Shown here: positions 1-64,000 of the stretch, piece by piece
Position numbering within the stretch: position 1 is the first letter of the stretch
Layout of the letters: every line of letters starts with the position of its first letter
Assembly (NCBI GenBank): GCA_002269645.1
Contig: NIVC01002619.1
Coordinates: 7,580-71,579 of the forward strand
Reading direction: 5' to 3'
Length of the DNA: 64,000 nucleotides
DNA from: Macrostomum lignano
Lineage: Eukaryota
The notes under the pieces: generated by a model
What the model saw: only the letters and a program-made list of their open reading frames with translations
What the model was told of the DNA's origin: nothing
The model's database searches: none
Made by a program: the position numbers and the translations under genes

Positions 1-503
1 GGAGGCTGGTGACCCAGCAACTGAGGATCTGGGAGGCTGGTGACCCAGCAACTGAGGATCTGGGAGGCTGGCCCAGCAACTGAGGATCTGGGAGGCTGGT
101 GGCCCAGCAACTGAGGATCTGGGAGGCTGGCCCAGCAACTGAGGATCTGGGAGGCTGGTGACCCAGCAACTGAGGATCTGGGAGGCTGGTGACCCAGCAA
201 CTGAGGATCTGGGAGGCTGGTGACCCAGCAACTGAGGATCTGGGAGGCTGGTCCAGCAACTGAGGATCTGGGAGGCTGGTGGCCCAGCAACTGAGGATCT
301 GGGAGGCTGGCCCAGCAACTGAGGATCTGGGAGGCTGGTGACCCAGCAACTGAGGATCTGGGAGGCTGGTGACCCAGCAACTGAGGATCTGGGAGGCTGG
401 CCCAGCAACTGAGGATCTGGGAGGCTGGTGACCCAGCAACTGAGGATCTGGGAGGCTGGCCCAGCAACTGAGGATCTGGGAGGCTGGTGACCCAGCAACT
501 GAG
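1..503. repeat. Minisatellite, 31-bp unit (28-bp variants) GGAGGCTGGTGACCCAGCAACTGAGGATCTG
   Basis: About 16 tandem copies, running off the window start. Confidence 0.97.
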
Positions 504-1035
504 ACCCCCACAGAATGAATACCAAGCAAAGGCTTAACAATTAAACCAATATTATCGTCAGTATCAAATTTCCATACTACACAAAAACTATATAATGGCG
601 CTGGACAACAGACAACGAAAATTATTACTAAATAATGATTTCAACAGACAAATCCATTTAATGAATCATTTTTGATAAACAGGGATATTCAAGATCAACA
701 GGGCTCCAAATATATAGGCAGACAGAAACGAAAATAAGAAAAAAAGAGGAAAAATGATTTTAGATACCGCTAGGCATGATGGCTTGAGTAAAACAAAAAT
801 AATATAAACTGTTCATTGTATCCATGTCAACAAAAAACGCAATCAAGAGAGTGACCAGTGCCAGCAATATGTATGGCGACTGGAAATGCTTTCTTTGTTG
901 AAAAAAAGTATAAGCAATCACACAAGCTGGATTTGGTTTTAGATGCGATTTTAGTACATTTATCTTTTCCGACAGCTCTACTAACAGTAGTGATTCAGAC
1001 GGTGAGAAAATCTATTTTTTTTAAGAATTTAAAGG

Positions 1036-1615
1036 CCACGACCCTGAGAAATCTGAGGTCACGAACATAAGAAATCTGAGTTTACGACCCTAAGAAGTCT
1101 GAGGTCACGACCCTGAGAAATCTAAGGTCATGACCCTGAGAAATCTGAGGTCATGACCCTAAGAAATCTGAGGTCACGACCCAGAGAAATCTGAGGTCAC
1201 GACCCTAAAAAATCTGAGGTCACGACCCTGAGAAATCTAAGGTCACGATCCTAAGAAATCTGAGGTCACGACCCAGAGAAATCTGAGGTCACGACCCTAA
1301 AAAATCTGAGGTCACGACCCTGAGAAATATAAGGTCACGATCCTAAGAAATCTGAGGTCACGACCCAGAGAAATCTGAGGTCACGACCCAGAGAAATCTG
1401 AGGTCACGAACATAAGAAATCTGAGTTTACGACCCTAAGAAATCTAAGGTCACGACCCTAAGAAATCTAAGGTCACGAGCCTAAGAAATCTCTGAGTTCA
1501 CGACCCTAATAATCTGAGGTCATTGCCCGAAGAAAGCTGAGGTCACAACCTCAAAGAGCTGCGGTAACGACCGTAAAATCCAAGGTCATTACCGAAAATC
1601 TGGGGTCACGGCCTT
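1036..1615. repeat. Minisatellite, 23-bp unit GAAATCTGAGGTCACGACCCTAA
   Basis: About 25 copies, decaying at the right end. Confidence 0.95.
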
Positions 1616-1791
1616 AAAAACATAAAGAATTAGAGCATAAATAAGAATTAACATCTGAGATGGCGATCTCAAAAATCGGTAAAAAGAGACAATCTGACAA
1701 ATCCGAGATGCATGATCCTCAAGTTAAAATGCCCCGGCCGTAAAAAAATCAATTCGATCGCGGTTACTCTGAGGCTTAAAAACACAGGCAG

Positions 1792-4700
1792 CTACTTAGC
1801 GGCCGAGGCGGTCTCAGCCATAGACAGCGCCAGGGCGTGCGCCCGGAAGTGAATTCGAGATTCCAAGCTGATCCCGCGGCAAGACAGACAGGCATCAATG
1901 CAGGCGGAGGCCTCCGGCCGGCGGCCCTCGTCCAGGCGCAGGTGGGCCAGCTCCAGCCAGGCCCAGGCGATCACGTGACGATCTTGCCGGATACGGCGGG
2001 CAAGGCGATCGTCGACGATTTCCTGATGGATGGTTGGGCAATTAACAAGGTGACCAGCGGGTTAACTGGCTGTTTTCTCTTTACCTGCTAACATGCAGGA
2101 CAAGTCATTCATATCATTATCCACACCTGTCAATCATAACCCTAGCCCTACACCTGTCAGTCATAACCCTAGCCCTACACCTGTGAGTCATAACCCTAAC
2201 CCTACATCTGTCAATCATAACCCTAACCCTACATCTGTCAATCATAACCCTAACCCTACATCTGTCAATCATAACCCTAACCCTACATCTGTCAATCATA
2301 ACCCTAACCCTACATCTGTCAATCATAACCCTAACCCTACACCTGTCAGTCATAACCCTAACCCTACACCTGTCAATCATAACCCTAACCCTACACCTGT
2401 CAATCATTACCCTAACCCTACACCTCTCAATCTTAACCCTAGCCCTACACCTGTCAATCATTACCCTAACCCTACACCTGTCAATCATAACCATTACCCT
2501 ACACCTGTCAATCATTACCCTAACCCTACACCTGTCAATCATAACCCTAACCTTACACGTGTCAATCATAACCCTAACCCTACATCTGTCAATCATAACT
2601 CTAACCCTACACCTGTCAATCATAACCCTAACCCTACATCTGTCAATCATAACCCTAACCCTACACCTGTCAATCATAACCCTAACCCTACACCTGTCAA
2701 TCATAACCCTAACCCTACACCTGTCAATCATAACCCTAACCCTACATCTGTCAATCATAACCCTAACCCTACATCTGTCAATCATAACTCTAACCCTACA
2801 CCTGTCAATCATAACCCTAACCCTACATCTGTCAATCATAACTCTAACCCTACACCTGTCAATCATAACCCTAACCCTACATCTGTCAATCATAACCCTA
2901 ACCCTACACCTGTCAATCATAACCCTAACCCTACACCTGTCAATCATAACCCTAACCCTACATCTGTCAATCATAACCCTAACCCTACACCTGTCAATCA
3001 TAACCCTAACCCTACACCTGTCAATCATAACCATAACCCTACACCTGTCAATCATAACCATAACCCTACACCTGTCAATCATAACCCTAACCCTACACCT
3101 GTCAATCATAACCCTAACCCTACATCTGTCAATCATAACCCTAACCCTACATCTGTCAATCATAACCCTAACCCTACACCTGTCAATCATAACCCTAACC
3201 CTACATCTGTCAATCATAACCCTAACCCTACACCTGTAAATCATAACCCTAACCCTACACCTGTCAATCATAACCATAACCCTACACCTGTCAATCATAA
3301 CCATAACCCTACACCTGTCAATCATAACCATAACCCTACACCTGTCAATCATAACCCTAACCCTACACCTGTCAATCATAACCCTAACCCTACATCTGTC
3401 AATCATAACCCTAACCCTACATCTGTCAATCATAACCCTAACCCTACACCTGTCAATCATAACCCTAACCCTACATCTGTCAATCATAACCCTAACCCTA
3501 CACCTGTCAATCATAACCCTAACCCTACACCTGTCAATCATAACCATAACCCTACACCTGTCAATCATAACCATAACCCTACACCTGTCAATCATAACCA
3601 TAACCCTACACCTGTCAATCATAACCCTAACCCTACACCTGTCAATTATACGCGAAATCCTACAAGAGTCAACCATAAACATAACTTTAAAATTACCCGC
3701 ACTTGTCAATCAATCACACTCAACATAAATTGAAGCTGTACAACCTACACACCTGAAAGCACTTGTCGGCAGCCTCAGTCTGATTCAACTGTTTCAAACA
3801 GGCGCCTCGAAGCAGCAGAATCAGAGCGGCGTCATCGTCAGGATAGGGCCAGCTGCCACCAGCCTGCGCAGAGTCGCCCTGACCTGAGGTGACCCGGCCT
3901 CTGTCCAGCTGGTCGGAGGCCAAATCAACGGCCGCTAAAAACGAACGAACCACGTCGGGGCCTTCGCAACCAACTAAAGGGAAGCCGTTCCACACGTAGA
4001 CCACCTCCAGGCCCGGCAGGGTGAGCCGGCCGCCCTGTTCGGCGAATCGGCGAGCCCGGCGCATGGCGAACTTTTCTATTGGCAAACTCTTGCCAGCGAT
4101 GCGCTTGTATAGGCGGGGCACCTGAGCGGTGGTGGGGGTGAGTGACTGGTGTCAGTTGCGATTGACAGGCAATGAGTATTGATGACAATGTATAATGAAT
4201 GACAGTTTTAGGATTATGATTGGCAGGTGTAGCGAGTGACTGGAATATTTGATTATGATTGACAGGTGTGGGGAATGGCATGCATACAGTAGGATCCTAT
4301 TGATTGACAGGTGTGGGGAATGGCATGCTGAGAATCATAATGATTGACAGGTGTGGGGAATGGCATGCTGAGGATCCTATTGATTGACAGGTGTGGGGAA
4401 TGGCATGCTGAGGATCCTATTGATTGACAGGTGTGGGGAATGGCATGCTGAGGATCCTATTGATTGACAGGTGTGGGGAATGGCATGCTGAGGATCCTAT
4501 TGATTGACAGGTGTGGGGAATGGCATGCTGAGGATCCTATTGATTGACAGGTGTGGGGAATGGCATGCTGAGGATCCTATTGATTGACAGGTGTGGGGAA
4601 TGGCATGCTGAGGATCCTATTGATTGACAGGTGTGGGGAATGGCATGCTGAGGATCCTATTGATTGACAGGTGTGGAGAATGGCATGCTGAGAATCATAA

Positions 4701-7700
4701 TGACTAACAGGTGTGGCGAATGGCATGCTGAAGATTATAATGATTGACAGGTGTGGGGAATGGCATGCTGAGGATCCTATTGATTGACAGGTGTGGGGAA
4801 TGGCATGCTGAGGATCCTATTGATTGACAGGTGTGGGGAATGGCATGCTGAGGATCCTATTGATTGACAGGTGTGGAGAATGGCATGCTGAGGATCATAA
4901 TGATTGACAGGTGTGGGGAATGGCATGCTGAGGACCATAATGATTGACAGGTGTGGGGAATGGCATGCTGAGGACCATAATGATTGACAGGTGTGGGGAA
5001 TGGCATGCTGAGGACCATAATGATTGACAGATGTGGGGAATAGGATGCTGAGGATCCTATTGATTGACAGGTGTGGGGAATGGCATGCTGAGGACCATAA
5101 TGATTGACAGGTGTGGGGAATGGCATGCTGAGGACCATAATGATTGACAGATGTGGGGAATAGGATGCTGAGGATCCTATTGATTGACAGGTGTGGGGAA
5201 CGGCATGTTTAGGATTCTATTGACTGACAGGTGTGGAGAAAAGTATGCTCAGGGTTTAGGTTATGACAGACACGTGCTAGGAATGAAAAGCTCACACCTT
5301 GTCCATCAAACCGGCAACGTGGTCTTCATCGCCAGTCGCAGCCTTGGCGCCCTCATCTCCTGTCCCGGCGCCATTCTGGTATTGGTAAAGAAATGCCGCC
5401 TTCTGATAAACCAGCGTGGCCTTACTCCATCGGGACTCTTTGGCTAGTATCTCGGCGTATTTCATAGACAAAAGCCAATCGGCTTTGTAAGCTTGAGTCC
5501 ACATTAGCTCCCAGTAGCAGACAAGATGCAGTTGGATCCATTCGGTCTGGCTTTCAATGCTGCGCTCGAATGCTTGGATAGCTCGGTGCGAGTTGCCGGA
5601 TAGCAGCTGCTGACGGCCCTGAATTTGAGTTTGATAAATAATCAGAAACTTCAGGATAATTTTTTATAAGGAGGTCATTGACCTCCATAGAGAAAAAGCA
5701 AGATAAATCAGAATACTATCCAACCAACAATATATGGGGCCATTGACCCCATCCCCAAATGAAAGCAAAGCACCCTATTCAGAACTTGAAAGCGGTACAT
5801 TAAATAGCGACAGGAGAGGCCATTAACTCCCAGCCTCTAAAAACAATAAGCCAATAAGGGTTTAAGAATCATCGGGTGTCATTGATCCCACAAAAAACTA
5901 AGCGCCAACTAGAATATAATATCTTAACCTCAGAATTATGAGAGGGGTCATTGACACCACAAAAAAGCCAATTAAAACCTGCTACTTAGACCTAGAATCA
6001 TGAGGGGTCATTGACCCCCCAAAAGAAACTAAGAGCCAATTGGAATCTACTACTTACACCTAGAATCATGGAGAGGGGTCATTGACCCCCCCCCCCAACA
6101 AGAAATAAAGAGCCAATTAAAATCTACCACTTACCCCTAGAATCAGGGGGTCATTGACCCCCCACAAGAAATAAAGAGCCAATTAAAATCTGCTACTTAG
6201 ACCTAGAATCATGAGGGGTCATTGACCCCTCAAAAGAAACTAAGAGCCAATTGGAATCTACTACTTACACCTAGAATCATGGAGAGGGGTCATTGACCCC
6301 CACAACAAGAAATAAAGAGCCAATTAAAATCTACCACTTACCCCTAGAATCAGGGGGGTCATTGAACCCCCCCCCCCCCACAAGAAATAAAGAGCCAATT
6401 AAAATCTGCTACTTAGACCTAGAATCATGAGGGGTCATTGACCCCTCAAAAGAAACTAAGAGCCAATTGGAATCTACTACTTACACCTAGAATCATGGAG
6501 AGGGGTCATTGACCCCCACAACAAGAAATAAAGAGCCAATTAAAATCTACCACTTACCCCTAGAATCAGGGGGGTCATTAAACCCCCCCCCCACAAGAAA
6601 TAAAGAGCCAATTAGAATCTAAGACTTACGCCTAGATTCATGCCGGAGGGGTCATTGACCCTCCGTGGAAGCTAAAGAGCCAATCCACCGCTAGCAATGC
6701 CCTTATATACTCACCTGAAAGTACAGGAACATAGCCCCATCGGGGTGAGCAGCTAAGCAGGGCTCCAACAGCTGGTGGACAGCGGCTAAATCGCAGCCTC
6801 CGGCACCCAGGATATGAGCAAAGGTAGTGTGATAGACTAGCAGTATAATCCTGCCCAGGGGTGCCCGGACACTGCCGTCCAACTCGGTGGCCAGCCGAAT
6901 CTGCTCGAGTCCGTATCGCCTGTCGCCGGAGAATCCAACGAACTCCAACAGTCTGAGCAGTCGGGGCGGCAGCAGACTCAGCAGCAGATTGAAAGCGCCT
7001 TCTCCAATTCTAGCGCCGCTTTCGAAATGCAAGCGCAGTTCGGCGTTCAACCAGCGGCGCTTGTGCAACAGGCGCCAGCACTCTTTGTAGGCTTTGTAGC
7101 ACTCGCGAATCTTGATGCCGCCCTGGATTGGATTGTTGTGATGCGGTCTTTGTTCAGCCTAATCCAGTCGCTGTACAGATAAATCAGTTTGTTTAGCCTA
7201 ATCTAGTCTGAAAAGATAACTCAGTGTTTGTTCAGCTTAATCCAGTCTCTGTACACATAGACTCTGTCTGTCTCAAATCTCAAATCTCAAATCTCAAATC
7301 TGATCTTTGTTAACGTCGAACTCAGTCGATTTACAGTTTTTGTCTTTGTTTGCACAAAAATTTAATTGGACGTTTTTATGGTGAACTCTGGTCTTTGTGG
7401 TCTGAATTGTGGTCTTTTTCACAGTGAAATGTGGTCTTTCTTCACAGTAAAACCAGTTCTTTGTTCACAGTGAAAAGTGGTCTTTGTTCACAGGAAATGT
7501 GGTCTTTCTTCACAGTAAAATCAGTTCTTTGTTCACAGTGAAAAGTGGTCTTTGTTCACAGGAAATGTGGTCTTTCTTCACAGTAAAATCAGGTCTTTGT
7601 TCACAGTGAAATGTGGTCTTTCTTCACAGTAAAATCAGGTCTTTGTTCACAGTGAAATGTAATCTTTGTTCACAGTGAAATGTGGTCTTTGTTTACAGTG

Positions 7701-9391
7701 AAATGTGGTCTTTGTTCACAGTGAAATGTGGTCTTTGTTTACAGTGAAATGTGGTCTTTGTTTACAGTGAAATGTGGTCTTTGTTCACAGTGAAATGTGG
7801 TCTTTGTTCATAGTGAAATGTGGTCTTTGTTCACAGTGAAATGTGGTCTTTGTTTACAGTGAAATGTGGTCTTTGTTCATAGTGAAATGTGGTCTTTGTT
7901 CACAGTGAAATGTGGTCTTTGTTCACAGTGAAATGTGGTCTTTGTTTACAGTGAAATGTGGTCTTTGTTTACAGTGAAATGTGGTCTTTGTTTACAGTGA
8001 AATGTGGTCTTTGTTTACAGTGAAATGTGGTCTTTGTTCACAGTGAAATGTGGTGTTTGTTTACAGTGAAATCGATCTAGAGTCCATTTTTAAAAGATTT
8101 GTTTTATACGAGTGTATTCGAAACCATCAGGCAAATTTACCTTGACAAAAGCAATAAAATTCTCGTCCTGAAGAAACGTGAGCACAGCTTTTTCTAATAA
8201 CAACTCAGCGTAGCACAGCTCAGCGTGGCACTGCTCGTCAGTGAAATCGTTCGGCTGACGAGACGCTACGAAGCCTCGGCGTCGTAGCCGCTGAGAGACT
8301 TGCAGGCCCTGTTTAGTGGCGTCCAAAGCCTGCTGTATGTTAGGGCGCTCCATAGTCATGGAGGCCTGCAGGTAGCAGATGGTGGCGTAGCCCAGGCTGT
8401 GGTACATGGATGTGGCCGACCTGGGTATTGTTGGTGTCATCAAATGTGTGACATTTTCTGTGCCTTATCTGACTACTGGATCTCTAATAATGGCGTCATC
8501 TATATCTAATAATAGCGTCATCGATATCTAATAATAGCGTCATCGATATCTAGTAATTGCGTCATCGATATCTAATAATAGTGTCATCGATATTTAATAA
8601 TGGCGTCATCGATATCTAATAATAGCGTCATCGATATCTAACAATGGCGTCATCGATATTTAATCATGGCGCCATCGATATCTAGTAATTGCGTCATCGA
8701 TATCTAATAATAGTGTCATCGATATCTAATAATAACGCCATCGATATCTAATAATAGCGTCATCGATATCTAATAATAGTGTCATCGATATTTAATAATG
8801 GCGTCATCGATATCTAATAATGGCACCATCGATATGTAATAATGACGTCATCGATATCTTATATTGGCGCCATTTATAACCAAAAGTACATTTCAAGTGA
8901 TTTAAAAACCAACTCACAGCGGTTCCATAACGGCCCTGGCCTTCTCAAACTGGTTACTAAGGAACAGGTCTAGAGCATTTTGAGCTTCGCCAATCGACTG
9001 GAGCAAGTCTGGCAAGTCAGCTGGTGGCGGCAAAGGAGGCAGTTGAGCGGCATCCCCTAGCAACTGAGAGGCTGATTCCTCTCGTTCCAAGGCCATTGCA
9101 GAATCAACACCATTTACACTGTGAAAAGAAAAATTAAATTAGTGCTGAGACATGCCTGCATACAGAATTGATATTTTAAATAAAAACCTAATCACTTACA
9201 CTGCATCTTGATCTTCAGCTTCATCATCAGATAGAAACTCGACAGCATCTTCAAATGCCTAAATTTTAAGTTATGTTAGCTTAGTGTCTTAATATGTTAA
9301 ACAATTTATTTATTAAAAAAGTAGCAAGTAAAAAATGATAACTTACCTCTTCATCATTCATACTCTGAAGACTTTCTTTGTCCTTTTCCAT
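1792..9391 (-). CDS. TTC39B: TTC39-family tetratricopeptide repeat protein (TTC39A/B-like, IML2 family), 8 coding exons, 637 aa
   Basis: Exons (minus): 9391-9347, 9258-9200, 9118-8918, 8420-8141, 7122-6715, 5618-5298, 4121-3753, 2022-1792. All junctions are GT-AG, phases are consistent, and the 1914-nt frame is open. Family motifs: SMYHSLGYATI, CHAELCYAE..LEKAVLTFLQDENFIAFVKGGIKIRECYKAYKEC, HFESG..IGEGAFNLLLSLLPPRLLRLLEFVGFSGDR, CYWELMW, ESRWSKATLVYQKAAFL, RIAGKSLPIEKFA, LESRIHFRAHAL. The paralog letter (A/B) is not resolvable by eye. Confidence 0.93.
2122..3660. repeat. 27-bp minisatellite containing two telomeric AACCCT hexamers (TTC39 intron 7)
   Basis: Unit ACACCTGTCAATCATAACCCTAACCCT, about 56 copies. 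Source of the spurious 546/530/226-aa ORFs. Confidence 0.97.
4258..5250. repeat. 40-bp minisatellite (TTC39 intron 6)
   Basis: Unit TGATTGACAGGTGTGGGGAATGGCATGCTGAGGATCCTAT, about 24 copies. Confidence 0.97.
5670..6680. repeat. About 70-bp palindrome-cored repeat with about 210-216-bp three-unit higher-order structure (TTC39 intron 5)
   Basis: 14 copies of the core GGGGTCATTGACCCC or variants. Confidence 0.9.
7400..8072. repeat. 23-bp minisatellite ACAGTGAAATGTGGTCTTTGTTY (TTC39 intron 4)
   Basis: About 29 copies. Confidence 0.95.
8485..8875. repeat. 22-bp minisatellite GCGTCATCGATATCTAATAATA (TTC39 intron 3)
   Basis: About 17 copies. Confidence 0.93.
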
Positions 9392-10269
9392 CTTTAAAAC
9401 TGAATAAAGCACATAAAAACAAAAAAAATGGATGGTATATCAACTGTCTTGTTTATAATGCCATACTTAGATAGCTTTTGAAACTTTGACAGTTTCAAGC
9501 AATCAGCTTAAAATGCATTGGCCCCCTGCTATTTTTAATTACTTTGAAATCTTTTCTGGGCCAATTTAGGGTTTTAATTTTGAAGCTTATTGAATAAGAT
9601 TAGCAAAAAATACAAATAAAATTAGTAAGATATAGAGCATTCTGCCCTAAAAATACAAAGCTTAAAGATTATAAGAACATATAATTTAAAAATATTGAAA
9701 TAGTTCTATATCTAAATTATCAAAATTAAGAAAAACCTTGTTGCAGGAAAAACTTGACAAGAAAACCTTTAGCAAGAAATCCTCATTGCAGGAAAAGCTC
9801 ATGGCCTTGTGCAAGCAAATTTCAGTAGAATTTTTTTGCAATAATTTTTGTGCTTCTAATAAGATATAAATAATGAAAAAACTTGTTAAAATAAATAATA
9901 TTAATTTGATAGGCCTACTAATAATATTATTAAATACACAATGATGCATATATAATTCTAAATTTATAGATAACAAGCTGTTGAAACCTGCGGATTTTGA
10001 ACCTGGGGAATTCTAATCCCTGGAACTACTTTTGCATGAATTCTGAAATCTAAGGCCATACACAAACAAAGACTTGTTAATAGTTAGTAGGATAGAAGTA
10101 GACATAAAATGGACACATTTGTGTAAAATTAGGATTTGAAGGCAAACATTGAAATTGTTGGCTGGGGTACTGCACAGAATGTCAGGCAATGTCTGTCTGA
10201 CTCTAAAACATGTATTGGCAAACTTTGGCCTCTCCCTGACTCTCCCTATGTCCCTAGCATCCTTTCCTT

Positions 10270-11220
10270 TAAAATTTCTATTGTCTCTTCTGTTTCCTCT
10301 CTTCTCTCTCGTCCCTTGTCTCTCCTCTCTCCCCTCTTTTCTCATATCTTCCCTCATCCCTCTTCTCTTTCATCTCTCTTATCTCATCTCTTGTCTCTTC
10401 TTTTCTCTCTCCTCTCCCCCTCTACTCTCTTCTCTTCCTTCTCCTCTATTCTTTTCTCTCTTCTCTTAACTCTTTCCTCTACTCTCTCATCTCTCCTCTT
10501 TCCTCTCTCTCTCTCCTCTCATCTCTTCTTTCCTCTCTCCCTTCTTCTCTCGTCTCTTCCTTCACCTCTTTGCTCTCTCATCTTTCCTTTCTCTTCTTTT
10601 ATCTTTTCTCTCTTATCTCTCCTCCTCTGTCCTCTCTCCTCTCGTCTTTGTAATCTCTCCTCTGTTCCCTCTACTCTCTCATCTTTCATCTGTTCACTCT
10701 TGTCTCTGCTCTCTCATCCCCTTCTTTAATCTGGCATCTCTGTCTTATATGTTCTCTCACCTCTCTCCTCTGTACTCTTTTCTTTCCCCTCTTGACTCCT
10801 CACTTTCCTTTCTCCTTTCTTCTTTTCTCTTCTCTTCCCTTTTCTATACTCTCTCTCCCTCTCCACTCTCCTCTCTTGTTTATCTCTCATCTCTCATTTC
10901 TCATCTCTCCTTCCACCTCTCACATCTCTACAACCTTAGAGATGTATCTTTATCTCTTCTCTCTTCCCTTTACTCTCTCATCTCTTCTTTCACCTCTTTC
11001 CTCTATGCTCTCCTTTCTGCTGTCTCCCCTCTCCTCTTATCTGCAGCTCTCTGCTCTCTCATCTCTACTCTCTCCCCTCTTCTCCCCTTCTCTCTCATTG
11101 TCCTCACCCCTCATCTCTCCTATTATCTTTTATCTTTTCTTTTATCCCCTCTGTCGCCTCTTCTCTCTCCAAATCGTCTATTCCTTCTTCTTTCCACTCT
11201 CATCTGCCCCTCAGCGGCTC
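10270..11220. repeat. Polypyrimidine (CT-rich) low-complexity tract
   Basis: Almost purely C/T; produces spurious Ser/Leu ORFs. Confidence 0.9.
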
Positions 11221-12065
11221 AGCCATGAGCTGGATTCTTTATCTGGCCTTTGAGGTAAAAGTCTGCCCATCCCTGCTTGGAAAGCCAGTTTGTGGGACAT
11301 AGTACTCTTATGGTTGTTCTCATGCTTTGATCACGTCATCTTTCTTGCCAATTTGCAGCCCTGAAAGGAATTTGTGTATCTTTAGCTCTATTGCAATCTG
11401 TATCAGTCTAACAACCAAGGAAATATGCATTTCTTAGGAGGCCATTTAAAATTTCCATGGTGTGCCTAATTTAGTAGGGTTGTATAGATTGCATCGCATT
11501 GCCTTTTCATAAATCTTTTGCTTTTACAAACCATGCTGGATTCCATCAATTTGCCAATTGCCATCCACTGTTAAACTGCTGTATAGTTTGCCAATACAGA
11601 GGGGAGGGCAGTGGTTAGAATTTCTCACTAAACTGTTATGGCTAAACATAGCCTCTCTAGTCTCTACTCTCAAGTGGCAAGTCAAGTAGCTAAAAATTCA
11701 AATGGCCAATTCAATATAGAATCTTCAAATAGGCCTACTTTTAAAGAATGCCAATTGATTTGTTAAAGACAATTTTTCTACAAGTTTTATATCAAAGACA
11801 AAGTGCTAATAGTATAAGCTTGTCATTTGGCAATTGACTTTTGCAATCAGTAAGCTTTTTGATAATTCTACAATGTCATTTCAAATGAAGCACAATAGCA
11901 CATTATTGCACAAGGCCTATTGGTCAATGTTTGACCTACACTCAATTTTTTATGGCATACATTTGTAATTATTCAATTTTTGTTCAAGCATATACCCAGT
12001 GTGATCTATACTAGGCCCTGTAGACTGCATTAACATACACTAATAATACTTAAGCCTAACCAGGC

Positions 12066-15000
12066 CGGTTTCCATGCATTTCGGTGCCCGTGCTTTTTGG
12101 TGCCCAGCATTTTGGTGCCCCAGATTGTCTTTCGGTGCCCCAGTTTATATTATGCCAAAATGATGATAATAAAAAAGAAATCCTATAACAAATATAATAA
12201 ACGAGGCCAACTCCTCCGTTGGCGGAGTGAGGGGATAGATAGAACTCCCATCGCCAGAATTTCATTCCCCGAAACCATCAGCTGAATCCAATGACACGAA
12301 TCCCATCGTCCAAATCCTCTCCAAATCCTATATTAACCTCCCAAAAACCATGTTGTTTTACCTGTGTGCAAAAATTGACTGCCTGCCATCGTCCAGACTG
12401 AGACTCTCGTCTGTCTCCTCTCTCCTCTTTGCTCTCTCATCTCTAATCTCTCCTATCTCCTCTCTGCTCTCTCATCTCTAATCTCTCCTATCTCCTCTCT
12501 GCTCTCATCTCCTCGCTTATCTATCATTTCTCATGTCTACTCTCTTATCTCTCCTCACTACTTTCTCCTCTCAACTTTTTCCTCTCTCCTCTTTTATCTC
12601 TTCTCTCTCCTCTCCTTTATCTCCTCTCTGCTCTCTCATCTCTCTACTTTCTCCCCTCTCCTCTCTCCCTTATCCTCTTGCTTCTCTCTCCTCTCTCTCC
12701 CCTCATCTCTACTAATTTATCTCTTCTCTCTCGTCTTTTGGCTCTACTCCCTCTGTCTCCTCTTTCTCCTCTCTTACCCCTCTCCTCTCTCCTCTCAATT
12801 CCTTCATCTCTTCTCTCGCCTTTATTCTCTTTTTTTCTTTTCTCTAATCTGTCCCTTTTAATTCTCTCTTTTCATGTTCTCTTTCATCTAATCTTTTATC
12901 TACTCTAGCCTTTTCTCTTTTCTCTATTCCCTTTCAATTTAACCATTTCATCCTCTCCATGAAACAGCTATCATCAAAATCCTCTCCGTTAAACTGCAAT
13001 CTAGCTTGTATCATCCTCCTTCAAGCTACAATCCATCGATTTAAAAAAATACTATCTCTATCAAATTTCAGTCAATCAAGACTATGAAACTGAAGTCTAT
13101 AAAAATATGATTTTTACTTGTCTGGGTATACGTCAAAAAATCTTCCAAATCTTCCAAATCCTCCATAAAACCTCTGAAATATCATAGCATGTTTTCCCTG
13201 TTTACAAAAATTGACTGCCATCGTCCAGACTGAGACTCTCTCCTGTCGCCTCTCTCCTCTTTGCTCCTTTATCTAATCTCTTCTTTCTGCTTCCTGCTCT
13301 CCATCTCCTCTCTCATCTCTACTCTTACTTTCTTATCAATCACCTCCCATCTCTCATCTCTCCCCTCTACGCTCTCATCTCTATTTTCTCATCTCTATTC
13401 TCTCATCTTTCCCCTTTTGCTCTCTCATTTGTTTTTTCATCTCTCTCTTCTCTCCCTTCTCTTCTCGCTTCGCTCTCTCCCCTCTTCTCTCTATCTCTTC
13501 TCTCCTGTCTTCTCTCAATTCTCTCTATCTCTCCTCTTCTCTCTCATCTCTCATCTCTACTCGCTTATCTATCGCCTCTCCTCTACCCTGTCCTCTCTCT
13601 CTCCTCTTTTTTCTCTCTCGTATCTCCTCTCTGCTCTCAATTCTCATACTCCTATTTTCTCTCTTACCCTCTCCCTCTTCATCTCTCATCTTTCCCCTCT
13701 TCTCTCTACCGTCTCCTGTCTCATCTCTCCTCTCTCTTCTCTCTCCTCTGTACTATCTTATCCCTCCTCTCTCCTCCCATCTTTCCTCCCTCCTTTGCTC
13801 TCTCATTTTCCTCTCTCCCCTCCTTTCTTCCCTCTACTTTCTCTTCTCTTCGCTCTCCCTCTTCATCATTCCCGCCTCACTCCCCTCTTCTCTCCCCTCT
13901 GGCTCTGTCGTCTTTAATCTCTTATCTCTCATATCTACTGTCTTTCTATCATCTTTCTATCCTCTCTTCTCCTTGAAATCTCTCTTCTCTTTACTCTCTT
14001 ATCTGACGGACTGAAAGCGCCGATAATCAAACCAATTGAAATTTGTTACCAGCCTCCTCCATTACTGAATTTACTCAAATGATAGCTGGCCTGAATTTGT
14101 GTACTCAACCCCCCCCCCAACTACAATCTTGGCAGAAATTTTAAAAGTATGGAATCGTTTTTTCAATGCTGTGCTTTTTGTTTTCATATTTAAAGCAAAT
14201 AACTTAAATCCCCGAATTCAGCGTTGCAAGATCCTTCCAGCAATATAAGTCTCTCCTCTCAAAGTTAAAAAAAAGGAACAGTTAACGTCTGAACTTCCCG
14301 GTTCAAAGCATTAAGTATCGAGTGTACATTCACCTGCCTGCTGTTTATTCATTGAATTTCACTGCCCAGCTAATATACAGACAGGCTGCCTTTTGAAAGG
14401 CGCCGATAGTAAAACCAATTGAATCTCGACACAGTCCTATCTATCTGTTTACAATGTACATTGCTATGTACACTCAGCCCAAACCAACCCTCCGTTCTGG
14501 AGGGAAGCATTAAATTTAACTGAACCCCCCAACACGCGGGGGTTTTATTAGCATTGAACCCAGAACACGCATCAACCACCCCTCCAATACACAGCGACCT
14601 GCGGGGGGAGGTTGGGGTGGTTGTTTTTACAATAATGCCACTGGAGAGGCAAAGTGGCCAAAGAAGGTTAAGAAAACAGTTTTTTGCTTTTTTAACGGAC
14701 TTGACTTTTAATTTTTCAACATTAAAATAGCCTATTTGTTGCGTAGGAAAATTTTGAATTGATATATGTAAGTCCCGCATTTGAGTTGCCAGCCGTCTAG
14801 GAGGAGATACGCGTTAAACCCGGCCGGTCGATCGACCCACTCAGCTTTAGATATAAGAGATACTTTACAAAACATTTGATATTTTTAATAAAAGCAGTAT
14901 TAATTTTGTTAAACTGGCACATTTCTTGAAATTGGAAAAATCTATTCAATTTAATTGCATACATTTGCTGTATCCTGTATATACATGTAGTTTATGCATG

Positions 15001-15243
15001 TAGTTAAAACTACATGTAGTTTTGATCGAAATTATGAAATGTGACAAGTCTACATGTATTTTAGTTAGTACTGATTTTTTGAATCACCCGATCATGTTTT
15101 ATTTCACTTATAAATCACTTAAAGCACTTACTGCTAAATTAGAGCTCAATCTCTATATTTTGTGTCCAATTCTAATGTATAATTTGGCCACCAAAAAGCA
15201 AGCTGGGGCACCAAAAAGCACAGGCACCAAAGAGCGTGGATAC
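12066..15243. mobile_element. Possible 3.2-kb non-autonomous TIR element carrying CT-rich tracts
   Basis: The left end (tttcggtgcccgtgctttttggtgcccagc) is the inverted complement of 15196-15240 (gctggggcaccaaaaagcacaggcaccaaaga). No transposase or TSD was found. Confidence 0.4.
12405..14000. repeat. Two CT-rich tracts (12405-12920, 13240-14000), each preceded by a duplicated leader
   Basis: aaaaattgactgcc..atcgtccagactgagactctc occurs at about 12370 and 13205. Confidence 0.85.
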
Positions 15244-15636
15244 TAGAGGTCGGACGGGATCCCAATCCCGAAATCTCGGGATCCCAAGGAAAATTGAATT
15301 CCTATCATCCCATGGGACCAGAATCCCGACCCTAAAAAACTCGAGATTCGGGAACAGGTCTTTTGATTAATAATTTATAGAATTAGTGATTACTTGAAGG
15401 TATTTTGCTTTAACTTGTACTTGTTACATTATTTACTTTGTTGGTTACAAAACTTCATATCAATTTTGTTGTGTTTTACTTCTTGATCTTGAAAATTTTT
15501 TCTCAATTTTGTTTAACTTTACATGGACAATACACTAAAAGACCTGATATCCCAATTCCCGAAATCCCTGATCCCGAGAAAAAAATTATTCCCGATCCCG
15601 ATCTTGCCCGAAGATTTCAATCCCATCTGACCTCTA
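15244..15636. mobile_element. MITE with TAGAGGTCRGAYGGGAT terminal inverted repeats
   Basis: tagaggtcggacgggat at the left end and tcccatctgacctcta at the right end, with ATCCCG/CGGGAT subterminal motifs. No clean TSD. A related terminus is seen near 18570-18606. Confidence 0.6.
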
Positions 15637-17372
15637 AATGGCTCTAATGGATACCACCAGGCCTAACCTAAGCCAAGACAAGTAATGGCTAGAGTTCTAG
15701 CACTAGAACCCATTTTCTAATGGCTAGGCCCTATGGATCCAGCAGTCGAGTCTTCTGCAGGTAACTTTCATCTTTCATCTACTAGGCCCCCTAATGAAAT
15801 CTTAGAACATTAGTAGGCACTTCAGTGAGAAAATTAAATTTCAGAAATTGTTATAGGCTGCTATTTCACTAGATAGATCTTACTTTCCCATTTCCAAAAT
15901 GGCCAAACTTTAGTGATTTGGTTGAGTAATAAGGAAACTACAGCTATTTTAGTAACCCCAATTTGTGCCTTTAGCCAATGGAATTTTTACATTACGGTTT
16001 GTGATCATTTTTGGCCAAAAAGTTGGCTTTTGTCTTTGAACACTTGTAATTAATTTTCTAGCCAACCAAAATGACTGTGCTTGGTGTCATTTTGTTCAGT
16101 TTTTTAGTGTTAATTGTATGAATTATATATTTTAATATTATTTTATATGCCCAAGTTGCTAAGCTAATTGAAACAGGATGGGTGTATGAAATTTTGACTA
16201 TTTTAACCAGATACGCAATGATTGCAATTTTAAAAATACAATAGCATCTGTTCTGCTTGCTTAATTTATACAAGGCTAGTGTCATTTTGTTCAGGTTTTT
16301 ACCTACTATAATACTATTCTACTTCTTGCCCTAAATTTTTAATGCATGACAGACACCCCAACTGCAATGTAATGTGCTGTACAGGCTTTGCGCATGGGTT
16401 TATTAAAAAACGGTTTTGCCTATCGTGTTCAGCATAGCAGAATTAGTTAAATGACACAGAGAACTAGTTTGCCGGAAGGCAGAGTCTCACAAAAAACACG
16501 AAATACACGTTTCAATGGGTATTTTACATGTAAACGTATCAAAAAAAGAAACCTCCACAAAATTTTTGCGCCTATAGCTATTGGCAAGCGGTTTTTTTTA
16601 CTGTGCTTGTATTGTCAATAGGTAATGAAAAATATAAAGAGAAACAATGCAGGAAAAGGATTTCATGGAAAATTTTGGATTTGAAATTTTGCATAGAGCC
16701 ATATGGGCATTAAAAGAAAAAAAAATTTTTTTTTAACACCAGAAAAATGTTTCTAAATTATCCCTTTACACTATAAAACCTTTGTTTCCATTATAAGAAA
16801 CACATTGCAGCTAAGAAAAAGCATTTTCTGAACCACTGTTTTTTTATTCATTTTGGCTTCAATTTTATATTCCTCCTAAAAAATGGTCAACTTTAAAAAT
16901 AGACAGTGCAAAAAGTATAACAAAGCTAGACTTGCAGTTGGTGTCATTTGAAAGAGCTCCTTTTTACCTTTTAAATGCATATTTTACTTTCATCCTGGCT
17001 TCTATAGTTTCTTTAAAATCGCCCTTGAAAAATTGAACTTTTTTCTTACTTTTTTGCCATTGGCACGCACTTCTTATAACTCACTGAAGTCCCTAACATT
17101 AGAAGTTTTTTGCTTTGAATATCATTATTTTGTTTTGATCTTTTAGGGCCTAGGCCTATCTTGAACAAAATCTCAATATCAACCATCCATTAAAAAGTAA
17201 AATGTTTACTGCTATATTATACCCATAAATTGCACTGAATTCATAAAAGTTGGGACTCGAGATTGGTCGGGATTGGGATCAAGATTTATCATTGCATTGG
17301 CATCCAGGCTTACTTAGGTATGCGATGGCTAAGTACATGCTTTGGGGGCAACCTAGGCCTAGGGATTCACCT

Positions 17373-17670
17373 CATACGTGCGCAACAGTCGGCCGAGTCG
17401 GCCGATCCGGCCGACTGATTTGGCAGCCAACCAAGGAAGTCGCAAAAATGTCCACCTAAAAAAATACCTAAGTAGTAGTACTAAGTAGCTGACGAGGCAT
17501 TTTGGCTTAATAAAACAGTCATAGTTACTCCTGCCGTTTACCCAAAGTTGCGTTAATTTTGCTTTAGGGTTTTTTTACATGTAAGTCGCATTTTTGGCCA
17601 AAAACTACGTCGCATTTTTGTTAAAACTAAGTCGCACGGCCGACCGAATTTTGGAGGTTGCGCATGTATG
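17373..17670. mobile_element. hAT-type MITE, young copy
   Basis: TIR CATACRTGCGCAAC at both ends, perfect 8-bp TSD ATTCACCT, CpG-rich interior. Confidence 0.85.
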
Positions 17671-18801
17671 ATTCACCTGGCCGTTTCTATTGGCAACACC
17701 ACATGTAAGTCGCAATTGGACGGAATGATAGTCATGTGACTGCTCTCAGCCAATAGCGACTTACATGTGTGTGTTGCTAATAGAAACGGCCGAGTGATTC
17801 CCAAGGTTGCGCATGTATGGAAGTAAGGATCCTTTATTATTATAATAAATAGGCACATGTATTTATTAGTAGGCCTATATTATTAGTCAAGTGACATTAC
17901 TATACTAGCCTAACTTGTTTGTAGTTTAGTATAAGTTAGAGAGGCCCTACTTAGCCTACTACAGTACTAGATCGTAGAGGCCAGACAAACTCAGGTTTTG
18001 GTCAAGTCAAGTGACCAAACTTTGGGAGTTCGAACTGAGTATTCAAGTCAAGCTTTGTTGAGCAGTCGAGTTTTTGACAATGTTGGACTGTTGAACTGAA
18101 CGGGGAACCGAAAATCCGGTCATCAGTCGAGTAGAAAGAAAATTCGGTAGTTAGTGAATTTCAAACCTCAACCTATTTGACTATTGTCATATTTTTTGCA
18201 CTAAACTTTGTAATTTTTATTTTGTTAGTATTTCCAATAATTAAAGATTATTAAATAATACCTTCAGTAAAAAATCGGGCTTTTCAATTATTTTTTGTTT
18301 GAGTAACTTAATCAATTCATTTAAGTGAAGATATTCTAGGAAATCAAAAATAACCTCGAAGGCTCGCTCGAAGTAAATAAACGAATCAATTTGGCATACT
18401 GCCATACTTGCCTCATTTAGTCCTTTTTGAAATTGCTTCTAAGCGATTTTTTGGGTATACTTAAAATTAAAAAACCTTTTATAAACCCGCCGAACTTTTC
18501 CCGACTCCTGACACTTACTCCCGACATGGTCGGCAATCTGAAAAAACACCCGGGTCCCAACCAAGAACCAAGTTGGGATCGGGATCGGGATCCCGGTCGG
18601 GCTCTACTAGGTTCTATGTATTATCTTGCAATAGCAGCATACTTCTATGGTGATCACCTTCCTGCTGACTGGCCAGCCTTTGCCTTCCTTCGTATTAGCT
18701 CCCCTGGTGACCTGGTCCTGGTGCCTTGTATTGCTTTGACTGCTGCTTGGAGTTGGATTCTGGCTAGGCTAGAATTGATAAACTTATGTTTTGTCCACTG
18801 T

Positions 18802-19120
18802 TATACATGCGCAACAGTCAGCCGAGTTGGCTGATCTAGCCAACCAATTTGGTGGCCAACCAAGGTAAAATGCAAAAATGCCCATCCTAATTCCTAGGGG
18901 CCTAATAAATACCCAAATAGTACTAAGTAGCTAATGAGACATTTTGCCTTAATAAGACAATCATAGTTACTCCTGCCATTTACCCAAAGTTGCATTAATT
19001 TTACTTTAGGGTTTCTTTTACGTGTATATCACATTTTTGGCCAAAAACTACATTACAATCATATTTTTTGTTAAAATTATGTTGCATAACTGACCAAATT
19101 TTGGAGGTTGCGCATGTATG
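18802..19120. mobile_element. hAT-type MITE, older CpG-decayed copy of the same family
   Basis: Colinear with 17373-17670, same TIRs, diverged TSD TCCACTGT/TCTATTGT. Confidence 0.8.
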
Positions 19121-22100
19121 TCTATTGTTACCAAATGCTGTTGAAATCAATTGGGATTAGCCAGGGACTGCCATGCTGCAGGAATTCCCACATCTGCAGG
19201 AATTCTATGTACTAGTATAGGTCCTATAGGAAACAGGAAAGTATAGTTTTTTTAAAGTGTCTATATGAATTTTAAAATAAATCTAATAAAGTCAAGTTTA
19301 CCTATTTTGTTATATATTAGACTTGAGGTTTTATAGGTTCTCTATATTGTTGAGAGAAACAAGGTGTTTGAAAGTATGTCCCATATTATAACTTTGAAAA
19401 GAATGTTCCCTGATTTTATTATTCTAGAAACCATGAAACTTTCTCCTAAAAAGTTTTATACCTTTTGACAAACAGTATTCATATATATCTAAACCAATAA
19501 GGCTTAGCTACACAAGCTCATGAGTAAAACCAAATTTTTGTTGCTTGCTACTGAAGCCAACAAGGGGCAAAGTCACCTAGCAATAGTTATCTGCTATTTT
19601 TAAGGTTGGGAGATTCAAATAGTTTTGCTAGGCATACTTATTATCCATGCAACAAATGCAAAAATACAATTATAGATGTAAACAGGAACAATAAATATGT
19701 AGACAAACATAGTAGAAAGATGAGCAACTGTGTTTCTCTTATGTAAAACTATTATACTATAATTATGTGGTTCAATGGCTAGTAGTATAAAATTGGTCTA
19801 GGATCAAGGTGCAGCTTAGCTGGACATTGGAGGATATAGCCCTCATCATGCTTACAATGCCTAGAAGAAGGCCATTGATTCCCTTCCTTAAAGGATTTGC
19901 TTCTGTTATATTCTATTCAACCTGCTTTGTTAGTTTCCCAATATAAAAAAATTATAACCAGTCAGCTAATTTGTTAGAAATAAAAATGTTGAAATTTCTA
20001 TGGCCTGTCAAGACTAGATTGTTGCAGCTTGTAGTTGTGAGGCAAATCTTGGATTAGTTTGATTTGTTGAAAACCTTCAACAAACATTGTGATGAGCTTG
20101 CTAGTCAAATAGACCATATAGCTCAAATTCAAGCAATGCTGCAAGACCCACTTACTAAGCCACTTCTGCTGGTCAATGACTATAGCATCACTATAGAGCA
20201 CCTTGAGCAGCTTTTCTAAAGTGGAAACATATAGGTTCCTGCCTTGTTGTATATTTCTATGGTTGAACTCTATAAGTCTTGGCTATTGTGTTTATCTTGA
20301 TTTTAATTGACTACATTGAAAACGGGAATTTGATCCTAGTATGGGAAAGTAAAAAAAAATTAGTTGCTGTGGGGCCTAGGATCAGCCTAGAATAGCTAAA
20401 GATTCTGCTTGCTCATTGTGTGCTAGATCTGAATTTGTTCTTGTATGAAATCATGGCACTTACCAAATAGTCACCTTTTTATTAGCAATTGTTATATAAT
20501 GATGGCATGAATTTTTATAACATATCAAGAGTGTTAGCAATGTAGCACTTTGCACTCAGTTACTTGGGTGGTCAGCAAGTCTTGAATTCTGTTTGCCATT
20601 TCTGTTATAGTGACTTGCAGGCTATGCTAATAATCATCTTCTAGGCTTTCTCTCATGCTTGAACCTCGCAAATTATTTCTTAACTATAGTATAAGATGGT
20701 ATGTCATCTTCAAAGGTGGCCATTATGTTGAAATGAATTTCCTATGGCAAATATTTGATGATAGTGTGATGCTAGATTTTTTATGACAAATGTTAAAAAT
20801 GGTTTTCTAAAATAAAAGCTTTTTTAGGTCTTTCATAAAGCCAATATGCTTCAAATTGAGTTAATAAACTCTCAATATATAGTGAATTGAATAACTAACA
20901 TAAGGTAGGTAAGATAACTGCTTCTATGTTAGGCTGCAAACTTTTTTTATCAACCCTTGCATTGCAATTCTATCCTACCAAGATAAAATAAAAAGAATCA
21001 TGAATTGACAATCTATGCAAGCAAAAAAATAAAAAAACTAAATGTTTAAAAATTGTTTTTATCTGTCACTATGAATTTGTCATTCAATGCATTTGTCACA
21101 AAAAAATTAACAAAGATTTTTTTATATTGGAAAGACAAAACAATATCTATATAATAGAACTAAAGAACCAAAGGTATGGCAAATATTGTGGGTAAGAAAG
21201 TTTAAATAATGAGGTCTATCTGGGGTCTACCTATTGCTACCTATATAAGGAGTATTGGCTTTGACTTTTGCTTCTTTTTTGAGAAAAAAAGTTGCCTATA
21301 ATACTTAATAAATTATATTAAATGAGTAGTGTATATATGATTTTATAATATATAATACATTTGATTATAGTTTTAAGGAAAATTATGAGTCTTGATTTAG
21401 GATTTATTTTAATCTGGGTATTGAGGTGGGCAGCAGCTACTGTGTGCCAAATGAATTTGTATTTGTAGAGAGCAAAAAGTTCTTATAGGTGTATGTATAC
21501 AATCAGGTTAAATAGGCCAATGCAACAATTAGTCAGTCAACTCCAACTCCTACACACTAGGCTAGGTGGGCAACCCCTACTAGGTTAGTGGCACACAGAT
21601 TTGGCATGATGAGCAGGTTGGTTGAAGGGCACCTAAATGGCTGCCTTCAGGTGCACTTGTACTTGACTGCCACAGTATGATAATTTTTAAATGAGGGTCC
21701 ATTTAATAAAGGATAATATTACAAGTTATTTAGAATCAAACCTTTGAAGTAATCCCAGACTTTATACAAATAAAAAATTAGGAAACCAGGATGCTAATAT
21801 ATACCTTAGTTCCATTATACAAGAATAGATTGGGAGGGAAAGAGACCCTGTCTCTAATAACCCACACTAGATTTTGCCTAAGGAAATGATGGTCTCCTCT
21901 TGGAAAATGTGCAATGTCTAGGTGAGGCTTTTGGAGTCCATGAGCTATGGCAATGGAGTATGTACCTATGGTACCAGGATTGAAAGATGCAAGATAAAGA
22001 CAAACAGGGGAAGTAAGGGTTGATAGAGACCAGAGGTTGGCAAAAGTTTTACTTAAAACTTTACACTAACATTGTAAAATCTCAAAAGACCCTAGTGCCT

Positions 22101-22294
22101 GATAGAGAGGCTTTATGGGCTGCATGTAGCCTGTAGGCCGGAGTTTGCTCACCACTGATTAAGATATCAATATCATGCCGCTACTTGTGAGTAGTGCTAC
22201 TAGTAAATTTGTCCAATTTTAGCACTGTGAACAAAAGCCAAGTGCAGAAAATGTATTTCCTATTTACCAAAAAATTGCATGCCAATCAAACGCA

Positions 22295-25200
22295 ATGTCC
22301 GCTTCGGCAATTTACATCCTGGACACCAAGGGCAAGGTGTTAATTAGCAGGAATTATCGCGGCGATGTGCCAATGTCTACTATTGAAAAATTCATGCCTC
22401 TATTGGTTGAGCGAGAAGAAGAGGGCACAGTACAGCCTGTGCTGTCATGTGACGATGCCTATTTTATGTACATCTCGCATAACAATGTCTACCTGGTTGC
22501 CACCACTAGGAAGAATGCCAATGCCGGTCTCGTGTTCACCTTTCTGCACAAAATTGCCGACGTGTTTGTTGAGTACTTCAAAGACCTTGAGGAGGAGAGC
22601 ATTCGGGATAATTTTGTGATTGTGTATGAACTGCTCGACGAGGTTATGGACTTTGGATTTCCGCAGACTACAGATACGAGAATTCTGCAGGTAACGATTA
22701 GCTTGCTTAGCTTACCTTGTCCCTAATTAATTATCAAAATCCCAATCTGACTAATTAATTATCGAAATCTTAATCTTAATACCAATAATAATCGATCTCC
22801 CAGGCCTCCCAAGCCTACTAATTATTTATCAATATCTCAACCCTACTAATTAATTATCGATATCTCAACCCTACTAATTAATTATCGATATCTTAAACAT
22901 ACTAATTGATTGTCGATATCTCAAACCTACCAAATAATTATCAATATCCCAAGCCTACCAAATAATTATCAATATCCCGACCCTACCAATTAATTATCGA
23001 TATCCCAACCCTACCAATTAATTATTGATATCCCAAGTTTACTAATTAATTATTAATGTCTCGACCCTACTAACTACTTATCGATATCCAAACCCTACTA
23101 ATGTATTATCGATGTCCCAATTCCTACTAGATAATTATCGGTATCTTAACTTTACTACTTAGTTATCGTTATCTCAACCATATAAATCAATTATCAGTAT
23201 CTTAAACCTACTAATAATTTATCGATATTTTCAAATCCCTGCTAATTAATTATGATATCTCCTAATTCCTAATAATTAGTTTTAAAAAATCTCCTAATCG
23301 CTACCCATTAACTATTAACATCTTCCAATACTTACAATTTAGTTTTGAATAGTCTAATCCCTACTAATTACTTTTAATATCCAAATCCCCTCTTTAATTA
23401 TAGAAATCCCATAATTGACTTTTTAAATTCCCCAAAAAACAAGGAGTTCATCACCCAGGAGAGCCACAAGCTGGAGGTGGCCCCGAAACTGCCGCCAGCC
23501 GTTACTAACGCCGTCTCGTGGCGCTCCGAGGGCATCAAATATCGCAAAAACGAAGTCTTCCTAGACGTTATCGAAAGCGTCAATTTGTTAGTAAGCGTTA
23601 GCGGCAACGTGTTGCGCAGCGAAATTGTTGGCAGCGTTCGTATGCGAGACTATCTGAGCGGAATGCCCGAACTGAGGCTGGGTCTCAACGATAAAGTTCT
23701 GTTCGATGCTACTGGAAGTAAGTTGTTTGATTTTTTCATTATCTTTGAAAATACATGGAGAAAATTGTATGTCGGCTACACTACTTAACTTAGTAGCTGA
23801 ATTTGCATTCTATATCCACAAAATAGCGGGTCCTTTAATACTACTAACTAAGTAGCTGAATTTGCATTTTTAATCTACAAAATAACGGTCTATTTACACT
23901 ACTTACTAAGTACCGAATTCGAATTTTAAATCCACCAAATAGTGTGTCTATTTACACTACTTACTAAGTACCCGAATTCGAATTTTAAATCCACCAAATA
24001 GTGTGTCTATTTACACTACTTACTAAGTACCCGAATTCGAATTTTAAATCCACCAAATAGTGTGTCTATTTACACTACTTACTAAGTACCCGAATTCGAA
24101 TTTTAAATCCACCAAATAGTGTGTCTATTTACACTACTTACTAAGTACCCGAATTCGAATTTTAAATCCACCAAATAGTGTGTCTATTTACACTACTAAC
24201 TAAGTAGCTGAATTTGCATTTTTAATCTACAAAATAACGGTCTATTTACACTACTTACTAAGTACCCGAATTCGAATTTTAAATCCACCAAATAGTGTGT
24301 CTATTTACACTACTTACTAAGTACCCGAATTCGAATTTTAAATCCACAAATAGTGTGTCTATTTACACTACTTACTAAGTACCCGAATTCGAATTTTAAA
24401 TCCACAAAATAGTGTGTCTATTTACACTACTTACTAAGTAGCTGAATTCGAGTTTTAAATCTACAAAAGCGTGTCTATTTTTACACTACTTACTTATTAA
24501 GTAGCAGGATTCGCATATTCAATCCTAAATACTCGACATTTCTTCATTTTTCAGGAGGCAAGAGCAAATCTGTCGAATTGGAGGACGTCAAATTCCATCA
24601 GTGCGTCCGTCTCTCTAGGTTTGAAAACGACCGTACGATCTCTTTTATACCGCCCGACGGTGACTTTGAGCTGATGTCCTACCGGCTTAATACTCAGGTT
24701 AAGCCGCTAATCTGGGTTGAATGCGCCGCGGAACGTCACGCGCATAGTCGAGTCGAGTACATGATCAAGGTGAGCTGGAGTTTGATCTATTGGCGTTTGA
24801 CTATACCGATGGGTTAGTAGAATCCACCGATGGGTTAGTAGACTCTACCGATGGATTAGTAGTCTCTACCGATAGGTTAGTAGACTCTACCGATGGGTTA
24901 GTAGACTACCGATGGGTTAGTAGACTCTACCAATGGATTAGTAGACTCTACCGATGGGTTAGTAGACTACCGATGCGTTAGTAGAATCCACCAATGGGTT
25001 AGTAGACTCTACCGATGGGTTAGTAGACTCCACCGATGGGTTAGTAGACTCTACCGATGGGTTCGTATTTAGTAGACTCTACCGATGGATTAGTAGACTC
25101 TACCGATGGGTTAGTAGACTCTACCGATGGATTAGTAGACTCTACCGATGGGTTAGTAGACTACCGATGGATTAGTAGACTCTACCGATGGGTTAGTAGA

Positions 25201-26358
25201 CTCTACCGATGGGTTAGTAGACTCTACCGATAGGTTAGTAGACTCTACCGATGGGTTAGTAGAATCCACCGATGGGTTAGTAGACTCTACCGATGGGTTA
25301 GTAGACTCTACCGATGCGTTAGTAGAATCCACCGATGGGTTAGTAGACTCTACCGATGGCTTAGTAAAATCTTTTAATTGGGCTAGCAGAATATACCGCG
25401 ATAGGGTAGTCACAATATACTAAATCTTCTAATCTACTAAACTCGTAATATTTGTTTGAATTTAAGAAGTGTTAGTTTACTAGTGTACTAATCTGACATC
25501 GAACCCACTACTCGTATCAAAGTCAACAAAGCAGCCTTGCAATCTGTCGATACAATACTCCAAGCTTATCTATTTCTAAGTAATCGCCATTCTACTCTCG
25601 CAGGCTAAAAGCCAGTTCAAGCGACGCAGCACGGCAAACAATGTGGACATCATCATTCCTGTGCCTGCCGATGTTGACTCGCCAAAGTTTAAGGTTGGCT
25701 TTTGGTTTTCTACTTAACAGTAGTTTGTTAAAGTTTATAAGTATTTAGAAAAGCATTTCGAAATGTCTACAGAATCATTAATATGCTTCTTGTTTTTGAT
25801 TTATAGATGCAAATCCAAGAAGCAAATAAAGATAAAGTTGAATACGAAATTAAAGGAAATTAAGGTGTTTTGGATTCCAAATCTAATGAACAAATGAAGG
25901 TTAATTAGATGCAAATCTAGGAAGCAAAAGGTCAAGTTCAATACGAAACTAAGGAACAAATGAAGGTTAATTGAATTCAAGTCTAAGGAAGAAAAATAAA
26001 GTCAAGTTGAAAACGAAAAGGGACAAATGAAGGTCAAGTCGAACATGTGAGACAATGAACAAATGGACGTAATTCAACCATCCCCGCAGACTACGGTGGG
26101 CAGCTGCCGCTACCAGCCCGAGAGCAGCTCTCTGGTGTGGAGCATCAAAGCATTCCCTGGCGGCAAGGAGTTCATTATGAGGGCGCATTTTGGACTGCCT
26201 ACGGTTGACACCGATGAGAGCAATGGGAAGCCGCCGATTGCCGTGAAATTCGAGATCCCATATTTTACTGTGTCTGGCATTCAGGTAAGATATTTTTCAC
26301 TGATGTGTGCTATATGTAAGGCAGACAGACAGACAGACAGACAGACAAGCAGGCAGAA

Positions 26359-26426
<68 letters not shown>

Positions 26427-26446
26427 GGATAGACAGACAGAAAGAA

Positions 26447-26521
<75 letters not shown>

Positions 26522-26601
26522 CAGGCAGAAAGACAGACAGACAGACAGACAAGCAGGCAGAAAGACAGACAGACAGACAGACAGACAGACAGGCAGACAG
26601 G

Positions 26602-26636
<35 letters not shown>

Positions 26637-26658
26637 GCAGGCAGACAGACAGACAGGC

Positions 26659-26698
<40 letters not shown>

Positions 26699-26714
26699 GG
26701 ATAGACAGACAGAA

Positions 26715-26761
<47 letters not shown>

Positions 26762-26762
26762 A

Positions 26763-26809
<47 letters not shown>

Positions 26810-26854
26810 CAGGCAGAAAGACAGACAGACAAACAGACAGACAAGCAGGCAGAA

Positions 26855-26899
<45 letters not shown>

Positions 26900-26902
26900 G
26901 GC

Positions 26903-26951
<49 letters not shown>

Positions 26952-27131
26952 GGCAGAAAGACACTAAGAAGGCAGACAGACAGAAAGGCACCTTAATCTC
27001 AGCATTCGATCAAACCCGAACCTGCCCGCCAGGTGCGCTACCTGAAGATCATAGAGAAGAGCGGCTACCAAGCCCTGCCCTGGGTGCGCTATATCACTCA
27101 GAATGGAGAATATCAACTGAGAACGCAGTGA
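22295..27131 (+). CDS. AP1M1: AP-1 adaptor complex medium subunit mu-1, 6 exons, 422 aa
   Basis: Exons: 22295-22690, 23444-23717, 24555-24769, 25604-25693, 26090-26284, 27033-27131. GT-AG junctions, 1269-nt open frame. Near-canonical sequence: [150 protein letters not shown]. Confidence 0.98.
22720..23400. repeat. Degenerate 28-bp AT-rich minisatellite (AP1M1 intron 1)
   Basis: Unit about CTACTAATTAATTATCGATATCTCAACC. Confidence 0.85.
23775..24520. repeat. 58-59-bp minisatellite (AP1M1 intron 2)
   Basis: Unit TTTACACTACTTACTAAGTACCCGAATTCGAATTTTAAATCCACCAAATAGTGTGTCTA, about 12 copies. Confidence 0.95.
24805..25365. repeat. 21-bp minisatellite GATGGGTTAGTAGACTCTACC (AP1M1 intron 3)
   Basis: About 26 copies. 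Confidence 0.95.
26320..26985. repeat. (CAGA)n microsatellite (AP1M1 intron 5)
   Basis: About 165 tetramers with CAGG/AAGA variants. Confidence 0.98.
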
Positions 27132-27439
27132 TTCAACTATCACGTGCAGACTCTCAGTTTGGACAGACAGATTGAAAGCAAAATGATTGCCTTTTTCTGT
27201 GGCTTGCGTCTTGCTTGAAGTTGTCTGGTCAGCAATTGCCCTAGGCCCCTATATATATAAATGCGTTTTGATTATTGAAAAATTTACTGTATACTCCATT
27301 GTTTGTTGAGAATGGAAAGTTGGTTATATTTATTAACTGTTGTCAAGTTCAATTGTTTTAAATTCAAAATTCTGGCCTCTTTTCTCTTTTACGTTGTATT
27401 TATCAAATTTTATAGTCAGATTCTGAAGAAGTTTTGATA

Positions 27440-27710
27440 GGTTGAGTAAGCGCGTCTCAATTCTTGTGCCACACCAAAAGCCTTGGTTCAATTCCACGTG
27501 TAGAACAACATTTATTTGGGGCTAGTGTGCACGAAGTTTTGGCAGCGGTGGTGGGGTGAGGCTTTGTCCTTCGAGCCGCAAAGGGCCAGCCCCCAACGCA
27601 CTGAGAGTGTACATTCCTGACGATTAGAAAGTCAAAAAGGGCCAGTGTACACACTGTGCAAACACTGTACACACTACACACTGTGTACACACTGCACACA
27701 CACAAAAATG
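27440..27710 (+). mobile_element. Possible tRNA-derived SINE with ACACT-rich tail
   Basis: B-box-like GGTTCAATTCCA near 27484, degenerate A box, GC-richer body and a simple-repeat tail at 27645-27705. Confidence 0.35.
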
Positions 27711-27729
27711 TGCAAAATTTTCCTTGGTT

Positions 27730-29735
27730 GTGCTGGAATGTTAAAGAGGATGCTGGAATGTTGGAGAGGATGCTGGAATGTTGGAGCTGATGCTGTAAAT
27801 GTTGGACAGGATGCTGGAATGTTGGCGAGGATGCTGGAATGTTGGCGAGGATGCTGGAATGTTGGAGAGGATGCTGGAATGTTGGAGAGGATGCTGGCAT
27901 ATTGGGGAGAATGCTGGAATGTTGGAGATGATGCTGGAATGTTGAAGATGATGCTGGCATGTTTGAGAAGATGCTGAAATGTTGGAGATGATGCTGGAAT
28001 GTTGGAGAGGATGCTGGAATGTTGGAGATGATGCTGGAATGTTGAAGATGATGCTGGAATGTTGGAGAAGATGCTGAAATGTTGGAGAGGATGCTTAAAT
28101 GTTGAAGAGGATGCTGGAATGTTGAAGATGATGCTGAAATGTTGGCGAGGATGCTGGAATGTTGGCGAGGATGCTGGAATGTTGGAGAGGATGCTGGAAT
28201 GTTGGAGAGGATGCTGGCATATTGGGGAGAATGCTGGAATGTTGGAGATGATGCTGGAATGTTGAAGATGATGCTGGCATGTTTGAGAAGATGCTGAAAT
28301 GTTGGAGATGATGCTGGAATGTTGGAGAGGATGCTGAAATGTTGGAGATGATGCTGGAATGTTGAAGATGATGCTGGAATGTTGGAGAAGATGCTGAAAT
28401 TTTGGAGAGGATGCTTAAATGTTGGAGAGGATGCTGGAATGTTGAAGATGATGCTGAAATGTTGGAGAGGATGCTGGAATGTTGGAGAGGATGCTGGAAT
28501 GTTGGAGAGGATGCTGAAATGTTGGAGAGGATGCTGGAATGTTGGAGAGGATGCTGAAATGTTGGAGAGGATGCTGGAATGTTGGAGAGGATGCTGGAAT
28601 GTTGGAGAGGATGCTGGAATGTTGGAGAGGATGCTGAAATGTTGGAGAGGATGCTGGAATGTTGGCGAGGATGCTGGAATGTTGGCGAGGATGCTGGAAT
28701 GTTGGAGAGGATGCTGGAATGTTGGAGAGGATGCTGGAATGTTGGAGAGGATGCTGGCATATTGGGGAGAATGCTGGAATGTTGGAGAGGATGCTGGAAT
28801 GTTGGAGAGGATGCTGAAATGTTGGAGAGGATGCTGGAATGTTGGAGAGGATGCTGAAATGTTGGAGAGGATGCTGGAATGTTGGCGAGGATGCTGGAAT
28901 GTTGGAGAGGATGCTGGAATGTTGGAGAGGATGCTGAAATGTTGGAGAGGATGCTGGAATGTTGGAGAGGATGCTGGAATGTTGGAGAGGATGCTGGAAT
29001 GTTGGAGAGGATGCTGGAATGTTGGAGAGGATGCTGAAATGTTGGAGAGGATGCTGGAATGTTGGAGAGGATGCTGGAATGTTGGAGAGGATGCTGGAAT
29101 GTTGGAGAGGATGCTGGAATGTTGGAGAGGATGCTGAAATGTTGGAGAGGATGCTGGAATGTTGGAGAGGATGCTGGAATGTTGGAGAGGATGCTGGAAT
29201 GTTGGAGAGGATGCTGGAATGTTGGAGAGGATGCTGGAATGTTGGAGAGGATGCTGAAATGTTGGAGAGGATGCTGGAATGTTGGAGAGGATGCTGGAAT
29301 GTTGGAGAGGATGCTGGAATGTTGGAGAGGATGCTGGAATGTTGGAGAGGATGCTGAAATGTTGGAGAGGATGCTGGAATGTTGGAGAGGATGCTGGAAT
29401 GTTGGAGAGGATGCTGGAATGTTGGAGAGGATGCTGGAATGTTGGAGAGGATGCTGGAATGTTGGAGAGGATGCTGAAATGTTGGAGAGGATGCTGGAAT
29501 GTTGGAGAGGATGCTGGAATGTTGGAGAGGATGCTGGAATGTTGGAGAGGATGCTGGAATGTTGGAGAGGATGCTGAAATGTTGGAGAGGATGCTGGAAT
29601 GTTGGAGAGGATGCTGGAATGTTGGAGAGGATGCTGGAATGTTGGAGAGGATGCTGGAATGTTGGAGAGGATGCTGGAATGTTGGAGAGGATGCTGAAAT
29701 GTTGGAGAGGATGCTGGAATGTTGGAGCTGATGCT
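27730..29735. repeat. 20-bp minisatellite GGAATGTTGGAGAGGATGCT
   Basis: About 100 copies, highly homogeneous in the right half. Confidence 0.98.
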
Positions 29736-30284
29736 GTAAGTACTAGAATATATTAAATTGTAGTTACGAGCGTAACTTTTTTATAAGCTTTCGATACCCC
29801 GTGGCTTCACTGTTTTGTGTGCAATATCAAATTTTCAACGAAAACAATGATTTTGAATTTTTTAGCCTAATAATGCATATAAGAAATGCATATTGATGTA
29901 AATAATAAGTCACCGGCTTTTGATCTCAAATCCACCTATATTTATTCGCAATAGCTCATTCAAATTTCTTTGGGTCACTCGCTACAATTTTTGCACTTTT
30001 TCAACTGCAATGCCTATTATTGTGTAATTCCATTGCATTGTCAGAACGTTCTTGCAATTTTTATAGGGTCTCTTTTTGTGAGGATGTTTTTGGATAATAT
30101 AATAATGTTAATATACTCATAAATTAGAAGATTTTTGTTTTAATTGTCCCGTCAGCTGTGTAAACTCATGTACATGCATCTTTCAGCTGTCGTTGCGGCT
30201 TATTATTGTGATTTACAGATGTAGGTTGCAAATCCCCACTTTGTCTCCTAAGACACATTTCCCATCCTAGACACTTATTTCTCA

Positions 30285-33200
30285 TCATAGACTCAGCATA
30301 GATACTCATCTCCTCATCATAGACTCAGCATAGACACTCATCTCTCACCATAGACTCAGCATAGACACTCATCTCCTCATCATAGACTCATCATAGACTC
30401 AGCATAGACACTCATCTCCTCATCATAGACTCATCATAGACTCAGCATAGACACTGATTTCTCATCATAGACTCAGCATAGACACTCATTTCTCAGGATA
30501 TACTCAGCATAGACACTCATCTCTCATCATAGACTCAGCATAGACACTCATCTCTCAGGATATACTCATCATAGACACTCATTTCTCATCATAGACTCAG
30601 CATAGAAACTCATCTCTCATCATAGACTCAGCATAGACACTCATCTCTCATCATAGACTCAGCATAGAAACTCATCTCTCAGGATATACTCATCATAGAA
30701 ACTCATCTCTCAGGATATACTCATCATAGAAACTCATCTCTCAGGATATACTCATCATAGAAACTCATCTCTCATCATATACTCATCATAGACACTCATT
30801 TCTCATCATAGACTCAGCATAGACACTCATCTCCTCATCATAGACTCATCATAGACACTCATCTCCTCATCATAGACTCAGCATAGACACTCATTTCTCA
30901 TCATAGACTCAGCATAGACACTCATCTCCTCATCATAGACTCATCATAGACTCAGCATAGACACTCATCTCCTCATCATAGACTCATCATAGACTCAGCA
31001 TAGACACTCATCTCCTCGTCATAGATCATCATAGACTCAGCATAGACACTGATCTCTCATCATAGACTCAGAATAGACACTCATCTCTCAGGATATACTC
31101 ATCATAGACACTCATTTCTCATCATAGACTCATCATAGAAACTCATCTCTCATCATAGACTCATCATAGACACTCATCTCTCATCATAGACTCAGCATAG
31201 ACACTCATCTCTCATCATAGACTCAGCATAGACACTCATTTCTCATCATAGACTCATCATAGAAACTCATCTCTCATCATAGACTCAGCATAGACACTCA
31301 TCTCTCATCATAGACTCAGCATAGAAACTCATCTCAGGATATACTCATCATAGAAACTCATCTCTCATCATAGACTCAGCATAGAAACTCATCTCTCAGG
31401 ATATACTCATCATAGAAACTCATCTCTCATCATAGACTCAGCATAGACACTCATCTCTCATCATAGACTCAGCATAGAAACTCATCTCAGGATATACTCA
31501 TCATAGAAACTCATCTCTCATCATAGACTCAGCATAGATACTCATCTCCTCATCATAGACTCAGCATAGACACTCATCTCCTCATCATAGACTCATCATA
31601 GACACTCATTTCTCATCATAGACTCAGCATAGATACTCATCTCCTCATCATAGACTCAGCATAGACACTCATCTCCTCATCATAGACTCATCATAGACAC
31701 TCATTTCTCATCATAGACTCAGCATAGACACTCATCTCCTCATCATAGACTCATCATAGACTCAGCATAGACACTCATCTCCTCATCATAGACTCATCAT
31801 AGACTCAGCATAGACACTGATTTCTCATCATAGACTCATCATAGACTCAGCATAGACACTCATCTCCTCGTCATAGATCATCATAGACTCAGCATAGACA
31901 CTGATTTCTCATCATAGACTCAGCATAGACACTCATCTCTCAGGATATACTCATCATAGACACTCATTTCTCATCATAGACTCATCATAGAAACTCATCT
32001 CTCATCATAGACTCATCATAGACACTCATTTCTCATCATAGACTCAGCATAGAAACTCATCTCTCGTCATAGACTCAGCATATACACTCATCTCTCATCA
32101 TAGACTCAGCATAGACACTCATCTCTCATCATAGACTCAGCATAGACACTCATCTCTCATCATAGACTCAGCATAGAAACTCATCTCAGGATATACTCAT
32201 CATAGAAACTCATCTCTCATCATAGACTCAGCATAGAAACTCATCTCTCAGGATATACTCATCATAGAAACTCATCTCTCATCATAGACTCAGCATAGAC
32301 ACTCATCTCTCATCATAGACTCAGCATAGATACTCATCTCCTCATCATAGACTCAGCATAGACACTCATCTCCTCATCATAGACTCATCATAGACACTCA
32401 TTTCTCATCATAGACTCAGCATAGATACTCATCTCCTCATCATAGACTCAGCATAGACACTCATCTCCTCATCATAGACTCATCATAGACACTCATTTCT
32501 CATCATAGACTCAGCATAGACACTCATCTCCTCATCATAGACTCATCATAGACTCAGCATAGACACTCATCTCTCATCATAGACTCAGCATAGACACTCA
32601 TTTCTCATCATAGACTCATCATAGAAACTCATCTCTCATCATAGACTCAGCATAGACACTCATCTCTCATCATAGACTCAGCATAGAAACTCATCTCAGG
32701 ATATACTCATCATAGAAACTCATCTCTCATCATAGACTCAGCATAGAAACTCATCTCTCAGGATATACTCATCATAGAAACTCATCTCTCATCATAGACT
32801 CAGCATAGACACTCATCTCTCATCATAGACTCAGCATAGAAACTCATCTCAGGATATACTCATCATAGAAACTCATCTCTCATCATAGACTCAGCATAGA
32901 TACTCATCTCCTCATCATAGACTCAGCATAGACACTCATCTCCTCATCATAGACTCATCATAGACACTCATTTCTCATCATAGACTCAGCATAGATACTC
33001 ATCTCCTCATCATAGACTCAGCATAGACACTCATCTCCTCATCATAGACTCATCATAGACACTCATTTCTCATCATAGACTCAGCATAGACACTCATCTC
33101 CTCATCATAGACTCATCATAGACTCAGCATAGACACTCATCTCCTCATCATAGACTCATCATAGACTCAGCATAGACACTGATTTCTCATCATAGACTCA

Positions 33201-34805
33201 TCATAGACTCAGCATAGACACTCATCTCCTCGTCATAGATCATCATAGACTCAGCATAGACACTGATTTCTCATCATAGACTCAGCATAGACACTCATCT
33301 CTCAGGATATACTCATCATAGACACTCATTTCTCATCATAGACTCATCATAGAAACTCATCTCTCATCATAGACTCATCATAGACACTCATTTCTCATCA
33401 TAGACTCAGCATAGAAACTCATCTCTCGTCATAGACTCAGCATATACACTCATCTCTCATCATAGACTCAGCATAGACACTCATTTCTCATCATAGACTC
33501 AGCATAGACACTCATCTCCTCATCATAGACTCATCATAGACTCAGCATAGACACTCATCTCCTCATCATAGACTCATCATAGACTCAGCATAGACACTCA
33601 TCTCTCATCATAGACTCAGCATAGACACTCATTTCTCATCATAGACTCAGCATAGACACTCATCTCTCATCATAGACTCATCATAGACACTCATTTCTCA
33701 TCATAGACTCAGCATAGACACTCATCTCCTCATCATAGACTCATCATAGACTCAGCATAGACACTCATCTCCTCATCATAGACTCATCATAGACTCAGCA
33801 TAGACACTCATCTCCTCATCATAGACTCATCATAGACTCAGCATAGACACTCATCTCCTCGTCATAGATCATCATAGACTCAGCATAGACACTGATTTCT
33901 CATCATAGACTCAGCATAGACACTCATCTCTCATCATAGACTCAGCATAGACACTCATCTCTCAGGATATACTCATCATAGACACTCATTTCTCATCATA
34001 GACTCATCATAGAAACTCATCTCTCATCATAGACTCATCATAGACACTCATCTCTCATCATAGACTCAGCATAGAAACTCATCTCTCGTCATAGACTCAG
34101 CATATACACTCATCTCTCATCATAGACTCAGCATAGACACTCATCTCTCATCATAGACTCAGCATAGACACTCATTTCTCATCATAGACTCATCATAGAA
34201 ACTCATCTCTCATCATAGACTCAGCATAGACACTCATCTCTCATCATAGACTCAGCATAGACACTCATTTCTCATCATAGACTCATCATAGAAACTCATC
34301 TCTCATCATAGACTCAGCATAGACACTCATCTCTCATCATAGACTCAGCATAGACACTCATTTCTCATCATAGACTCATCATAGAAACTCATCTCTCATC
34401 ATAGACTCAGCATAGACACTCATTTCTCATCATAGACTCAGCATAGACACTCATTTCTCATCATAGACTCAGCATAGACACTGATTTCTCATCATAGACT
34501 CAGCATAGAAACTCATCTCTCAGGATAAACTCAGCATAGAAACTCATCTCTCATCATAGACTCAGCATAGAAACTCATTTCTCATCATAGACTCAGCATA
34601 GACACTCATTTCTCATCATAGACTCAGCATAGACACTCATCTCTCATCATAGACTCAGCATAGACACTCATTTCTCATCATAGACTCAGCATAGACACTC
34701 ATCTCTCATCATAGACTCAGCATAGACACTCATTTCTCATCATAGACTCAGCATAGACACTCATTTCTCATCATAGACTCAGCATAGACACTCATTTCTC
34801 ATCAT
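30285..34805. repeat. 4.5-kb compound satellite of CATAGACTCAG/T (11 bp) and CATAGACACTCATCTCTCAT (20-21 bp) subunits
   Basis: Irregular subunit order with visible larger block duplications; ends about 80 bp before the CHMP7 ATG. Confidence 0.97.
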
Positions 34806-34888
34806 ATGCACTCATAACTCATCAACACTCATCTCCGGTGTGTTCTCCAAACTTCATGCCACTAATCAATCCAAGCGCATACAACAGC

Positions 34889-37800
34889 ATGCCGCCGAAG
34901 CCACCAGCTGCTGAGCTAAACTACGACTGCCTTCCCCCGGAATGGTCGGACGACGAGGCAGTCTACCCGCTGTTCCATGCCTTCAAGCGGCCCCGAGCAG
35001 TGGATCCGGATAGTTTCGATCGCAAAATGAAATTCTGGTCTCGCCTATTGCTGGCCTTCTGCAGGCGGAACCGCATTGCCGCTTTGTCCGCAGACGATCT
35101 GAGACGATTGTTTCGTAGAAAGTTTCCAAGCGTCGGTAGAGACTACGAGCCCGAGTGCTTGGGCGCCGTGCTGTATCAGATGCTGCTGGATCAGCGTGGT
35201 CGGCATTTCAAATCCACTGACGAAAATGACTGGCTGCTGGACCCGGCTGATGAGACGCAGAAGCAGCAGGGACTGGCTGGGAAGTGCGTACTTGATTCCT
35301 GATTCCTGATAAGATATACTGATGACTCTCCTGACACCCGGATGATTGACTCACCTGACACCTGAGTGACTGACTCTCCTGACACCCGGATGACTGACTC
35401 ACCTGACGCCCGGATGACTGACTCACCTGACACCCGGATGACTGACTCACCTGACACCTGAGTGACTGACTCTCCTGACACTCGGATGACTGACTCACCT
35501 GACACCTGAGTGACTGACTCTCCTGACACCCGGATGACTGACTCACCTGACACCTGAGTGACTGACTCTCCTGACACTCGGATGACTGACTCACCTGACA
35601 CCTGAGTGACTGACTCTCCTGACACCCGGATGACTGACTCACCTGACACCCGGATGACTGACTCTCCTGACACCCGGATGACTGACTCTCCTGACACCCG
35701 GATGACTGACTCACCTGACACCCGGATGACTGACTCACCTGACACCTGAGTGACTGACTCTCCTGACACCCGGATGACTGACTCACCTGACACCTGAGTG
35801 ACTGACTCTCCTGACACCTGAGTGACTGACTCTCCTGACACCCGGATGACTGACTCACCTGACACCTGAGTGACTGACTCTCCTGACACCCGGATGACTG
35901 ACTCACCTGACACCTGAGTGACTGACTCTCCTGACACCTGAGTGACTGACTCACCTGACACCCGGATGACTGACTCACCTGACGCCCGGATGACTGACTC
36001 ACCTGACACCCGGATGACTGACTCACCTGACACCCGGATGACTGACTCACCTGACACCCGGATGACTGACTCACCTGACACTCGGATGACTGACTCACCT
36101 GACACCCGGATGACTGACTCACCTGACACTCGGATGACTGACTCACCTGACACCCGGATGACTGACTCACCTGACACCCGGATGACTGACTCACCTGACA
36201 CCTGAGTGACTGACTCAGCTGACATCCGGATGACTGACTCACCTGACACCCGGATGACTGACTCACCTGACACCCGGATGACTGACTCACCTGACACCCG
36301 GATGACTGACTCGCCTGACACCCGGATGACTGACTCACCTGACACTCAGATGACTGACTCACCAGCCCATGACGCCTTACTCATCTACTGACTCACCTGA
36401 ATCGCCCAACAAACAATCGCAGGGTGACCGGCGCCGCCTATGATTGGCTGCTCCGTCGACCAATCGCGTACGCCTGGGGCACCTTCGTCTCTGGCTCGAC
36501 TGCTGCCGAAATGCCAGCCAGCCTGCCCGACCGTCACGAGCTGGTTCACGCCGGAGTGTTGCGTAGCCTCATCGGGGAGGTGTTGAGCGGGTTGCAACAG
36601 GCGCAGGCTGCGGATCACGACTCTGCCGGCCACGAGACTGTGAGTGACCTGTCGTATGTGTTTGCTCACATGCCAGCATCCTAATGATTTTAGACACGTT
36701 ATTACTGACGTATTATGACATTCTACTGACATCCTACTGACATATTAGTGACATTCTATTGACATATTAGTGACATTCTACTGACATATTAGTGACATTC
36801 TACTGACATATTAGTCACATTCCACTGACATATTAGTGACATTCTAATTACATTCTACTGACATCCTACTGACATACTAGCAACATTCTTCTGACATTCT
36901 ATTGACATAATAATGACATTCTAATGACGTTCTACTCACATCCTAATGACATTAGTCACATTCTACTGACATCCAACTGACAGAATTGACGCGTTACTGA
37001 CATCCTAATATTATATGTACGAGCGTATTATAAAAATTATTTTGTTAATTTCTTAAATCCAAACAATTCATTCCAGGACCCAGCATCTCCGCCTCATCGT
37101 TTCGCTCCGAGTTTGAACGTGTGCAGGAAGCGGGATTTCGACCGCTATCTGGAGTCCCTGTGCCCTCATCAGCCTACGAGGCGGCTTCTGGTGCAGCGGT
37201 TGATGTCTGACAGGCTGCTGCACTCCAGAACTGTGCAGGTGCGGCTGTGCATTTCTTCTTCAAGTGATATTCTTGTTTCTTAACTTTTGTAATAGACATG
37301 ACTAATACAATAAATAAGCAATCCTGCTATAAACCTTGGGCCTCTCAACTTTTTAACTATGGGTTTTATTAAATACCCTGAAGAATTGAAATAAACTGCC
37401 CTAAAAAACCTGAACCAACCCTGAACCAACTCTGAACCAACTTTGAACCAACCCTGAACCAACTCTGAACAAACCCTGAACCAACTCTGAACAAACCCTG
37501 AACCAACCCTGAACCAACTCTGAACCAACTCTGAACCAGCCCTGAACCAACCCTGAACCAACTTTGAACCAACCCTGAACCAACTCTGAACAAACCCTGA
37601 ACCAACTCTGAACCAACTCTGAACCAACCCTGAACCAACTCTGAACCAACCCTGAACCAATCCTGAACCAACCCTGAACCAACTCTTAATCAACTCTGAA
37701 CCAACCCTGAACCAACTCTTAACCAACCCTGAACCAACCCTGAAACAGCCCTGAACCAACCCTGAACCAACTCTGAACCAACTCTGAACCAACCCTGAAC

Positions 37801-40688
37801 CAACTTTGAACCAACCCTGAACCAACTCTGAACAAACCCTGAACCAACTCTGAACCAACTCTGAACCAGCCCTGAACCAACCCTGAACCAACTCTGAACC
37901 AACCCTGAACCAATCCTGAACCAACCCTGAACCAACTCTTAATCAACTCTGAACCAACCCTGAACCAACTCTTAACCAACCCTGAACCAACCCTGAAACA
38001 GCCCTGAACCAACCCTGAACCAACTCTGAACCAACTTTGAACCAACCCTGAACCAACTCTGAACAAACCCTGAACCAACTCTGAACCAACCCTGAACCAA
38101 CTCTGAACCAACTCTGAACCAGCCCTGAACCAACCCTGAACCAACTCTGAACCAACCCTGAACCAATCCTGAACCAACCCTGAACCAACTCTGAACCAAC
38201 TCTGAACCAACCCTGAACCAATCCTGAACCAACCCTGAACCAACTCTGAACCAACTCTGAATTAACTCTGAATCAACCGTGAACCAACCATGAACCAACT
38301 CTGAATCAACCGTGAACCAACCCTAAACCAACCCTGAACCAACCCTGAACTAACCCTGAACCAACCCTGAATCAACTCTGAATCAACCCTGAATCAACTC
38401 TGAATCAACCGTGAACCAACACTGAGACAACCCTAAATCAACCCTGAACCAACTCTGAACCAACCCTGAATCAACTCTGAATCAACTCTGAATCAACCGT
38501 GAACCAACCCTAAACCAACCCTGAACAAACCCTGAACTAACCCTGAACCAACCCTGAATCAACTCTGAATCAACCCTGAATCAACTCTGAATCAACCGTG
38601 AACCAACACTGAGACAACCCTAAATCAACCCTGAACCAACTCTGAACCAACCCTGAATCAACTCTGAATCAACTCTGAATCAACCGTGAACCAACCCTAA
38701 ACCAACCCTGAACCAACCCTGAACTAACCCTGAACCAGCCCTGAACCAACCCTGAACCCACACCCGAAGGTGGGTCGCGCGGGCTCCGAGGAGCTGCTGG
38801 TGTGGGCTCGGTCTGCTGACTGCCCCCTTACAGACGAGTCGGCCATCTCTGCGGACGTGGCCACCGCCAACAGCATTCTGCACCTGGTGCACACCATCAA
38901 GACTCTCGAATCCGAGGAGCAACAGTTGAAACTGCGAATATCGGCCGGCCGAGACGAGTGCAAACGCCTGCTCAGAGACGGTCGCAAAGACAAAGCTCTT
39001 GTTGTTATGCGACGGACCAAAGCGACTGAGACTCTGCTGGACGAGCGGAAACAGCAGCTGATGAATCTGGACCGGATGCTCATACAGGTTCAGATGGCTA
39101 ACAGTAATAAGCAGGTGAGTAGCGGTGGCCTGAGTTTGCCCTCAAACGCCAAAATTTTCCTAACGGCTCAAAATCAGTTTTGATCCTCTAAGAATCACCT
39201 CTGACCCCCAAGAATTGCCTCTGATCCCCATCCCCAATAATACTCTTTGGTCCTCCAAGAATCGCCTCTGATCCCCATCCCCAATAATCACCTTTGATCC
39301 TCCAAGAATCGCCTCTGACCCTCATCCCCAATAATCACCTTTGATCCACCAAGAATCGCCTCTAACCCTCATACCCAATAATCACCTTTGATCCACCAAG
39401 AATCGCCTCTGACCCTCATACCCAATAATCACCTTTGATCCACCAAGAATCGCCTCTGACCCTCATCCCCAATAATCACCTTTGATCCACCAAGAATCGC
39501 CTCTGACCCTCATCCCCAATAATCACCTTTGATCCACCAAGAATCGCCTCTGACCCTCATCCCCAATAATCACCTTTGATCCTCCAAGAATCACCTCTGA
39601 CCCCCAAGAATTGCCTCTGACCCCCAAGAATCGCCTCTGATCCCCATCCCCAATAATACTCTTTGGTCCTCCAAGAATCGCCTCTGACCCTCATCCCCAA
39701 TAATCACCTTTGATCCTCCAAGAATCGCCTCTGACCCCCATCCCCAATAATCACCTTTGATCCACCAAGAATCGCCTCTGACCCTCATCCCCAATAATCA
39801 CCTTTGATCCACCAAGAATCGCCTCTGACCCAATAAAAGAATCGCCTCTAACCCAATAAAAGAATCGTTTCTGACCCAATAAAAGAATCGCCTGTGATCC
39901 CAATAAAAGAATCGCCTCTGACCCCAATAAAGAATCGCCTCTGATCCCAATAAAAGAATCGCCTCTGACCCCAATAAAGAATCGCCTCTGATCCCAATAA
40001 AAGAATCGCCTCTGATCCCAATAAAAGAATCGCCTCTGACCCCATAAAAGAATCGCCTCTGACCCTAATAAAAGAATCGCCTCTGACCCAATAAAAGAAT
40101 CGCCTCTGACCCAATAAAAGAATCGCCTCTGACCCAATAAAAGAATCGCCTCTGACCCAATAAAAGAATCGCCTCTGACCCAATAAAAGAATCGCCTCTG
40201 ACTTCAAAATAAGAATCGCCTCTGACCCAATAAAAGAATCGCCTCTGACCCCCATGTAAAATTACCCTGCCCCGCAGGTGCTGGACGCATTCAAGGTCAC
40301 CAGAGACTGGTTCAAAACCTCGCAAGCAGCCGAGGCCGACTCTCACGAGGCCGCTCACGAAGCTCTGGGCGAAATTCGCGACGTCCTCGACGAGCAGCGC
40401 GAATTGGCCGACGCCCTCGCCTACTCGCCTGGCGCTGAAGGCCTGGACGATAGCGAGCTGGAGTCCGAGCTGGACAAGCTGCTTTTAGAAGAAGCGGAAC
40501 AGCCAGACTCTGCAGCCGGCAATTCTACTAAGCGGAAGAAGCCGGCAGCGGCCGACGCCGAATTGGATGCCAAATTTTCTGAACTCGACGTTGATAGCCT
40601 GCAGCTGCCCGACGTGTCCGACCTGCCGCTGCCGCACAGCCCCAACGTGTCTCTTGACGAGTTGAAGAAGCGACTGCAGGCGCTTTGA
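34889..40688 (+). CDS. CHMP7: Charged multivesicular body protein 7 (ESCRT-II-like winged-helix N-terminus plus Snf7 domain), 5 exons, 509 aa
   Basis: Exons: 34889-35283, 36423-36639, 37077-37238, 38770-39114, 40278-40688. Phases are consistent, 1530 nt. N-terminus LPPEWSDDE..YPLFHAFKRPRAVDPDSFDRKMKFWSRL matches the CHMP7 start. The Snf7-like helical region reads CKRLLRDGRKDKALVVMRR..NLDRMLIQVQMANSNKQVLDAFK, followed by an acidic tail ending LDELKKRLQAL. Confidence 0.9.
35318..36398. repeat. 24-bp minisatellite GACTGACTCACCTGACACCCGGAT (CHMP7 intron 1)
   Basis: About 44 copies. Confidence 0.97.
36700..37010. repeat. Degenerate 22-bp repeat CTACTGACATATTAGTGACATT (CHMP7 intron 2)
   Basis: About 13 degenerate copies. 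Confidence 0.8.
37408..38758. repeat. 11-bp minisatellite AACYCTGAACC (CHMP7 intron 3)
   Basis: About 120 copies, running to about 10 nt before the acceptor. Confidence 0.97.
39183..40252. repeat. Two-part minisatellite with core AAGAATCGCCTCTGACCC (43-bp then 21-22-bp units; CHMP7 intron 4)
   Basis: Unit length switches near 39830. Confidence 0.95.
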
Positions 40689-40789
40689 GCTGCCGTGTTG
40701 GGTTTGATTGAGTGTTCAGCACTCACTCACTTCTGGCTTGGCTTTTGCGTCTGCTGCACTGCCTCTGCTTACTGACTGCTTCCTTCTTG

Positions 40790-41290
40790 ATCTCTCCCTC
40801 TCTTCCACTCCCCTCCCCGCTCTCCTCTCTCCCTCTCCCCTTTCTTCCTCTCCCTCTCTTCCACTCCCTCCCCCCTCTCCTCTCTCCCTCTCCCCTTTCT
40901 TCCTCTCCTTCTCTTCCACTCCCCTCCCCCTCTCCTCTCTCCCTCTCCCCTTTCTTCCTCTCCCTCTCTTCCACTCCCCTCCCCCCTCTCCTCTCCCTCT
41001 CTCCCACTCCCGCTCTCTCTCCCACTCCCTCCCTCCCGCACTCTCCCTCTCTTCCAGTCCTCTCTCCCTATCTCCCACCCTCCCCCACTCTCCCTCTCCC
41101 TCTCTCCCACCCTCCCCCACTCTCCCTCTCCCTCTCTCCCACCCTCCCCCACTCTCCCTCTCCCTCTCTCCCACCCTCTCTCCCACTCCCCCTCTTCCTC
41201 TCCCTCTCTACTCTTCTCTCCCTCTTTTCCTCTCTCCCCTTCTCCCTCTTTTTCGCCCTCTCCCTCTCTCACTCCCTCCACTCTCCAGCT
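40790..41290. repeat. CT-rich low-complexity tract
   Basis: C/T only; spurious ORFs on both strands. Confidence 0.9.
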
Positions 41291-41819
41291 CTCTGTTAGC
41301 AGTCTGCTTGGTTGTCCTGAGTCCCTCTGTTAATTTTCCTCTTTACATTTCTCATTGCTCTGTAAGCAGGCGTTAACTTTGTAGAGCGTTCACCATCGAT
41401 AATGAATAGTCGTGGATACATCAGTGAATAAACTGATTCACAAATTTCATGTTCATGCTTGATGGATCCAGCACTCCATTCTAAACTAATAATAAACTGG
41501 CCCGGATCGTTTAATCCAGAAAAATGTTTCTAATTTTGTTCCTGTTCCACTGTGTATGCACATCTACAGTCGCAATGGTTATTTTTTATAAAAACTTAAT
41601 TAAATACTCCTACTTTAAGTAGTCTAGAAAAATGCGCGTAAATTATTTTTTTAGTTTTCAAACCTAACAGTGACTAAGTATAACAAATAAAATATTCAGT
41701 CAGTTGGTCAACTGCGCACTATTAATTTTTTAAGCAGAAGCCAACTAAAAATGTACAAAACTGAAATTTCACTACTGACTTCCATCACTACTGAAATCAC
41801 TGCAGCCGCCTTGCTGGAC

Positions 41820-43672
41820 AAGCCAATTCAATTAGGGGATTCATTAGCCAATTTAATTAGGGGATTCATTAGCCAATTTAATTAGGGGATTCATTAGCCG
41901 ATTCAATTAGGGGATTCATTAGCCAATTCAATTAGGAGATTCATTAGCCAATTCAATTAGGAGATTCATTAGCCAATTCAATTAGGAGATTCATTAGCCA
42001 ATTCAATTAGGAAATTCATTAGCCAATTTAATTAGGGGATTTATTAGCCAATTTAATTAGGAGATTCATTAGCCAATTCAATTAGGAGATTCATTAGCCA
42101 ATTCAATTAGGAGATTCATTTGCCAATTCAATTAGGAGATTCATTAGCCAATTTAATTAGGGGATTTATTAGCCAATTTAATTAGGGGATTCATTAGCCA
42201 ATTCAATTAGGGGATTCATTAGCCAATTCAATCAGGTGATTTATTAGCCAATTAAATTAGGGGATTCATTAGCCAATTCAATTAGGTGATTCATTAGCCA
42301 ATTCAATTAGGGGATTTATTAGCCAATTAAATTAGGGGATTCATTAGCCAATTCAATTAGGGGATTCATTAGCCAATTCAATTAGGTGATTTATTAGCCA
42401 ATTCAATTAGGAGATTCATTAGCCAATTCAATTAGGTGATTTATTAGCCAATTCAATTAGGGGATTCATTAGCGAATTCAATTAGGGGATTTATTAGCCA
42501 ATTAAATTAGGGGATTCATTAGCCAATTAAATTAGGGGATTCATTAGCCAATTAAATTAGGGGATTCATTAGCCAATTCAATTAGGGGATTCATTAGCCA
42601 ATTCAATTAGGAGATTCATTAGCCAATTCAATTAGGTGATTTATTAGCCAATTCAATTAGGGGATTCATTAGCCAATTCAATTAGGGGATTCATTAGCCA
42701 ATTCAATTAGTATATTCATTAGCCAATTAAATTAGGGGATTCATTAGCCAATTCAATTAGTATATTCATTAGCCAATTCAATTAGTATATTCATTAGCCA
42801 ATTCAATTAGTATATTCATTAGCCAATTCAATTAGGATATTCATTAGCCAATTCAATTAGTATATTCATTAGCCAATTCAATTAGGATATTCATTAGCCA
42901 ATTCAATTAGGGGATTCATTAGCCAATTCAATTAGGGGATTCATTAGCCAATTCAAATGGGGGTTCATTAGCCAATTCAATTAGGGGATTCATTAGCCAA
43001 TTCAATTAGGGGATTCATTAGCCAATTCAATTAGTATATTCATTAGCCAATTCAATTAGGGGATTCATTAGCCAATTCAATTAGTATATTCATTAGCCAA
43101 TTCAATTAGTATATTCATTAGCCAATTCAATTAGTATATTCATTAGCCAATTCAATTAGTATATTCATTAGCCAATTCAATTAGTATATTCATTAGCCAA
43201 TTCAATTAGTATATTCATTAGCCAATTCAATTAGGGGATTCATTAGCCAATTCAATTAGGATATTCATTAGCCAATTCAATTAGGATATTCATTAGCCAA
43301 TTTAATTAGTATATTCATTAGCCAATTCAATTAGTATATTCATTAGCCAATTCAATTAGGATATTCATTAGCCAATTCAATTAGGATATTCATTAGCCAA
43401 TTCAATTAGTATATTCATTAGCCAATTCAATTAGGGGATTCATTAGCCAATTCAATTAGGATATTCATTAGCCAATTCAATTAGTATATTCATTAGCCAA
43501 TTCAATTAGGGGATTCATTAGCCAATTCAATTAGGATATTCATTAGCCAATTCAATTAGGGGATTCATTAGCCAATTCAATTAGGATATTCATTAGCCAA
43601 TTCAATTAGTATATTCATTAGCCAATTCAATTAGGGGATTCATTAGCCAATTCAATTAGGATATTCATTAGT
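41820..43672. repeat. 25-bp minisatellite GGGGATTCATTAGCCAATTCAATTA
   Basis: About 74 copies. Confidence 0.98.
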
Positions 43673-43981
43673 CACTCTACATGTAAATATGAAGTTAGGC
43701 ACAAGCGACCATTCTTTGGTGGGGTTATGCGATTCAGATATAATCAGGAATATCCTTGTGTTCGCCATTGTGTGTCTAAAATAACGGCAAGAGACATATT
43801 GCTGGTCTATTTTAACGGCTCGTATTCACTTGAAAGTTACGAAAAGGACGTTGGTTGGTTCAAAACTTACCTGAATCTACGTATTCTAGGAATTATAATT
43901 AAAGCCAGAATGAAGCTGTGTCAGCTGCAGAACCTAAAATTCTAGTTCCGGCTGTTACAACAACGCAACCAACAACGCGCA

Positions 43982-45907
43982 ATGACTTGTTCTCCATGTC
44001 ATGTCAATGGCGATGAGTATTGCACATTGATGCTTACCAGCAACGGAAGTATAGGGTTGGATCCTGGTGAAGCTATACTATTTTTGTCAAATATTGTTAC
44101 GGATAATATTCTCATATCATTTGGACCTACTCCCGTGCGAACCTCCTTCCTTCAACATTCTTGTTTCAGTGAGTTCTCAGCCGATCTATGGTGAGATTGA
44201 AAATATTCTAGTTTCACCTCCACCACAACCTCACCTCCACCTAAACCACAACCTCGACCACAACCTCAGCCTCAACCACCAACTGCACAACCACATTGGC
44301 AAGCATATCCAAAGCGTAACGTCTGTAAAGGTTTCTGCAACTGCTTCAAAAGCAGAAATTGCGCCTGGTCTTTGGTTGCATTTCTTCTTCATTTGCTGTT
44401 GGCCTGTTGTCTGACATTGACCGTAGTGCTTTTTGGCCCGCTGCGGCTGTTAAAGGATAATGGACTGGTGAGCTGACACTGAAAATGGTAAAAGAAAGGT
44501 ATTTTAGGCGAAAGAAAATATATTTTCAGCTAAAAATTCTGCAAATTCTAGATAATAAATTCTGAGATTCTTGGCAGAAAATTCTGTAGATTCTGGGCAG
44601 AAAATTCGGCAGCTTCTAGGCAGAAAATTTGGCAGCTTCTGGGCAGAAAATTCTGTAGATTCTGGGCAGAAAATTTGGCAGATTCTATGCAGAAAATTCG
44701 GCAGATTCTGGGCAGAAAATTTGGCAGCTTCTGGGCAGAAAATTCGGCAGATTCTGGGCAGAAGTACTGCAGATTCTGGGCAGAAAATTTGGCAGATTCT
44801 GGGCAGAAAATTTGGCAGATTCTATGCAGAAAATTCGGCAGATTCTGGGCAGAAAATTTGGCAGATTCTGGGCAGAAGTACTGCAGATTCTGGGCAGAAA
44901 ATTTGGCAGATTCTGGGCAGAAAATTCGGCAGCTTCTAGGCAGAAAATTTGGCAGCTTCTGGGCAGAAGTACTGCAGATTCTGGGCAGAAAATTCGGCAG
45001 ATTCTGGGCAGAAAATTCGGCAGATTCTGGGCAGAAAATTCGGCAGATTCTGGGCAGAAAATTCGGCAGCTTCTGGGCAGAAAATTTGTCAGATTCTGGG
45101 CAGAAAATTCTGTAGATTCTGGGCAGAAGTACTGCAGATTCTGGGCAGAAAATTTGGCAGATTCTGGGCAGAAGTACTGCAGATTCTGGGCAGAAAATTT
45201 GGCAGATTCTGGGCAGAAGTACTGCAGATTCTGGGCAGAAAATTTGGCAGATTCTGGGCAGAAAATTCGGCAGCTTCTGGGCAGAAAATTTGGCAGATTC
45301 TGGGCAGAAAATTTGGCAGATTCTGGGCAGAAAATTCGGCAGATTCTGGGCAGAAAATTCGGCAGATTCTGGGCAGAAAATTCGGCAGATTCTGGGCAGA
45401 AAATTCGGCAGATTCTGGGCAGAAAATTCGGCAGATTCTGGGCAGAAAATCGGCAGCTTCTGGGCAGAAAATTCTGTAGATTCTGGGCAGAAAATTTGGC
45501 AGATTCTGGGCAGAAAATTCGGCAGATTCTGGGCAGAAGTACTGCAGATTCTGGAAAGAAAATTCGGCAGATTCTTGGTATAAAATTTAAGTAGTTTCAA
45601 AGCAGAAACTTCGGCAGATTCATTGCAATGAGGGGGATAGACTTGGGATTGAGAATTGAAAATTCAGGAAAGAGAGGAAGAAAGATTCATGGGGGAGGGG
45701 CAAAAATGAAGGTAATTATGGACAGACATAGCAGACCAACGCTAATTATGTGCTGTTCCTGATTCATCAGCTAATTACCTACGTGCCTACGTGTATTCAG
45801 TAACTATAGAAAACTCCTCCCACACCAACATGGCACAGGTACGAGTATCACAAGAGTGGATCAACTTGTCGTCGAAATTCGAGTCTACAACCCCATGGTT
45901 CGTGACT
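43982..45907 (+). pseudogene. Truncated pseudogenic duplicate (copy A) of the TNF-like ligand gene at 48546-51086; only exons 1-3 retained
   Basis: Exon-like blocks 43982-44066, 44170-44467 and 45810-45907 are clearly paralogous to copy B exons 1-3 (the TM-coding stretch is nearly identical). Lesions: -1 frameshift near 44232, +1/-1 shifts in exon 3, and TGG>TGA in the PHGSW motif. Homology to B intron 3 continues to about 48045, then stops before the TNF-domain exons. Confidence 0.8.
44555..45625. repeat. 22-bp minisatellite GGCAGAAAATTYGGCAGATTCTG-type (intron 2 of copy A)
   Basis: About 48 copies; same family as 49315-49620. Confidence 0.95.
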
Positions 45908-46283
45908 GTAAGTTCATTTGCTAGACAAATGAAATGCTTACATGTACTCGAAATTAACGTCTATATTAGGATATTTTCTTGGCCTGAAGCCGAACTTCCA
46001 TATTTTCTGGCGTACATTTATTTATAGCCAGCTAGTTATTTTTGCGAGATGTTTTTTTTTGAAAGACGATTCTACGAGCGTAATTGTTGTAAACATGAAA
46101 CCGTGGCTCTCTGCCTGCGTACGCGATGTGGTTCCTAATTATTAATCTAGAATATACACATGCACATAAATCTATATTTAGTCATTTGTTTCATACTGTT
46201 TATAACACACTTACTTAATTAAAGTGCGAAGGTAGAGAGTGGAAGTAGAGGAAATTGAGGTAGAGGGCGGGGTAGAGGGGCGG

Positions 46284-47454
46284 TGTTAGGCTTTCTGTTC
46301 TCCGGGGTCTTAATTTATCCGGGGGACACTGCAAAGCAAAATTATTGTCGCTTTGCGATAACCTACCCTGGATAATCCAAGGCACAACAAAATCGGGCTT
46401 TGAAATATCCTGGGTCTTAAATTGTCCGGGGTGAATAAAGATTGGTGGTCAAGTTATTTACCTGATAAAGCGCATGTGAATGGGGCAGGACATCATTTCG
46501 AGAGAATGGGGCTGACTCAGAGGCCAGGGAAGGGCCCTGACTGCACCTTAGACAGGGGAGGGGCAGATGAGGTGCAGTCTAAGAATAAATCGATAATGGA
46601 CTGGCGTCACATTGCTAGCACTACAAGCGTACGTGCAATGAAGATGAGTGTACGAGCTAATAGCACACAAGGGAAAGTGTTGCGCAAATTACGAGTATAT
46701 TACACGTAACTTTTAAGATATACAGAGTTTATTTCTTGTCGAAGTTCTAAGTTCAGGAAAATTTATCTCTCGATGGCTAAAGTATCGCTGAACCAAGTGT
46801 TCTTTATGTTTTGAACGAGTATGTTGAGCTTCCGGAAAATTCCAGTACGAAAGAGAGAGATAATCTAAAAAGAAAAATGAGAGAAAAGAGCAAAAACTTC
46901 ACGCTTCATTCAGCGGATGGCCTGTTTTTGATTGATCGAATTACATGTATGAATAGATTGGTGAATCAAGTAACAGTTTTTCGGCTGACAATGTATAGTA
47001 TCAATAGCTTTAATTTTGCTTCTGTTTGGAGTGTGAAATGCAAGATAGTGATTGAAAATACACTCGGTTAAATAAGCATGACGCAGATGTTTGCCAATTG
47101 AAAAAGTAGCAAAAATGTTTTCTTACTTTGCCTTTCCTAACCCCGGATATCAGTAGCCGGATGTCCTAAAGCAAACCTCTGTCTCCGCAGACTGACCCCT
47201 CTCTTTCAACCTACAGTCGGATGTCCTACGACAACTTCCCCTTCTTGTGATCTCCGGGCCGGATAGCAGAGTCAGTGCCGTAGGATGTCCGGGAGAGACA
47301 TCTCAAAGTGCCCGGACAATGCAAAGCAGCTCAAGATATCCGGTTAGGAGAAAACAAAGCAGGCTTTTTGCTTGGCAGTATCCGGGCGGATATCGTAAGT
47401 GCGTTCGGATATCCGGGCCAGACAAAAAAACCCCGGAAAGTCTAAACTGTAACA
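46284..47454 (+). mobile_element. Non-autonomous Ginger-like (Gypsy-integrase-related) DNA transposon
   Basis: Termini TGTTA...TAACA, exact 4-bp TSD GCGG (46280-46283 and 47455-47458), and imperfect TIR sharing TCCGGGGT. It interrupts sequence that is continuous in paralog B. Internal frame 46811-47071 (YVELPENSSTKERDNLKRKMREKSKNFTL..DGLFLIDR..NRLV) resembles the GIN1/Ginger integrase N-terminus. Confidence 0.7.
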
Positions 47455-47714
47455 GCGGAGATAGAGAGGGTACATGCAGAGGGCGGGGGTAGAGGCGGAT
47501 ATAGAGGTTAGAGATGGAGGGCTGGAGGTAGCTTGTAGTAGGTGTGGGGCAGTGTACATCTGCCTCCATCTCTCCCTCTAATTTCCCCTCTCTGTCTCGC
47601 TCACTTGGTCCGGCGTTATAACTGCACCGTACAACAGCAAAAACAACAAAAGCAACAAAGACAACAACAAAAAACAACAAAAACAGCAACAACAACAGCA
47701 ACAACAGCAACTGG

Positions 47715-47952
47715 TTACGGTCGAGGCGCTGCAGCTCCGCTGTGTGGCCTCCCGGGTCACAGGCGTCATGAACCGCGTGCTCGTCGGCGCTCCTGCGCCC
47801 ACCACCGAGTGGACCGTCGCGCACATCGTGCCGATCCCGAAGAAGGCATTGACAACGCGGAAAGAAGACCACCGCGGGATCTCGCTGATGTCCTGCACCC
47901 CGAAGCTCTTCAACCGGCTTCTGCTCGATCGTCTGCAGTCGGTGCTGGACCG
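47715..47952 (+). mobile_element. Non-LTR retrotransposon (RTE-like) reverse transcriptase fragment
   Basis: EWTVAHIVPIPKK..DHRGISLMSCTPKLFNRLLLDRL is the typical RT domain 0/1 motif. GC-rich, truncated on both sides, and preceded by an (AAC)n-rich tract at 47630-47712. Confidence 0.85.
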
Positions 47953-48074
47953 GAGATAGAGGGGTTAAAAGTGTAAGGGCCGAGGTAGACATAATGAAGG
48001 TATAAAACCGAGAAGTCTAATTGCACTCTGTAAAACATGAAGCGTGGCACACACCCTCAATTACCCCAGCTAAT

Positions 48075-48226
48075 GCTGGCACCCATTTTACAGCTGGGTG
48101 AACTGAAGCAATGCAAGAGTTAAGTGTCTTGCTCAAGAATACAAGTTGTTCTAGTGCGATCGGAAATCGAACCCCCAACCATCAAGTCGTGAGTCCGATG
48201 CTCTCACCACTAGGCTACAAACCCTC
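48075..48226 (-). mobile_element. tRNA-derived CORE-SINE-like element
   Basis: The minus strand has an A box (TAGCCTAGTGG) and a B box (GGTTCGATTTCC). Adjacent plus-strand cccattttacagctgggtgaactgaagc..ttaagtgtcttgctcaag resembles the MIR/CORE domain. Confidence 0.7.
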
Positions 48227-48545
48227 ACTCAAAATGAGATCACGCAAGTGTAACTAATGATTTTATATTATCATACTCGAAATTCTATTAATTCTTTTTG
48301 AAATTGAAACCACCTGGTGCCTAAAATAGCGGCTAGAAAGCCTATTTTTATTCCATTTTTATCTGTAGAAGTTTAAGAAAAGAATGTCACTCTGGAAAGT
48401 TACTTGGATAAGCTACCTGAGCCAATTAAATTTATTTATTCTATGAAATATAACTGGAGCCAGAATTAACTGCGCTTACAAAGCTAATGCTAAGCTGCCG
48501 GACTAATAGGAACACCTGGACTCTACTTCTGCTGTTTCACTCGCA

Positions 48546-51086
48546 ATGGCTTGTTCTCAATGTCGTGTCAGTAGCGGTCATGCTTATTGCACATTGGTGC
48601 CTACAATTGACGGCATTATGATGGTGGATCCTGGTATGAAACCAGTTATTATTGCATAAAACTATATTCTCATACCGTTACGAACTACATGTAGATAACT
48701 CCCGTCCGAACCTCTTTCAACTCTCCCGCTACAGAGACTTCGGAGCCGCAATATGTAGAGATTGAAAAAATTACTCCAGCTTCACCTCCGCCGCGACCGC
48801 CGAGACACGGAAAAACGTCACCTCCGCAACCTCCACCACAACCTCCACCTAAACCTAGACCACAACCTCCACCTAAACCTATACCACAACCTCCACCTAA
48901 ACCTAAACCACAACCTCCACCTAAGCCACAACCTCGACCACAACCTCGACCACAACCTCAACCACAACCTCAACCACAACCTCGACCACAACCTCAACCA
49001 CAACCTCGACCACAACCTCAACCACAACCTCGACCACAACCTCAACCACAACCTCGACCACAACTTCCACCACCTACTGCACAACCACATTGGCAAGCAT
49101 ATCCAAAGCGTAACGTCTGTAAAGGTTTCTGCAACTGCTTCAAAAGCAGAAATTGCGCCTGGTCTTTGGTTGCATTTTTTCTTCATTTGCTGTTGGCCTG
49201 TTGTCTGACATTGACCGTAGTGCTTTTTGGCCCGCTGCGGCTGTTAAAGGATGATGGACTGGTGAGCTGACACTGAAAATGGTAAAAGAATGGGATTTTA
49301 GGCGAAAGAAATGAGATTCTGAGCTGAAAATTCTGCAGATTCTAGATAATAAATTCTGAGATTCGGGGCAGAAAATTCTGTAGATTCTTGGCAGAAAGTT
49401 CTGTAGATTCTTGGCAGAAAATTCTGTAGATTCTGGGCAGAAAACTCTGTAGATTCTTGGCAGAAAGTTCTGTAGATTCTGGGCAGAAAATTCTGTAGAT
49501 TCTGGGCAGAAAATTCTGTTAGACTCAAGGCAGAAAATTCTGTAGATTCTGGGCAGAAAATTCTGTAGCTTCTAGGCAGAAAATTCTGCAAAATTTACTA
49601 CGATTTAGTCTACGGCAGATTCATAGTAATGAAGGGATAGATTCGTCATGGAAAATTGAAAAATTCAGGGAAGAATGAAAGGAATATTTAGTGGACGAAA
49701 ATTAGGATAATTATATAGACAGACGAAGTTAACTAAAGCTAATCATGTGTTGTTCCTGATTCATTAGTTAGCTAACTATTCAGTAGAAAACTCCCCCACA
49801 CCAACACGGCGCAGGTACGAGTATCACAAGAGTGGATCAACTTGTCGTCGAATTTCGAGTCTCCAAGCCTCACGGGTCTTGGCTGTAAGTCCATTTGCCG
49901 GGCATATGAATTGCTTACTCAGCAATTACGTCTATAGTATACAATTATTTTCTTGGCCTGAACTTCCATATTTTCTGGCGTACATTTAGCCAGCAAATTG
50001 TTTAACAAAACTGGTCTTTCGTCAACCGTCAATGTTTGACATAAACACATGAAGCCGCTACTTTGCCAGCGTGCGCGATGTGGTTTTTAACTGTTAGTCT
50101 GAATTATACCCGTGCACAAAAATTATATTTAGTCATTCAATTCACTGTTTATAGCACACTTACTTGAAGTGCGAAGGTAGAGGAGTGAAGATAGAGGGTG
50201 AAGGTAGATGTAGAAGGCGGGGTAGAGGACAGAGGTATAGAGGGGCGAAGATAGAGAGGGTGTAGTTAGAAGGGCGGAAGTAAAGGGCGGAGGTAGAGAG
50301 CGGAGATGGAGGGGGCGGAGATAGTGGGGGTGGATGTTGAGGTAGAGGCCGGAGGTAGATGGGGCGGAGATAGTGGGGGTGTAGTTAGAAGGGTGAAGGT
50401 AGAGGGCGGAGGTAGAGTGTGGACTTACGAGCGTAGAGGGGCGGAGGTAGATATAATGAAGGTATAAAATATGAGATGCCCAATTGCACTTTGCAAAACA
50501 CGAAGCCCGACAGCCGGGAACTACAAGCAACTTTTTCAACTGAAGCCAAACTATTTCAGTACAAACTCGCTGCTAAGCCAAACAAAGATTGATTGCTCAC
50601 CTGCCAATGCCCCAACTTCAGCCGTGAACTTCGCCGCAATCGACCCGTCTATTAAGATGGTCAAGATTGAAGAGGACGAAAACGGCCAAAGAAGCAAAAT
50701 ACTCATCAAACAGGGTGGTCTGTTCCGCATCAATTTCAATGTGAGTAGAAGCTCAACCTCACTGAAAGTAGCAGATCTTATTTGATTCTTATCTGATTTA
50801 TATTTAGTCATTAATTAAAAAGACCTTATATTTCCAGGTAAATTTTGATTGCAAGAACGGCGTAACTACTGTTCAATCGAGAGTTCAATATTCGACGCCG
50901 AAGCATCAGGAGTCCCAAAAACTGCACGAGTGCATGCGAAAATGGATTGGTCAGTCAAGCCGCGATTTAATTGTGTGCAGTTTCAGCATAGTTCGTCCAC
51001 TAACGGTCAATAGTTGGCTGCAGTTGCAGTTTTCTAGATATAACTGCAAAAATAACTTTACTGTAAGCTTGGAGAGAATGGTTTAA
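48546..51086 (+). CDS. Putative TNF-superfamily-like type II membrane ligand (copy B) with Pro-rich cytoplasmic domain, 5 exons, 380 aa
   Basis: Exons: 48546-48633, 48735-49261, 49787-49884, 50560-50740, 50838-51086. GT-AG junctions, phases 1/0/2/0, 1143-nt open frame. Architecture: MACSQC..YC N-terminus, YVEI, about 100-aa PQPPPKP/PQPR tract, CKGFCNCFKSRNC, TM helix AWSLVAFFLHLLLACCLTLTVVLFGPL, then a beta-rich domain with ILIKQGGLFRINFN|VNF (TNF/C1q-like xxGxYxxxxxVxF strand) ending FTVSLERMV*. The TNF assignment rests on motif pattern and an intron position shared with gene C. Confidence 0.7.
49315..49620. repeat. 22-bp minisatellite (intron 2 of TNF-like copy B)
   Basis: About 13 copies of GCAGAAAATTCTGTAGATTCTG-type units. 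Confidence 0.93.
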
Positions 51087-51754
51087 CAAATTTTTGCATT
51101 CGTGAATTGTGCCATATAAGCCTTAAAGAGAAATAGATTTACAGCCAGAGTCCCAGTCAGCCAGCCCACTTATCTGCCCACTTATCACTGACTCTTTTTA
51201 AATTCTAAAGACTTCCTCAGCCCCGTCTTGCCCCACCCCTCCACTAGAGCGTCTCCTTCCTACCCCCACCGTACATTCATTTAATAGCTGCGTACAAACC
51301 CGCCCCTCCTTTTAAAGCGCCCACCCCAATTTTCTCGTCCTCTCGTCTTTATACCACTTCAAATTCTAAAGATTTTCTCACCCCTGCTTGCTCACCTCCT
51401 CACTAGAGCGTCGCCTTCCTACCCCTCACTGTACATTCATCCAATGGCTGTGTACAAATCCACCCTCCCCTTAAAGCCCCCCACTAATCTCCTCATCAAA
51501 TTAGCTATTTAACTCAATTTGTATTTCATCAGTGTACATTTTTCTCCAGTGAGTGTACTGCTTAAAAATCGTTAATTGTCGACAGTTACTTATGCTTTAG
51601 ATATCAACTAGCAATCTTCGCCCCCCGATGGGGGACATCTGGATAGAATCTCTGTTTTCTACAAGTAACAAAAAGACAGCCAAAAATCCTTCAAAAAGAC
51701 AACAGACAAACTGCTCAAATGAAGTGCATTGCAAAAAGAAATCATCCCAAGACT

Positions 51755-52835
51755 GCAAGCATCCCCCAGATAGCAAGCATCCCCAGATAGCAAGCATCCC
51801 CAGATAGCAAGCATCCCCCAGATTGCAAGCATCCCCCAGATAGCAAGCATCCCCCAGATAGCAAGCATCCCCCAGATAGCAAGCATCCACCCAGATAGCA
51901 AGCATCCCCCAGATAGCAAGCATCCCCCAGATAGCAAGCATCCCCCAGATAGCAAGCATCCCCCAGATAGCAAGCATCCCCCAGATAGCAAGCATCCCCA
52001 AGATAGCAAGCATCCCCCAGATAGCAAGCATCCCCCAGATAGCAAGCATCCCCCAGATAGCAAGCATCCCCCAGATAGCAAGCATCCCCAAGATAGCAAG
52101 CATCCCCCAGATTGCAAGCATCCCCAAGATAGCAAGCATCCCCCAGATAGCAAGCATCCCCCAGATAGCAAGCATCCCCAGATAGCAAGCATCCCCCAGA
52201 TAGCAAGCATCCCCCAGATAGCAAGCATCCCCAGATAGCAAGCATCCCCCAGATAGCAAGCATCCCCCAGATAGCAAGCATCCCCAAGATAGCAAGCATC
52301 CCCCAGATAGCAAGCATCCCCAAGATAGCAAGCATCCCCAAGATAGCAAGCATCCCCAAGATAGCAAGCATCCCCCAGATAGCAAGCATCCCCAAGATAG
52401 CAAGCATCCCCCAGATTGCAAGCACCCCCAGATAGCAAGCATTCCTCAGATAGCAAGCATCCCCCAGATAGCAAGCATCCCCAGATAGCAAGCATCCCCA
52501 AGATAGCAAGCATCCCCCAGATAGCAAGCATCCCCCAGATAGCAAGCATCCCCCAGATAGCAAGCATCCCAAGATAGCAAGCATCCCCAAGATAGCAAGC
52601 ATCCCCAAGATAGCAAGCATCCCCCAGATTGCAAGCATCCCCCAGATTGCAAGCATCCCCCAGATAGCAAGCATCCCCAAGATAGCAAGCATCCCTCAGA
52701 TAGCAAGCATCCCCCAGATAGCAAGCATCCCCAGATAGCAAGCATCCCCCAGATAGCAAGCATCCCCCAGATAGCAAGCATCCCCAAGATAGCAAGCATC
52801 CCCAAGATAGATAGCATCCCCAAATAGCAAGCATC
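51755..52835. repeat. 17-18-bp minisatellite GATAGCAAGCATCCCCCA
   Basis: About 60 copies. Confidence 0.97.
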
Positions 52836-52954
52836 CACCAGACAATAAGTAGCTAGTGCGACAATTTCCTTAGCATTATAGCGGCTCCTTTAAAATTCGC
52901 TTACTTTTACGTTTGAAATTGTGTATCTTTTATGTTTAACAGGGTGGCTCTTTT

Positions 52955-55158
52955 ATGTTCTACGCTCGTACATGGTAACTCTTTTATGTTTGATACGGTG
53001 GCTTTTCAATGTCTGACATAGTGGCTCTTCTATGTTTGACATGGGGGCTCTTCTATGTTTGACATGGGGGCTCTTCTATGTTTGACATGGGGGCTCTTCT
53101 ATGTTTGACATGGGGGCTCTTCTATGTTTGACAAAGTGGCTTTTTAATGTTTGACATGGTGGCTCTATTATGTTTGACATGGTGGCTCTTTAATGTTCGA
53201 AATGGTGGCTCTTTAATGTTCAAAAAGGTGGCTCTTTTATGTTTGACATGGTGGCTCTTTAATGTTTGACATGGTGGCTCTTTAATGTTTGACATGGTGG
53301 CTCTTTAATGTTAGACAAAGTAGCTCTTTAATGTTTGACATGATGGCTCTTCAATGATAGACATGGTGGCTCTTTAATTTTTGACATGGTGGCTCTTTAA
53401 TGTTGGACATGGTGGCTCTTTAATGTTAGACATGGTGGCTCTTTAATGTTCGACATAAAGTCACTTATATGTTTGACATGATGGCTCTTTTATGTTTAAC
53501 ATGGTGGCTCTTTAATGTTTGACATGGTAGCTCTTTAAAGTTCGACATGGTGGCTCTTTAATGTTCGACATGGTGGCTCTTTACTGTTCGACATGGTGGC
53601 TCTTTTATGTTAGACATGGTGTTGCTTCAATGTTTGACATGGAGTTACGTATATGTTTTACATGGTGGCTCTTTTATGTTCGACGTGGTGGCTCTTTAAT
53701 GTTTGACATGGGGTCTCTTCAATGTTTGACATGGAGTTACGTATATGTTTGACATGGTGGCTCTTTAATGTTTTACATGGTGGCACTTTCATGTTTGACC
53801 TGGTGGCTCTTAAATGTTTGACATGGTGGCTCTTGATTGTTCGACATAGAGTCATGTATATGTTTGCCATGGTGGCTCTTTAATGTTAGACCTGGTGGCT
53901 CTTTTATGTTTTGCATGGTGGCTCTTTTATGTTCGACATGGTGTCTCTTCAATGTTTGACATGGAGTCATGTATATGTTTGACATGGTGGCTCTTGTATT
54001 TTTAACACGTTGGCTCTTTAATGTTCGACATGGTGGCTCTTTAATGTCTAACATGGAGTCACGTATATGTTTGACATGGAGTCATGTATATGTCTGATAT
54101 GGTAGCTCTTTAATGTTTTACATGGAGTTACCTATATGTTTCACATGGTGGCTATTTTATGTTTGACATCATGGTGGTTCTTAAATGTTCGACATGGTGG
54201 CTCTTTAATGTTTTACATGGTGGCTCTTTAATATTTGACATGGTGGCCCTTTTATGTTCTACACGGTGGCTCTTTAATGTTTGACATGGAGTCATGTATA
54301 TGTTTGACCTGGTGGCTCTTTAATGTTTGACATGGTGGCTCTTTAATGTTTTATATGGTGGCACTTTTATGTTTGACCTGGTGGCTCTTTAATGTTTGAC
54401 ATGGTGGCTTTTTAATATTTGACATGGTGGCACTTTCATGTTTGACCTGGTGGGTCTTTAATGTTTGACATGGTACCTCTTTTATGTTCGACATGGTGGC
54501 TCTTTAATGTTTTACATGGTGGCTCTTTAATGTTTGACATGGTGACTCTTTTATGTTCTACATGGTGGCTCTTTTATGTTCGACATGGTGGCTCTTTAAT
54601 GTTTGATAAGGTGGCTCTTTAATGTTTAAAATGGTGGCTCTTTAATTTTCGAAATGGTGGCTGTTTTATGTTTGACATGGTGGCTCTTTAATGTTCGACA
54701 TGGTGGCTCTTTAATGTTCTTAATGGTGTCTGTTTTATGTTTGACATGGCGGCTCTTTAATGTTTGACATGGTAACTCTTTTAGGTTTGAAATGGTGTCT
54801 CTTTAATGTTTGACATGGTGGCTTTTTAATGTTTGACATGGTGGCTTTTTATTGTTCGACATGGTGGCTCTTTTAGGTTTGAAATGGTGGCTCTTTAATG
54901 TTTGACATTGTGGCTCTTTAATGTTCGACATGGTGGCTCTTTAATGTTTGACATGGTAACTCTTTTATGTTTGATATGGTGGCTCTTTTATGTTCGACAT
55001 GGTGGCTCTTTAATGTTCGACATGGTGGCTCTTTTAGGTTTGAAATGGTGGCTCTTTAATGTTTGACATTGTGGCTCTTTAATGTTTGAAATGGTGGCTC
55101 TTTAATGTTTGACATTGTGGCTCTTTAATGTTTGAAATGGTGGCTCTTTAATGTTTAG
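52955..55158. repeat. 23-24-bp minisatellite TTTAATGTTTGACATGGTGGCTC
   Basis: About 95 moderately diverged copies. Confidence 0.96.
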
Positions 55159-55519
55159 AATTTTGTGTTTTTAAGGTGTTTTAATAAAAAAAACATTTTT
55201 CACTACTAAGATTCGAACCAAGGTCGCTACATTAGCATTCCAGTCTGTTTGCATCCAGCTATCTCTTTTCAATTGGAGAACTTGAATTGTGGCCCTATAA
55301 TAAATTCTTATAGCAAGTCAGTTAGAGTAAAAAGTTATGACATAATCAATTTCTCAGTCAGCCAGTATCAGTCTGAATTCAAGTTAGCAATATGGTTACG
55401 CAATTTCAATGAAGTCTTGTGTGCGTTTCTGTGGCACTGTTTTCAACTTGTTGTGATGCAATCTTTATCACAATCGTAATTCAGCCAGTCAGTTTTTTCT
55501 CTAGCATTCTTACAATTCA

Positions 55520-55740
55520 TTTCAAGTCAAAAATTTGGCTTGACCTTTGCAAAAAAGCATGTTTTTCGAATATTTAATCCCTTTAACATTGAGCAATTTC
55601 TTAGCCAAGATGCATGTACCGTCCCAGGAAAATTTCTGATCGAATGGTGCAAGTTTGAAGAAAATCGGTTGAGCCATTTTTTCTGAAATCTATCGCATAG
55701 CTAGTTAGTTACAGACATTTCATTTTTAGTATATAGGAAG
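55520..55740 (+). mobile_element. Possible Helitron/Helentron-derived non-autonomous element end
   Basis: gcaagtttgaagaaaatcggttgagccatttt...gttacagaca...ttttagtatatag resembles DINE-1/HINE-type 3' ends (pattern recall only). Confidence 0.3.
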
Positions 55741-56078
55741 TGCTTATCAATTAACACTTTATAGTTAACATTAACAATGTCCATGTCCTACCCGTTTTGC
55801 CTGCTGAGTTTTATTGACCATGCTTGTATATAACAGGCGCTTGTATTTTTCATCATGCAGGTATTCGTGAAATGAACTCAGTTCAGAGCGCGTTAAATTC
55901 CTAAATATCATTTTGTGCTTAATTTTTGCAGTAAAATATTTTTGTACACACAATTGGCTTTCATTCATGTTTTGAGCTACTTTGAGTAGGTTAATTCTGT
56001 TTACCGCTAAAATCATCTGAATACATCTAAATACATTTTGTAACTGCTTGTTGTTGTTTAAATTTATTTTTTCTCAAG

Positions 56079-56562
56079 GCGTTTGTTACCTTATCATTAT
56101 CTCAATGGCGCAATTGTGTCATGGAAAAGTACAATTATAGAATCATTATCATGAATCTTGTAGCAGCAGCCAAAACACGTGATCCAATGGTTACTAAGCA
56201 AGTATTGCATTGGAGTGAATCATCCAAACCCGATAGCCCAAAAGCAGCGCATAGTTTACATTCGAAAGATTTGAAAATACAGTGTGGCATCGAAACGGAG
56301 TTATAAAAACCGAAAATAGCTTCTTTAAATACTTGGTAAGCTTTTTGGCATCCTTGGCAGTAGTTTCTTATCTAGCCCAACAGATCAAAGCAAACGTTGG
56401 CAGCAAGACTTTGCAAATTGGCAACACAGTTTTATTAGTATACGGTGGTTTTGCTTGGTTGAATCAAAAGAGAAGGTCAATAGTCCATTTTTCAACTTCA
56501 TTGAACCTAACGATGTACTAATATGTAACGGAAGTCTAGCCTTTAAAGTCAACAATTTTTAA
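56079..56562 (+). pseudogene. Frameshifted single-exon TNF-homology-domain-like sequence (copy D)
   Basis: Strong acceptor ttttttctcaag at 56078. Restoring two single-base deletions (near 56280 and in the T run near 56490) gives about 160 aa: IIMNLVA..QVLHWSES..NGVIKTENSFFKYLVSF..LLVYGGFAWLNQKRRSIVHF..CNGSLAFKV*. This follows the TNF order (strand A, LxW, GxYxxY, GGxxxL, FGAF-like end). Upstream exons were not resolved. Confidence 0.45.
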
Positions 56563-56771
56563 ACATTTATTTTCCTTTTCTTACTACTGGCTTGAGTAGA
56601 CAGTTCAGAGTGCAAAAATACAGCTATTTTTATTAACAGACAGCCAATCAGAATTGAAGCCATCTTTAATATAAATATTGCATCTTTACACGGATTTATC
56701 TTAGCAAAGATTTTAGTAACTGCTGCAGTCCTACAATTACATTGAGCCTCACATGCGCTGACTTAACTACA

Positions 56772-59700
56772 ATGGCTAATAATACAGTAAAGTTCAGCAA
56801 AGAGCAGGACAATGTATACTTCACCATAGTATCGCTGACCGGTGAACAGCCGCAGCCGTCACCGCAGCTGCCTGCCCCAGGTACCAGCAATGAACTTCCG
56901 CCTTCAATTCTCTTGTCGTCATCGCCAATTCCAGAAGCCTCTACGTCACATGGCCGCCGGTTCGAGCAGAATCGACAGGCAAAAACTCGGATGACCTCAA
57001 GTAGAGGTTCGCAGAGGTCTTCGTCGTTCTTTGCCAGACGGCAGAAGCAGCAACACCAGGAGCAGCAGCAGATGAAACAGCAGTCTAGTCTGCGCCAGCA
57101 GGATAAACGAGGTGCCCGGACTCCTTCGTCGAGACAATCGTCGGGAACTCGAAGGTCTGGAAGGTCTCGAAGCAGTGCTCGAAATTCGCAGGAGCGTCGC
57201 CAGCTGTCAATCATCAATACCACATCCTTCATCGTGTTCATGGCCAACCTACTGGCAACCATGGCTGTCCTGGCCATGTTCTCGTCTGACTTCGCTGCCC
57301 TGACTGCTGCAGGCGGGAGCCCAGCGATGAAGCTGAAAGTGAACAGGTATTTAGTCTGATTTGTTTTGGGGAGGGAGCTAGGGAGAGACAGGCGTTGCGA
57401 GGAAGAGAGGGGAGAGGAGAGGAAGAGTGGGAGAGAGGGAGAGTGGGAGAGAGGGAGAGTAGGAGAGAGGGAGAGTGGGAGAGAGGGAGAGTGGGAGAGA
57501 GGGAGAGTGGGAGAGAGGGAGAGTGGGAGAGAGGGAGAGTGGGAGAGAGGGAGAGTGGGAGAGAGGGAGAGTGGGAGAGAGGGAGAGTGGGAGAGAGGGA
57601 GAGTGGGAGAGAGGGAGAGTGGGAGAGAGGGAGAGTGGGAGAGAGGGAGAGTGGGGGAAAGGGAGGATGGGGGAAAGGAAGAGTGGGGGAGAAAGAGAGT
57701 AGGGGAGAGGGGAGAGGAGAGAGGGGGAGAGGAAGAGAGGGGTAGAGGAAGAGAGGGGTAGAGGAAGAGAGGGGTAGAGGAAGAGAGGGGTAGAGGAAGA
57801 GAGGGGTAGAGGAAGAGAGGGGTAGAGGAAGAGAGGGGTAGAGGAAGAGAGGGGTAGAGGAAGAGAGGGGGAGAGGAAGAGAGGGGTAGAGGAGGAGAGG
57901 GGGAGAGGAAGAGAGGGGTAGAGGAAGAGAGGGGAGAGGAGGAGAGGAGAAGAGGAAGAGAGGGGGAGAGGAGAGGGGGAGAGGGAGAGAGGGGGGAGAG
58001 GAGAGGGGGAGAGAGAGAGGGAGAGAGGGGGAGAGGACAGAGAAGGAGAGAGAGGGAGGGGGAGAAGACAGAGAAGGAGAGAGAGGGAGGGGGAGAAGAC
58101 AGAGAAGGAGAGAGAAGGAGAGAGGGGGAGAGGACAGAAAAGGAGAGAGAGAGGGAGAGAGGGGGAGAGGACAGAGAAGGAGAGAGAGAGGGAGAGAGGG
58201 GGAGAGGACAGAGAAGGAGAGAGAGGGAGAGAAGGGGAGAGGACAGAGAAGTGAGCATGCAGTTGTCAATCAGAATGGAATGCCGCACCCGCAGGCTTGG
58301 CTCAGTCTGTCAATCGGCAGAAGCCGGATCTGTCAGACAAGCGAGGACACAGAATGTCACCGCCAAGATCAAAGCACCTATTTTTCGGGGGGTGAGCATG
58401 GTTGCATGTACATATGAATAGTTTTTATGCCCTAAAATCAATTCATAGTCATATTTCAAGTCTATTGACTTGGGCGTATTCTAACGATTTGAACTTATTT
58501 TGTCATTTCTTTTTAAGCGAAGTTGAAAATCTTGTTAGCAAGTTCAGCTTCAGAAAATCTGGTGTGCAAAATTCAAGAAATTTTTAAGTAAATTGCTGCA
58601 CTGATTGCAATCTGTCTTTGACCAGAATTTTAGTAGAGAAATCAAATGCTTTGCTGGTGTTTAAGGCCAGGCCATATCAATGCTTTCTAGAGGGACAGTA
58701 GTGTGCACAAGAGTGCCTATAATGTAGGGTGTGACAAGATCGCCTATACCGTATAGGGTGTGACAAGAGTGCCTATATTGTATGGGGTGTGACAAGAGTG
58801 CCTAATGAAGAGTGACGAGGTTCACTACATATTGCTTTTCTGCACATCATGAGAACAGTTGCAACCAAACAAAGATCTCCAACTCATCCGCAATCGCATA
58901 GTGAACTCAATCGGCCCCCTGACGTGCAGCGACTGGTCTAAGCACTCTGCCAACTGTGAAAACGGCATCCGTGGTCCTCTGTACAAACTGATTGGCAACT
59001 CCAACCGGATCCAGGTTGCTAGGGATGGCTACTACAGGATATACATGATGGTGAGATGAGATGGACTGCCCTACAGCCTCGGACATACATGTACACCTCA
59101 CTCCACCATGCACCCACCTCACTCCACTATACACCCACCTCACTCCACTATACACCCATCTCACTCCGCTATACACCCACCTCACTCCACTATACACCCA
59201 CCCACTCCACTATACACCCACCTCACTCCTCTATACACCCATCTCACTCCGCTATACACCCAACCCACTCCACCGTGCACCCACCTCACTCCACTATGCA
59301 CTCAACCCACTCCACCGTGCACCCACCTCACTCCACCGTGCACCCACCTCACTCCACCTTGCACCCACCTCACTCCACCGTGCACCCACCTCACTCCACC
59401 GTGCACCCACCTCACTCCACCTTGCACCCACCTCACTCCACCGTGCACCCACCTCACTCCACCGTGCACCCACCTCACTCCACCGTGCACCCACCTCACT
59501 CCACTATACACCCACCCACTCCACTATACACCCACCCACTCCACTATACACCCACCACTCCACCATGCACCCACCTCACCCGCTATACACCCTTCCTCCT
59601 CTAAACCTAAAAGTACTTCAGGCTACTTACTACCATATAAAAGTTCAATTTTATACCCCGATATCAACACGTCTCACATATGGCAGGTATCCTCTTGTTG

Positions 59701-59944
59701 GAAGGGTCAAGAGGAGCAACTGGCCATCCGGGTGAATAATAAAGTGTGGGCCGCTTGCTATCCCAGAAACATTTCCAAATCAAGCGACAGCAATAAATAC
59801 ACCCGTTGCTACGTCAACTCTGTTCGCTACTTGCGAGCGAAATATGACGCGGTGGATTTCAAATGCTCCAGCAGTTCGTCAACCTGCTGCCTGAACTCCT
59901 TCGACCGGATGACTCATTTCGGACTGGAGAGACTCGGAAATTGA
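56772..59944 (+). CDS. TNF-superfamily ligand-like type II membrane protein (gene C; Eiger/EDA-like fold), 4 exons, about 380 aa
   Basis: Exons: 56772-57346, 58274 (or 58295)-58391, 58859-59050, 59687-59944; open frame. Long Ser/Arg/Gln-rich N-terminus, TM IINTTSFIVFMANLLATMAVLAMF, stalk with RTRR, then a TNF-domain pattern: SDWSK, RIQVARDGYYRIYMM|V, TRCYVNSVRYL, terminal THFGLERL. Confidence 0.78.
57405..58250. repeat. Polypurine GA-rich repeats (gene C intron 1)
   Basis: Blocks of GGGAGAGTGGGAGAGA, GGTAGAGGAAGAGAGG and GGACAGAGAAGGAGAG units. Confidence 0.93.
59095..59590. repeat. 21-bp minisatellite CCACCTCACTCCACCGTGCAC (gene C intron 3)
   Basis: About 23 copies. Confidence 0.92.
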
Positions 59945-60114
59945 CAGCTCCGTGCTCGTCCACAGTGCTCAGATACTAATTATGATTTTGTATATTTGTA
60001 ATTCCTGAAGAATCTACTTTTATTCTTCTAAATTCCTAATTCAGTTCAGTCGGTTTTGTAAGATGCACTTGGTTTAGGTAATATTGATTTTTCTAAAACC
60101 ATTCAACCATTTCA

Positions 60115-60860
60115 GTCCCTCACGCACCCATTCCTTCACCCACCTCACTCCTTTACCCACCGCACTTATTCACCTACCGCACTCATTCACCTACCGCACT
60201 CATTTACCCACCCCACTCCTTTACCCATCCCACTCCTTCACCCACCTCACTCCTTCACCCACCTCACTCCTTCACCCACCTCACTCCTTCACCCACCTCA
60301 CTCCTTCACCTACCTCACTTCTTTACCCACCTCACTCCTTTAACCACCTCAAACCTTCACCCACCTCACTCCTTTACCCATCCCACTCCTTCACCCACCT
60401 CACTCCTTCACCCACCTCACTCCTTCACCTACCTCACTTCTTTACCCACCTCACTCCTTTAACCACCTCAAACCTTCACCCACCTCACTCCTTTACCCAT
60501 CCCACTCCTTCACCCACCTCACTCCTACACCCACCTCAAACCTTCACCCACCTCACTCCTTCACCTACCTCACTTCTTTACCCACCTCACTCCTTTAACC
60601 ACCTCAAACCTTCACCCACTTCACTCCTTCACCCACCTCACTCCTTCACCTACCTCACTCCTTCACCTACCTCACTTCTTTACCCACCTCACTCCTTCAC
60701 CCACCTCAAACCTTCACCTACCTCACTCCTTCACCTACCTTACTCCTTTACCCACCTCACTCCTTCACCTACCTCACTCCTTCACCTACCTCACTCCTTT
60801 ACCCACCTCACTCCTTCACCCACCTCAAACCTTCACCTACCTCACTCCTTCACCCACCCC
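60115..60860. repeat. 17-bp minisatellite CACCCACCTCACTCCTT
   Basis: About 43 copies; shares the CCACCTCACTCC core with 59095-59590. Confidence 0.93.
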
Positions 60861-61624
60861 AAGTCCCAAGAGATGATAAACTTCGGAAAAAAACTGAAAA
60901 TGTAAGAGGTTTTTTTCACTTTCAGCTGCCTCAACCTAGCTGCTCACTCCTGTAACAATGTCATAAAACGCATATATTTGTCAACTAACAGAATAAGCAA
61001 TATTCCCAACAGAAATTAACGCAGTTAGGAAAGCGCTTGTGCTCATTCTGCTAGAAAATTACAAGCTGAAAATAAAATATTGTGGCATCTATGCTAAACT
61101 TTGAGAGTGATATTTACATACAGTGAAATCTATTTTTTCTACAACCTACAGGATAAACTAAGCATTAATTAGTTGGCTAAGTAAATTTAACATTGTAATG
61201 ATCATTGAATACATATTGAAATGTGAAAAAAGTAAAACAAACGTCAAAATTACGGGACCAAAAACAAGAGCAATTTAAAATAAAACACGCCAATTCAAAA
61301 GCTTATTGGAATCCATTGGTTTTAGTAAATTAAGTATGCAACTGAAAAATTAGACAAACTTATACTCTATTTCACTATTCATTCTAAGATCAACAGTAGA
61401 AATATACGAATTATTTCGACAGCTAAAATGCGAGCAACTACAAAGACTGGAGTAGTCTGGATAGCGTTTTAATCAGCAATTTTCACAATAATCAGACTCT
61501 CAATAGCAATAAATTTTCACTCATAAACTTGAACCCAAAATTTTACAAACCAGCTACAAGTACAAGTTCAAGGTTCGTGTACATCTGTAATAGGAAGGGT
61601 TTGCTGGGCCATGCAGTGATTCCT

Positions 61625-62190
61625 TGAGAGTGTACACTGGGGGGGAGATTCCCGGGGAGAGTGTACATTTGGGAAAGGAGATTCCCGGGAGAGTGTACAT
61701 TTGGGAAGGAGATCCCGGGGAGAGTGTACATTTAGGGAAGGAGATTCCCGGGGAGAGTGTACATTGGGGGAAAGAGATTGCTGGAAGAGTGTACATTGGG
61801 AGAGGGAGATTCTCGGGAGAGTGTACATTGGGGGAAGGAGATTCCCGGGAGAGTGTACATTGGGGGAAGGAGATTCCCGGGGAGAGTGTACATTGGGGGA
61901 AAGAGATTGCCGGGAAGAGTGTACATTAGGGGAAGGAGATTCCCGGAAAGTGTGTACATTGGGGGAAGGAGATTCCCGGAAAGTGTGTACATTGGGGGAA
62001 GGAGATTGCCAGGAAGAATGTACATTGGGGGAAGGAGATTGCCAGGAATGTACATTAGGGAAGGAGATTCCCGGAAAGTGTGTACATTAGGGGAAGGAGA
62101 TTCCCGGAAAGTGTGTACATTGGGGGAAGGAGATTGCCAGGAAGAGTGTACATTAGGGGAAGGAGATTCCCAGGAAGAATGTACATTAGA
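61625..62190. repeat. 32-33-bp G-rich minisatellite GGGAGAGTGTACATTGGGGGAAGGAGATTCCC
   Basis: About 17 copies. Confidence 0.93.
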
Positions 62191-62293
62191 GTGTGTTGCG
62201 TACACTGCTTTGATTTTTGTCGGATAAACCTGCATGCCAATGCGCATCACAGATGGAATATTAAGTTATTATTAAAGAGCGCTTTTAGATTCT

Positions 62294-64000
62294 TTAATAG
62301 CTAGCAGTGGAGCAAGGCCGGAAGAGAAGCCGGTGCAAAGAACGGCGCCCAGCTCCTTGGTTACTAGAATTTGCTCTGCTGCTGCTGCTGCTGTTGCTGC
62401 TGAGCTGGACTCCGATTTTCCAGCGTAGCCGCAGCGAAAGCGCCTGGACAGAGTCGAACTTCGACCAGCAGCTCGCCGAACTGACGACGCTCCGCTCCGC
62501 CGTGCATGTCGCCGTCGCCGCCGCCGCCGCCGCCATCCTCGCCGGAGGAATCGTTGCCGTCGCCTTCGTCGCCGTCCGAATCGTCGCCTTCTGCGTTGCT
62601 ATGCGACGATAGCGCAGGATTCGATCGATTCTGCAGGGCTGGGATGCGGCCTGCTCGGCCGAGGGGAACAGGGTCAGCTGGTGCTTCACCACGGAGGCCT
62701 CGTCGACGCATTCGGCAGATTCGTCGTCGTCGATGGAGTCGCCAGTAGCGGGCGACGAGGCGGCGAGGCTCAGCAGCACGGCGGTCGCGGGAGAGTCGAG
62801 CAGGCAGCGCAGCTGGCCGATCGGCACGGGCAGGTAGGCCAGCACCCAGCGGGTGAGCTGGCGGGGAGAAGGAAATGTTGGAGATTCGATATGTGCCGGT
62901 CATTGTGTCGGCGAGTGTGTCGGTGATTGTGTCGGTGATTGTGTCGGTGATTGTGTCGGTGCTTGTATCGGTGATTGTGTCGGTAAGTGTGCCGGTCAAT
63001 TGTGTTGGTGGAGTGTGTGTTGATTGTGTCGGTGATTGTGTCGGTAAGTGTGCCGGTCAATTGTGTTGGTGAGTGTGTGTTGATTGTGTCGGTGATTGTG
63101 TCGGTGATTGTGCCGGCGATTGTGTCCGGTGAGTGTGTCGGTGAGTATGTCGATGAGTGTGCGGTGATTGCGTCGGTGATTGTGTCGCGCGTGTGTGCCG
63201 GACATTGTGTCGGTGCTTGTGTCGATGATTGTTGTGTCGGTGAGAGTGCTGGTCATTGTGTCGGTGATTGTGTCGGTAAGTGTGCCAGTCATTGTGTCGG
63301 TCATTGTGTCGGTGAGTGTGCCGGCGTGTTGATAGGTATATCAGTAATTGTGTCGGTGATTGCATGGTGCCGGTAATTGTGTCACTAATCTCCGACATTG
63401 AGACAAAAATGCTTAAAAGAGAGCCGAACCTGTTGCGACAGAATGTGCGGCGAAGATGTCGACACGCGCAGGCCGAATTTGGTCCAGCCGGCCCCGTCGT
63501 CGGCAGATTTGGCTGCCTCCAACGATTTCGATACAGTGACGCCGCCGACACCGCTGGAGCACGACCGGCAGGCACACGAGTCGTATTTCGGCCGCAGAAG
63601 CGCCGCCGGCAGAGCCAGTCGCTCGAGCCAACGCTGCGCTCGACGTCGCTGCGAACAAATTGTCGATGTCGACGCCAGCGTCGCGACTGACGTTATTGCA
63701 ATTTTTGTCGGATCCATCGGCGCTGTCGGAACGGAGGTCGGATTAGTCGACAAGACGCCGGAGCGGAGCTGGCAGAATCCGGCGTAGCGACGATGGATGC
63801 CTGACTGCAGCGGCCGTAGATGTCGATGGCCGGATAGACTGGCCGAAGGCCCACTGGCTCGCCGATCGGCTCGAGGGTCGGCCATTCGAACCAATCAGGC
63901 GGGGACGACGTTCCGCGTCCAGCATGAGGCCAACTGTGTCACCTTCGCGACAGGGTGTCCAGCGTCAACGGACAGGCCCGACTGGAGCTGCAAGAATTCG
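62294..64000 (-). pseudogene. NEURL4: 3' part of a NEURL4-like gene (last NHR domain, Cys-containing linker, ADP-ribosyltransferase-like domain), frameshifted as assembled
   Basis: Exon blocks >64000-63430 and 62857-62294, intron 62858-63429 (GT-AG, phase 0). Motifs recalled from NEURL4: LDTL-REGDTVGLML..NG..PVYPAIDIYGRCSQASIV (NHR); RWLERLALP..CACRSC; GWTKFGLRV; LTRWVLAY..LRCLLD; QLTLFPS; ELLVEVRLCPGAF; VTKELGAV. About six frame changes are needed, so this is either a pseudogene or a locally error-prone consensus. Confidence 0.7.
62895..63385. repeat. 12-bp-based repeat GTGATTGTGTCG (NEURL4-like intron)
   Basis: Degenerate copies filling the intron. Confidence 0.88.

Follow-up and report, generated by a model that had tools for sequence, protein, structure and literature searches.

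The window analysed here, a stretch of 64,000 nucleotides from Macrostomum lignano (contig NIVC01002619.1, positions 7,580 to 71,579 of the forward strand), carries two divergently oriented genes, TTC39 on the minus strand, with its 5' end near 9400, and AP1M1 on the plus strand. A CpG-poor block at 19121–22135 adjoins AP1M1, and does so in each of the three copies of the locus present in the assembly (C2619, C35 and C981). Four sequencing runs (X11, X16, X19 and X20) were used and are presumed to be RNA, their nature being guessed. AP1M1 contigs of X16, X19 and X20 begin at 22274, and those of X16 and X19 bear a 13-letter loose end matching the spliced leader (SL) given in the accessible part of PMC8629364; AP1M1 is thus a trans-spliced gene with a concealed promoter. 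An exon of a third gene of the window, CHMP7, shares 99% identity with a protein of M. lignano. The features of the locus are listed below (o/e, ratio of observed to expected CpG).

8916–9392, minus strand: first three TTC39 exons, placed by splice joints; partly CpG-depleted (o/e 0, 0.48 and 0.50), the fading end of the zone.
9400–12066, minus strand: mirror-image CpG desert before TTC39, broken by simple repeats (0 CG vs 7.5 expected and 2 vs 27.7).
17670–18620, no strand: CpG-retaining island (o/e 0.91), predicted promoter region shared by AP1M1 and TTC39.
17825–18620, no strand: old repeat copy making up most of the island (o/e 0.91 in the window).
18620–22135, plus strand: CpG desert before AP1M1, delimited by CG positions and o/e and present in all three locus copies; putative outron (promoter to trans-splice acceptor).
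18803–19121, no strand: old inverted-repeat (MITE-like) element of about 300 bases, CpG-decayed in comparison with an intact copy on C3083.
19176–20377, plus strand: relic of a hAT DNA-transposon transposase, with stops and frameshifts (74–75% identity to copies on C2363, C417 and C3083).
19417–19422, no strand: site of a 2.8-kb inverted-repeat insert in C35 and C981, from the alignment of the locus copies; without insert in the window.
20001–20282, minus strand: open frame, antisense of the plus-strand hAT relic.
21422–21674, minus strand: solo LTR of a Ty3/gypsy-type retrotransposon, with TG...CA ends and a 4-base target duplication.
22282–22690, plus strand: first exon of AP1M1 (PF01217), ATG at 22295, SL trans-spliced; CpG-normal (o/e 0.83).

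Two CG dinucleotides, at 20323 and 20667, are found in 19121–22135, where 83.7 are expected (o/e 0.02; Poisson p = 1.6e-33), which bears out the near-absence of CG over about 3 kb reported in the first-pass annotation; the similar poverty it had pointed to at 11230–12050 was also found (2 CG vs 26.6 expected). The abundance of GC, TG and CA in the block was recovered as well (o/e 1.42 for GpC, 1.25 for TG and 1.13 for CA), so that the loss is specific to CpG; CTAG, listed as abundant too, exceeds its Markov expectation by a factor of only 1.12. The depletion extends beyond the limits first noted, with a left edge near 18620, about 500 bases before 19121 (1 CG vs 9.8 expected in 18620–18803), and CpG is back to normal about 140 bases 5' of the AP1M1 trans-splice acceptor. 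The exons of the three neighbouring genes had been described as full of CpG. This holds for AP1M1 exon 1, for CHMP7 (o/e 1.0, in 500-base bins only) and for four later exon stretches of TTC39 (o/e 0.87–0.96), a gene whose later exons carry PF10300, but the three 5' exons of TTC39 are depleted, so not all of its exons are CpG-full. The block is almost without cover in X16, X19 and X20 and has low cover in X11 (runs presumed to be RNA), and one 158-letter X16 contig lies inside it, at 21854–22010; this coverage carries no weight in the argument.

Roughly half of the block can be recognised as element, and roughly half lacks copies other than those at the three loci. The earlier suggestion that it holds dead elements eroded by methylation proved apt as regards the elements and their erosion: the hAT relic, the solo LTR and the MITE-like copy have all decayed by changes of CpG to TG or CA. 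The relic at 19176–20377 matches long open frames on C151 and C2450 by tblastn (E = 2.4e-7 and 4.3e-11), and the 840-aa frame on C151 carries PF05699 at 34.5 bits, above cut-off; at 27–36% identity these frames represent a related family, and homology of the transposase to a protein with a hAT dimerisation domain makes the relic a hAT member. An exon-like minus-strand frame had been proposed at about 19998–20270. A frame does exist there, at 20001–20282, but it is the antisense of the relic, and Pfam searches with ten frames taken from the block and from its closest copies, this one included, found no family above cut-off. Full-length copies of the element to which the LTR belongs encode gag, RT, RNase H and integrase, and the LTR is of Ty3/gypsy type by its ends, its target duplication and its match to an element with gag and the order RT–RNase H–integrase. 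Compared with a young copy, it has lost all 16 aligned CpG, 14 of them to TG, CA or TA, and other sites changed in 31 of 219 cases. The MITE-like element shows transitions at 14 of 36 CpG bases vs 13 of 92 other C or G when the intact copy on C3083 is the reference. The 2.8-kb insert of C35 and C981 has an o/e of 0.41, with 23 of 110 CpG transitions relative to a copy on C2045; no clear decay gradient was seen along its length, the comparison copy itself being partly decayed. Among the three copies of the block, TG became CG in 0 of 304 cases vs 36 of 1259 for other T-to-C changes (p = 4e-4). New CpGs are therefore still removed, and the process outlasted the split of the three copies.

Several parts of the window are later inserts missing from C35 and C981, namely 12066–15659, 15816–17095 and a young MITE-like copy at 17372–17667. 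With such inserts set aside, the window reads as desert, island and desert between two divergent genes, and the stretch matching the island has an o/e of 0.78–0.79 in C35 and C981. The notion that the island is unique DNA was rejected, as it is mostly a repeat. The order of the three parts suggests that the block is likely the AP1M1 outron and that 17670–18620 would be a promoter region shared by AP1M1 and TTC39. Divergent gene pairs on C25 and C176 likewise have a CpG-normal island between two deserts.

Decay follows position, not repeat family. Five independent LTR insertions inside depleted zones lost 53 of 88 CpG, with 72 of 1143 other sites changed, vs 6 of 71 CpG and 40 of 900 other sites in four insertions outside zones (p = 3e-12 at similar other divergence; the pooled count is without a nested copy on C1507). 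The same dependence is visible within a single full-length element on C3221, one end of which adjoins a desert. Its decay is confined to that end, with CpG transitions at 47 of 384 sites in the 1650 bases beside the desert vs 4 of 573 in the rest, and CpA transitions at 11 of 213 vs 2 of 373; the products comprise 25 TG and 20 CA, both strands being alike, and T-to-C changes and transversions are also somewhat raised in the zone. No gene was tied to the C3221 desert. Whether an element copy is marked thus depends on where it lies, and host genes are not wholly spared: later exons are unmarked, but intron 1 or exon 1 of host genes is depleted.

The zones lie at the 5' ends of housekeeping transcription units. 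Twenty chaperonin (CCT) and proteasome genes were chosen by family search, and 10 kb was read for each. All nine genes without a same-strand upstream neighbour have a 5' desert (o/e 0.03–0.46). The 11 genes that do have one all lack a desert at this position (o/e 0.71–1.25 in the 10 measurable), and in six of them a desert was found farther up, at what appears to be the unit head. Operon membership was assigned here from adjacency alone; 15% of genes are placed in operons in the available text of PMC8629364. A larger test of 23 vs 11 genes gave p = 3.5e-6, but it is biased by genes picked after a desert had been seen, leaves out three downstream genes that were masked and takes exon 2 as the anchor of several genes; the CCT and proteasome subset alone is unbiased. 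Four 100-kb stretches from long contigs contained 12 desert segments, amounting to 20,150 of 253,749 unmasked bases. Seven of the 12 lie at most 1.2 kb from the 5' side of an exon and none from the 3' side; four others adjoin such 5' segments or narrowly miss the limit, and one, on C176, is unplaced. The zero overlap between deserts and exons in this sample is partly circular, because the exon finder misses CpG-poor exons. Neighbours of deserts in the 400 kb include NTE, CASC3, an M20 peptidase, a PCI protein, endonuclease V and an RsmB-type methyltransferase, and no desert was seen by eye beside GPCR, CD36, Maf, Prospero or DDR genes in the same sample. The signature is accordingly carried by housekeeping genes, including all nine CCT and proteasome unit heads, and not by the tissue-type genes of this sample.

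A short first exon was called in four genes from N-terminal motifs together with open ATG-to-donor frames. In all four the zone is intron 1: CCT5 has 2 CG vs 65.9 expected, CCT3 6 vs 52.6, PSMA6 33 vs 97.8 and MAP4K 34 vs 95.1, and the 500 bases upstream of exon 1 have o/e values of 1.09, 1.16, 1.18 and 0.66, respectively. Pfam gave no match for the two of these short exons that were searched, and no such exon was found in CCT4 and PSMB2, where they were looked for. Since the desert lies behind the first exon, the zone is downstream of the promoter in CCT5, CCT3, PSMA6 and MAP4K. DNMT3 also carries the signal inside the transcription unit (510-base first exon with o/e 0.25–0.32 and GC3 0.4; exon 2 with o/e 0.8 and GC3 0.7), and AP1M1 probably does so. 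The deserts are without the T-over-A skew and the AATAAA depletion seen in later introns, the four first-intron deserts are also without T-over-A skew, and splice-site motifs in deserts have no strand bias. The idea, drawn from the missing T skew, that deserts lie upstream of the start site was dropped given the intron-1 zones of the four genes. Zones are about 1.5–4 kb long and in most genes end less than 500 bases from a spliced-in exon, beyond which non-exonic DNA is near normal (o/e 0.73–0.89). A rule that they always end at the first acceptor was too simple: inside the C3221 element the zone dies away at about 2.7 kb, and at TTC39 it continues into the three small exons. Both an exon boundary and a limit on length seem to be at work. 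The zone, as read from these genes, appears to start behind the promoter and to cover the outron, the first exon or the first intron.

Later exons and introns are without CpG hypermutability. The o/e is 0.96 in 11 chaperonin exons and 1.01 in 11 proteasome exons, as the first-pass annotation had held for housekeeping exons, and 0.98 and 1.02 across their codon boundaries, with NCG codons under-used (0.54 and 0.72). Counted as events in 14 three-copy sets, synonymous transitions affected 11 of 894 CpG vs 18 of 1763 CpH sites (ratio 1.2, p = 0.69), and CpG-normal non-exonic DNA gave 12 of 670 vs 62 of 4037 (ratio 1.2, p = 0.61); a pairwise count that repeats events showed a 2-fold CpG excess in exons (39 of 2187 vs 35 of 4070). 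Exons throughout the gene are thus neither depleted nor hypermutable, only first exons being depleted.

C-to-T rates over 20 repeat copies, relative to one reference, were 0.46 at CG, 0.18 at CA, 0.13 at CT and 0.06 at CC. The order CG > CA > CT > CC was seen in old relics as well as in the young C3221 element, and rates were flat outside zones; when the three copies of the block were compared, CpA, CpT and CpC were alike and unordered (0.061, 0.050 and 0.060). The same order is that of DNMT3. No preference for the 5' base was detected (0.10–0.16). CAG exceeded CAH in the hAT relic and not in the LTR, and CCG was low, which leaves a plant-type CHG preference unsupported. Genes for DNMT1, a DNMT2-like protein, DNMT3 and SRA-domain proteins are present in three copies each. 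No CXXC motif was seen in DNMT1, as in some chaetognath paralogues described in the available part of PMC12460157. DNMT3 has an ADD domain and no Pfam PWWP above cut-off, but its residues 144–213 align with the PWWP of DNMT3A/B (E = 6e-13), so that loss of this domain was rejected in favour of a diverged PWWP below the Pfam cut-off. W330 is kept, with D333 changed to E, W306 to Y and F303 to Q; the phenylalanine is absent from three other DNMT3 too (four sequences compared), and the changes are not peculiar to M. lignano. The W and D are binding residues in the accessible text of PMC7615734, and M. lignano DNMT3 keeps the former and changes the latter.

In the relics CG has turned into TG or CA, the decay depends on position and the zones are at 5' ends; on this record the CpGs of the block were quite probably lost through deamination of 5mC in the germline, with methylation limited to the first 2–3.5 kb of housekeeping transcription units. 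The repeat-targeted methylation favoured by the first-pass annotation, in which old elements would be methylated as such and zones would be positional only through an insertion preference near housekeeping promoters, is improbable, although the large share of recognisable element in the block speaks for it and such a pattern is known in chaetognaths (PMC12460157, sections available). Repeat content is also higher in deserts than in normal DNA (16% vs 9%), a point against the 5'-restricted reading. In the same direction, the repeat family of 17825–18620 lies in deserts at 20 of 20 other fetched loci (o/e 0–0.31), at 16 of which the nearest called exon faces it by its 5' side, and the nested LTR copy on C1507 lost 10 of 18 CpG with flanks at o/e 0.77 and 0.31. 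The window copy of that very family, however, retains its CpG, LTR copies of the same family and similar divergence are undecayed outside zones, the decay stops inside the C3221 element, and the coding first exons of DNMT3 and TTC39 are depleted; moreover, 84% of desert bases are without repeat match in the fetched sample, which is small and undercounts repeats. The plant-, vertebrate- or fungal-like pattern proposed along with repeat targeting fares no better, as the evidence favours a gene-body pattern restricted to the 5' end.

Enzymatic mutagenesis, by a RIP-like process or a deaminase near start sites, instead of spontaneous decay of 5mC is also improbable. It would account for very high rates (12 of 18 CpG lost at 4 of 231 other changes in a solo LTR on C100), for CpA transitions in the C3221 element at up to 40% of the rate seen for CpG, for the spectrum over the 20 repeat copies and for the raised T-to-C changes and transversions, but AID/APOBEC would give a 5'-base preference, which is missing, both strands of the C3221 element are alike, and the order of the contexts matches that of DNMT3. 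RIP targets duplicated DNA wherever it lies relative to genes; on C33, tandem elements that are nearly identical have not changed, and single-copy first exons are depleted. Similarly little credit is due to an AP1M1 promoter at 22135–22280 with the desert as methylated DNA upstream of it, resembling a shore or a plant CHH island. The absence of a transcription-type strand skew and the recovery of CpG 140 bases before the acceptor would fit that arrangement, but the desert is downstream of a coding first exon in CCT5, CCT3, PSMA6 and MAP4K, and an island splits two deserts in the divergent pairs of C25, C176 and the window without its later inserts.

Germline methylation of the 5' part of housekeeping units can be set beside known systems, as described in the accessible sections of the papers cited. 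Invertebrate gene-body methylation in arthropods (PMC7343188) and annelids (PMC11292947) shares with it broadly expressed conserved genes, a spared promoter, mostly unmarked transposons and tissue-type genes, and a low level; low 5mC has been reported for M. lignano in two papers. However, the mark is enriched on exons in arthropods (PMC7343188) and covers gene bodies in annelids (PMC11292947), whereas in M. lignano later exons and introns are without CpG decay and the signal falls on an outron or first intron, once per unit. The chaetognath Paraspadella gotoi (PMC12460157, which also treats nematodes and ctenophores) shares trans-splicing, unmarked coding exons and decay in transposon sequence, but there the mark follows elements, LTRs most, and DNMT3 has lost ADD and PWWP, whereas in M. 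lignano young full-length LTRs and old outside copies are undecayed and DNMT3 has ADD and a diverged PWWP. The geometry from promoter to first spliced-in exon is shared with a mammalian H3K36me2 zone: in mouse liver H3K36me2 lies before the first internal exon and H3K36me3 from there on (PMC6134763), and H2Bub1 also drops at that exon (PMC4199367). The DNMT3A PWWP reads H3K36me2 in vitro (PMC6478690), and non-CG methylation has been linked to DNMT3A (PMC9246332). Methylation in mammals is not confined to this zone, unlike in our reading of M. lignano, where the zone is known from sequence. Fungal RIP is triggered by duplication and prefers CpA; in M. lignano position is decisive, CpG is the main target and exons present in single copy are affected. 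Common to both is extensive C-to-T change, in part at CpA, by which inserted elements are ruined. RIP is listed in PMC9246332. A 2022 review, in its accessible part, called the methylation pattern of free-living flatworms unknown, and no published account of 5' CpG deserts for Macrostomum or for outrons was found in the texts available. The distribution may already be described in the 2015 M. lignano genome paper and its supplements. That paper reportedly measured methylation.

If methylation is indeed limited to the start of housekeeping units, the zone would begin just behind an unmethylated promoter, here at about 17.7–18.6 kb, and would extend to the first spliced-in exon or over about 3 kb, depending on which limit is reached earlier; any transposon landing in it would decay as a passenger. 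DNMT3 may be the writer, with the preference CpG > CpA > CpT > CpC, and may be directed by a chromatin mark at the 5' end, for example H3K36me2, a guess in keeping with the geometry, with DNMT1/UHRF1 conceivably acting in maintenance. One speculative use would be to prevent transcription from starting at elements that lie in outrons or first introns. A bolder reading, possible but doubtful, is that gene-body methylation has been displaced onto the discarded 5' leader, where DNMT3 would read an H3K36me2-type zone, methylate CpG and CpA and thereby form a position-defined, RIP-like transposon trap beside housekeeping promoters that leaves exons unmutated.

Were this trap to operate, CpG deserts would reveal, across the genome and with no data but the sequence, where hidden promoters and operon heads lie. 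The decay record predicts zones of 2–3.5 kb behind housekeeping promoters, one per transcription unit, that together take up about 5% of the DNA sampled (20 of 400 kb), a pattern that differs both from that described for trans-splicing animals and from that described for invertebrates. It bears on the proposal, made in the accessible part of PMC12460157, that trans-splicing is accompanied by a loss of gene-body methylation, which here seems displaced, not lost. The zones would locate promoters masked by trans-splicing, in a species amenable to transgenesis and RNAi, and would offer a test of DNMT3 targeting in an invertebrate.

The repeat copy at 17825-18620, within the CpG-retaining island predicted to hold the AP1M1 and TTC39 promoters, belongs to a family whose other fetched copies lie in CpG deserts. 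It is listed here with further features of the window and of stretches fetched from the assembly (G000; L and C denote fetched stretches and contigs, respectively):

Window 17825-18620: repeat of ~780 bases, with further copies in L265-L284; CpG deserts around the 20 other copies fetched
C33:109305-121851 (L015-L016): tandem run of three almost identical LTR elements with four shared LTRs
Window 47582-47956 and L202:4001-4280: non-LTR retrotransposon reverse transcriptase-like fragments (by motif)
L041-L044: several CpG-normal hAT families whose transposase frames are long and open
Window 62297-64000: GC-rich, CpG-rich contig end, each strand of which holds long open frames
L070-L072 and L077-L081: DNMT1, three copies, with RFD, BAH and methyltransferase domains
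C2851, C446 and C3241; C876, C1156 and C2935: two SRA-domain genes, three copies each

All 20 other loci fetched for the ~780-base family (among 78 matches listed) lie in CpG deserts, which suggests insertion or retention next to housekeeping promoters. Tandem arrays of 11-59-base units occupy most of the TTC39, AP1M1 and CHMP7 introns in the window, and many are CG-free simply because their repeat unit is; unmasked CpG profiles are therefore misleading.

The tandem LTR elements lie ~4 kb from a presumably DNMT2-like gene, so labeled by its motifs. The reverse transcriptase-like fragments, which resemble those of non-LTR retrotransposons, had no corresponding match in the Pfam search, and the open frames of the contig end returned none at all. 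In sense-strand translations of DNMT1, no CXXC-type motif was seen at the expected place. One of the two SRA-domain genes may be UHRF1.

At the AP1M1 trans-splice site, the assembly letters at 22274-22281 read like the last letters (3') of the spliced leader, and the copies on C35 and C981 carry the same letters. Contigs from sequencing runs X5 and X2 differ from the assembly at 22274, 22277 and 22280, yielding an AG acceptor. The spliced-leader letters are likely an assembly error, introduced by polishing with RNA reads, and the same error may affect further trans-splice sites in the assembly.

What the first reader, a model, noticed from the sequence alone, without database searches (positions are those of the whole stretch)
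43982..59944. Hidden tandem cluster of four divergent TNF-superfamily-like ligand loci
Seen: four same-strand loci in 16 kb (pseudogene A, intact B, frameshifted D, intact C). B and C are type II membrane proteins with a C-terminal beta domain. They share a phase-0 intron at the same motif position (GGLFRINFN|V and DGYYRIYMM|V), similar-sized last exons (249 and 258 nt) and similar ends (FTVSLERM and THFGLERL). Established: TNF ligands are type II proteins with a C-terminal THD carrying a GxYxxYxQV strand. Inference: a lineage-specific, rapidly diverging, birth-and-death TNF ligand array in an invertebrate, mostly missed by ORF calling because the exons are short and buried in satellites.
Basis: partly seen in the sequence, partly recalled or inferred. 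Interest (0 to 1): 0.85.

Follow-up and report, generated by a model that had tools for sequence, protein, structure and literature searches.

The report
Divergent EDA-like TNF ligand gene pair
This stretch of an animal genome holds one convincing but very divergent TNF-family (ectodysplasin-like) signalling-ligand gene, a weaker second copy and a broken partial duplicate. That makes it an ordinary local gene-family expansion, not a cluster of four.

Summary
The described exons exist. Locus C (56772-59944, +) is a four-exon GT-AG gene for a 373-aa type II membrane protein. Its C-terminal domain is homologous to the TNF homology domain (THD), closest to ectodysplasin-A (EDA):
- BLASTP E=3e-6 over 139 aa.
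- Smith-Waterman z=10.8, with 0 of 2000 shuffles reaching the score.
- All five invariant seed residues and the EDA Cys332/Cys346 pair are present.
- The last intron lies at the EDA-A2 splice position, same phase.

Locus B (48546-51086, +) has the same architecture and the same intron position. Its THD signal is weak: 2-5 of 1000 shuffles reach it against TNF profiles, and 0 of 1000 once C is added. It lacks three of the five invariant residues.

Locus A is a frameshifted tandem copy of B's two 5' exons only. Locus D has no support.

Pfam PF00229 does not detect B or C. No homologue appeared in the large protein libraries, but a neighbouring gene's tail found nothing either, so this organism's clade seems absent from them.

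Verdict: a real feature, partly as interpreted. It is one solid and one probable TNF-superfamily ligand gene plus a partial duplicate. Tandem TNFSF expansions in invertebrates are already known, so interest is modest.

The parts
56772..57346 (+). Locus C exon 1. Encodes Met1 to residue ~192: a Ser/Arg/Gln-rich cytoplasmic tail, the membrane anchor (SFIVFMANLLATMAVLAMF) and the start of the stalk. Donor CAG|GTATTT, phase 2.
   Evidence: The ATG-to-stop ORF is 195 aa (stop-to-stop about 230 codons) in non-repetitive sequence. Hydropathy and basic N-flank.
58295..58391 (+). Locus C exon 2 (97 nt, stalk; contains RQAR, a minimal furin-type RxxR). Inferred only.
   Evidence: It is the path found by hand that joins the strong exon 1 donor to exon 3 in frame through canonical sites (cacccgcag|G ... 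GGG|GTGAGC); intermediate exons were not enumerated. Skipping it requires weak donors. Homology does not cover it.
58859..59050 (+). Locus C exon 3 (192 nt). N-terminal half of the TNF homology domain: the conserved Trp (SDW) and the C strand DGYYRIYMM. Donor ATG|GTGAGA, phase 0.
   Evidence: It is the top-scoring of 1704 six-frame ORF segments of the window against a TNF HMM. tblastn with EDA and BAFF hits it. BLASTP to EDA.
59687..59944 (+). Locus C exon 4 (258 nt with stop). C-terminal half of the domain: Cys24/Cys41 of the exon align with EDA Cys332/Cys346, followed by CYVNSVRYL and THFGLERLGN*.
   Evidence: The BLASTP alignment to EDA continues in register from exon 3. MAFFT alignment. 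Exon length compares with 252 nt for the last coding exon of EDA (c.925 onward; literature and own count).
48546..48633 (+). Locus B exon 1 (MACSQCRVSSGHAYCTLVPTIDGIMMVDP; Cys-rich N-terminus). Donor CTG|GTATGA, phase 1.
   Evidence: The copy in A is at 43982-44066.
48735..49261 (+). Locus B exon 2. Contains a YVEI motif, a long Pro/Gln-rich repeat (12-nt coding repeat 48827-49073), a juxtamembrane Cys cluster and the membrane anchor. Donor CTG|GTGAGC, phase 0.
   Evidence: The membrane-anchor part is 172/174 nt identical to the A copy, against 84/93 in the adjacent intron.
50546..50740 (+). Locus B exon 3 (195 nt; the acceptor is uncertain). Putative N-terminal half of the domain, ending KILIKQGGLFRINFN. 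Donor AAT|GTGAGT, phase 0.
   Evidence: tblastn with BAFF gives E=0.2 window-wide. Rank 5 of 1704 ORF segments with the BAFF/APRIL/EDA/C HMM.
50838..51086 (+). Locus B exon 4 (249 nt with stop). Putative C-terminal half, with four Cys at positions comparable to C and ending FTVSLERMV*.
   Evidence: Rank 3 of 1704 ORF segments, first after C's own exons. The HMM alignment places both Cys on the E/F-strand Cys columns.
43982..44467 (+). Locus A. A tandem copy of B exons 1-2 only (exon 1-like 43982-44066, exon 2-like 44170-44467). It is frameshifted inside the Pro/Gln repeat, so the reading frame stops at 44412-44414 before the membrane anchor.
43975..48043 (+). Duplication unit A. 43975-46278 is homologous to B unit 48539-50228, and 47977-48043 to 50439-50506. 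46278-47977 is extra sequence, which I read as a retroelement fragment (unverified). Homology ends about 40 nt before B exon 3.
   Evidence: Self-blastn. Pfam found no reverse-transcriptase hit for 47582-47956.
56121..56560 (+). The presumed locus D: three short ORFs in different frames with one hydrophobic stretch, immediately upstream of C's start codon. Not supported as a TNF-like locus; more likely C's 5' flank.
46011..46130 (+). A possible decayed TNF-domain relic in unit A (RTFIYSQLVIFARCFFLKDDSTSVIVVNMKPWLSAC). Its counterpart in B intron 2 (49910-50002) is more decayed. Unproven.
   Evidence: tblastn with EDA: 37% identity over 38 aa, E=0.07 window-wide and 0.003 region-only. Rank 4 of 1704 ORF segments.

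Best explanation
Locus C is a gene for a membrane-anchored TNF-superfamily ligand of the ectodysplasin/Eiger-like kind. The protein has an N-terminal cytoplasmic tail, a single type II membrane anchor, a short stalk and a C-terminal TNF homology domain of about 150 aa.

By inference from the family, the domain folds as a jelly-roll beta sandwich and assembles into homotrimers through the conserved aromatic core (GYYRIY, CY..V..L, FG..L). It would be stabilised by an E-F strand disulfide like EDA Cys332-Cys346. It would signal by clustering a cysteine-rich TNF receptor on another cell, either membrane-bound or after cleavage in the stalk (RQAR).

Locus B, 5.7 kb upstream on the same strand, is most likely a strongly derived paralogue. 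It has the same gene architecture, but its cytoplasmic tail is proline-rich and it has lost several core residues.

Locus A is a recent tandem duplicate of B's first two exons. A frameshift in a coding repeat has inactivated it.

Shown here: the exon structure, the topology features, homology of C to EDA and the TNF family, the shared intron position, and the A/B duplication. Inferred: expression, splicing of C exon 2 and B exon 3, trimerisation, the receptor and its function.
For: C, sequence similarity:
- BLASTP to rat EDA (P0107): E=3e-6 for the single comparison, 24% identity over 139 aa, running in register across the exon 3/4 junction.
- Smith-Waterman score 77 against shuffles of 27.7+/-4.6. 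None of 2000 shuffles reached it; Gumbel P about 5e-7, or about 4e-6 after correcting for 8 seed families.
- hhalign against an 8-family TNF profile: P=1.9e-4 over 95 columns, and 0 of 300 shuffles.
- hmmsearch: 10.8 bits, 0 of 1000 shuffles. It stays above all shuffles with EDA left out of the profile: 7.8 bits, 0 of 1000.
- In an unbiased six-frame scan of the whole window, C exon 3 ranks first of 1704 segments.

C, conserved features:
- MAFFT aligned C unaided to 18 TNF ligands, with Val/Gly/Tyr/Leu/Phe-Gly columns invariant. The conserved Trp is present, and the two Cys fall on EDA's Cys332 and Cys346 (numbering by my own count).
- The last intron of C (phase 0, YRIYMM|V) aligns with EDA Ser305-Gln306|Val. 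That is the EDA-A2 donor, two codons upstream of the EDA-A1 donor at c.924, codon 308 (PMC5015951 for c.924+2; PMC9918506 for Val307-Glu308).
- AlphaFold2 with a TNF alignment gives a beta sandwich: core pLDDT 60-86, mean 59. Its best Foldseek match is EDA-A2 (1rj8, TM 0.64). This is circular support only.

B:
- Same topology, same phase-0 intron position, and exon sizes of 195/249 nt against 192/258 nt.
- TNF HMM 4.9 bits (5 of 1000 shuffles reach it). BAFF/APRIL/EDA HMM 7.2 bits (2 of 1000). With C added, 16.4 bits (0 of 1000) over 99 profile positions, with both Cys on the E/F Cys columns.
- Shuffled-C controls gave mean 6.5 and maximum 13.8 bits.
- B's two domain exons rank 3rd and 5th of 1704 ORF segments.

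A.
Against: - Pfam PF00229 and PF00386 gave no hit for B or C, even at E<=10. phmmer against PDB sequences did not list any TNF ligand.
- No homologue was found in 5.8 billion clusters or 1.84 billion representatives. There is therefore no conservation or covariation evidence and no deep alignment.
- Single-sequence AlphaFold2 failed (pLDDT 33). The alignment-based model is biased by its TNF rows, and its first 50 residues are unmodelled.
- B is not significantly similar to any single TNF ligand after multiple-test correction (best is BAFF, z=3.4), nor to C directly. It lacks the conserved Trp, the second Tyr of GxYxxY and the Gly of the FG motif.
- There is no expression evidence. C exon 2 and the B exon 3 acceptor are unverified.
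Confidence: 0.75

Rival explanations
1. Only C is a TNF-family gene. B is a real but unrelated lineage-specific type II membrane protein with a small Cys-containing beta-rich ectodomain. Its resemblance to the TNF C strand and its intron position would then be coincidence.
For: - B against C directly is not significant.
- B against EDA gives no alignment.
- hhalign covers only 18-31 columns around the C strand, with P 0.003-0.016.
- B lacks 3 of the 5 residues invariant in the seeds.
- One shuffled-C control already reached 13.8 bits.
Against: - B scores above 998-1000 of 1000 shuffles against three different TNF profiles, and the alignment with C in the profile spans 99 positions, including both Cys columns.
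- Both B domain exons rank in the top five of 1704 ORF segments.
- Intron phase and position are identical to C and EDA, the last exon is of almost equal length, and B lies on the same strand 5.7 kb from a bona fide family member.
Confidence: 0.15
2. B and/or C are not functional genes. They would be decaying pseudogenes or chance ORFs among satellites, and the spliced models would be artefacts of choosing compatible GT/AG sites.
For: - No expression data and no homologues.
- Exact-match look-ups found nothing.
- The region is full of satellites, which create long spurious ORFs.
- One neighbouring copy (A) is demonstrably broken.
Against: - C has an uninterrupted 1122-nt spliced ORF with four canonical splice junction sets, and a 195-aa (ATG-to-stop) first-exon ORF in non-repetitive DNA.
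- The alignment to EDA continues in frame and in register across the proposed junction, which chance splicing would not give.
- The membrane-anchor part of B exon 2 is 98.9% identical to A, against 90% in the flanking intron. That argues for constraint or conversion on coding sequence.
Confidence: 0.08
3. The domains belong to the C1q side of the C1q/TNF superfamily rather than to TNF ligands.
For: The two families share the jelly-roll fold, and weak profile signals could cross over. BclA and other C1q-like folds appear low in the Foldseek list.
Against: - No PF00386 hit.
- No signal peptide and no collagen repeat; both proteins are type II membrane proteins.
- The best and only significant match is EDA, including its disulfide pair and its intron position.
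- C1q profiles themselves were not tested here.
Confidence: 0.02

Closest known systems
Ectodysplasin-A (EDA, TNF superfamily; structures 1RJ7/1RJ8)
   Same: - Type II membrane ligand with a C-terminal THD.
- 24-27% identity to C over about 110-140 aa.
- The same Trp, GxYxIY, CY..V..L and FG..L signatures.
- The E/F-strand Cys pair (EDA Cys332/Cys346).
- A phase-0 intron at the EDA-A2 donor position and a last coding exon of about 250 nt.
- A possible basic cleavage site in the stalk.
   Different: [quoted passage not shown]
- Its cytoplasmic tail is much longer (about 150 aa) and rich in Ser/Arg/Gln.
- It has four to five extra Cys.
- Identity is far below that among vertebrate EDAs, so orthology is not shown.
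- The receptor is unknown.
Eiger, the arthropod TNF ligand (structure 6ZT0; PMC6684607)
   Same: An invertebrate type II TNF ligand that is, by my recollection of the original description, itself closest to EDA. It appears among the Foldseek matches of the C model (TM 0.64).
   Different: Only 11% identity in the structural alignment. No direct sequence test was run against Eiger. Eiger is a single-copy gene in arthropods (PMC6684607), whereas this locus carries two or more copies.
BAFF/APRIL (TNFSF13B/TNFSF13)
   Same: The E-F disulfide subgroup. The best single-ligand matches for B are local, for example KILVKETGYFFIYGQV against KILIKQGGLFRINFNV.
   Different: Similarity is not significant after correction. 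B lacks the conserved Tyr and the FG Gly.
Lineage-specific tandem TNFSF expansions in non-vertebrates (at least 24 genes in Branchiostoma floridae, 23 in Crassostrea gigas, up to 14 in tunicates; PMC12843592)
   Same: Same-strand neighbouring TNF-like genes, evidence of recent tandem duplication and gene decay, and very divergent members.
   Different: Here only two complete genes are visible in 16 kb, and the duplication that can be demonstrated covers only 5' exons. The organism is not identified.
Fas ligand cytoplasmic tail (analogy only)
   Same: B has a long proline-rich cytoplasmic segment next to the membrane anchor. FasL has the same arrangement (my own knowledge, not tested).
   Different: In B it is a Pro-Gln-Pro-x repeat encoded by a 12-nt tandem repeat whose length differs between A and B. 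There is no sequence homology.

Membership tests
TNF ligand superfamily (THD, Pfam PF00229) - locus C | Type II membrane topology: no signal peptide, one internal anchor, domain at the C-terminus. | tested here: met
   Single hydrophobic 19-mer at residues 152-170 (mean KD 2.14), basic N-flank, hydrophilic N-terminus. No dedicated topology predictor was available.
TNF ligand superfamily (THD, Pfam PF00229) - locus C | Match to the curated family profile PF00229 above threshold. | tested here: not met
   hmmscan listed no TNF or C1q hit, even at E<=10.
TNF ligand superfamily (THD, Pfam PF00229) - locus C | Statistically significant sequence similarity to bona fide THDs over most of the domain. 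| tested here: met
   EDA by BLASTP, E=3e-6 over 139 aa. Smith-Waterman z=10.8, 0 of 2000 shuffles. TNF profiles without EDA still exceed all 1000 shuffles. hhalign P=1.9e-4.
TNF ligand superfamily (THD, Pfam PF00229) - locus C | Signature residues: Trp of strand A', Gly and Tyr of GxYxxY (strand C), Leu of strand F, Phe-Gly of strand H, C-terminus just after strand H. | tested here: met
   All are present and aligned by MAFFT and BLASTP.
TNF ligand superfamily (THD, Pfam PF00229) - locus C | Jelly-roll beta-sandwich fold. | tested here: inconclusive
   Single-sequence AF2 gave pLDDT 33. With a TNF alignment the mean was pLDDT 59, and the best Foldseek match was EDA-A2 at TM 0.64, but that alignment biases the model.
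TNF ligand superfamily (THD, Pfam PF00229) - locus C | Homotrimer formation and binding to a cysteine-rich TNF receptor. | not testable with these tools
   Needs multimer prediction with a deep alignment, or biochemistry.
EDA-like subgroup - locus C | Shared gene structure: phase-0 intron directly after the C-strand motif, and a last coding exon of about 250 nt. | tested here: met
   C's intron at YRIYMM|V aligns with EDA Gln306|Val, the EDA-A2 donor. The EDA intron position comes from c.924+2 (PMC5015951) and Val307-Glu308 (PMC9918506).
EDA-like subgroup - locus C | [quoted passage not shown] | tested here: not met
   The model has no Gly-X-Y repeat. There is only a minimal RQAR motif in the unverified exon 2.
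TNF ligand superfamily - locus B | Type II topology with a C-terminal domain. | tested here: met
   Hydrophobic 19-mer at residues 174-192 (mean KD 2.57), a basic and Cys-rich N-flank, and a 147-aa C-terminal ectodomain.
TNF ligand superfamily - locus B | Significant similarity to THD profiles. | tested here: inconclusive
   - No Pfam hit.
- 4.9-7.2 bits against TNF HMMs, reached by 2-5 of 1000 shuffles.
- 16.4 bits with C in the profile, 0 of 1000 shuffles, while shuffled-C controls reach up to 13.8 bits.
- hhalign P 0.003-0.016.
TNF ligand superfamily - locus B | Signature residues (Trp, GxYxxY, Leu, Phe-Gly). | tested here: not met
   Only the Gly and the Leu are kept. Trp is absent, Tyr is replaced by Asn, and the Gly of FG by Ser.
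TNF ligand superfamily - loci A and D | Presence of any THD-coding sequence. | tested here: not met
   A contains only copies of B exons 1-2. D gives no TNF-HMM signal and no Pfam hit. The one weak EDA-like ORF in unit A (46011-46130) is not significant window-wide.
C1q family (PF00386) | Signal peptide, collagen stalk, gC1q profile match. | tested here: not met
   No PF00386 hit. The models have no signal peptide and no collagen repeat.

The most novel reading that the evidence does not exclude
B would be a working ligand of a strongly remodelled TNF-domain subtype that has lost the canonical trimer-core Tyr and Gly. The locus would be actively making new ligands by reshuffling 5' (cytoplasmic/anchor) exon modules onto THD exons. 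The A/B partial duplication and a possible decayed THD relic inside B's intron 2 and unit A would be traces of that process. Such genes, invisible to Pfam and to ORF callers, would mean TNF repertoires in poorly annotated invertebrates are systematically undercounted.
Probability: 0.25. Interest if true: 0.5.

Novelty: new member of a known kind. Interest (0 to 1): 0.33.

Why it matters
If confirmed, C adds a very divergent EDA/Eiger-like ligand whose last intron matches the vertebrate EDA-A2 splice site. That would be a useful marker for tracing the ancestry of the EDA branch of the TNF superfamily. It would also give a concrete example of a family member that standard profile annotation (Pfam with HMMER) misses.

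B and A illustrate tandem duplication, rapid divergence and decay within the family. That process is already documented for amphioxus, oysters and tunicates (PMC12843592). The finding therefore refines a known picture and does not open a new one.

Tried and rejected
- **Pfam hmmscan** of full-length and domain-only B and C: no TNF or C1q hit. Only noise appeared, such as Cohesin at E=0.024 for B.
- **phmmer against PDB sequences:** only chance hits.
- **Large protein libraries:** the 5.8-billion-cluster search with the C ectodomain found nothing. The exhaustive phmmer over 1.84 billion representatives found nothing. A chimeric query of the B ectodomain plus the C-terminal tail of the neighbouring CHMP7-like gene also found nothing. 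The last result suggests that the organism and its close relatives are missing from the library, so 'orphan' status means little.
- **Exact-protein look-ups** of window ORFs: not on record.
- **Single-sequence AlphaFold2 of C:** pLDDT 33, and its Foldseek search was meaningless.
- **Direct B-versus-C comparison:** BLASTP and global/local alignment against shuffles were not significant.
- **Seed-profile search of the library:** it returned only mammalian RANKL, BAFF, TNF and EDA, which added little diversity.
- **Locus D:** searched for in 51.1-56.8 kb. No profile, Pfam or paralogue signal was found.
- **A relic domain in unit A (46011-46130):** only one weak HSP, and no ordered downstream pieces. 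Left open.
- **C1q membership:** rejected on architecture and the lack of a profile hit. A dedicated C1q profile was not built.

Full report
**Context.** The window is eukaryotic. It holds multi-exon genes whose introns are packed with minisatellites; Tandem Repeats Finder reports 50 rows. The neighbours are:
- a TTC39-like gene on the minus strand (Pfam Iml2-TPR_39, E=4e-32 and 5e-25);
- an AP-complex mu-subunit gene;
- a CHMP7-like gene with Snf7 exons.

The finding lies directly downstream of the CHMP7-like gene. I could not identify the organism.

Locus C assembles from four exons, all with GT-AG boundaries, into an uninterrupted 1122-nt ORF of 373 aa: 56772-57346, 58295-58391, 58859-59050 and 59687-59944. 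Exon 1 lies in an ORF of 195 aa (ATG to stop) in non-repetitive DNA. Exon 2 is inferred. It links the strong donor CAG|GTATTT in frame to exon 3; skipping it needs weak donors.

Locus B assembles from 48546-48633, 48735-49261, 50546-50740 and 50838-51086 into 1059 nt, or 352 aa. The acceptor of its exon 3 is the least certain site.

So are the phase-0 introns at YRIYMM|V and FRINFN|V. Each protein has one strongly hydrophobic segment preceded by a basic flank, and neither has a hydrophobic N-terminus. That fits a type II orientation.

**Loci A and D.** Self-comparison shows that 43975-46278 is a tandem copy of 48539-50228 at 75-89% identity, with a last short match just upstream of B exon 3. 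A therefore contains copies of B exons 1 and 2 only. tblastn finds no counterpart of B's domain exons.

Spliced like B, A's reading frame runs into a stop at 44412-44414. The membrane anchor lies in another frame, so there is a frameshift inside the Pro/Gln coding repeat. The anchor-coding part is 172/174 nt identical between A and B, while the adjacent intron is 84/93. This points to constraint or gene conversion on that exon.

For D, I found only three short ORFs in different frames at 56121-56560, just upstream of C's start codon. They have no Pfam hit, no TNF-profile signal and no similarity to the other loci. The rest of the B-C interval is two satellites. The 'four loci' are therefore two complete genes, one broken partial duplicate and one unsupported item.

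**Is C a TNF-family ligand?** Standard annotation says no. Targeted tests say yes.

Negative results:
- Pfam gave no TNF or C1q hit.
- PDB sequence search gave nothing.
- Two very large protein searches gave nothing.
- Single-sequence AlphaFold2 failed at pLDDT 33.

I aligned eight human TNF homology domains written from memory. A library search confirmed them as genuine, with 100% hits to human TNF and matches to RANKL, BAFF and EDA, all carrying PF00229.

Positive results against those seeds:
- hhalign of that profile against C gave P=1.9e-4 over 95 columns, from strand C to the C-terminus. None of 300 shuffles reached the score.
- hmmsearch gave 10.8 bits, and none of 1000 shuffles reached it.
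- In an unbiased scan of all 1704 six-frame ORF segments of the window, C exon 3 ranked first.
- MAFFT aligned C unaided to 18 TNF ligands at 27% identity to EDA. It placed the Trp, GxYxIY, CY..V..L and FG..L signatures in the family columns.
- BLASTP of C against rat EDA gave E=3e-6 over 139 aa, running in register across the exon 3/4 junction.
- The Smith-Waterman score was 77 against 27.7+/-4.6 for shuffles, with 0 of 2000 reaching it and Gumbel P about 5e-7.
- Leaving EDA out of the profile still left C above all 1000 shuffles.

These statistics hold for a targeted test of eight families. They would not survive a database-wide correction, which explains the negative large searches.

**Independent support from gene structure.** In the BLASTP alignment, C's last intron falls between residues aligned with EDA Gln306 and Val307, in phase 0. 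EDA-A1 and EDA-A2 differ by Val307-Glu308 through alternative splicing (PMC9918506). The 5' splice site of that EDA intron is at c.924+, which is after codon 308 (PMC5015951, citing the bovine c.924+2 variant). So the EDA-A2 donor lies after Gln306, exactly C's intron position, and the EDA-A1 donor lies two codons downstream.

By my count of the EDA sequence, its last coding exon encodes 83 residues, against 85 in C and 82 in B. Cys24 of that exon is shared by EDA (Cys332) and C. The partner Cys follows 14 residues later in EDA and 17 in C.

With the TNF alignment, AlphaFold2 models the core of C as a beta sandwich: pLDDT 60-86 over residues 51-161, mean 59. Its best Foldseek match is EDA-A2 (1rj8, TM 0.64). 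I treat this as consistency only, because the alignment rows impose the fold.

**Is B one too?** The evidence is weaker but points the same way.

Against:
- B shows no significant similarity to C in pairwise tests and none to EDA.
- hhalign matches only the strand C region, with P 0.003-0.016.
- B lacks the conserved Trp, the second Tyr of the strand C motif and the Gly of FG.

For:
- 4.9 bits against the 8-family HMM, reached by 5 of 1000 shuffles.
- 7.2 bits against a BAFF/APRIL/EDA HMM, reached by 2 of 1000.
- 16.4 bits once C is added to that profile, reached by 0 of 1000. The alignment then spans 99 profile positions and puts both of B's central Cys on the E- and F-strand Cys columns.
- Controls with shuffled C in the profile gave mean 6.5 and maximum 13.8 bits. 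The reciprocal test (C against profile plus B) rose from 9.9 to 17.5 bits, against controls of 9.7+/-3.4.
- With that profile, B's two domain exons rank 3rd and 5th of 1704 ORF segments, directly after C's own exons.
- B has the identical intron phase and position, near-identical exon sizes and type II topology, and it lies on the same strand 5.7 kb from C.

Taken together, I put about 0.6 on B being a derived TNF-domain paralogue.

**Mechanism.**
- *Shown:* gene architecture, topology features, homology of C to the EDA/TNF domain, the shared intron, and the A/B duplication with A's frameshift.
- *Inferred from the family:* the domain trimerises through the aromatic core and is stabilised by the E-F disulfide. 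It engages a cysteine-rich TNF receptor, either on the membrane or after stalk cleavage. An RQAR motif lies in the unverified exon 2. Downstream signalling would go through TRAF adaptors to NF-kB or JNK, as for EDA and Eiger.
- *B's cytoplasmic tail:* it carries a YVEI motif, a long Pro/Gln repeat encoded by a 12-nt tandem repeat, and a juxtamembrane Cys cluster. This suggests regulated trafficking or reverse signalling, but that is speculation.

**Comparison and novelty.** C works like EDA or Eiger and passes most sequence-level membership tests. It fails the curated Pfam threshold, and it lacks EDA's collagen repeats, so orthology to EDA is not shown.

Tandem, fast-evolving TNFSF expansions outside vertebrates are already documented. 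PMC12843592 reports at least 24 genes in Branchiostoma floridae, 23 in Crassostrea gigas and up to 14 in tunicates, mostly by tandem duplication. C is therefore a new member of a known kind.

The most interesting residue is threefold:
- how far C and especially B have diverged;
- the conserved EDA-A2-type intron;
- a possible decayed domain relic in unit A (46011-46130), which I could not establish.

**Limits.**
- There are no transcripts and no orthologues, and the organism is unidentified.
- The protein libraries probably lack this clade, because the CHMP7-like tail also found nothing.
- The EDA residue numbering rests partly on my own count of the sequence.

Noticed in passing
window 46011-46130 (+), counterpart 49910-50002: An ORF in duplication unit A reads RTFIYSQLVIFARCFFLKDDSTSVIVVNMKPWLSAC, 37% identical to EDA strands C-E including the E-strand Cys, and has no intron at the EDA position. 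The homologous stretch in B's intron 2 is more decayed. It could be a relic TNF domain that predates the A/B duplication, or it could be chance (E=0.07 window-wide).
   Followed up: partly
window 48827-49073 and 44216-44290: The Pro/Gln-rich cytoplasmic segment of B is encoded by a 12-nt tandem repeat (about 21 copies). The A copy is about 240 nt shorter and out of frame. A coding minisatellite therefore changes tail length and caused the frameshift. An assembly error in the repeat is not excluded.
   Followed up: partly
window 46278-47977: Extra sequence in unit A that is absent from unit B. One frame (47744-47959) reads ...IPKKALTTRKEDHRGISLMSCTPKLFNRLLLDRL, which looks to me like the start of a non-LTR retrotransposon reverse transcriptase. 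Pfam gave no RVT hit at E<=0.01.
   Followed up: partly
window 34838-40688 (+): A CHMP7-like gene (ESCRT-II-like N-terminal exon and Snf7 exons) lies immediately upstream of the TNF-like loci. From memory, human CHMP7 sits next to the TNFRSF10 (TRAIL receptor) cluster. This may be coincidence and was not tested.
   Followed up: no
window 22295-26300 (+) and 3720-8443 (-): AP-complex mu-subunit exons: the first 131 aa are in a single exon, and a C-terminal exon lies at 26063. On the opposite strand is a TTC39-like gene (Iml2-TPR_39, E down to 4e-32).
   Followed up: partly
whole window: Almost every intron and intergenic stretch carries a different minisatellite (units of 11-62 bp, arrays of 0.3-4.4 kb; 50 TRF rows). 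These produce many long spurious ORFs on both strands.
   Followed up: no
window 62290-64000: A GC-rich (57%) segment with long overlapping ORFs on both strands and an Ala/Ser-rich frame. It may be the CpG-rich first exon or promoter of another gene. Not examined.
   Followed up: no
window 50826-50837: The intron sequence just upstream of B's last exon translates in frame as LYFQ|V, which mimics the IYSQV motif. This slightly inflates the ORF-level HMM score of that exon.
   Followed up: yes

What the first reader, a model, noticed from the sequence alone, without database searches (positions are those of the whole stretch)
48546..49261. FasL-like cytoplasmic architecture in TNF-like gene B: Cys cluster, YxxI, long polyproline tract, juxtamembrane cysteines
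Seen: this frame has no start codon near its beginning, so the ORF track shows only the shifted His/Asn frame. The spliced frame reads MACSQCRVSSGHAYC..PQYVEIEKITPASPPPRPPRHGKTSPPQPPPQPPPKPRPQ..(PQPR/PQPQ)n..CKGFCNCFKSRNC-TM. Established: mammalian FasL has a cytoplasmic proline-rich domain that binds SH3/WW proteins and controls lysosomal sorting and reverse signalling, and PxxPxR (PPRPPR) is a class II SH3 ligand. Inference: convergent reverse-signalling or sorting tail, with a possible CxxC-x5-H-x2-C metal site and palmitoylation sites. The stalk is very short with no RxxR site, so the protein is probably membrane-retained.
Basis: partly seen in the sequence, partly recalled or inferred. 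Interest (0 to 1): 0.75.

Follow-up and report, generated by a model that had tools for sequence, protein, structure and literature searches.

The report
Proline-rich tail on flatworm TNF-like gene
An unannotated gene of the flatworm Macrostomum lignano appears to encode a membrane-anchored, very divergent TNF-like protein whose long proline-rich inner tail really is in the sequence, but the tail is written by an unstable in-frame DNA repeat and its proposed FasL-like signalling role remains an untested analogy.

Summary
The reading is correct. Window 48546-48633 and 48735-49261 join through GT-AG sites into MACSQCRVSSGHAYC...YVEI...PPRPPR...(PPPKPxPQ)n(PQPR/PQPQ)n...CKGFCNCFKSRNC-TM. Three more exons extend it to a 380-codon ORF.

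The window is Macrostomum lignano contig NIVC01002619.1. Nothing is annotated at this locus, and two searches of billions of proteins found no relative.

"TNF-like" has weak support from three independent tests:
- Pfam TNF gives no hit.
- Two low-confidence AlphaFold models both retrieve almost only TNF-superfamily ligands from the PDB.
- A profile of published flatworm TNF ligands aligns collinearly at the GxYRIxxxVxF strand (4 of 2000 shuffles score as well).

The proline tract is a coding minisatellite of 24-nt and 12-nt units. Unit numbers differ between the two genomic copies, always in frame. The upstream partial duplicate ("gene A") has only about 25 such residues. It also carries a 1-nt frameshift and lacks the ectodomain exons, so it is a pseudogene.

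Y-x-E-I, the three N-terminal cysteines and the juxtamembrane cysteine cluster are conserved. The CxxC-x5-H-x2-C spacing is not. SH3 consensus motifs lie only in the proximal part of the tract.

The FasL analogy is reasonable in architecture but untested in function. "Short stalk, hence membrane-retained" is unsupported.

The parts
48546..48633 (+). Gene B exon 1. It starts at the ATG and encodes residues 1-29 plus the first base of codon 30: MACSQCRVSSGHAYCTLVPTIDGIMMVDP. It contains Cys3, Cys6, His12 and Cys15.
   Evidence: Translation. Donor G|GTATGA. In-frame stops lie upstream. The exon is present in L002 with a 6-nt insertion, giving MACSHSQC.
48634..48734 (+). Intron 1, 101 nt, GT...AG.
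   Evidence: It differs at 2 of 101 positions between the two genomic copies.
48735..49261 (+). Gene B exon 2, residues 30-205: the rest of the cytoplasmic tail, the membrane segment and the start of the stalk.
   Evidence: It is open only in the Pro frame. Acceptor CTACAG|, donor TG|GTGAGC. It is intact and 12 nt longer in L002.
48752..48763 (+). Y36-V-E-I, which fits YxxPhi or a pY-x-E-I SH2-type motif. It sits in the best-conserved block of the N-terminal tail, Y-x-E-I-E-x-I.
   Evidence: It is conserved as YGEIENI in paralog A, which is otherwise about 50% identical here.
48782..48841 (+). Non-repeat start of the proline-rich region, SPPPRPPRHGKTSPPQPPPQ. It includes PPRPPR (48788-48805), a class II SH3 consensus PxxPxR.
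   Evidence: L002 differs by a single Pro-to-Thr change, and PPRPPR is unchanged. It is absent from paralog A.
48842..48925 (+). 24-nt coding repeat units CCTCCACCTAAACCTNNACCACAA, encoding PPPK-PxPQ. There are 3.5 units here. They carry three [RK]xxPxxP and four PxxPx[RK] matches.
   Evidence: L002 has 4.5 units.
48926..49057 (+). 12-nt coding repeat units CCACAACCTC[GA]A, encoding PQPR or PQPQ. There are 11 units. Prolines alternate, so there is no PxxP core; this part is likely an extended polyproline-II type spacer.
   Evidence: L002 has 10 units, one of them PQTP.
49118..49156 (+). Basic, cysteine-rich segment next to the membrane, CKGFCNCFKSRNC (Cys158, 162, 164, 170). These are candidate S-acylation sites.
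   Evidence: The segment is identical in L002 and in both A copies.
49157..49237 (+). Predicted single membrane segment AWSLVAFFLHLLLACCLTLTVVLFGPL, acting as a type II signal anchor.
   Evidence: It contains the hydropathy maximum (19-residue windows starting at 173-177). The positive charges lie on its N-terminal side (sequence).
49262..49786 (+). Intron 2. It contains a 23-bp satellite, AGATTCTGGGCAGAAAATTCTGT, in 12 copies at 49314-49588.
   Evidence: The same satellite occurs in 46 copies in intron 2 of paralog A (44557-45621).
49787..49884 (+). Gene B exon 3, residues 206-238 (KTPPHQHGAGTSITRVDQLVVEFRVSKPHGSW-L): the stalk and possibly the first strands.
   Evidence: It is in phase with exon 2 and ends in phase 2. 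It is 88% identical to exon 3 of A, against about 73% for the surrounding intron.
50560..50740 (+). Gene B exon 4, residues 238-298. It includes NGQRSKILIKQGGLFRINFN, the candidate B-C strands of a TNF homology domain.
   Evidence: Acceptor TTTCAG|, donor AAT|GTGAGT, phase-compatible. The hhalign and HMM alignments to flatworm TNF ligands fall here.
50838..51086 (+). Gene B exon 5, residues 299-380 plus the TAA stop. It encodes the C-terminal half of the jelly roll and ends ...NNFTVSLERMV*.
   Evidence: AlphaFold predicts strands throughout this stretch, and it is the best-scoring part of both models.
43982..45905 (+). 'Gene A', a partial tandem duplicate of gene B exons 1-3: 43982-44066, 44170-44467 and 45811-about 45905. 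It has a 1-nt frameshift inside a short proline tract, its exon 3 ends in a different phase, and it has no exons 4-5. It is a pseudogene fragment.
   Evidence: The same frameshift is present in the second genomic copy.

Best explanation
SHOWN. Window 48546-51086 (+) holds a five-exon, GT-AG-spliced ORF of 380 codons in Macrostomum lignano (contig NIVC01002619.1). It is not in the GenBank annotation. It has no detectable relative in two searches of billions of proteins.

The predicted product is a type II membrane protein:
- a 170-residue N-terminal cytoplasmic tail;
- one membrane segment (residues 171-197);
- a stalk;
- an all-beta C-terminal domain that two independent single-sequence AlphaFold models fold into a TNF-type jelly roll.

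The tail has four parts:
(a) a short N-terminus with three cysteines;
(b) an acidic Y-x-E-I-E-x-I block;
(c) about 100 residues that are 53% proline. These are written by a non-repeat piece (SPPPRPPRHGKTSPPQPPPQ) followed by in-frame 24-nt (PPPK-PxPQ) and 12-nt (PQPR/PQPQ) tandem units, whose numbers differ between the two genomic copies;
(d) a basic, four-cysteine segment directly before the membrane.

INFERRED MECHANISM. The protein is a lineage-specific, fast-evolving TNF-superfamily-like ligand held in the membrane.
- The juxtamembrane cysteines are S-acylated, as in TNF and FasL, and fix the tail base to the bilayer.
- The proximal proline units offer SH3 class I and class II docking sites.
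- The distal (PQ/PR)n run is an extended polyproline-II spacer.
- Y36-x-E-I serves as an AP-type sorting signal or, when phosphorylated, as an SH2 site.

Together this would be a sorting or reverse-signalling tail analogous to, but not homologous with, the FasL tail. It arose by recent minisatellite expansion.

Sub-confidences:
- real gene: about 0.75;
- Pro frame and type II topology, given a real gene: about 0.85;
- TNF-type fold: about 0.65;
- the tract functions as an SH3/WW docking module: about 0.3.
For: Gene model:
- All four introns are GT-AG, the phases are consistent, and the CDS is 1143 nt ending in TAA.
- Only the Pro frame is open across exon 2.
- Exons 1-3 are intact in the second copy L002, and all length changes there are multiples of 3.
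- Exon 3 is better conserved than its flanking intron between A and B.

Organism: L001 from GCA_002269645.1 is 100% identical to the window.

Fold:
- Model 1 has pLDDT 47 and model 2 has pLDDT 56.8, with 40 residues at 70 or above.
- Foldseek against the PDB returns TNFSF ligands for about 49 of 50 and about 46-48 of 50 top hits. They include EDA-A1, 4-1BBL, TNF, TRAIL, RANKL, CD40L, Eiger, BAFF, FasL and TL1A, at E about 1e-3 to 3e-2 and TM up to 0.60.

Sequence:
- hhalign against eight published flatworm TNF ligands aligns only NGQRSKILIKQGGLFRINFNVNF with NGESNAVVVQKPGIYRIYGQVSF.
- An HMM of the same set scores 7.4 bits in a collinear alignment, and 4 of 2000 shuffles reach that score.
- The distance from that strand to the C-terminus (81 residues) matches the canonical M. 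lignano ligand (86 residues).

Tail:
- Y-x-E-I, the three N-terminal cysteines and the juxtamembrane cluster are conserved in paralog A.
- One pair of canonical M. lignano TNF ligands also carries CCQGRAC just before its membrane segment.
- FasL precedent: a proline-rich domain binding SH3/WW proteins, N-terminal tyrosines, and sorting to secretory lysosomes (PMC2647539).
Against: - No transcript or protein evidence exists. The gene is not annotated, and neither the protein nor any relative was found in searches of 5.8 and 1.84 billion sequence clusters.
- Pfam PF00229 gives no hit even at E = 10, whereas the known M. lignano TNF ligands score below 1e-10 (PMC7519573).
- Both structure models are low-confidence, and the Foldseek E-values are only about 1e-3.
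- Between the two genomic copies, non-repeat exons are as diverged as introns (7 of 473 against 11 of 753 positions), with 5 non-synonymous to 2 synonymous changes.
- A against B gives dN/dS of about 0.7. No purifying selection is therefore demonstrable.
- Tract length is unstable, and it is short in the paralog.
- Half of the tract has no PxxP core. There is no PPxY, no PPLP and no run of four or more prolines.
- No canonical AATAAA follows the stop closely.
Confidence: 0.4

Rival explanations
1. The gene is real, but the proline tract is a near-neutral coding minisatellite. On this view, replication slippage or unequal exchange of 12-nt and 24-nt units in a repeat-prone genome inflated a short PPPKPQPRPQ-type linker into a disordered spacer. 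That spacer has no specific partners. The SH3-like motifs are by-products of Pro/Lys/Arg/Gln composition. Any function of the tail resides in the conserved Y-x-E-I block and the acylatable cysteines.
For: - TRF period 12, 21 copies.
- Units are nearly identical at the codon level, and unit numbers differ between the two genomic copies: one more 24-nt unit and one fewer 12-nt unit.
- Paralog A has only about 25 such residues.
- The window carries 94 TRF rows, and satellites fill nearly every intron.
- 15% of the genome is simple or tandem repeat (PMC5730564).
- The distal half has no PxxP.
- No constraint is detectable.
Against: - Both copies of B keep the frame and a long tract.
- The non-repeat PPRPPR and the PPPK-PxPQ units give ten consensus SH3 matches, conserved in L002.
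- Functional proline-rich domains such as FasL's are also low-complexity.
- Neutrality and docking are not mutually exclusive.
Confidence: 0.35
2. Gene B is not a functional gene. It would be an unexpressed or decaying lineage-specific locus, or an over-interpreted chain of open exons. The tail features would then have no biology.
For: - It is not annotated in a transcriptome-guided annotation (PMC5730564).
- The protein and all relatives are absent from very large protein collections.
- dN/dS is about 1 between copies.
- Its neighbour and closest relative, gene A, is a demonstrable pseudogene.
- No obvious poly(A) signal is present.
Against: - 380 codons stay open across five exons with correct GT-AG sites and phases.
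- The product has a coherent architecture: cytoplasmic tail, one membrane segment, and a beta domain ending at the C-terminus.
- AlphaFold folds it twice, without an alignment, into one specific known fold. Random ORFs do not do this.
- Both genomic copies are intact for exons 1-3.
Confidence: 0.15
3. The ectodomain is a jelly-roll domain of another kind, such as C1q-like, a spore or phage receptor-binding type, or a novel family. The comparison with TNF ligands, and therefore with FasL, would then be only topological.
For: - Pfam TNF gives no hit.
- Sequence identity to TNFSF structures is 8-19%.
- Non-TNF jelly rolls (ExsFA, a phage receptor-binding protein, a hyaluronan-binding module) appear among the hits.
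- The first two TNF strands are not modelled.
Against: - TNFSF ligands make up nearly all top hits in both searches, whereas C1q-domain structures do not appear.
- The type II anchor with the domain ending exactly at the C-terminus is the TNFSF arrangement.
- The only profile alignment falls on the diagnostic G-x-[YF]-R-I-x-x-x-V-x-F strand of the flatworm TNF ligands.
Confidence: 0.1

Closest known systems
Human/mouse Fas ligand (FASLG, CD178) cytoplasmic tail
   Same: - Both are type II proteins with a TNF-type C-terminal domain.
- Both have an unusually long cytoplasmic tail: 80 residues in FasL, 170 here.
- Both carry N-terminal tyrosines, an extended proline-rich domain just upstream of the membrane, and cysteine next to the membrane.
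- PxxP-type SH3 consensus sites are present.

(FasL facts from PMC2647539; FasL Cys82 palmitoylation is from my own knowledge.)
   Different: - There is no sequence homology.
- FasL has true polyproline runs (PPPPPPPP, PPLP). This tail never exceeds PPP, and half of it is alternating PxPx.
- The tract here is a recent, length-variable tandem repeat.
- No casein kinase I motif was identified.
- The ectodomain is not recognisably FasL-like, or even Pfam-TNF-positive.
- No functional data exist.
Canonical Macrostomum TNF ligands (Bertevello et al. 2020, PMC7519573; e.g. BOX15_Mlig009154g1, M_lignano_0006798)
   Same: - Same species.
- Type II membrane anchor.
- The C-terminal domain shares the G-x-[YF]-R-[IV]-x-x-x-[VI]-x-F strand, and the spacing to the C-terminus is similar.
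- One pair has a CCQGRAC cluster just before the membrane segment.
   Different: - Those ligands score below 1e-10 on PF00229; gene B gives no hit.
- Their tails are 5-35 residues with no proline-rich region.
- Similarity to gene B is only 7.4 bits.
Coding minisatellites / (XP)n spacer regions (e.g. TonB (EP)n-(KP)n, trypanosome procyclin EP repeats; from my own knowledge)
   Same: - Alternating X-Pro dipeptide repeats are encoded by short in-frame tandem DNA units.
- They are extended and rigid rather than globular.
- Copy number varies between alleles or copies.
   Different: Those examples are periplasmic or extracellular. Here the repeat is cytoplasmic, in a putative cytokine-like ligand, and it is adjoined by PxxP-containing units.

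Membership tests
TNF superfamily ligand (TNFSF) | Type II membrane topology with the homology domain at the extreme C-terminus | tested here: met
   The single hydrophobic segment spans residues 171-197. There is no N-terminal signal peptide. Five Lys/Arg lie in the 15 residues before the segment. The beta domain ends at the stop codon.
TNF superfamily ligand (TNFSF) | Sequence match to the TNF homology domain profile (Pfam PF00229) | tested here: not met
   hmmscan of the full protein and of the ectodomain at E up to 10 gives no TNF hit. phmmer against PDB sequences also finds none.
TNF superfamily ligand (TNFSF) | TNF-type beta jelly-roll fold | tested here: inconclusive
   Two single-sequence AlphaFold models (pLDDT 47 and 57) each return TNFSF ligands as nearly all of the top 50 PDB hits (E 1e-3 to 3e-2, TM 0.35-0.60). 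The result is consistent and specific. However, model confidence is low and strands A/A' are not modelled.
TNF superfamily ligand (TNFSF) | Detectable relationship to TNF ligands of the same lineage | tested here: inconclusive
   hhalign gives probability 2.7%, but on the expected strand. The local HMM scores 7.4 bits in a collinear alignment, with an empirical p of about 0.002.
TNF superfamily ligand (TNFSF) | Homotrimer formation and binding to a TNFR-type receptor | not testable with these tools
   No multimer prediction or binding assay is available. M. lignano has one TNFR (PMC7519573).
FasL-type cytoplasmic tail (functional analogy, not homology) | Extended proline-rich domain between the N-terminus and the membrane segment | tested here: met
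   Residues 45-147 contain 55 Pro in 103 residues.
FasL-type cytoplasmic tail (functional analogy, not homology) | SH3/WW ligand consensus motifs | tested here: met
   There are five [RK]xxPxxP and five PxxPx[RK] matches, all in residues 41-93 and all conserved in L002 apart from one class I site (KTSPPQP), which becomes KTSPPQT there. There is no PPxY, no PPLP and no run of four or more Pro. Residues 94-137 have no PxxP.
FasL-type cytoplasmic tail (functional analogy, not homology) | Conservation of the proline-rich domain among relatives | tested here: inconclusive
   The domain is present in both genomic copies of B, with different unit numbers. It is about 25 residues and frameshifted in paralog A. 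No orthologue from another species could be retrieved.
FasL-type cytoplasmic tail (functional analogy, not homology) | Actual binding of SH3/WW proteins, control of sorting, reverse signalling, and S-acylation of juxtamembrane cysteine | not testable with these tools
   These require pull-downs, imaging and acyl-biotin exchange.
Zinc-binding CxxC...H..C knuckle | Conserved spacing of the four ligands and a match to a known zinc-binding domain | tested here: not met
   The window has C3-x2-C6-x5-H12-x2-C15. L002 has C3-x4-C8 through an HS insertion. Gene A has Asp in place of His12. Pfam finds no zinc-finger family. The three cysteines themselves are conserved.
Coding minisatellite | Head-to-tail units whose length is a multiple of 3, with copy-number differences between copies | tested here: met
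   TRF reports period 12 with 21 copies. The register analysis shows 24-nt units x3.5 against x4.5 and 12-nt units x11 against x10 in the window and L002 respectively.

The most novel reading that the evidence does not exclude
A flatworm evolved, independently of vertebrates, a FasL-style cytoplasmic tail on an orphan TNF-like ligand that escapes profile detection. That tail combines a proline-rich SH3-docking domain, tyrosine motifs and an acylated membrane-proximal cysteine cluster. The proline-rich domain was built within very recent evolutionary time by in-frame minisatellite expansion, because the neighbouring fossil duplicate preserves the short pre-expansion state. This would be a caught-in-the-act example of how reverse-signalling or sorting tails of TNF ligands arise. 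It would also add a hidden member to the small TNF ligand repertoire of free-living flatworms.
Probability: 0.2. Interest if true: 0.6.

Novelty: new variant of a known kind. Interest (0 to 1): 0.4.

Why it matters
TNF ligands in flatworms were recognised only in 2020, and only in free-living species. All platyhelminths keep a single TNF receptor, whose ligand in parasites is debated (PMC7519573). A further M. lignano ligand-like gene that standard profiles miss would enlarge that repertoire. It would also show that profile-based censuses undercount fast-evolving members.

Among vertebrate TNF ligands, a long proline-rich cytoplasmic tail is considered unique to FasL (PMC2647539). An independent example in a transgenesis-capable flatworm would allow a test of whether such tails generally confer regulated sorting or reverse signalling.

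The locus also pairs an expanded tract with a short-tract pseudogene duplicate and a second genomic copy. This makes it a neat natural series for how coding minisatellites create low-complexity protein domains.

If the gene turns out to be unexpressed, the finding reduces to an ordinary repeat expansion in a repeat-rich genome.

Tried and rejected
1. Pfam and PDB-sequence searches of the full protein and the ectodomain gave nothing meaningful: a Cohesin hit at E = 0.035 and an amyloid-like hit at E = 0.59.

2. The search for homologous proteins with residues 148-380 gave no hit. The exhaustive HMMER search of 1.84 billion representatives gave two hits at E about 1e-4 to 1e-3. Both are long Ig-like or bacterial repeat proteins and were judged spurious.

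4. I tried to obtain exons 4-5 of the second genomic copy through a downstream neighbour. The ORF 56772-57359 is not on record and has no homologues, and Pfam finds nothing in the ORFs at 56-64 kb. The ectodomain exons could therefore be checked in one copy only.

5. I considered gene A as an alternative 5' cassette spliced to B's exons 4-5. This was rejected because of the frameshift in its exon 2 and because its exon 3 ends in phase 1 where B's exon 4 needs phase 2.

6. An alternative acceptor for exon 4 at 50546 was rejected because the phase is wrong (sequence).

7. I searched the supplementary data of the flatworm TNF paper for gene B peptides, and they are absent. Gene B is therefore not one of the published ligands.

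8. The tRNA-like stretch at 48060-48235 was not confirmed by ARAGORN or Rfam.

9. The reverse-transcriptase-like ORF at 47700-47960 was not confirmed by Pfam.

10. The selection tests between L001 and L002 and between A and B had too few substitutions to be informative.


Full report
**1. What is in the sequence**

The segment 48546-48633 begins with ATG and ends G|GTATGA. The segment 48735-49261 follows CTACAG| and ends TG|GTGAGC.

Joined, they give 205 codons: MACSQCRVSSGHAYCTLVPTIDGIMMVDPETSEPQYVEIEKITPASPPPRPPRHGKTSPPQPPPQ(PPPKPxPQ)n(PQPR/PQPQ)n..PPPTAQPHWQAYPKRNVCKGFCNCFKSRNC-AWSLVAFFLHLLLACCLTLTVVLFGPL-RLLKDDGL.

The ORF lister shows only the His/Asn frame (48762-49208), because the Pro frame has no start codon in exon 2. 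Of the three frames, only the Pro frame is open from acceptor to donor. In-frame stops precede the ATG.

I extended the model downstream with three more exons: 49787-49884, 50560-50740 and 50838-51086. All introns are GT-AG and the phases are consistent. The CDS is 1143 nt, which is 380 codons plus TAA.

**2. Where it comes from**

A neighbouring CHMP7 gene identified the organism as Macrostomum lignano. The fetched locus L001 (GCA_002269645.1, NIVC01002619.1) is 100% identical to window 24859-50688, so window position x corresponds to contig position x + 7579.

No gene is called in the 10 kb after CHMP7. A second copy of the whole locus, L002 on NIVC01000981.1, differs by about 1.5%. This is expected, because the Mlig_3_7 assembly contains 180 Mb of blocks at least 95% identical, arising from extra chromosomes in the sequenced line. 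In that genome 15% is simple or tandem repeat (PMC5730564).

**3. The paralog 'gene A' is a fossil**

tblastn of the gene B protein against the window finds an upstream tandem duplicate of exons 1-3 at 43982-45905. The duplication runs from 7 bp before the ATG to about 50 bp before B's exon 4 (43975/48539 to 48043/50506). Gene A therefore has no ectodomain exons.

Its proline tract is only about 25 residues and carries a 1-nt frameshift. Its exon 3 ends in phase 1, whereas B's exon 4 needs phase 2. The same defects are present in L002.

A and B are about 66% identical over exon 1 and the 5' part of exon 2. From the end of the tract through the membrane segment they differ at only 2 of 174 positions. 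This indicates a recent gene-conversion tract.

**4. Is the ectodomain TNF-like?**

By standard sequence criteria it is not.
- Pfam gives no TNF hit at E up to 10.
- PDB sequences give no hit.
- Two very large protein searches return nothing credible.

Fold prediction gives a different picture. Two independent single-sequence AlphaFold runs on residues 206-380 and 215-380 gave pLDDT 47 and 57. Both give an all-beta domain. In both cases the best PDB matches are almost exclusively TNF-superfamily ligands: EDA-A1, 4-1BBL, BAFF, TNF, LIGHT, TRAIL, RANKL, CD40L, insect Eiger, FasL, TL1A and OX40L. E-values start at about 1e-3 and TM-scores reach 0.60.

I then took the published Macrostomum and Microdalyellia TNF ligands (PMC7519573, Data S3) and aligned eight of them.
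- hhalign finds one alignment only. It is statistically weak but falls exactly on the diagnostic strand: NGQRSKILIKQGGLFRINFNVNF against NGESNAVVVQKPGIYRIYGQVSF.
- An HMM of their homology domains scores gene B at 7.4 bits in a collinear alignment. Shuffled sequences average -0.3 with SD 1.4, and 4 of 2000 reach 7.4.
- The distances from this strand to the C-terminus agree: 81 residues against 86.

I conclude that a very divergent TNF-type domain is probable, at about 0.65. Family membership by sequence is not met. Gene B is not among the published ligands.

**5. Anatomy of the tail**

- **(a) N-terminus.** Cys3, Cys6 and Cys15 are conserved in L002 and in gene A. The proposed CxxC-x5-H-x2-C spacing is not conserved. 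L002 has an HS insertion giving Cx4C, and gene A has Asp for His12. The metal-site idea is therefore not supported.
- **(b) Y36-V-E-I.** This lies in the best-conserved block of the otherwise fast-diverging N-terminal region. B reads PQYVEIEKI and A reads PIYGEIENI.
- **(c) The proline region (48782-49087).** It has three layers:
  - a non-repeat SPPPRPPRHGKTSPPQPPPQ that includes the class II SH3 consensus PPRPPR;
  - 24-nt units encoding PPPK-PxPQ, 3.5 units in the window against 4.5 in L002;
  - 12-nt units encoding PQPR or PQPQ, 11 units against 10.
  
  All ten SH3 consensus matches (five class I, five class II) lie in residues 41-93. The alternating PxPx half has no PxxP core. There is no PPxY, no PPLP and no run of four or more prolines.
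- **(d) The juxtamembrane cluster.** CKGFCNCFKSRNC, directly before the membrane segment, is invariant in all four copies. One pair of canonical M. lignano TNF ligands has an analogous CCQGRAC. The other canonical ligands have short tails and no proline-rich region.

**6. Selection**

Between L001 and L002, non-repeat exon positions differ at 7 of 473. Non-satellite intron and flank positions differ at 11 of 753. Of the seven exonic changes, five are non-synonymous and two synonymous. Between A and B, dN is 0.22 and dS is 0.31.

No constraint can be demonstrated. However, the samples are tiny, and one partner (A) is a pseudogene.

**7. Interpretation**

The architecture does parallel FasL. FasL's 80-residue tail, with N-terminal tyrosines and a proline-rich domain that binds SH3/WW proteins and directs sorting to secretory lysosomes, is described as unique among TNF ligands (PMC2647539).

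The resemblance is analogy, not homology. It rests on composition and consensus motifs only. The tract's origin as an unstable in-frame minisatellite, in a genome saturated with tandem repeats (94 TRF rows in this window), makes a largely neutral spacer a serious rival.

The inference 'no RxxR and short stalk, hence membrane-retained' does not follow. TNF-family shedding is typically by metalloproteases. In addition, the models leave residues up to about 270 unstructured, so the stalk may be long.

**8. Verdict**

| Question | Verdict |
|---|---|
| Observation | Confirmed |

Most likely this is a real but unannotated, lineage-specific TNF-like type II membrane protein. Its proline-rich tail arose by recent repeat expansion. 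A FasL-like docking or sorting role is possible, at about 0.3, but untested. Expression evidence is the missing decisive piece.

Noticed in passing
window 43982-48060: 'Gene A' is a tandem partial duplicate of gene B exons 1-3. It has a 1-nt frameshift in its short proline tract and no ectodomain exons. Its intron 3 is interrupted by about 1.2 kb of inserted sequence (46290-47455). A GC-rich ORF fragment follows at 47700-47960; from memory it resembles a non-LTR reverse transcriptase, but Pfam did not confirm this.
   Followed up: partly
window 44280-44530 versus 49075-49310: There is a near-identical stretch between the A and B copies: 2 differences in 174 coding nt, and identity continues into intron 2. 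It is flanked by sequence only about 66% identical. This looks like a recent gene-conversion tract. Two residues that differ between B in the window and B in L002 (D203N, F227I) match the A copy.
   Followed up: partly
window 44557-45621 and 49314-49588: The same 23-bp satellite (AGATTCTGGGCAGAAAATTC[TG]G[TC]) sits in intron 2 of both duplicates, with 46 copies against 12. L002 also has a different copy number. This shows how quickly repeat arrays change here.
   Followed up: partly
window 1-64000: The density of tandem repeats is extreme. There are 94 TRF rows, for example 31-bp x140 at 30430-34806, 20-bp x100 at 27731-29736, 25-bp x74 at 41821-43671 and 23-bp x95 at 52970-55156. Most lie in introns or between genes. 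Many create long spurious ORFs in several frames.
   Followed up: no
window 37409-38758: An 11-bp satellite, CCTGAACCAAC, in 123 copies inside the CHMP7 gene resembles the coding 12-mer CCTCAACCACAA of the proline tract. I did not test whether they are related or merely both C/A-rich.
   Followed up: no
window 48060-48235 (- strand): This stretch looks tRNA-derived, with a GGTTCGATTCC-like T-arm, and sits just upstream of gene B's start. It may be a SINE head. ARAGORN and Rfam both report nothing.
   Followed up: yes
window 22295-22726 (+), 34838-40688 (+), 3720-8443 (-): The neighbouring genes are an AP-1/AP-2 mu-type adaptor subunit (first exon hits Pfam Clat_adaptor_s), CHMP7 (matches M. 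lignano BOX15_Mlig019466g1) and a TPR-containing gene on the minus strand. I judged the last to be TTC39-like from memory and did not test it. The order AP-mu then CHMP7 then A/B is the same in the second genomic copy.
   Followed up: partly
window 56772-57359 (+): A 195-codon ORF has a Ser/Arg/Gln-rich start and a hydrophobic end. It has no Pfam match, no homologue in the large protein collection and no annotated gene. It may be the first exon of another unannotated gene, or it may be chance.
   Followed up: partly
window 50173-50460, 46230-46290 and 47455-47530: A degenerate G-rich repeat (GAGGTAGAGGGCG-like) lies in intron 3 of both duplicates. In gene A it is split by the inserted element.
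   Followed up: no
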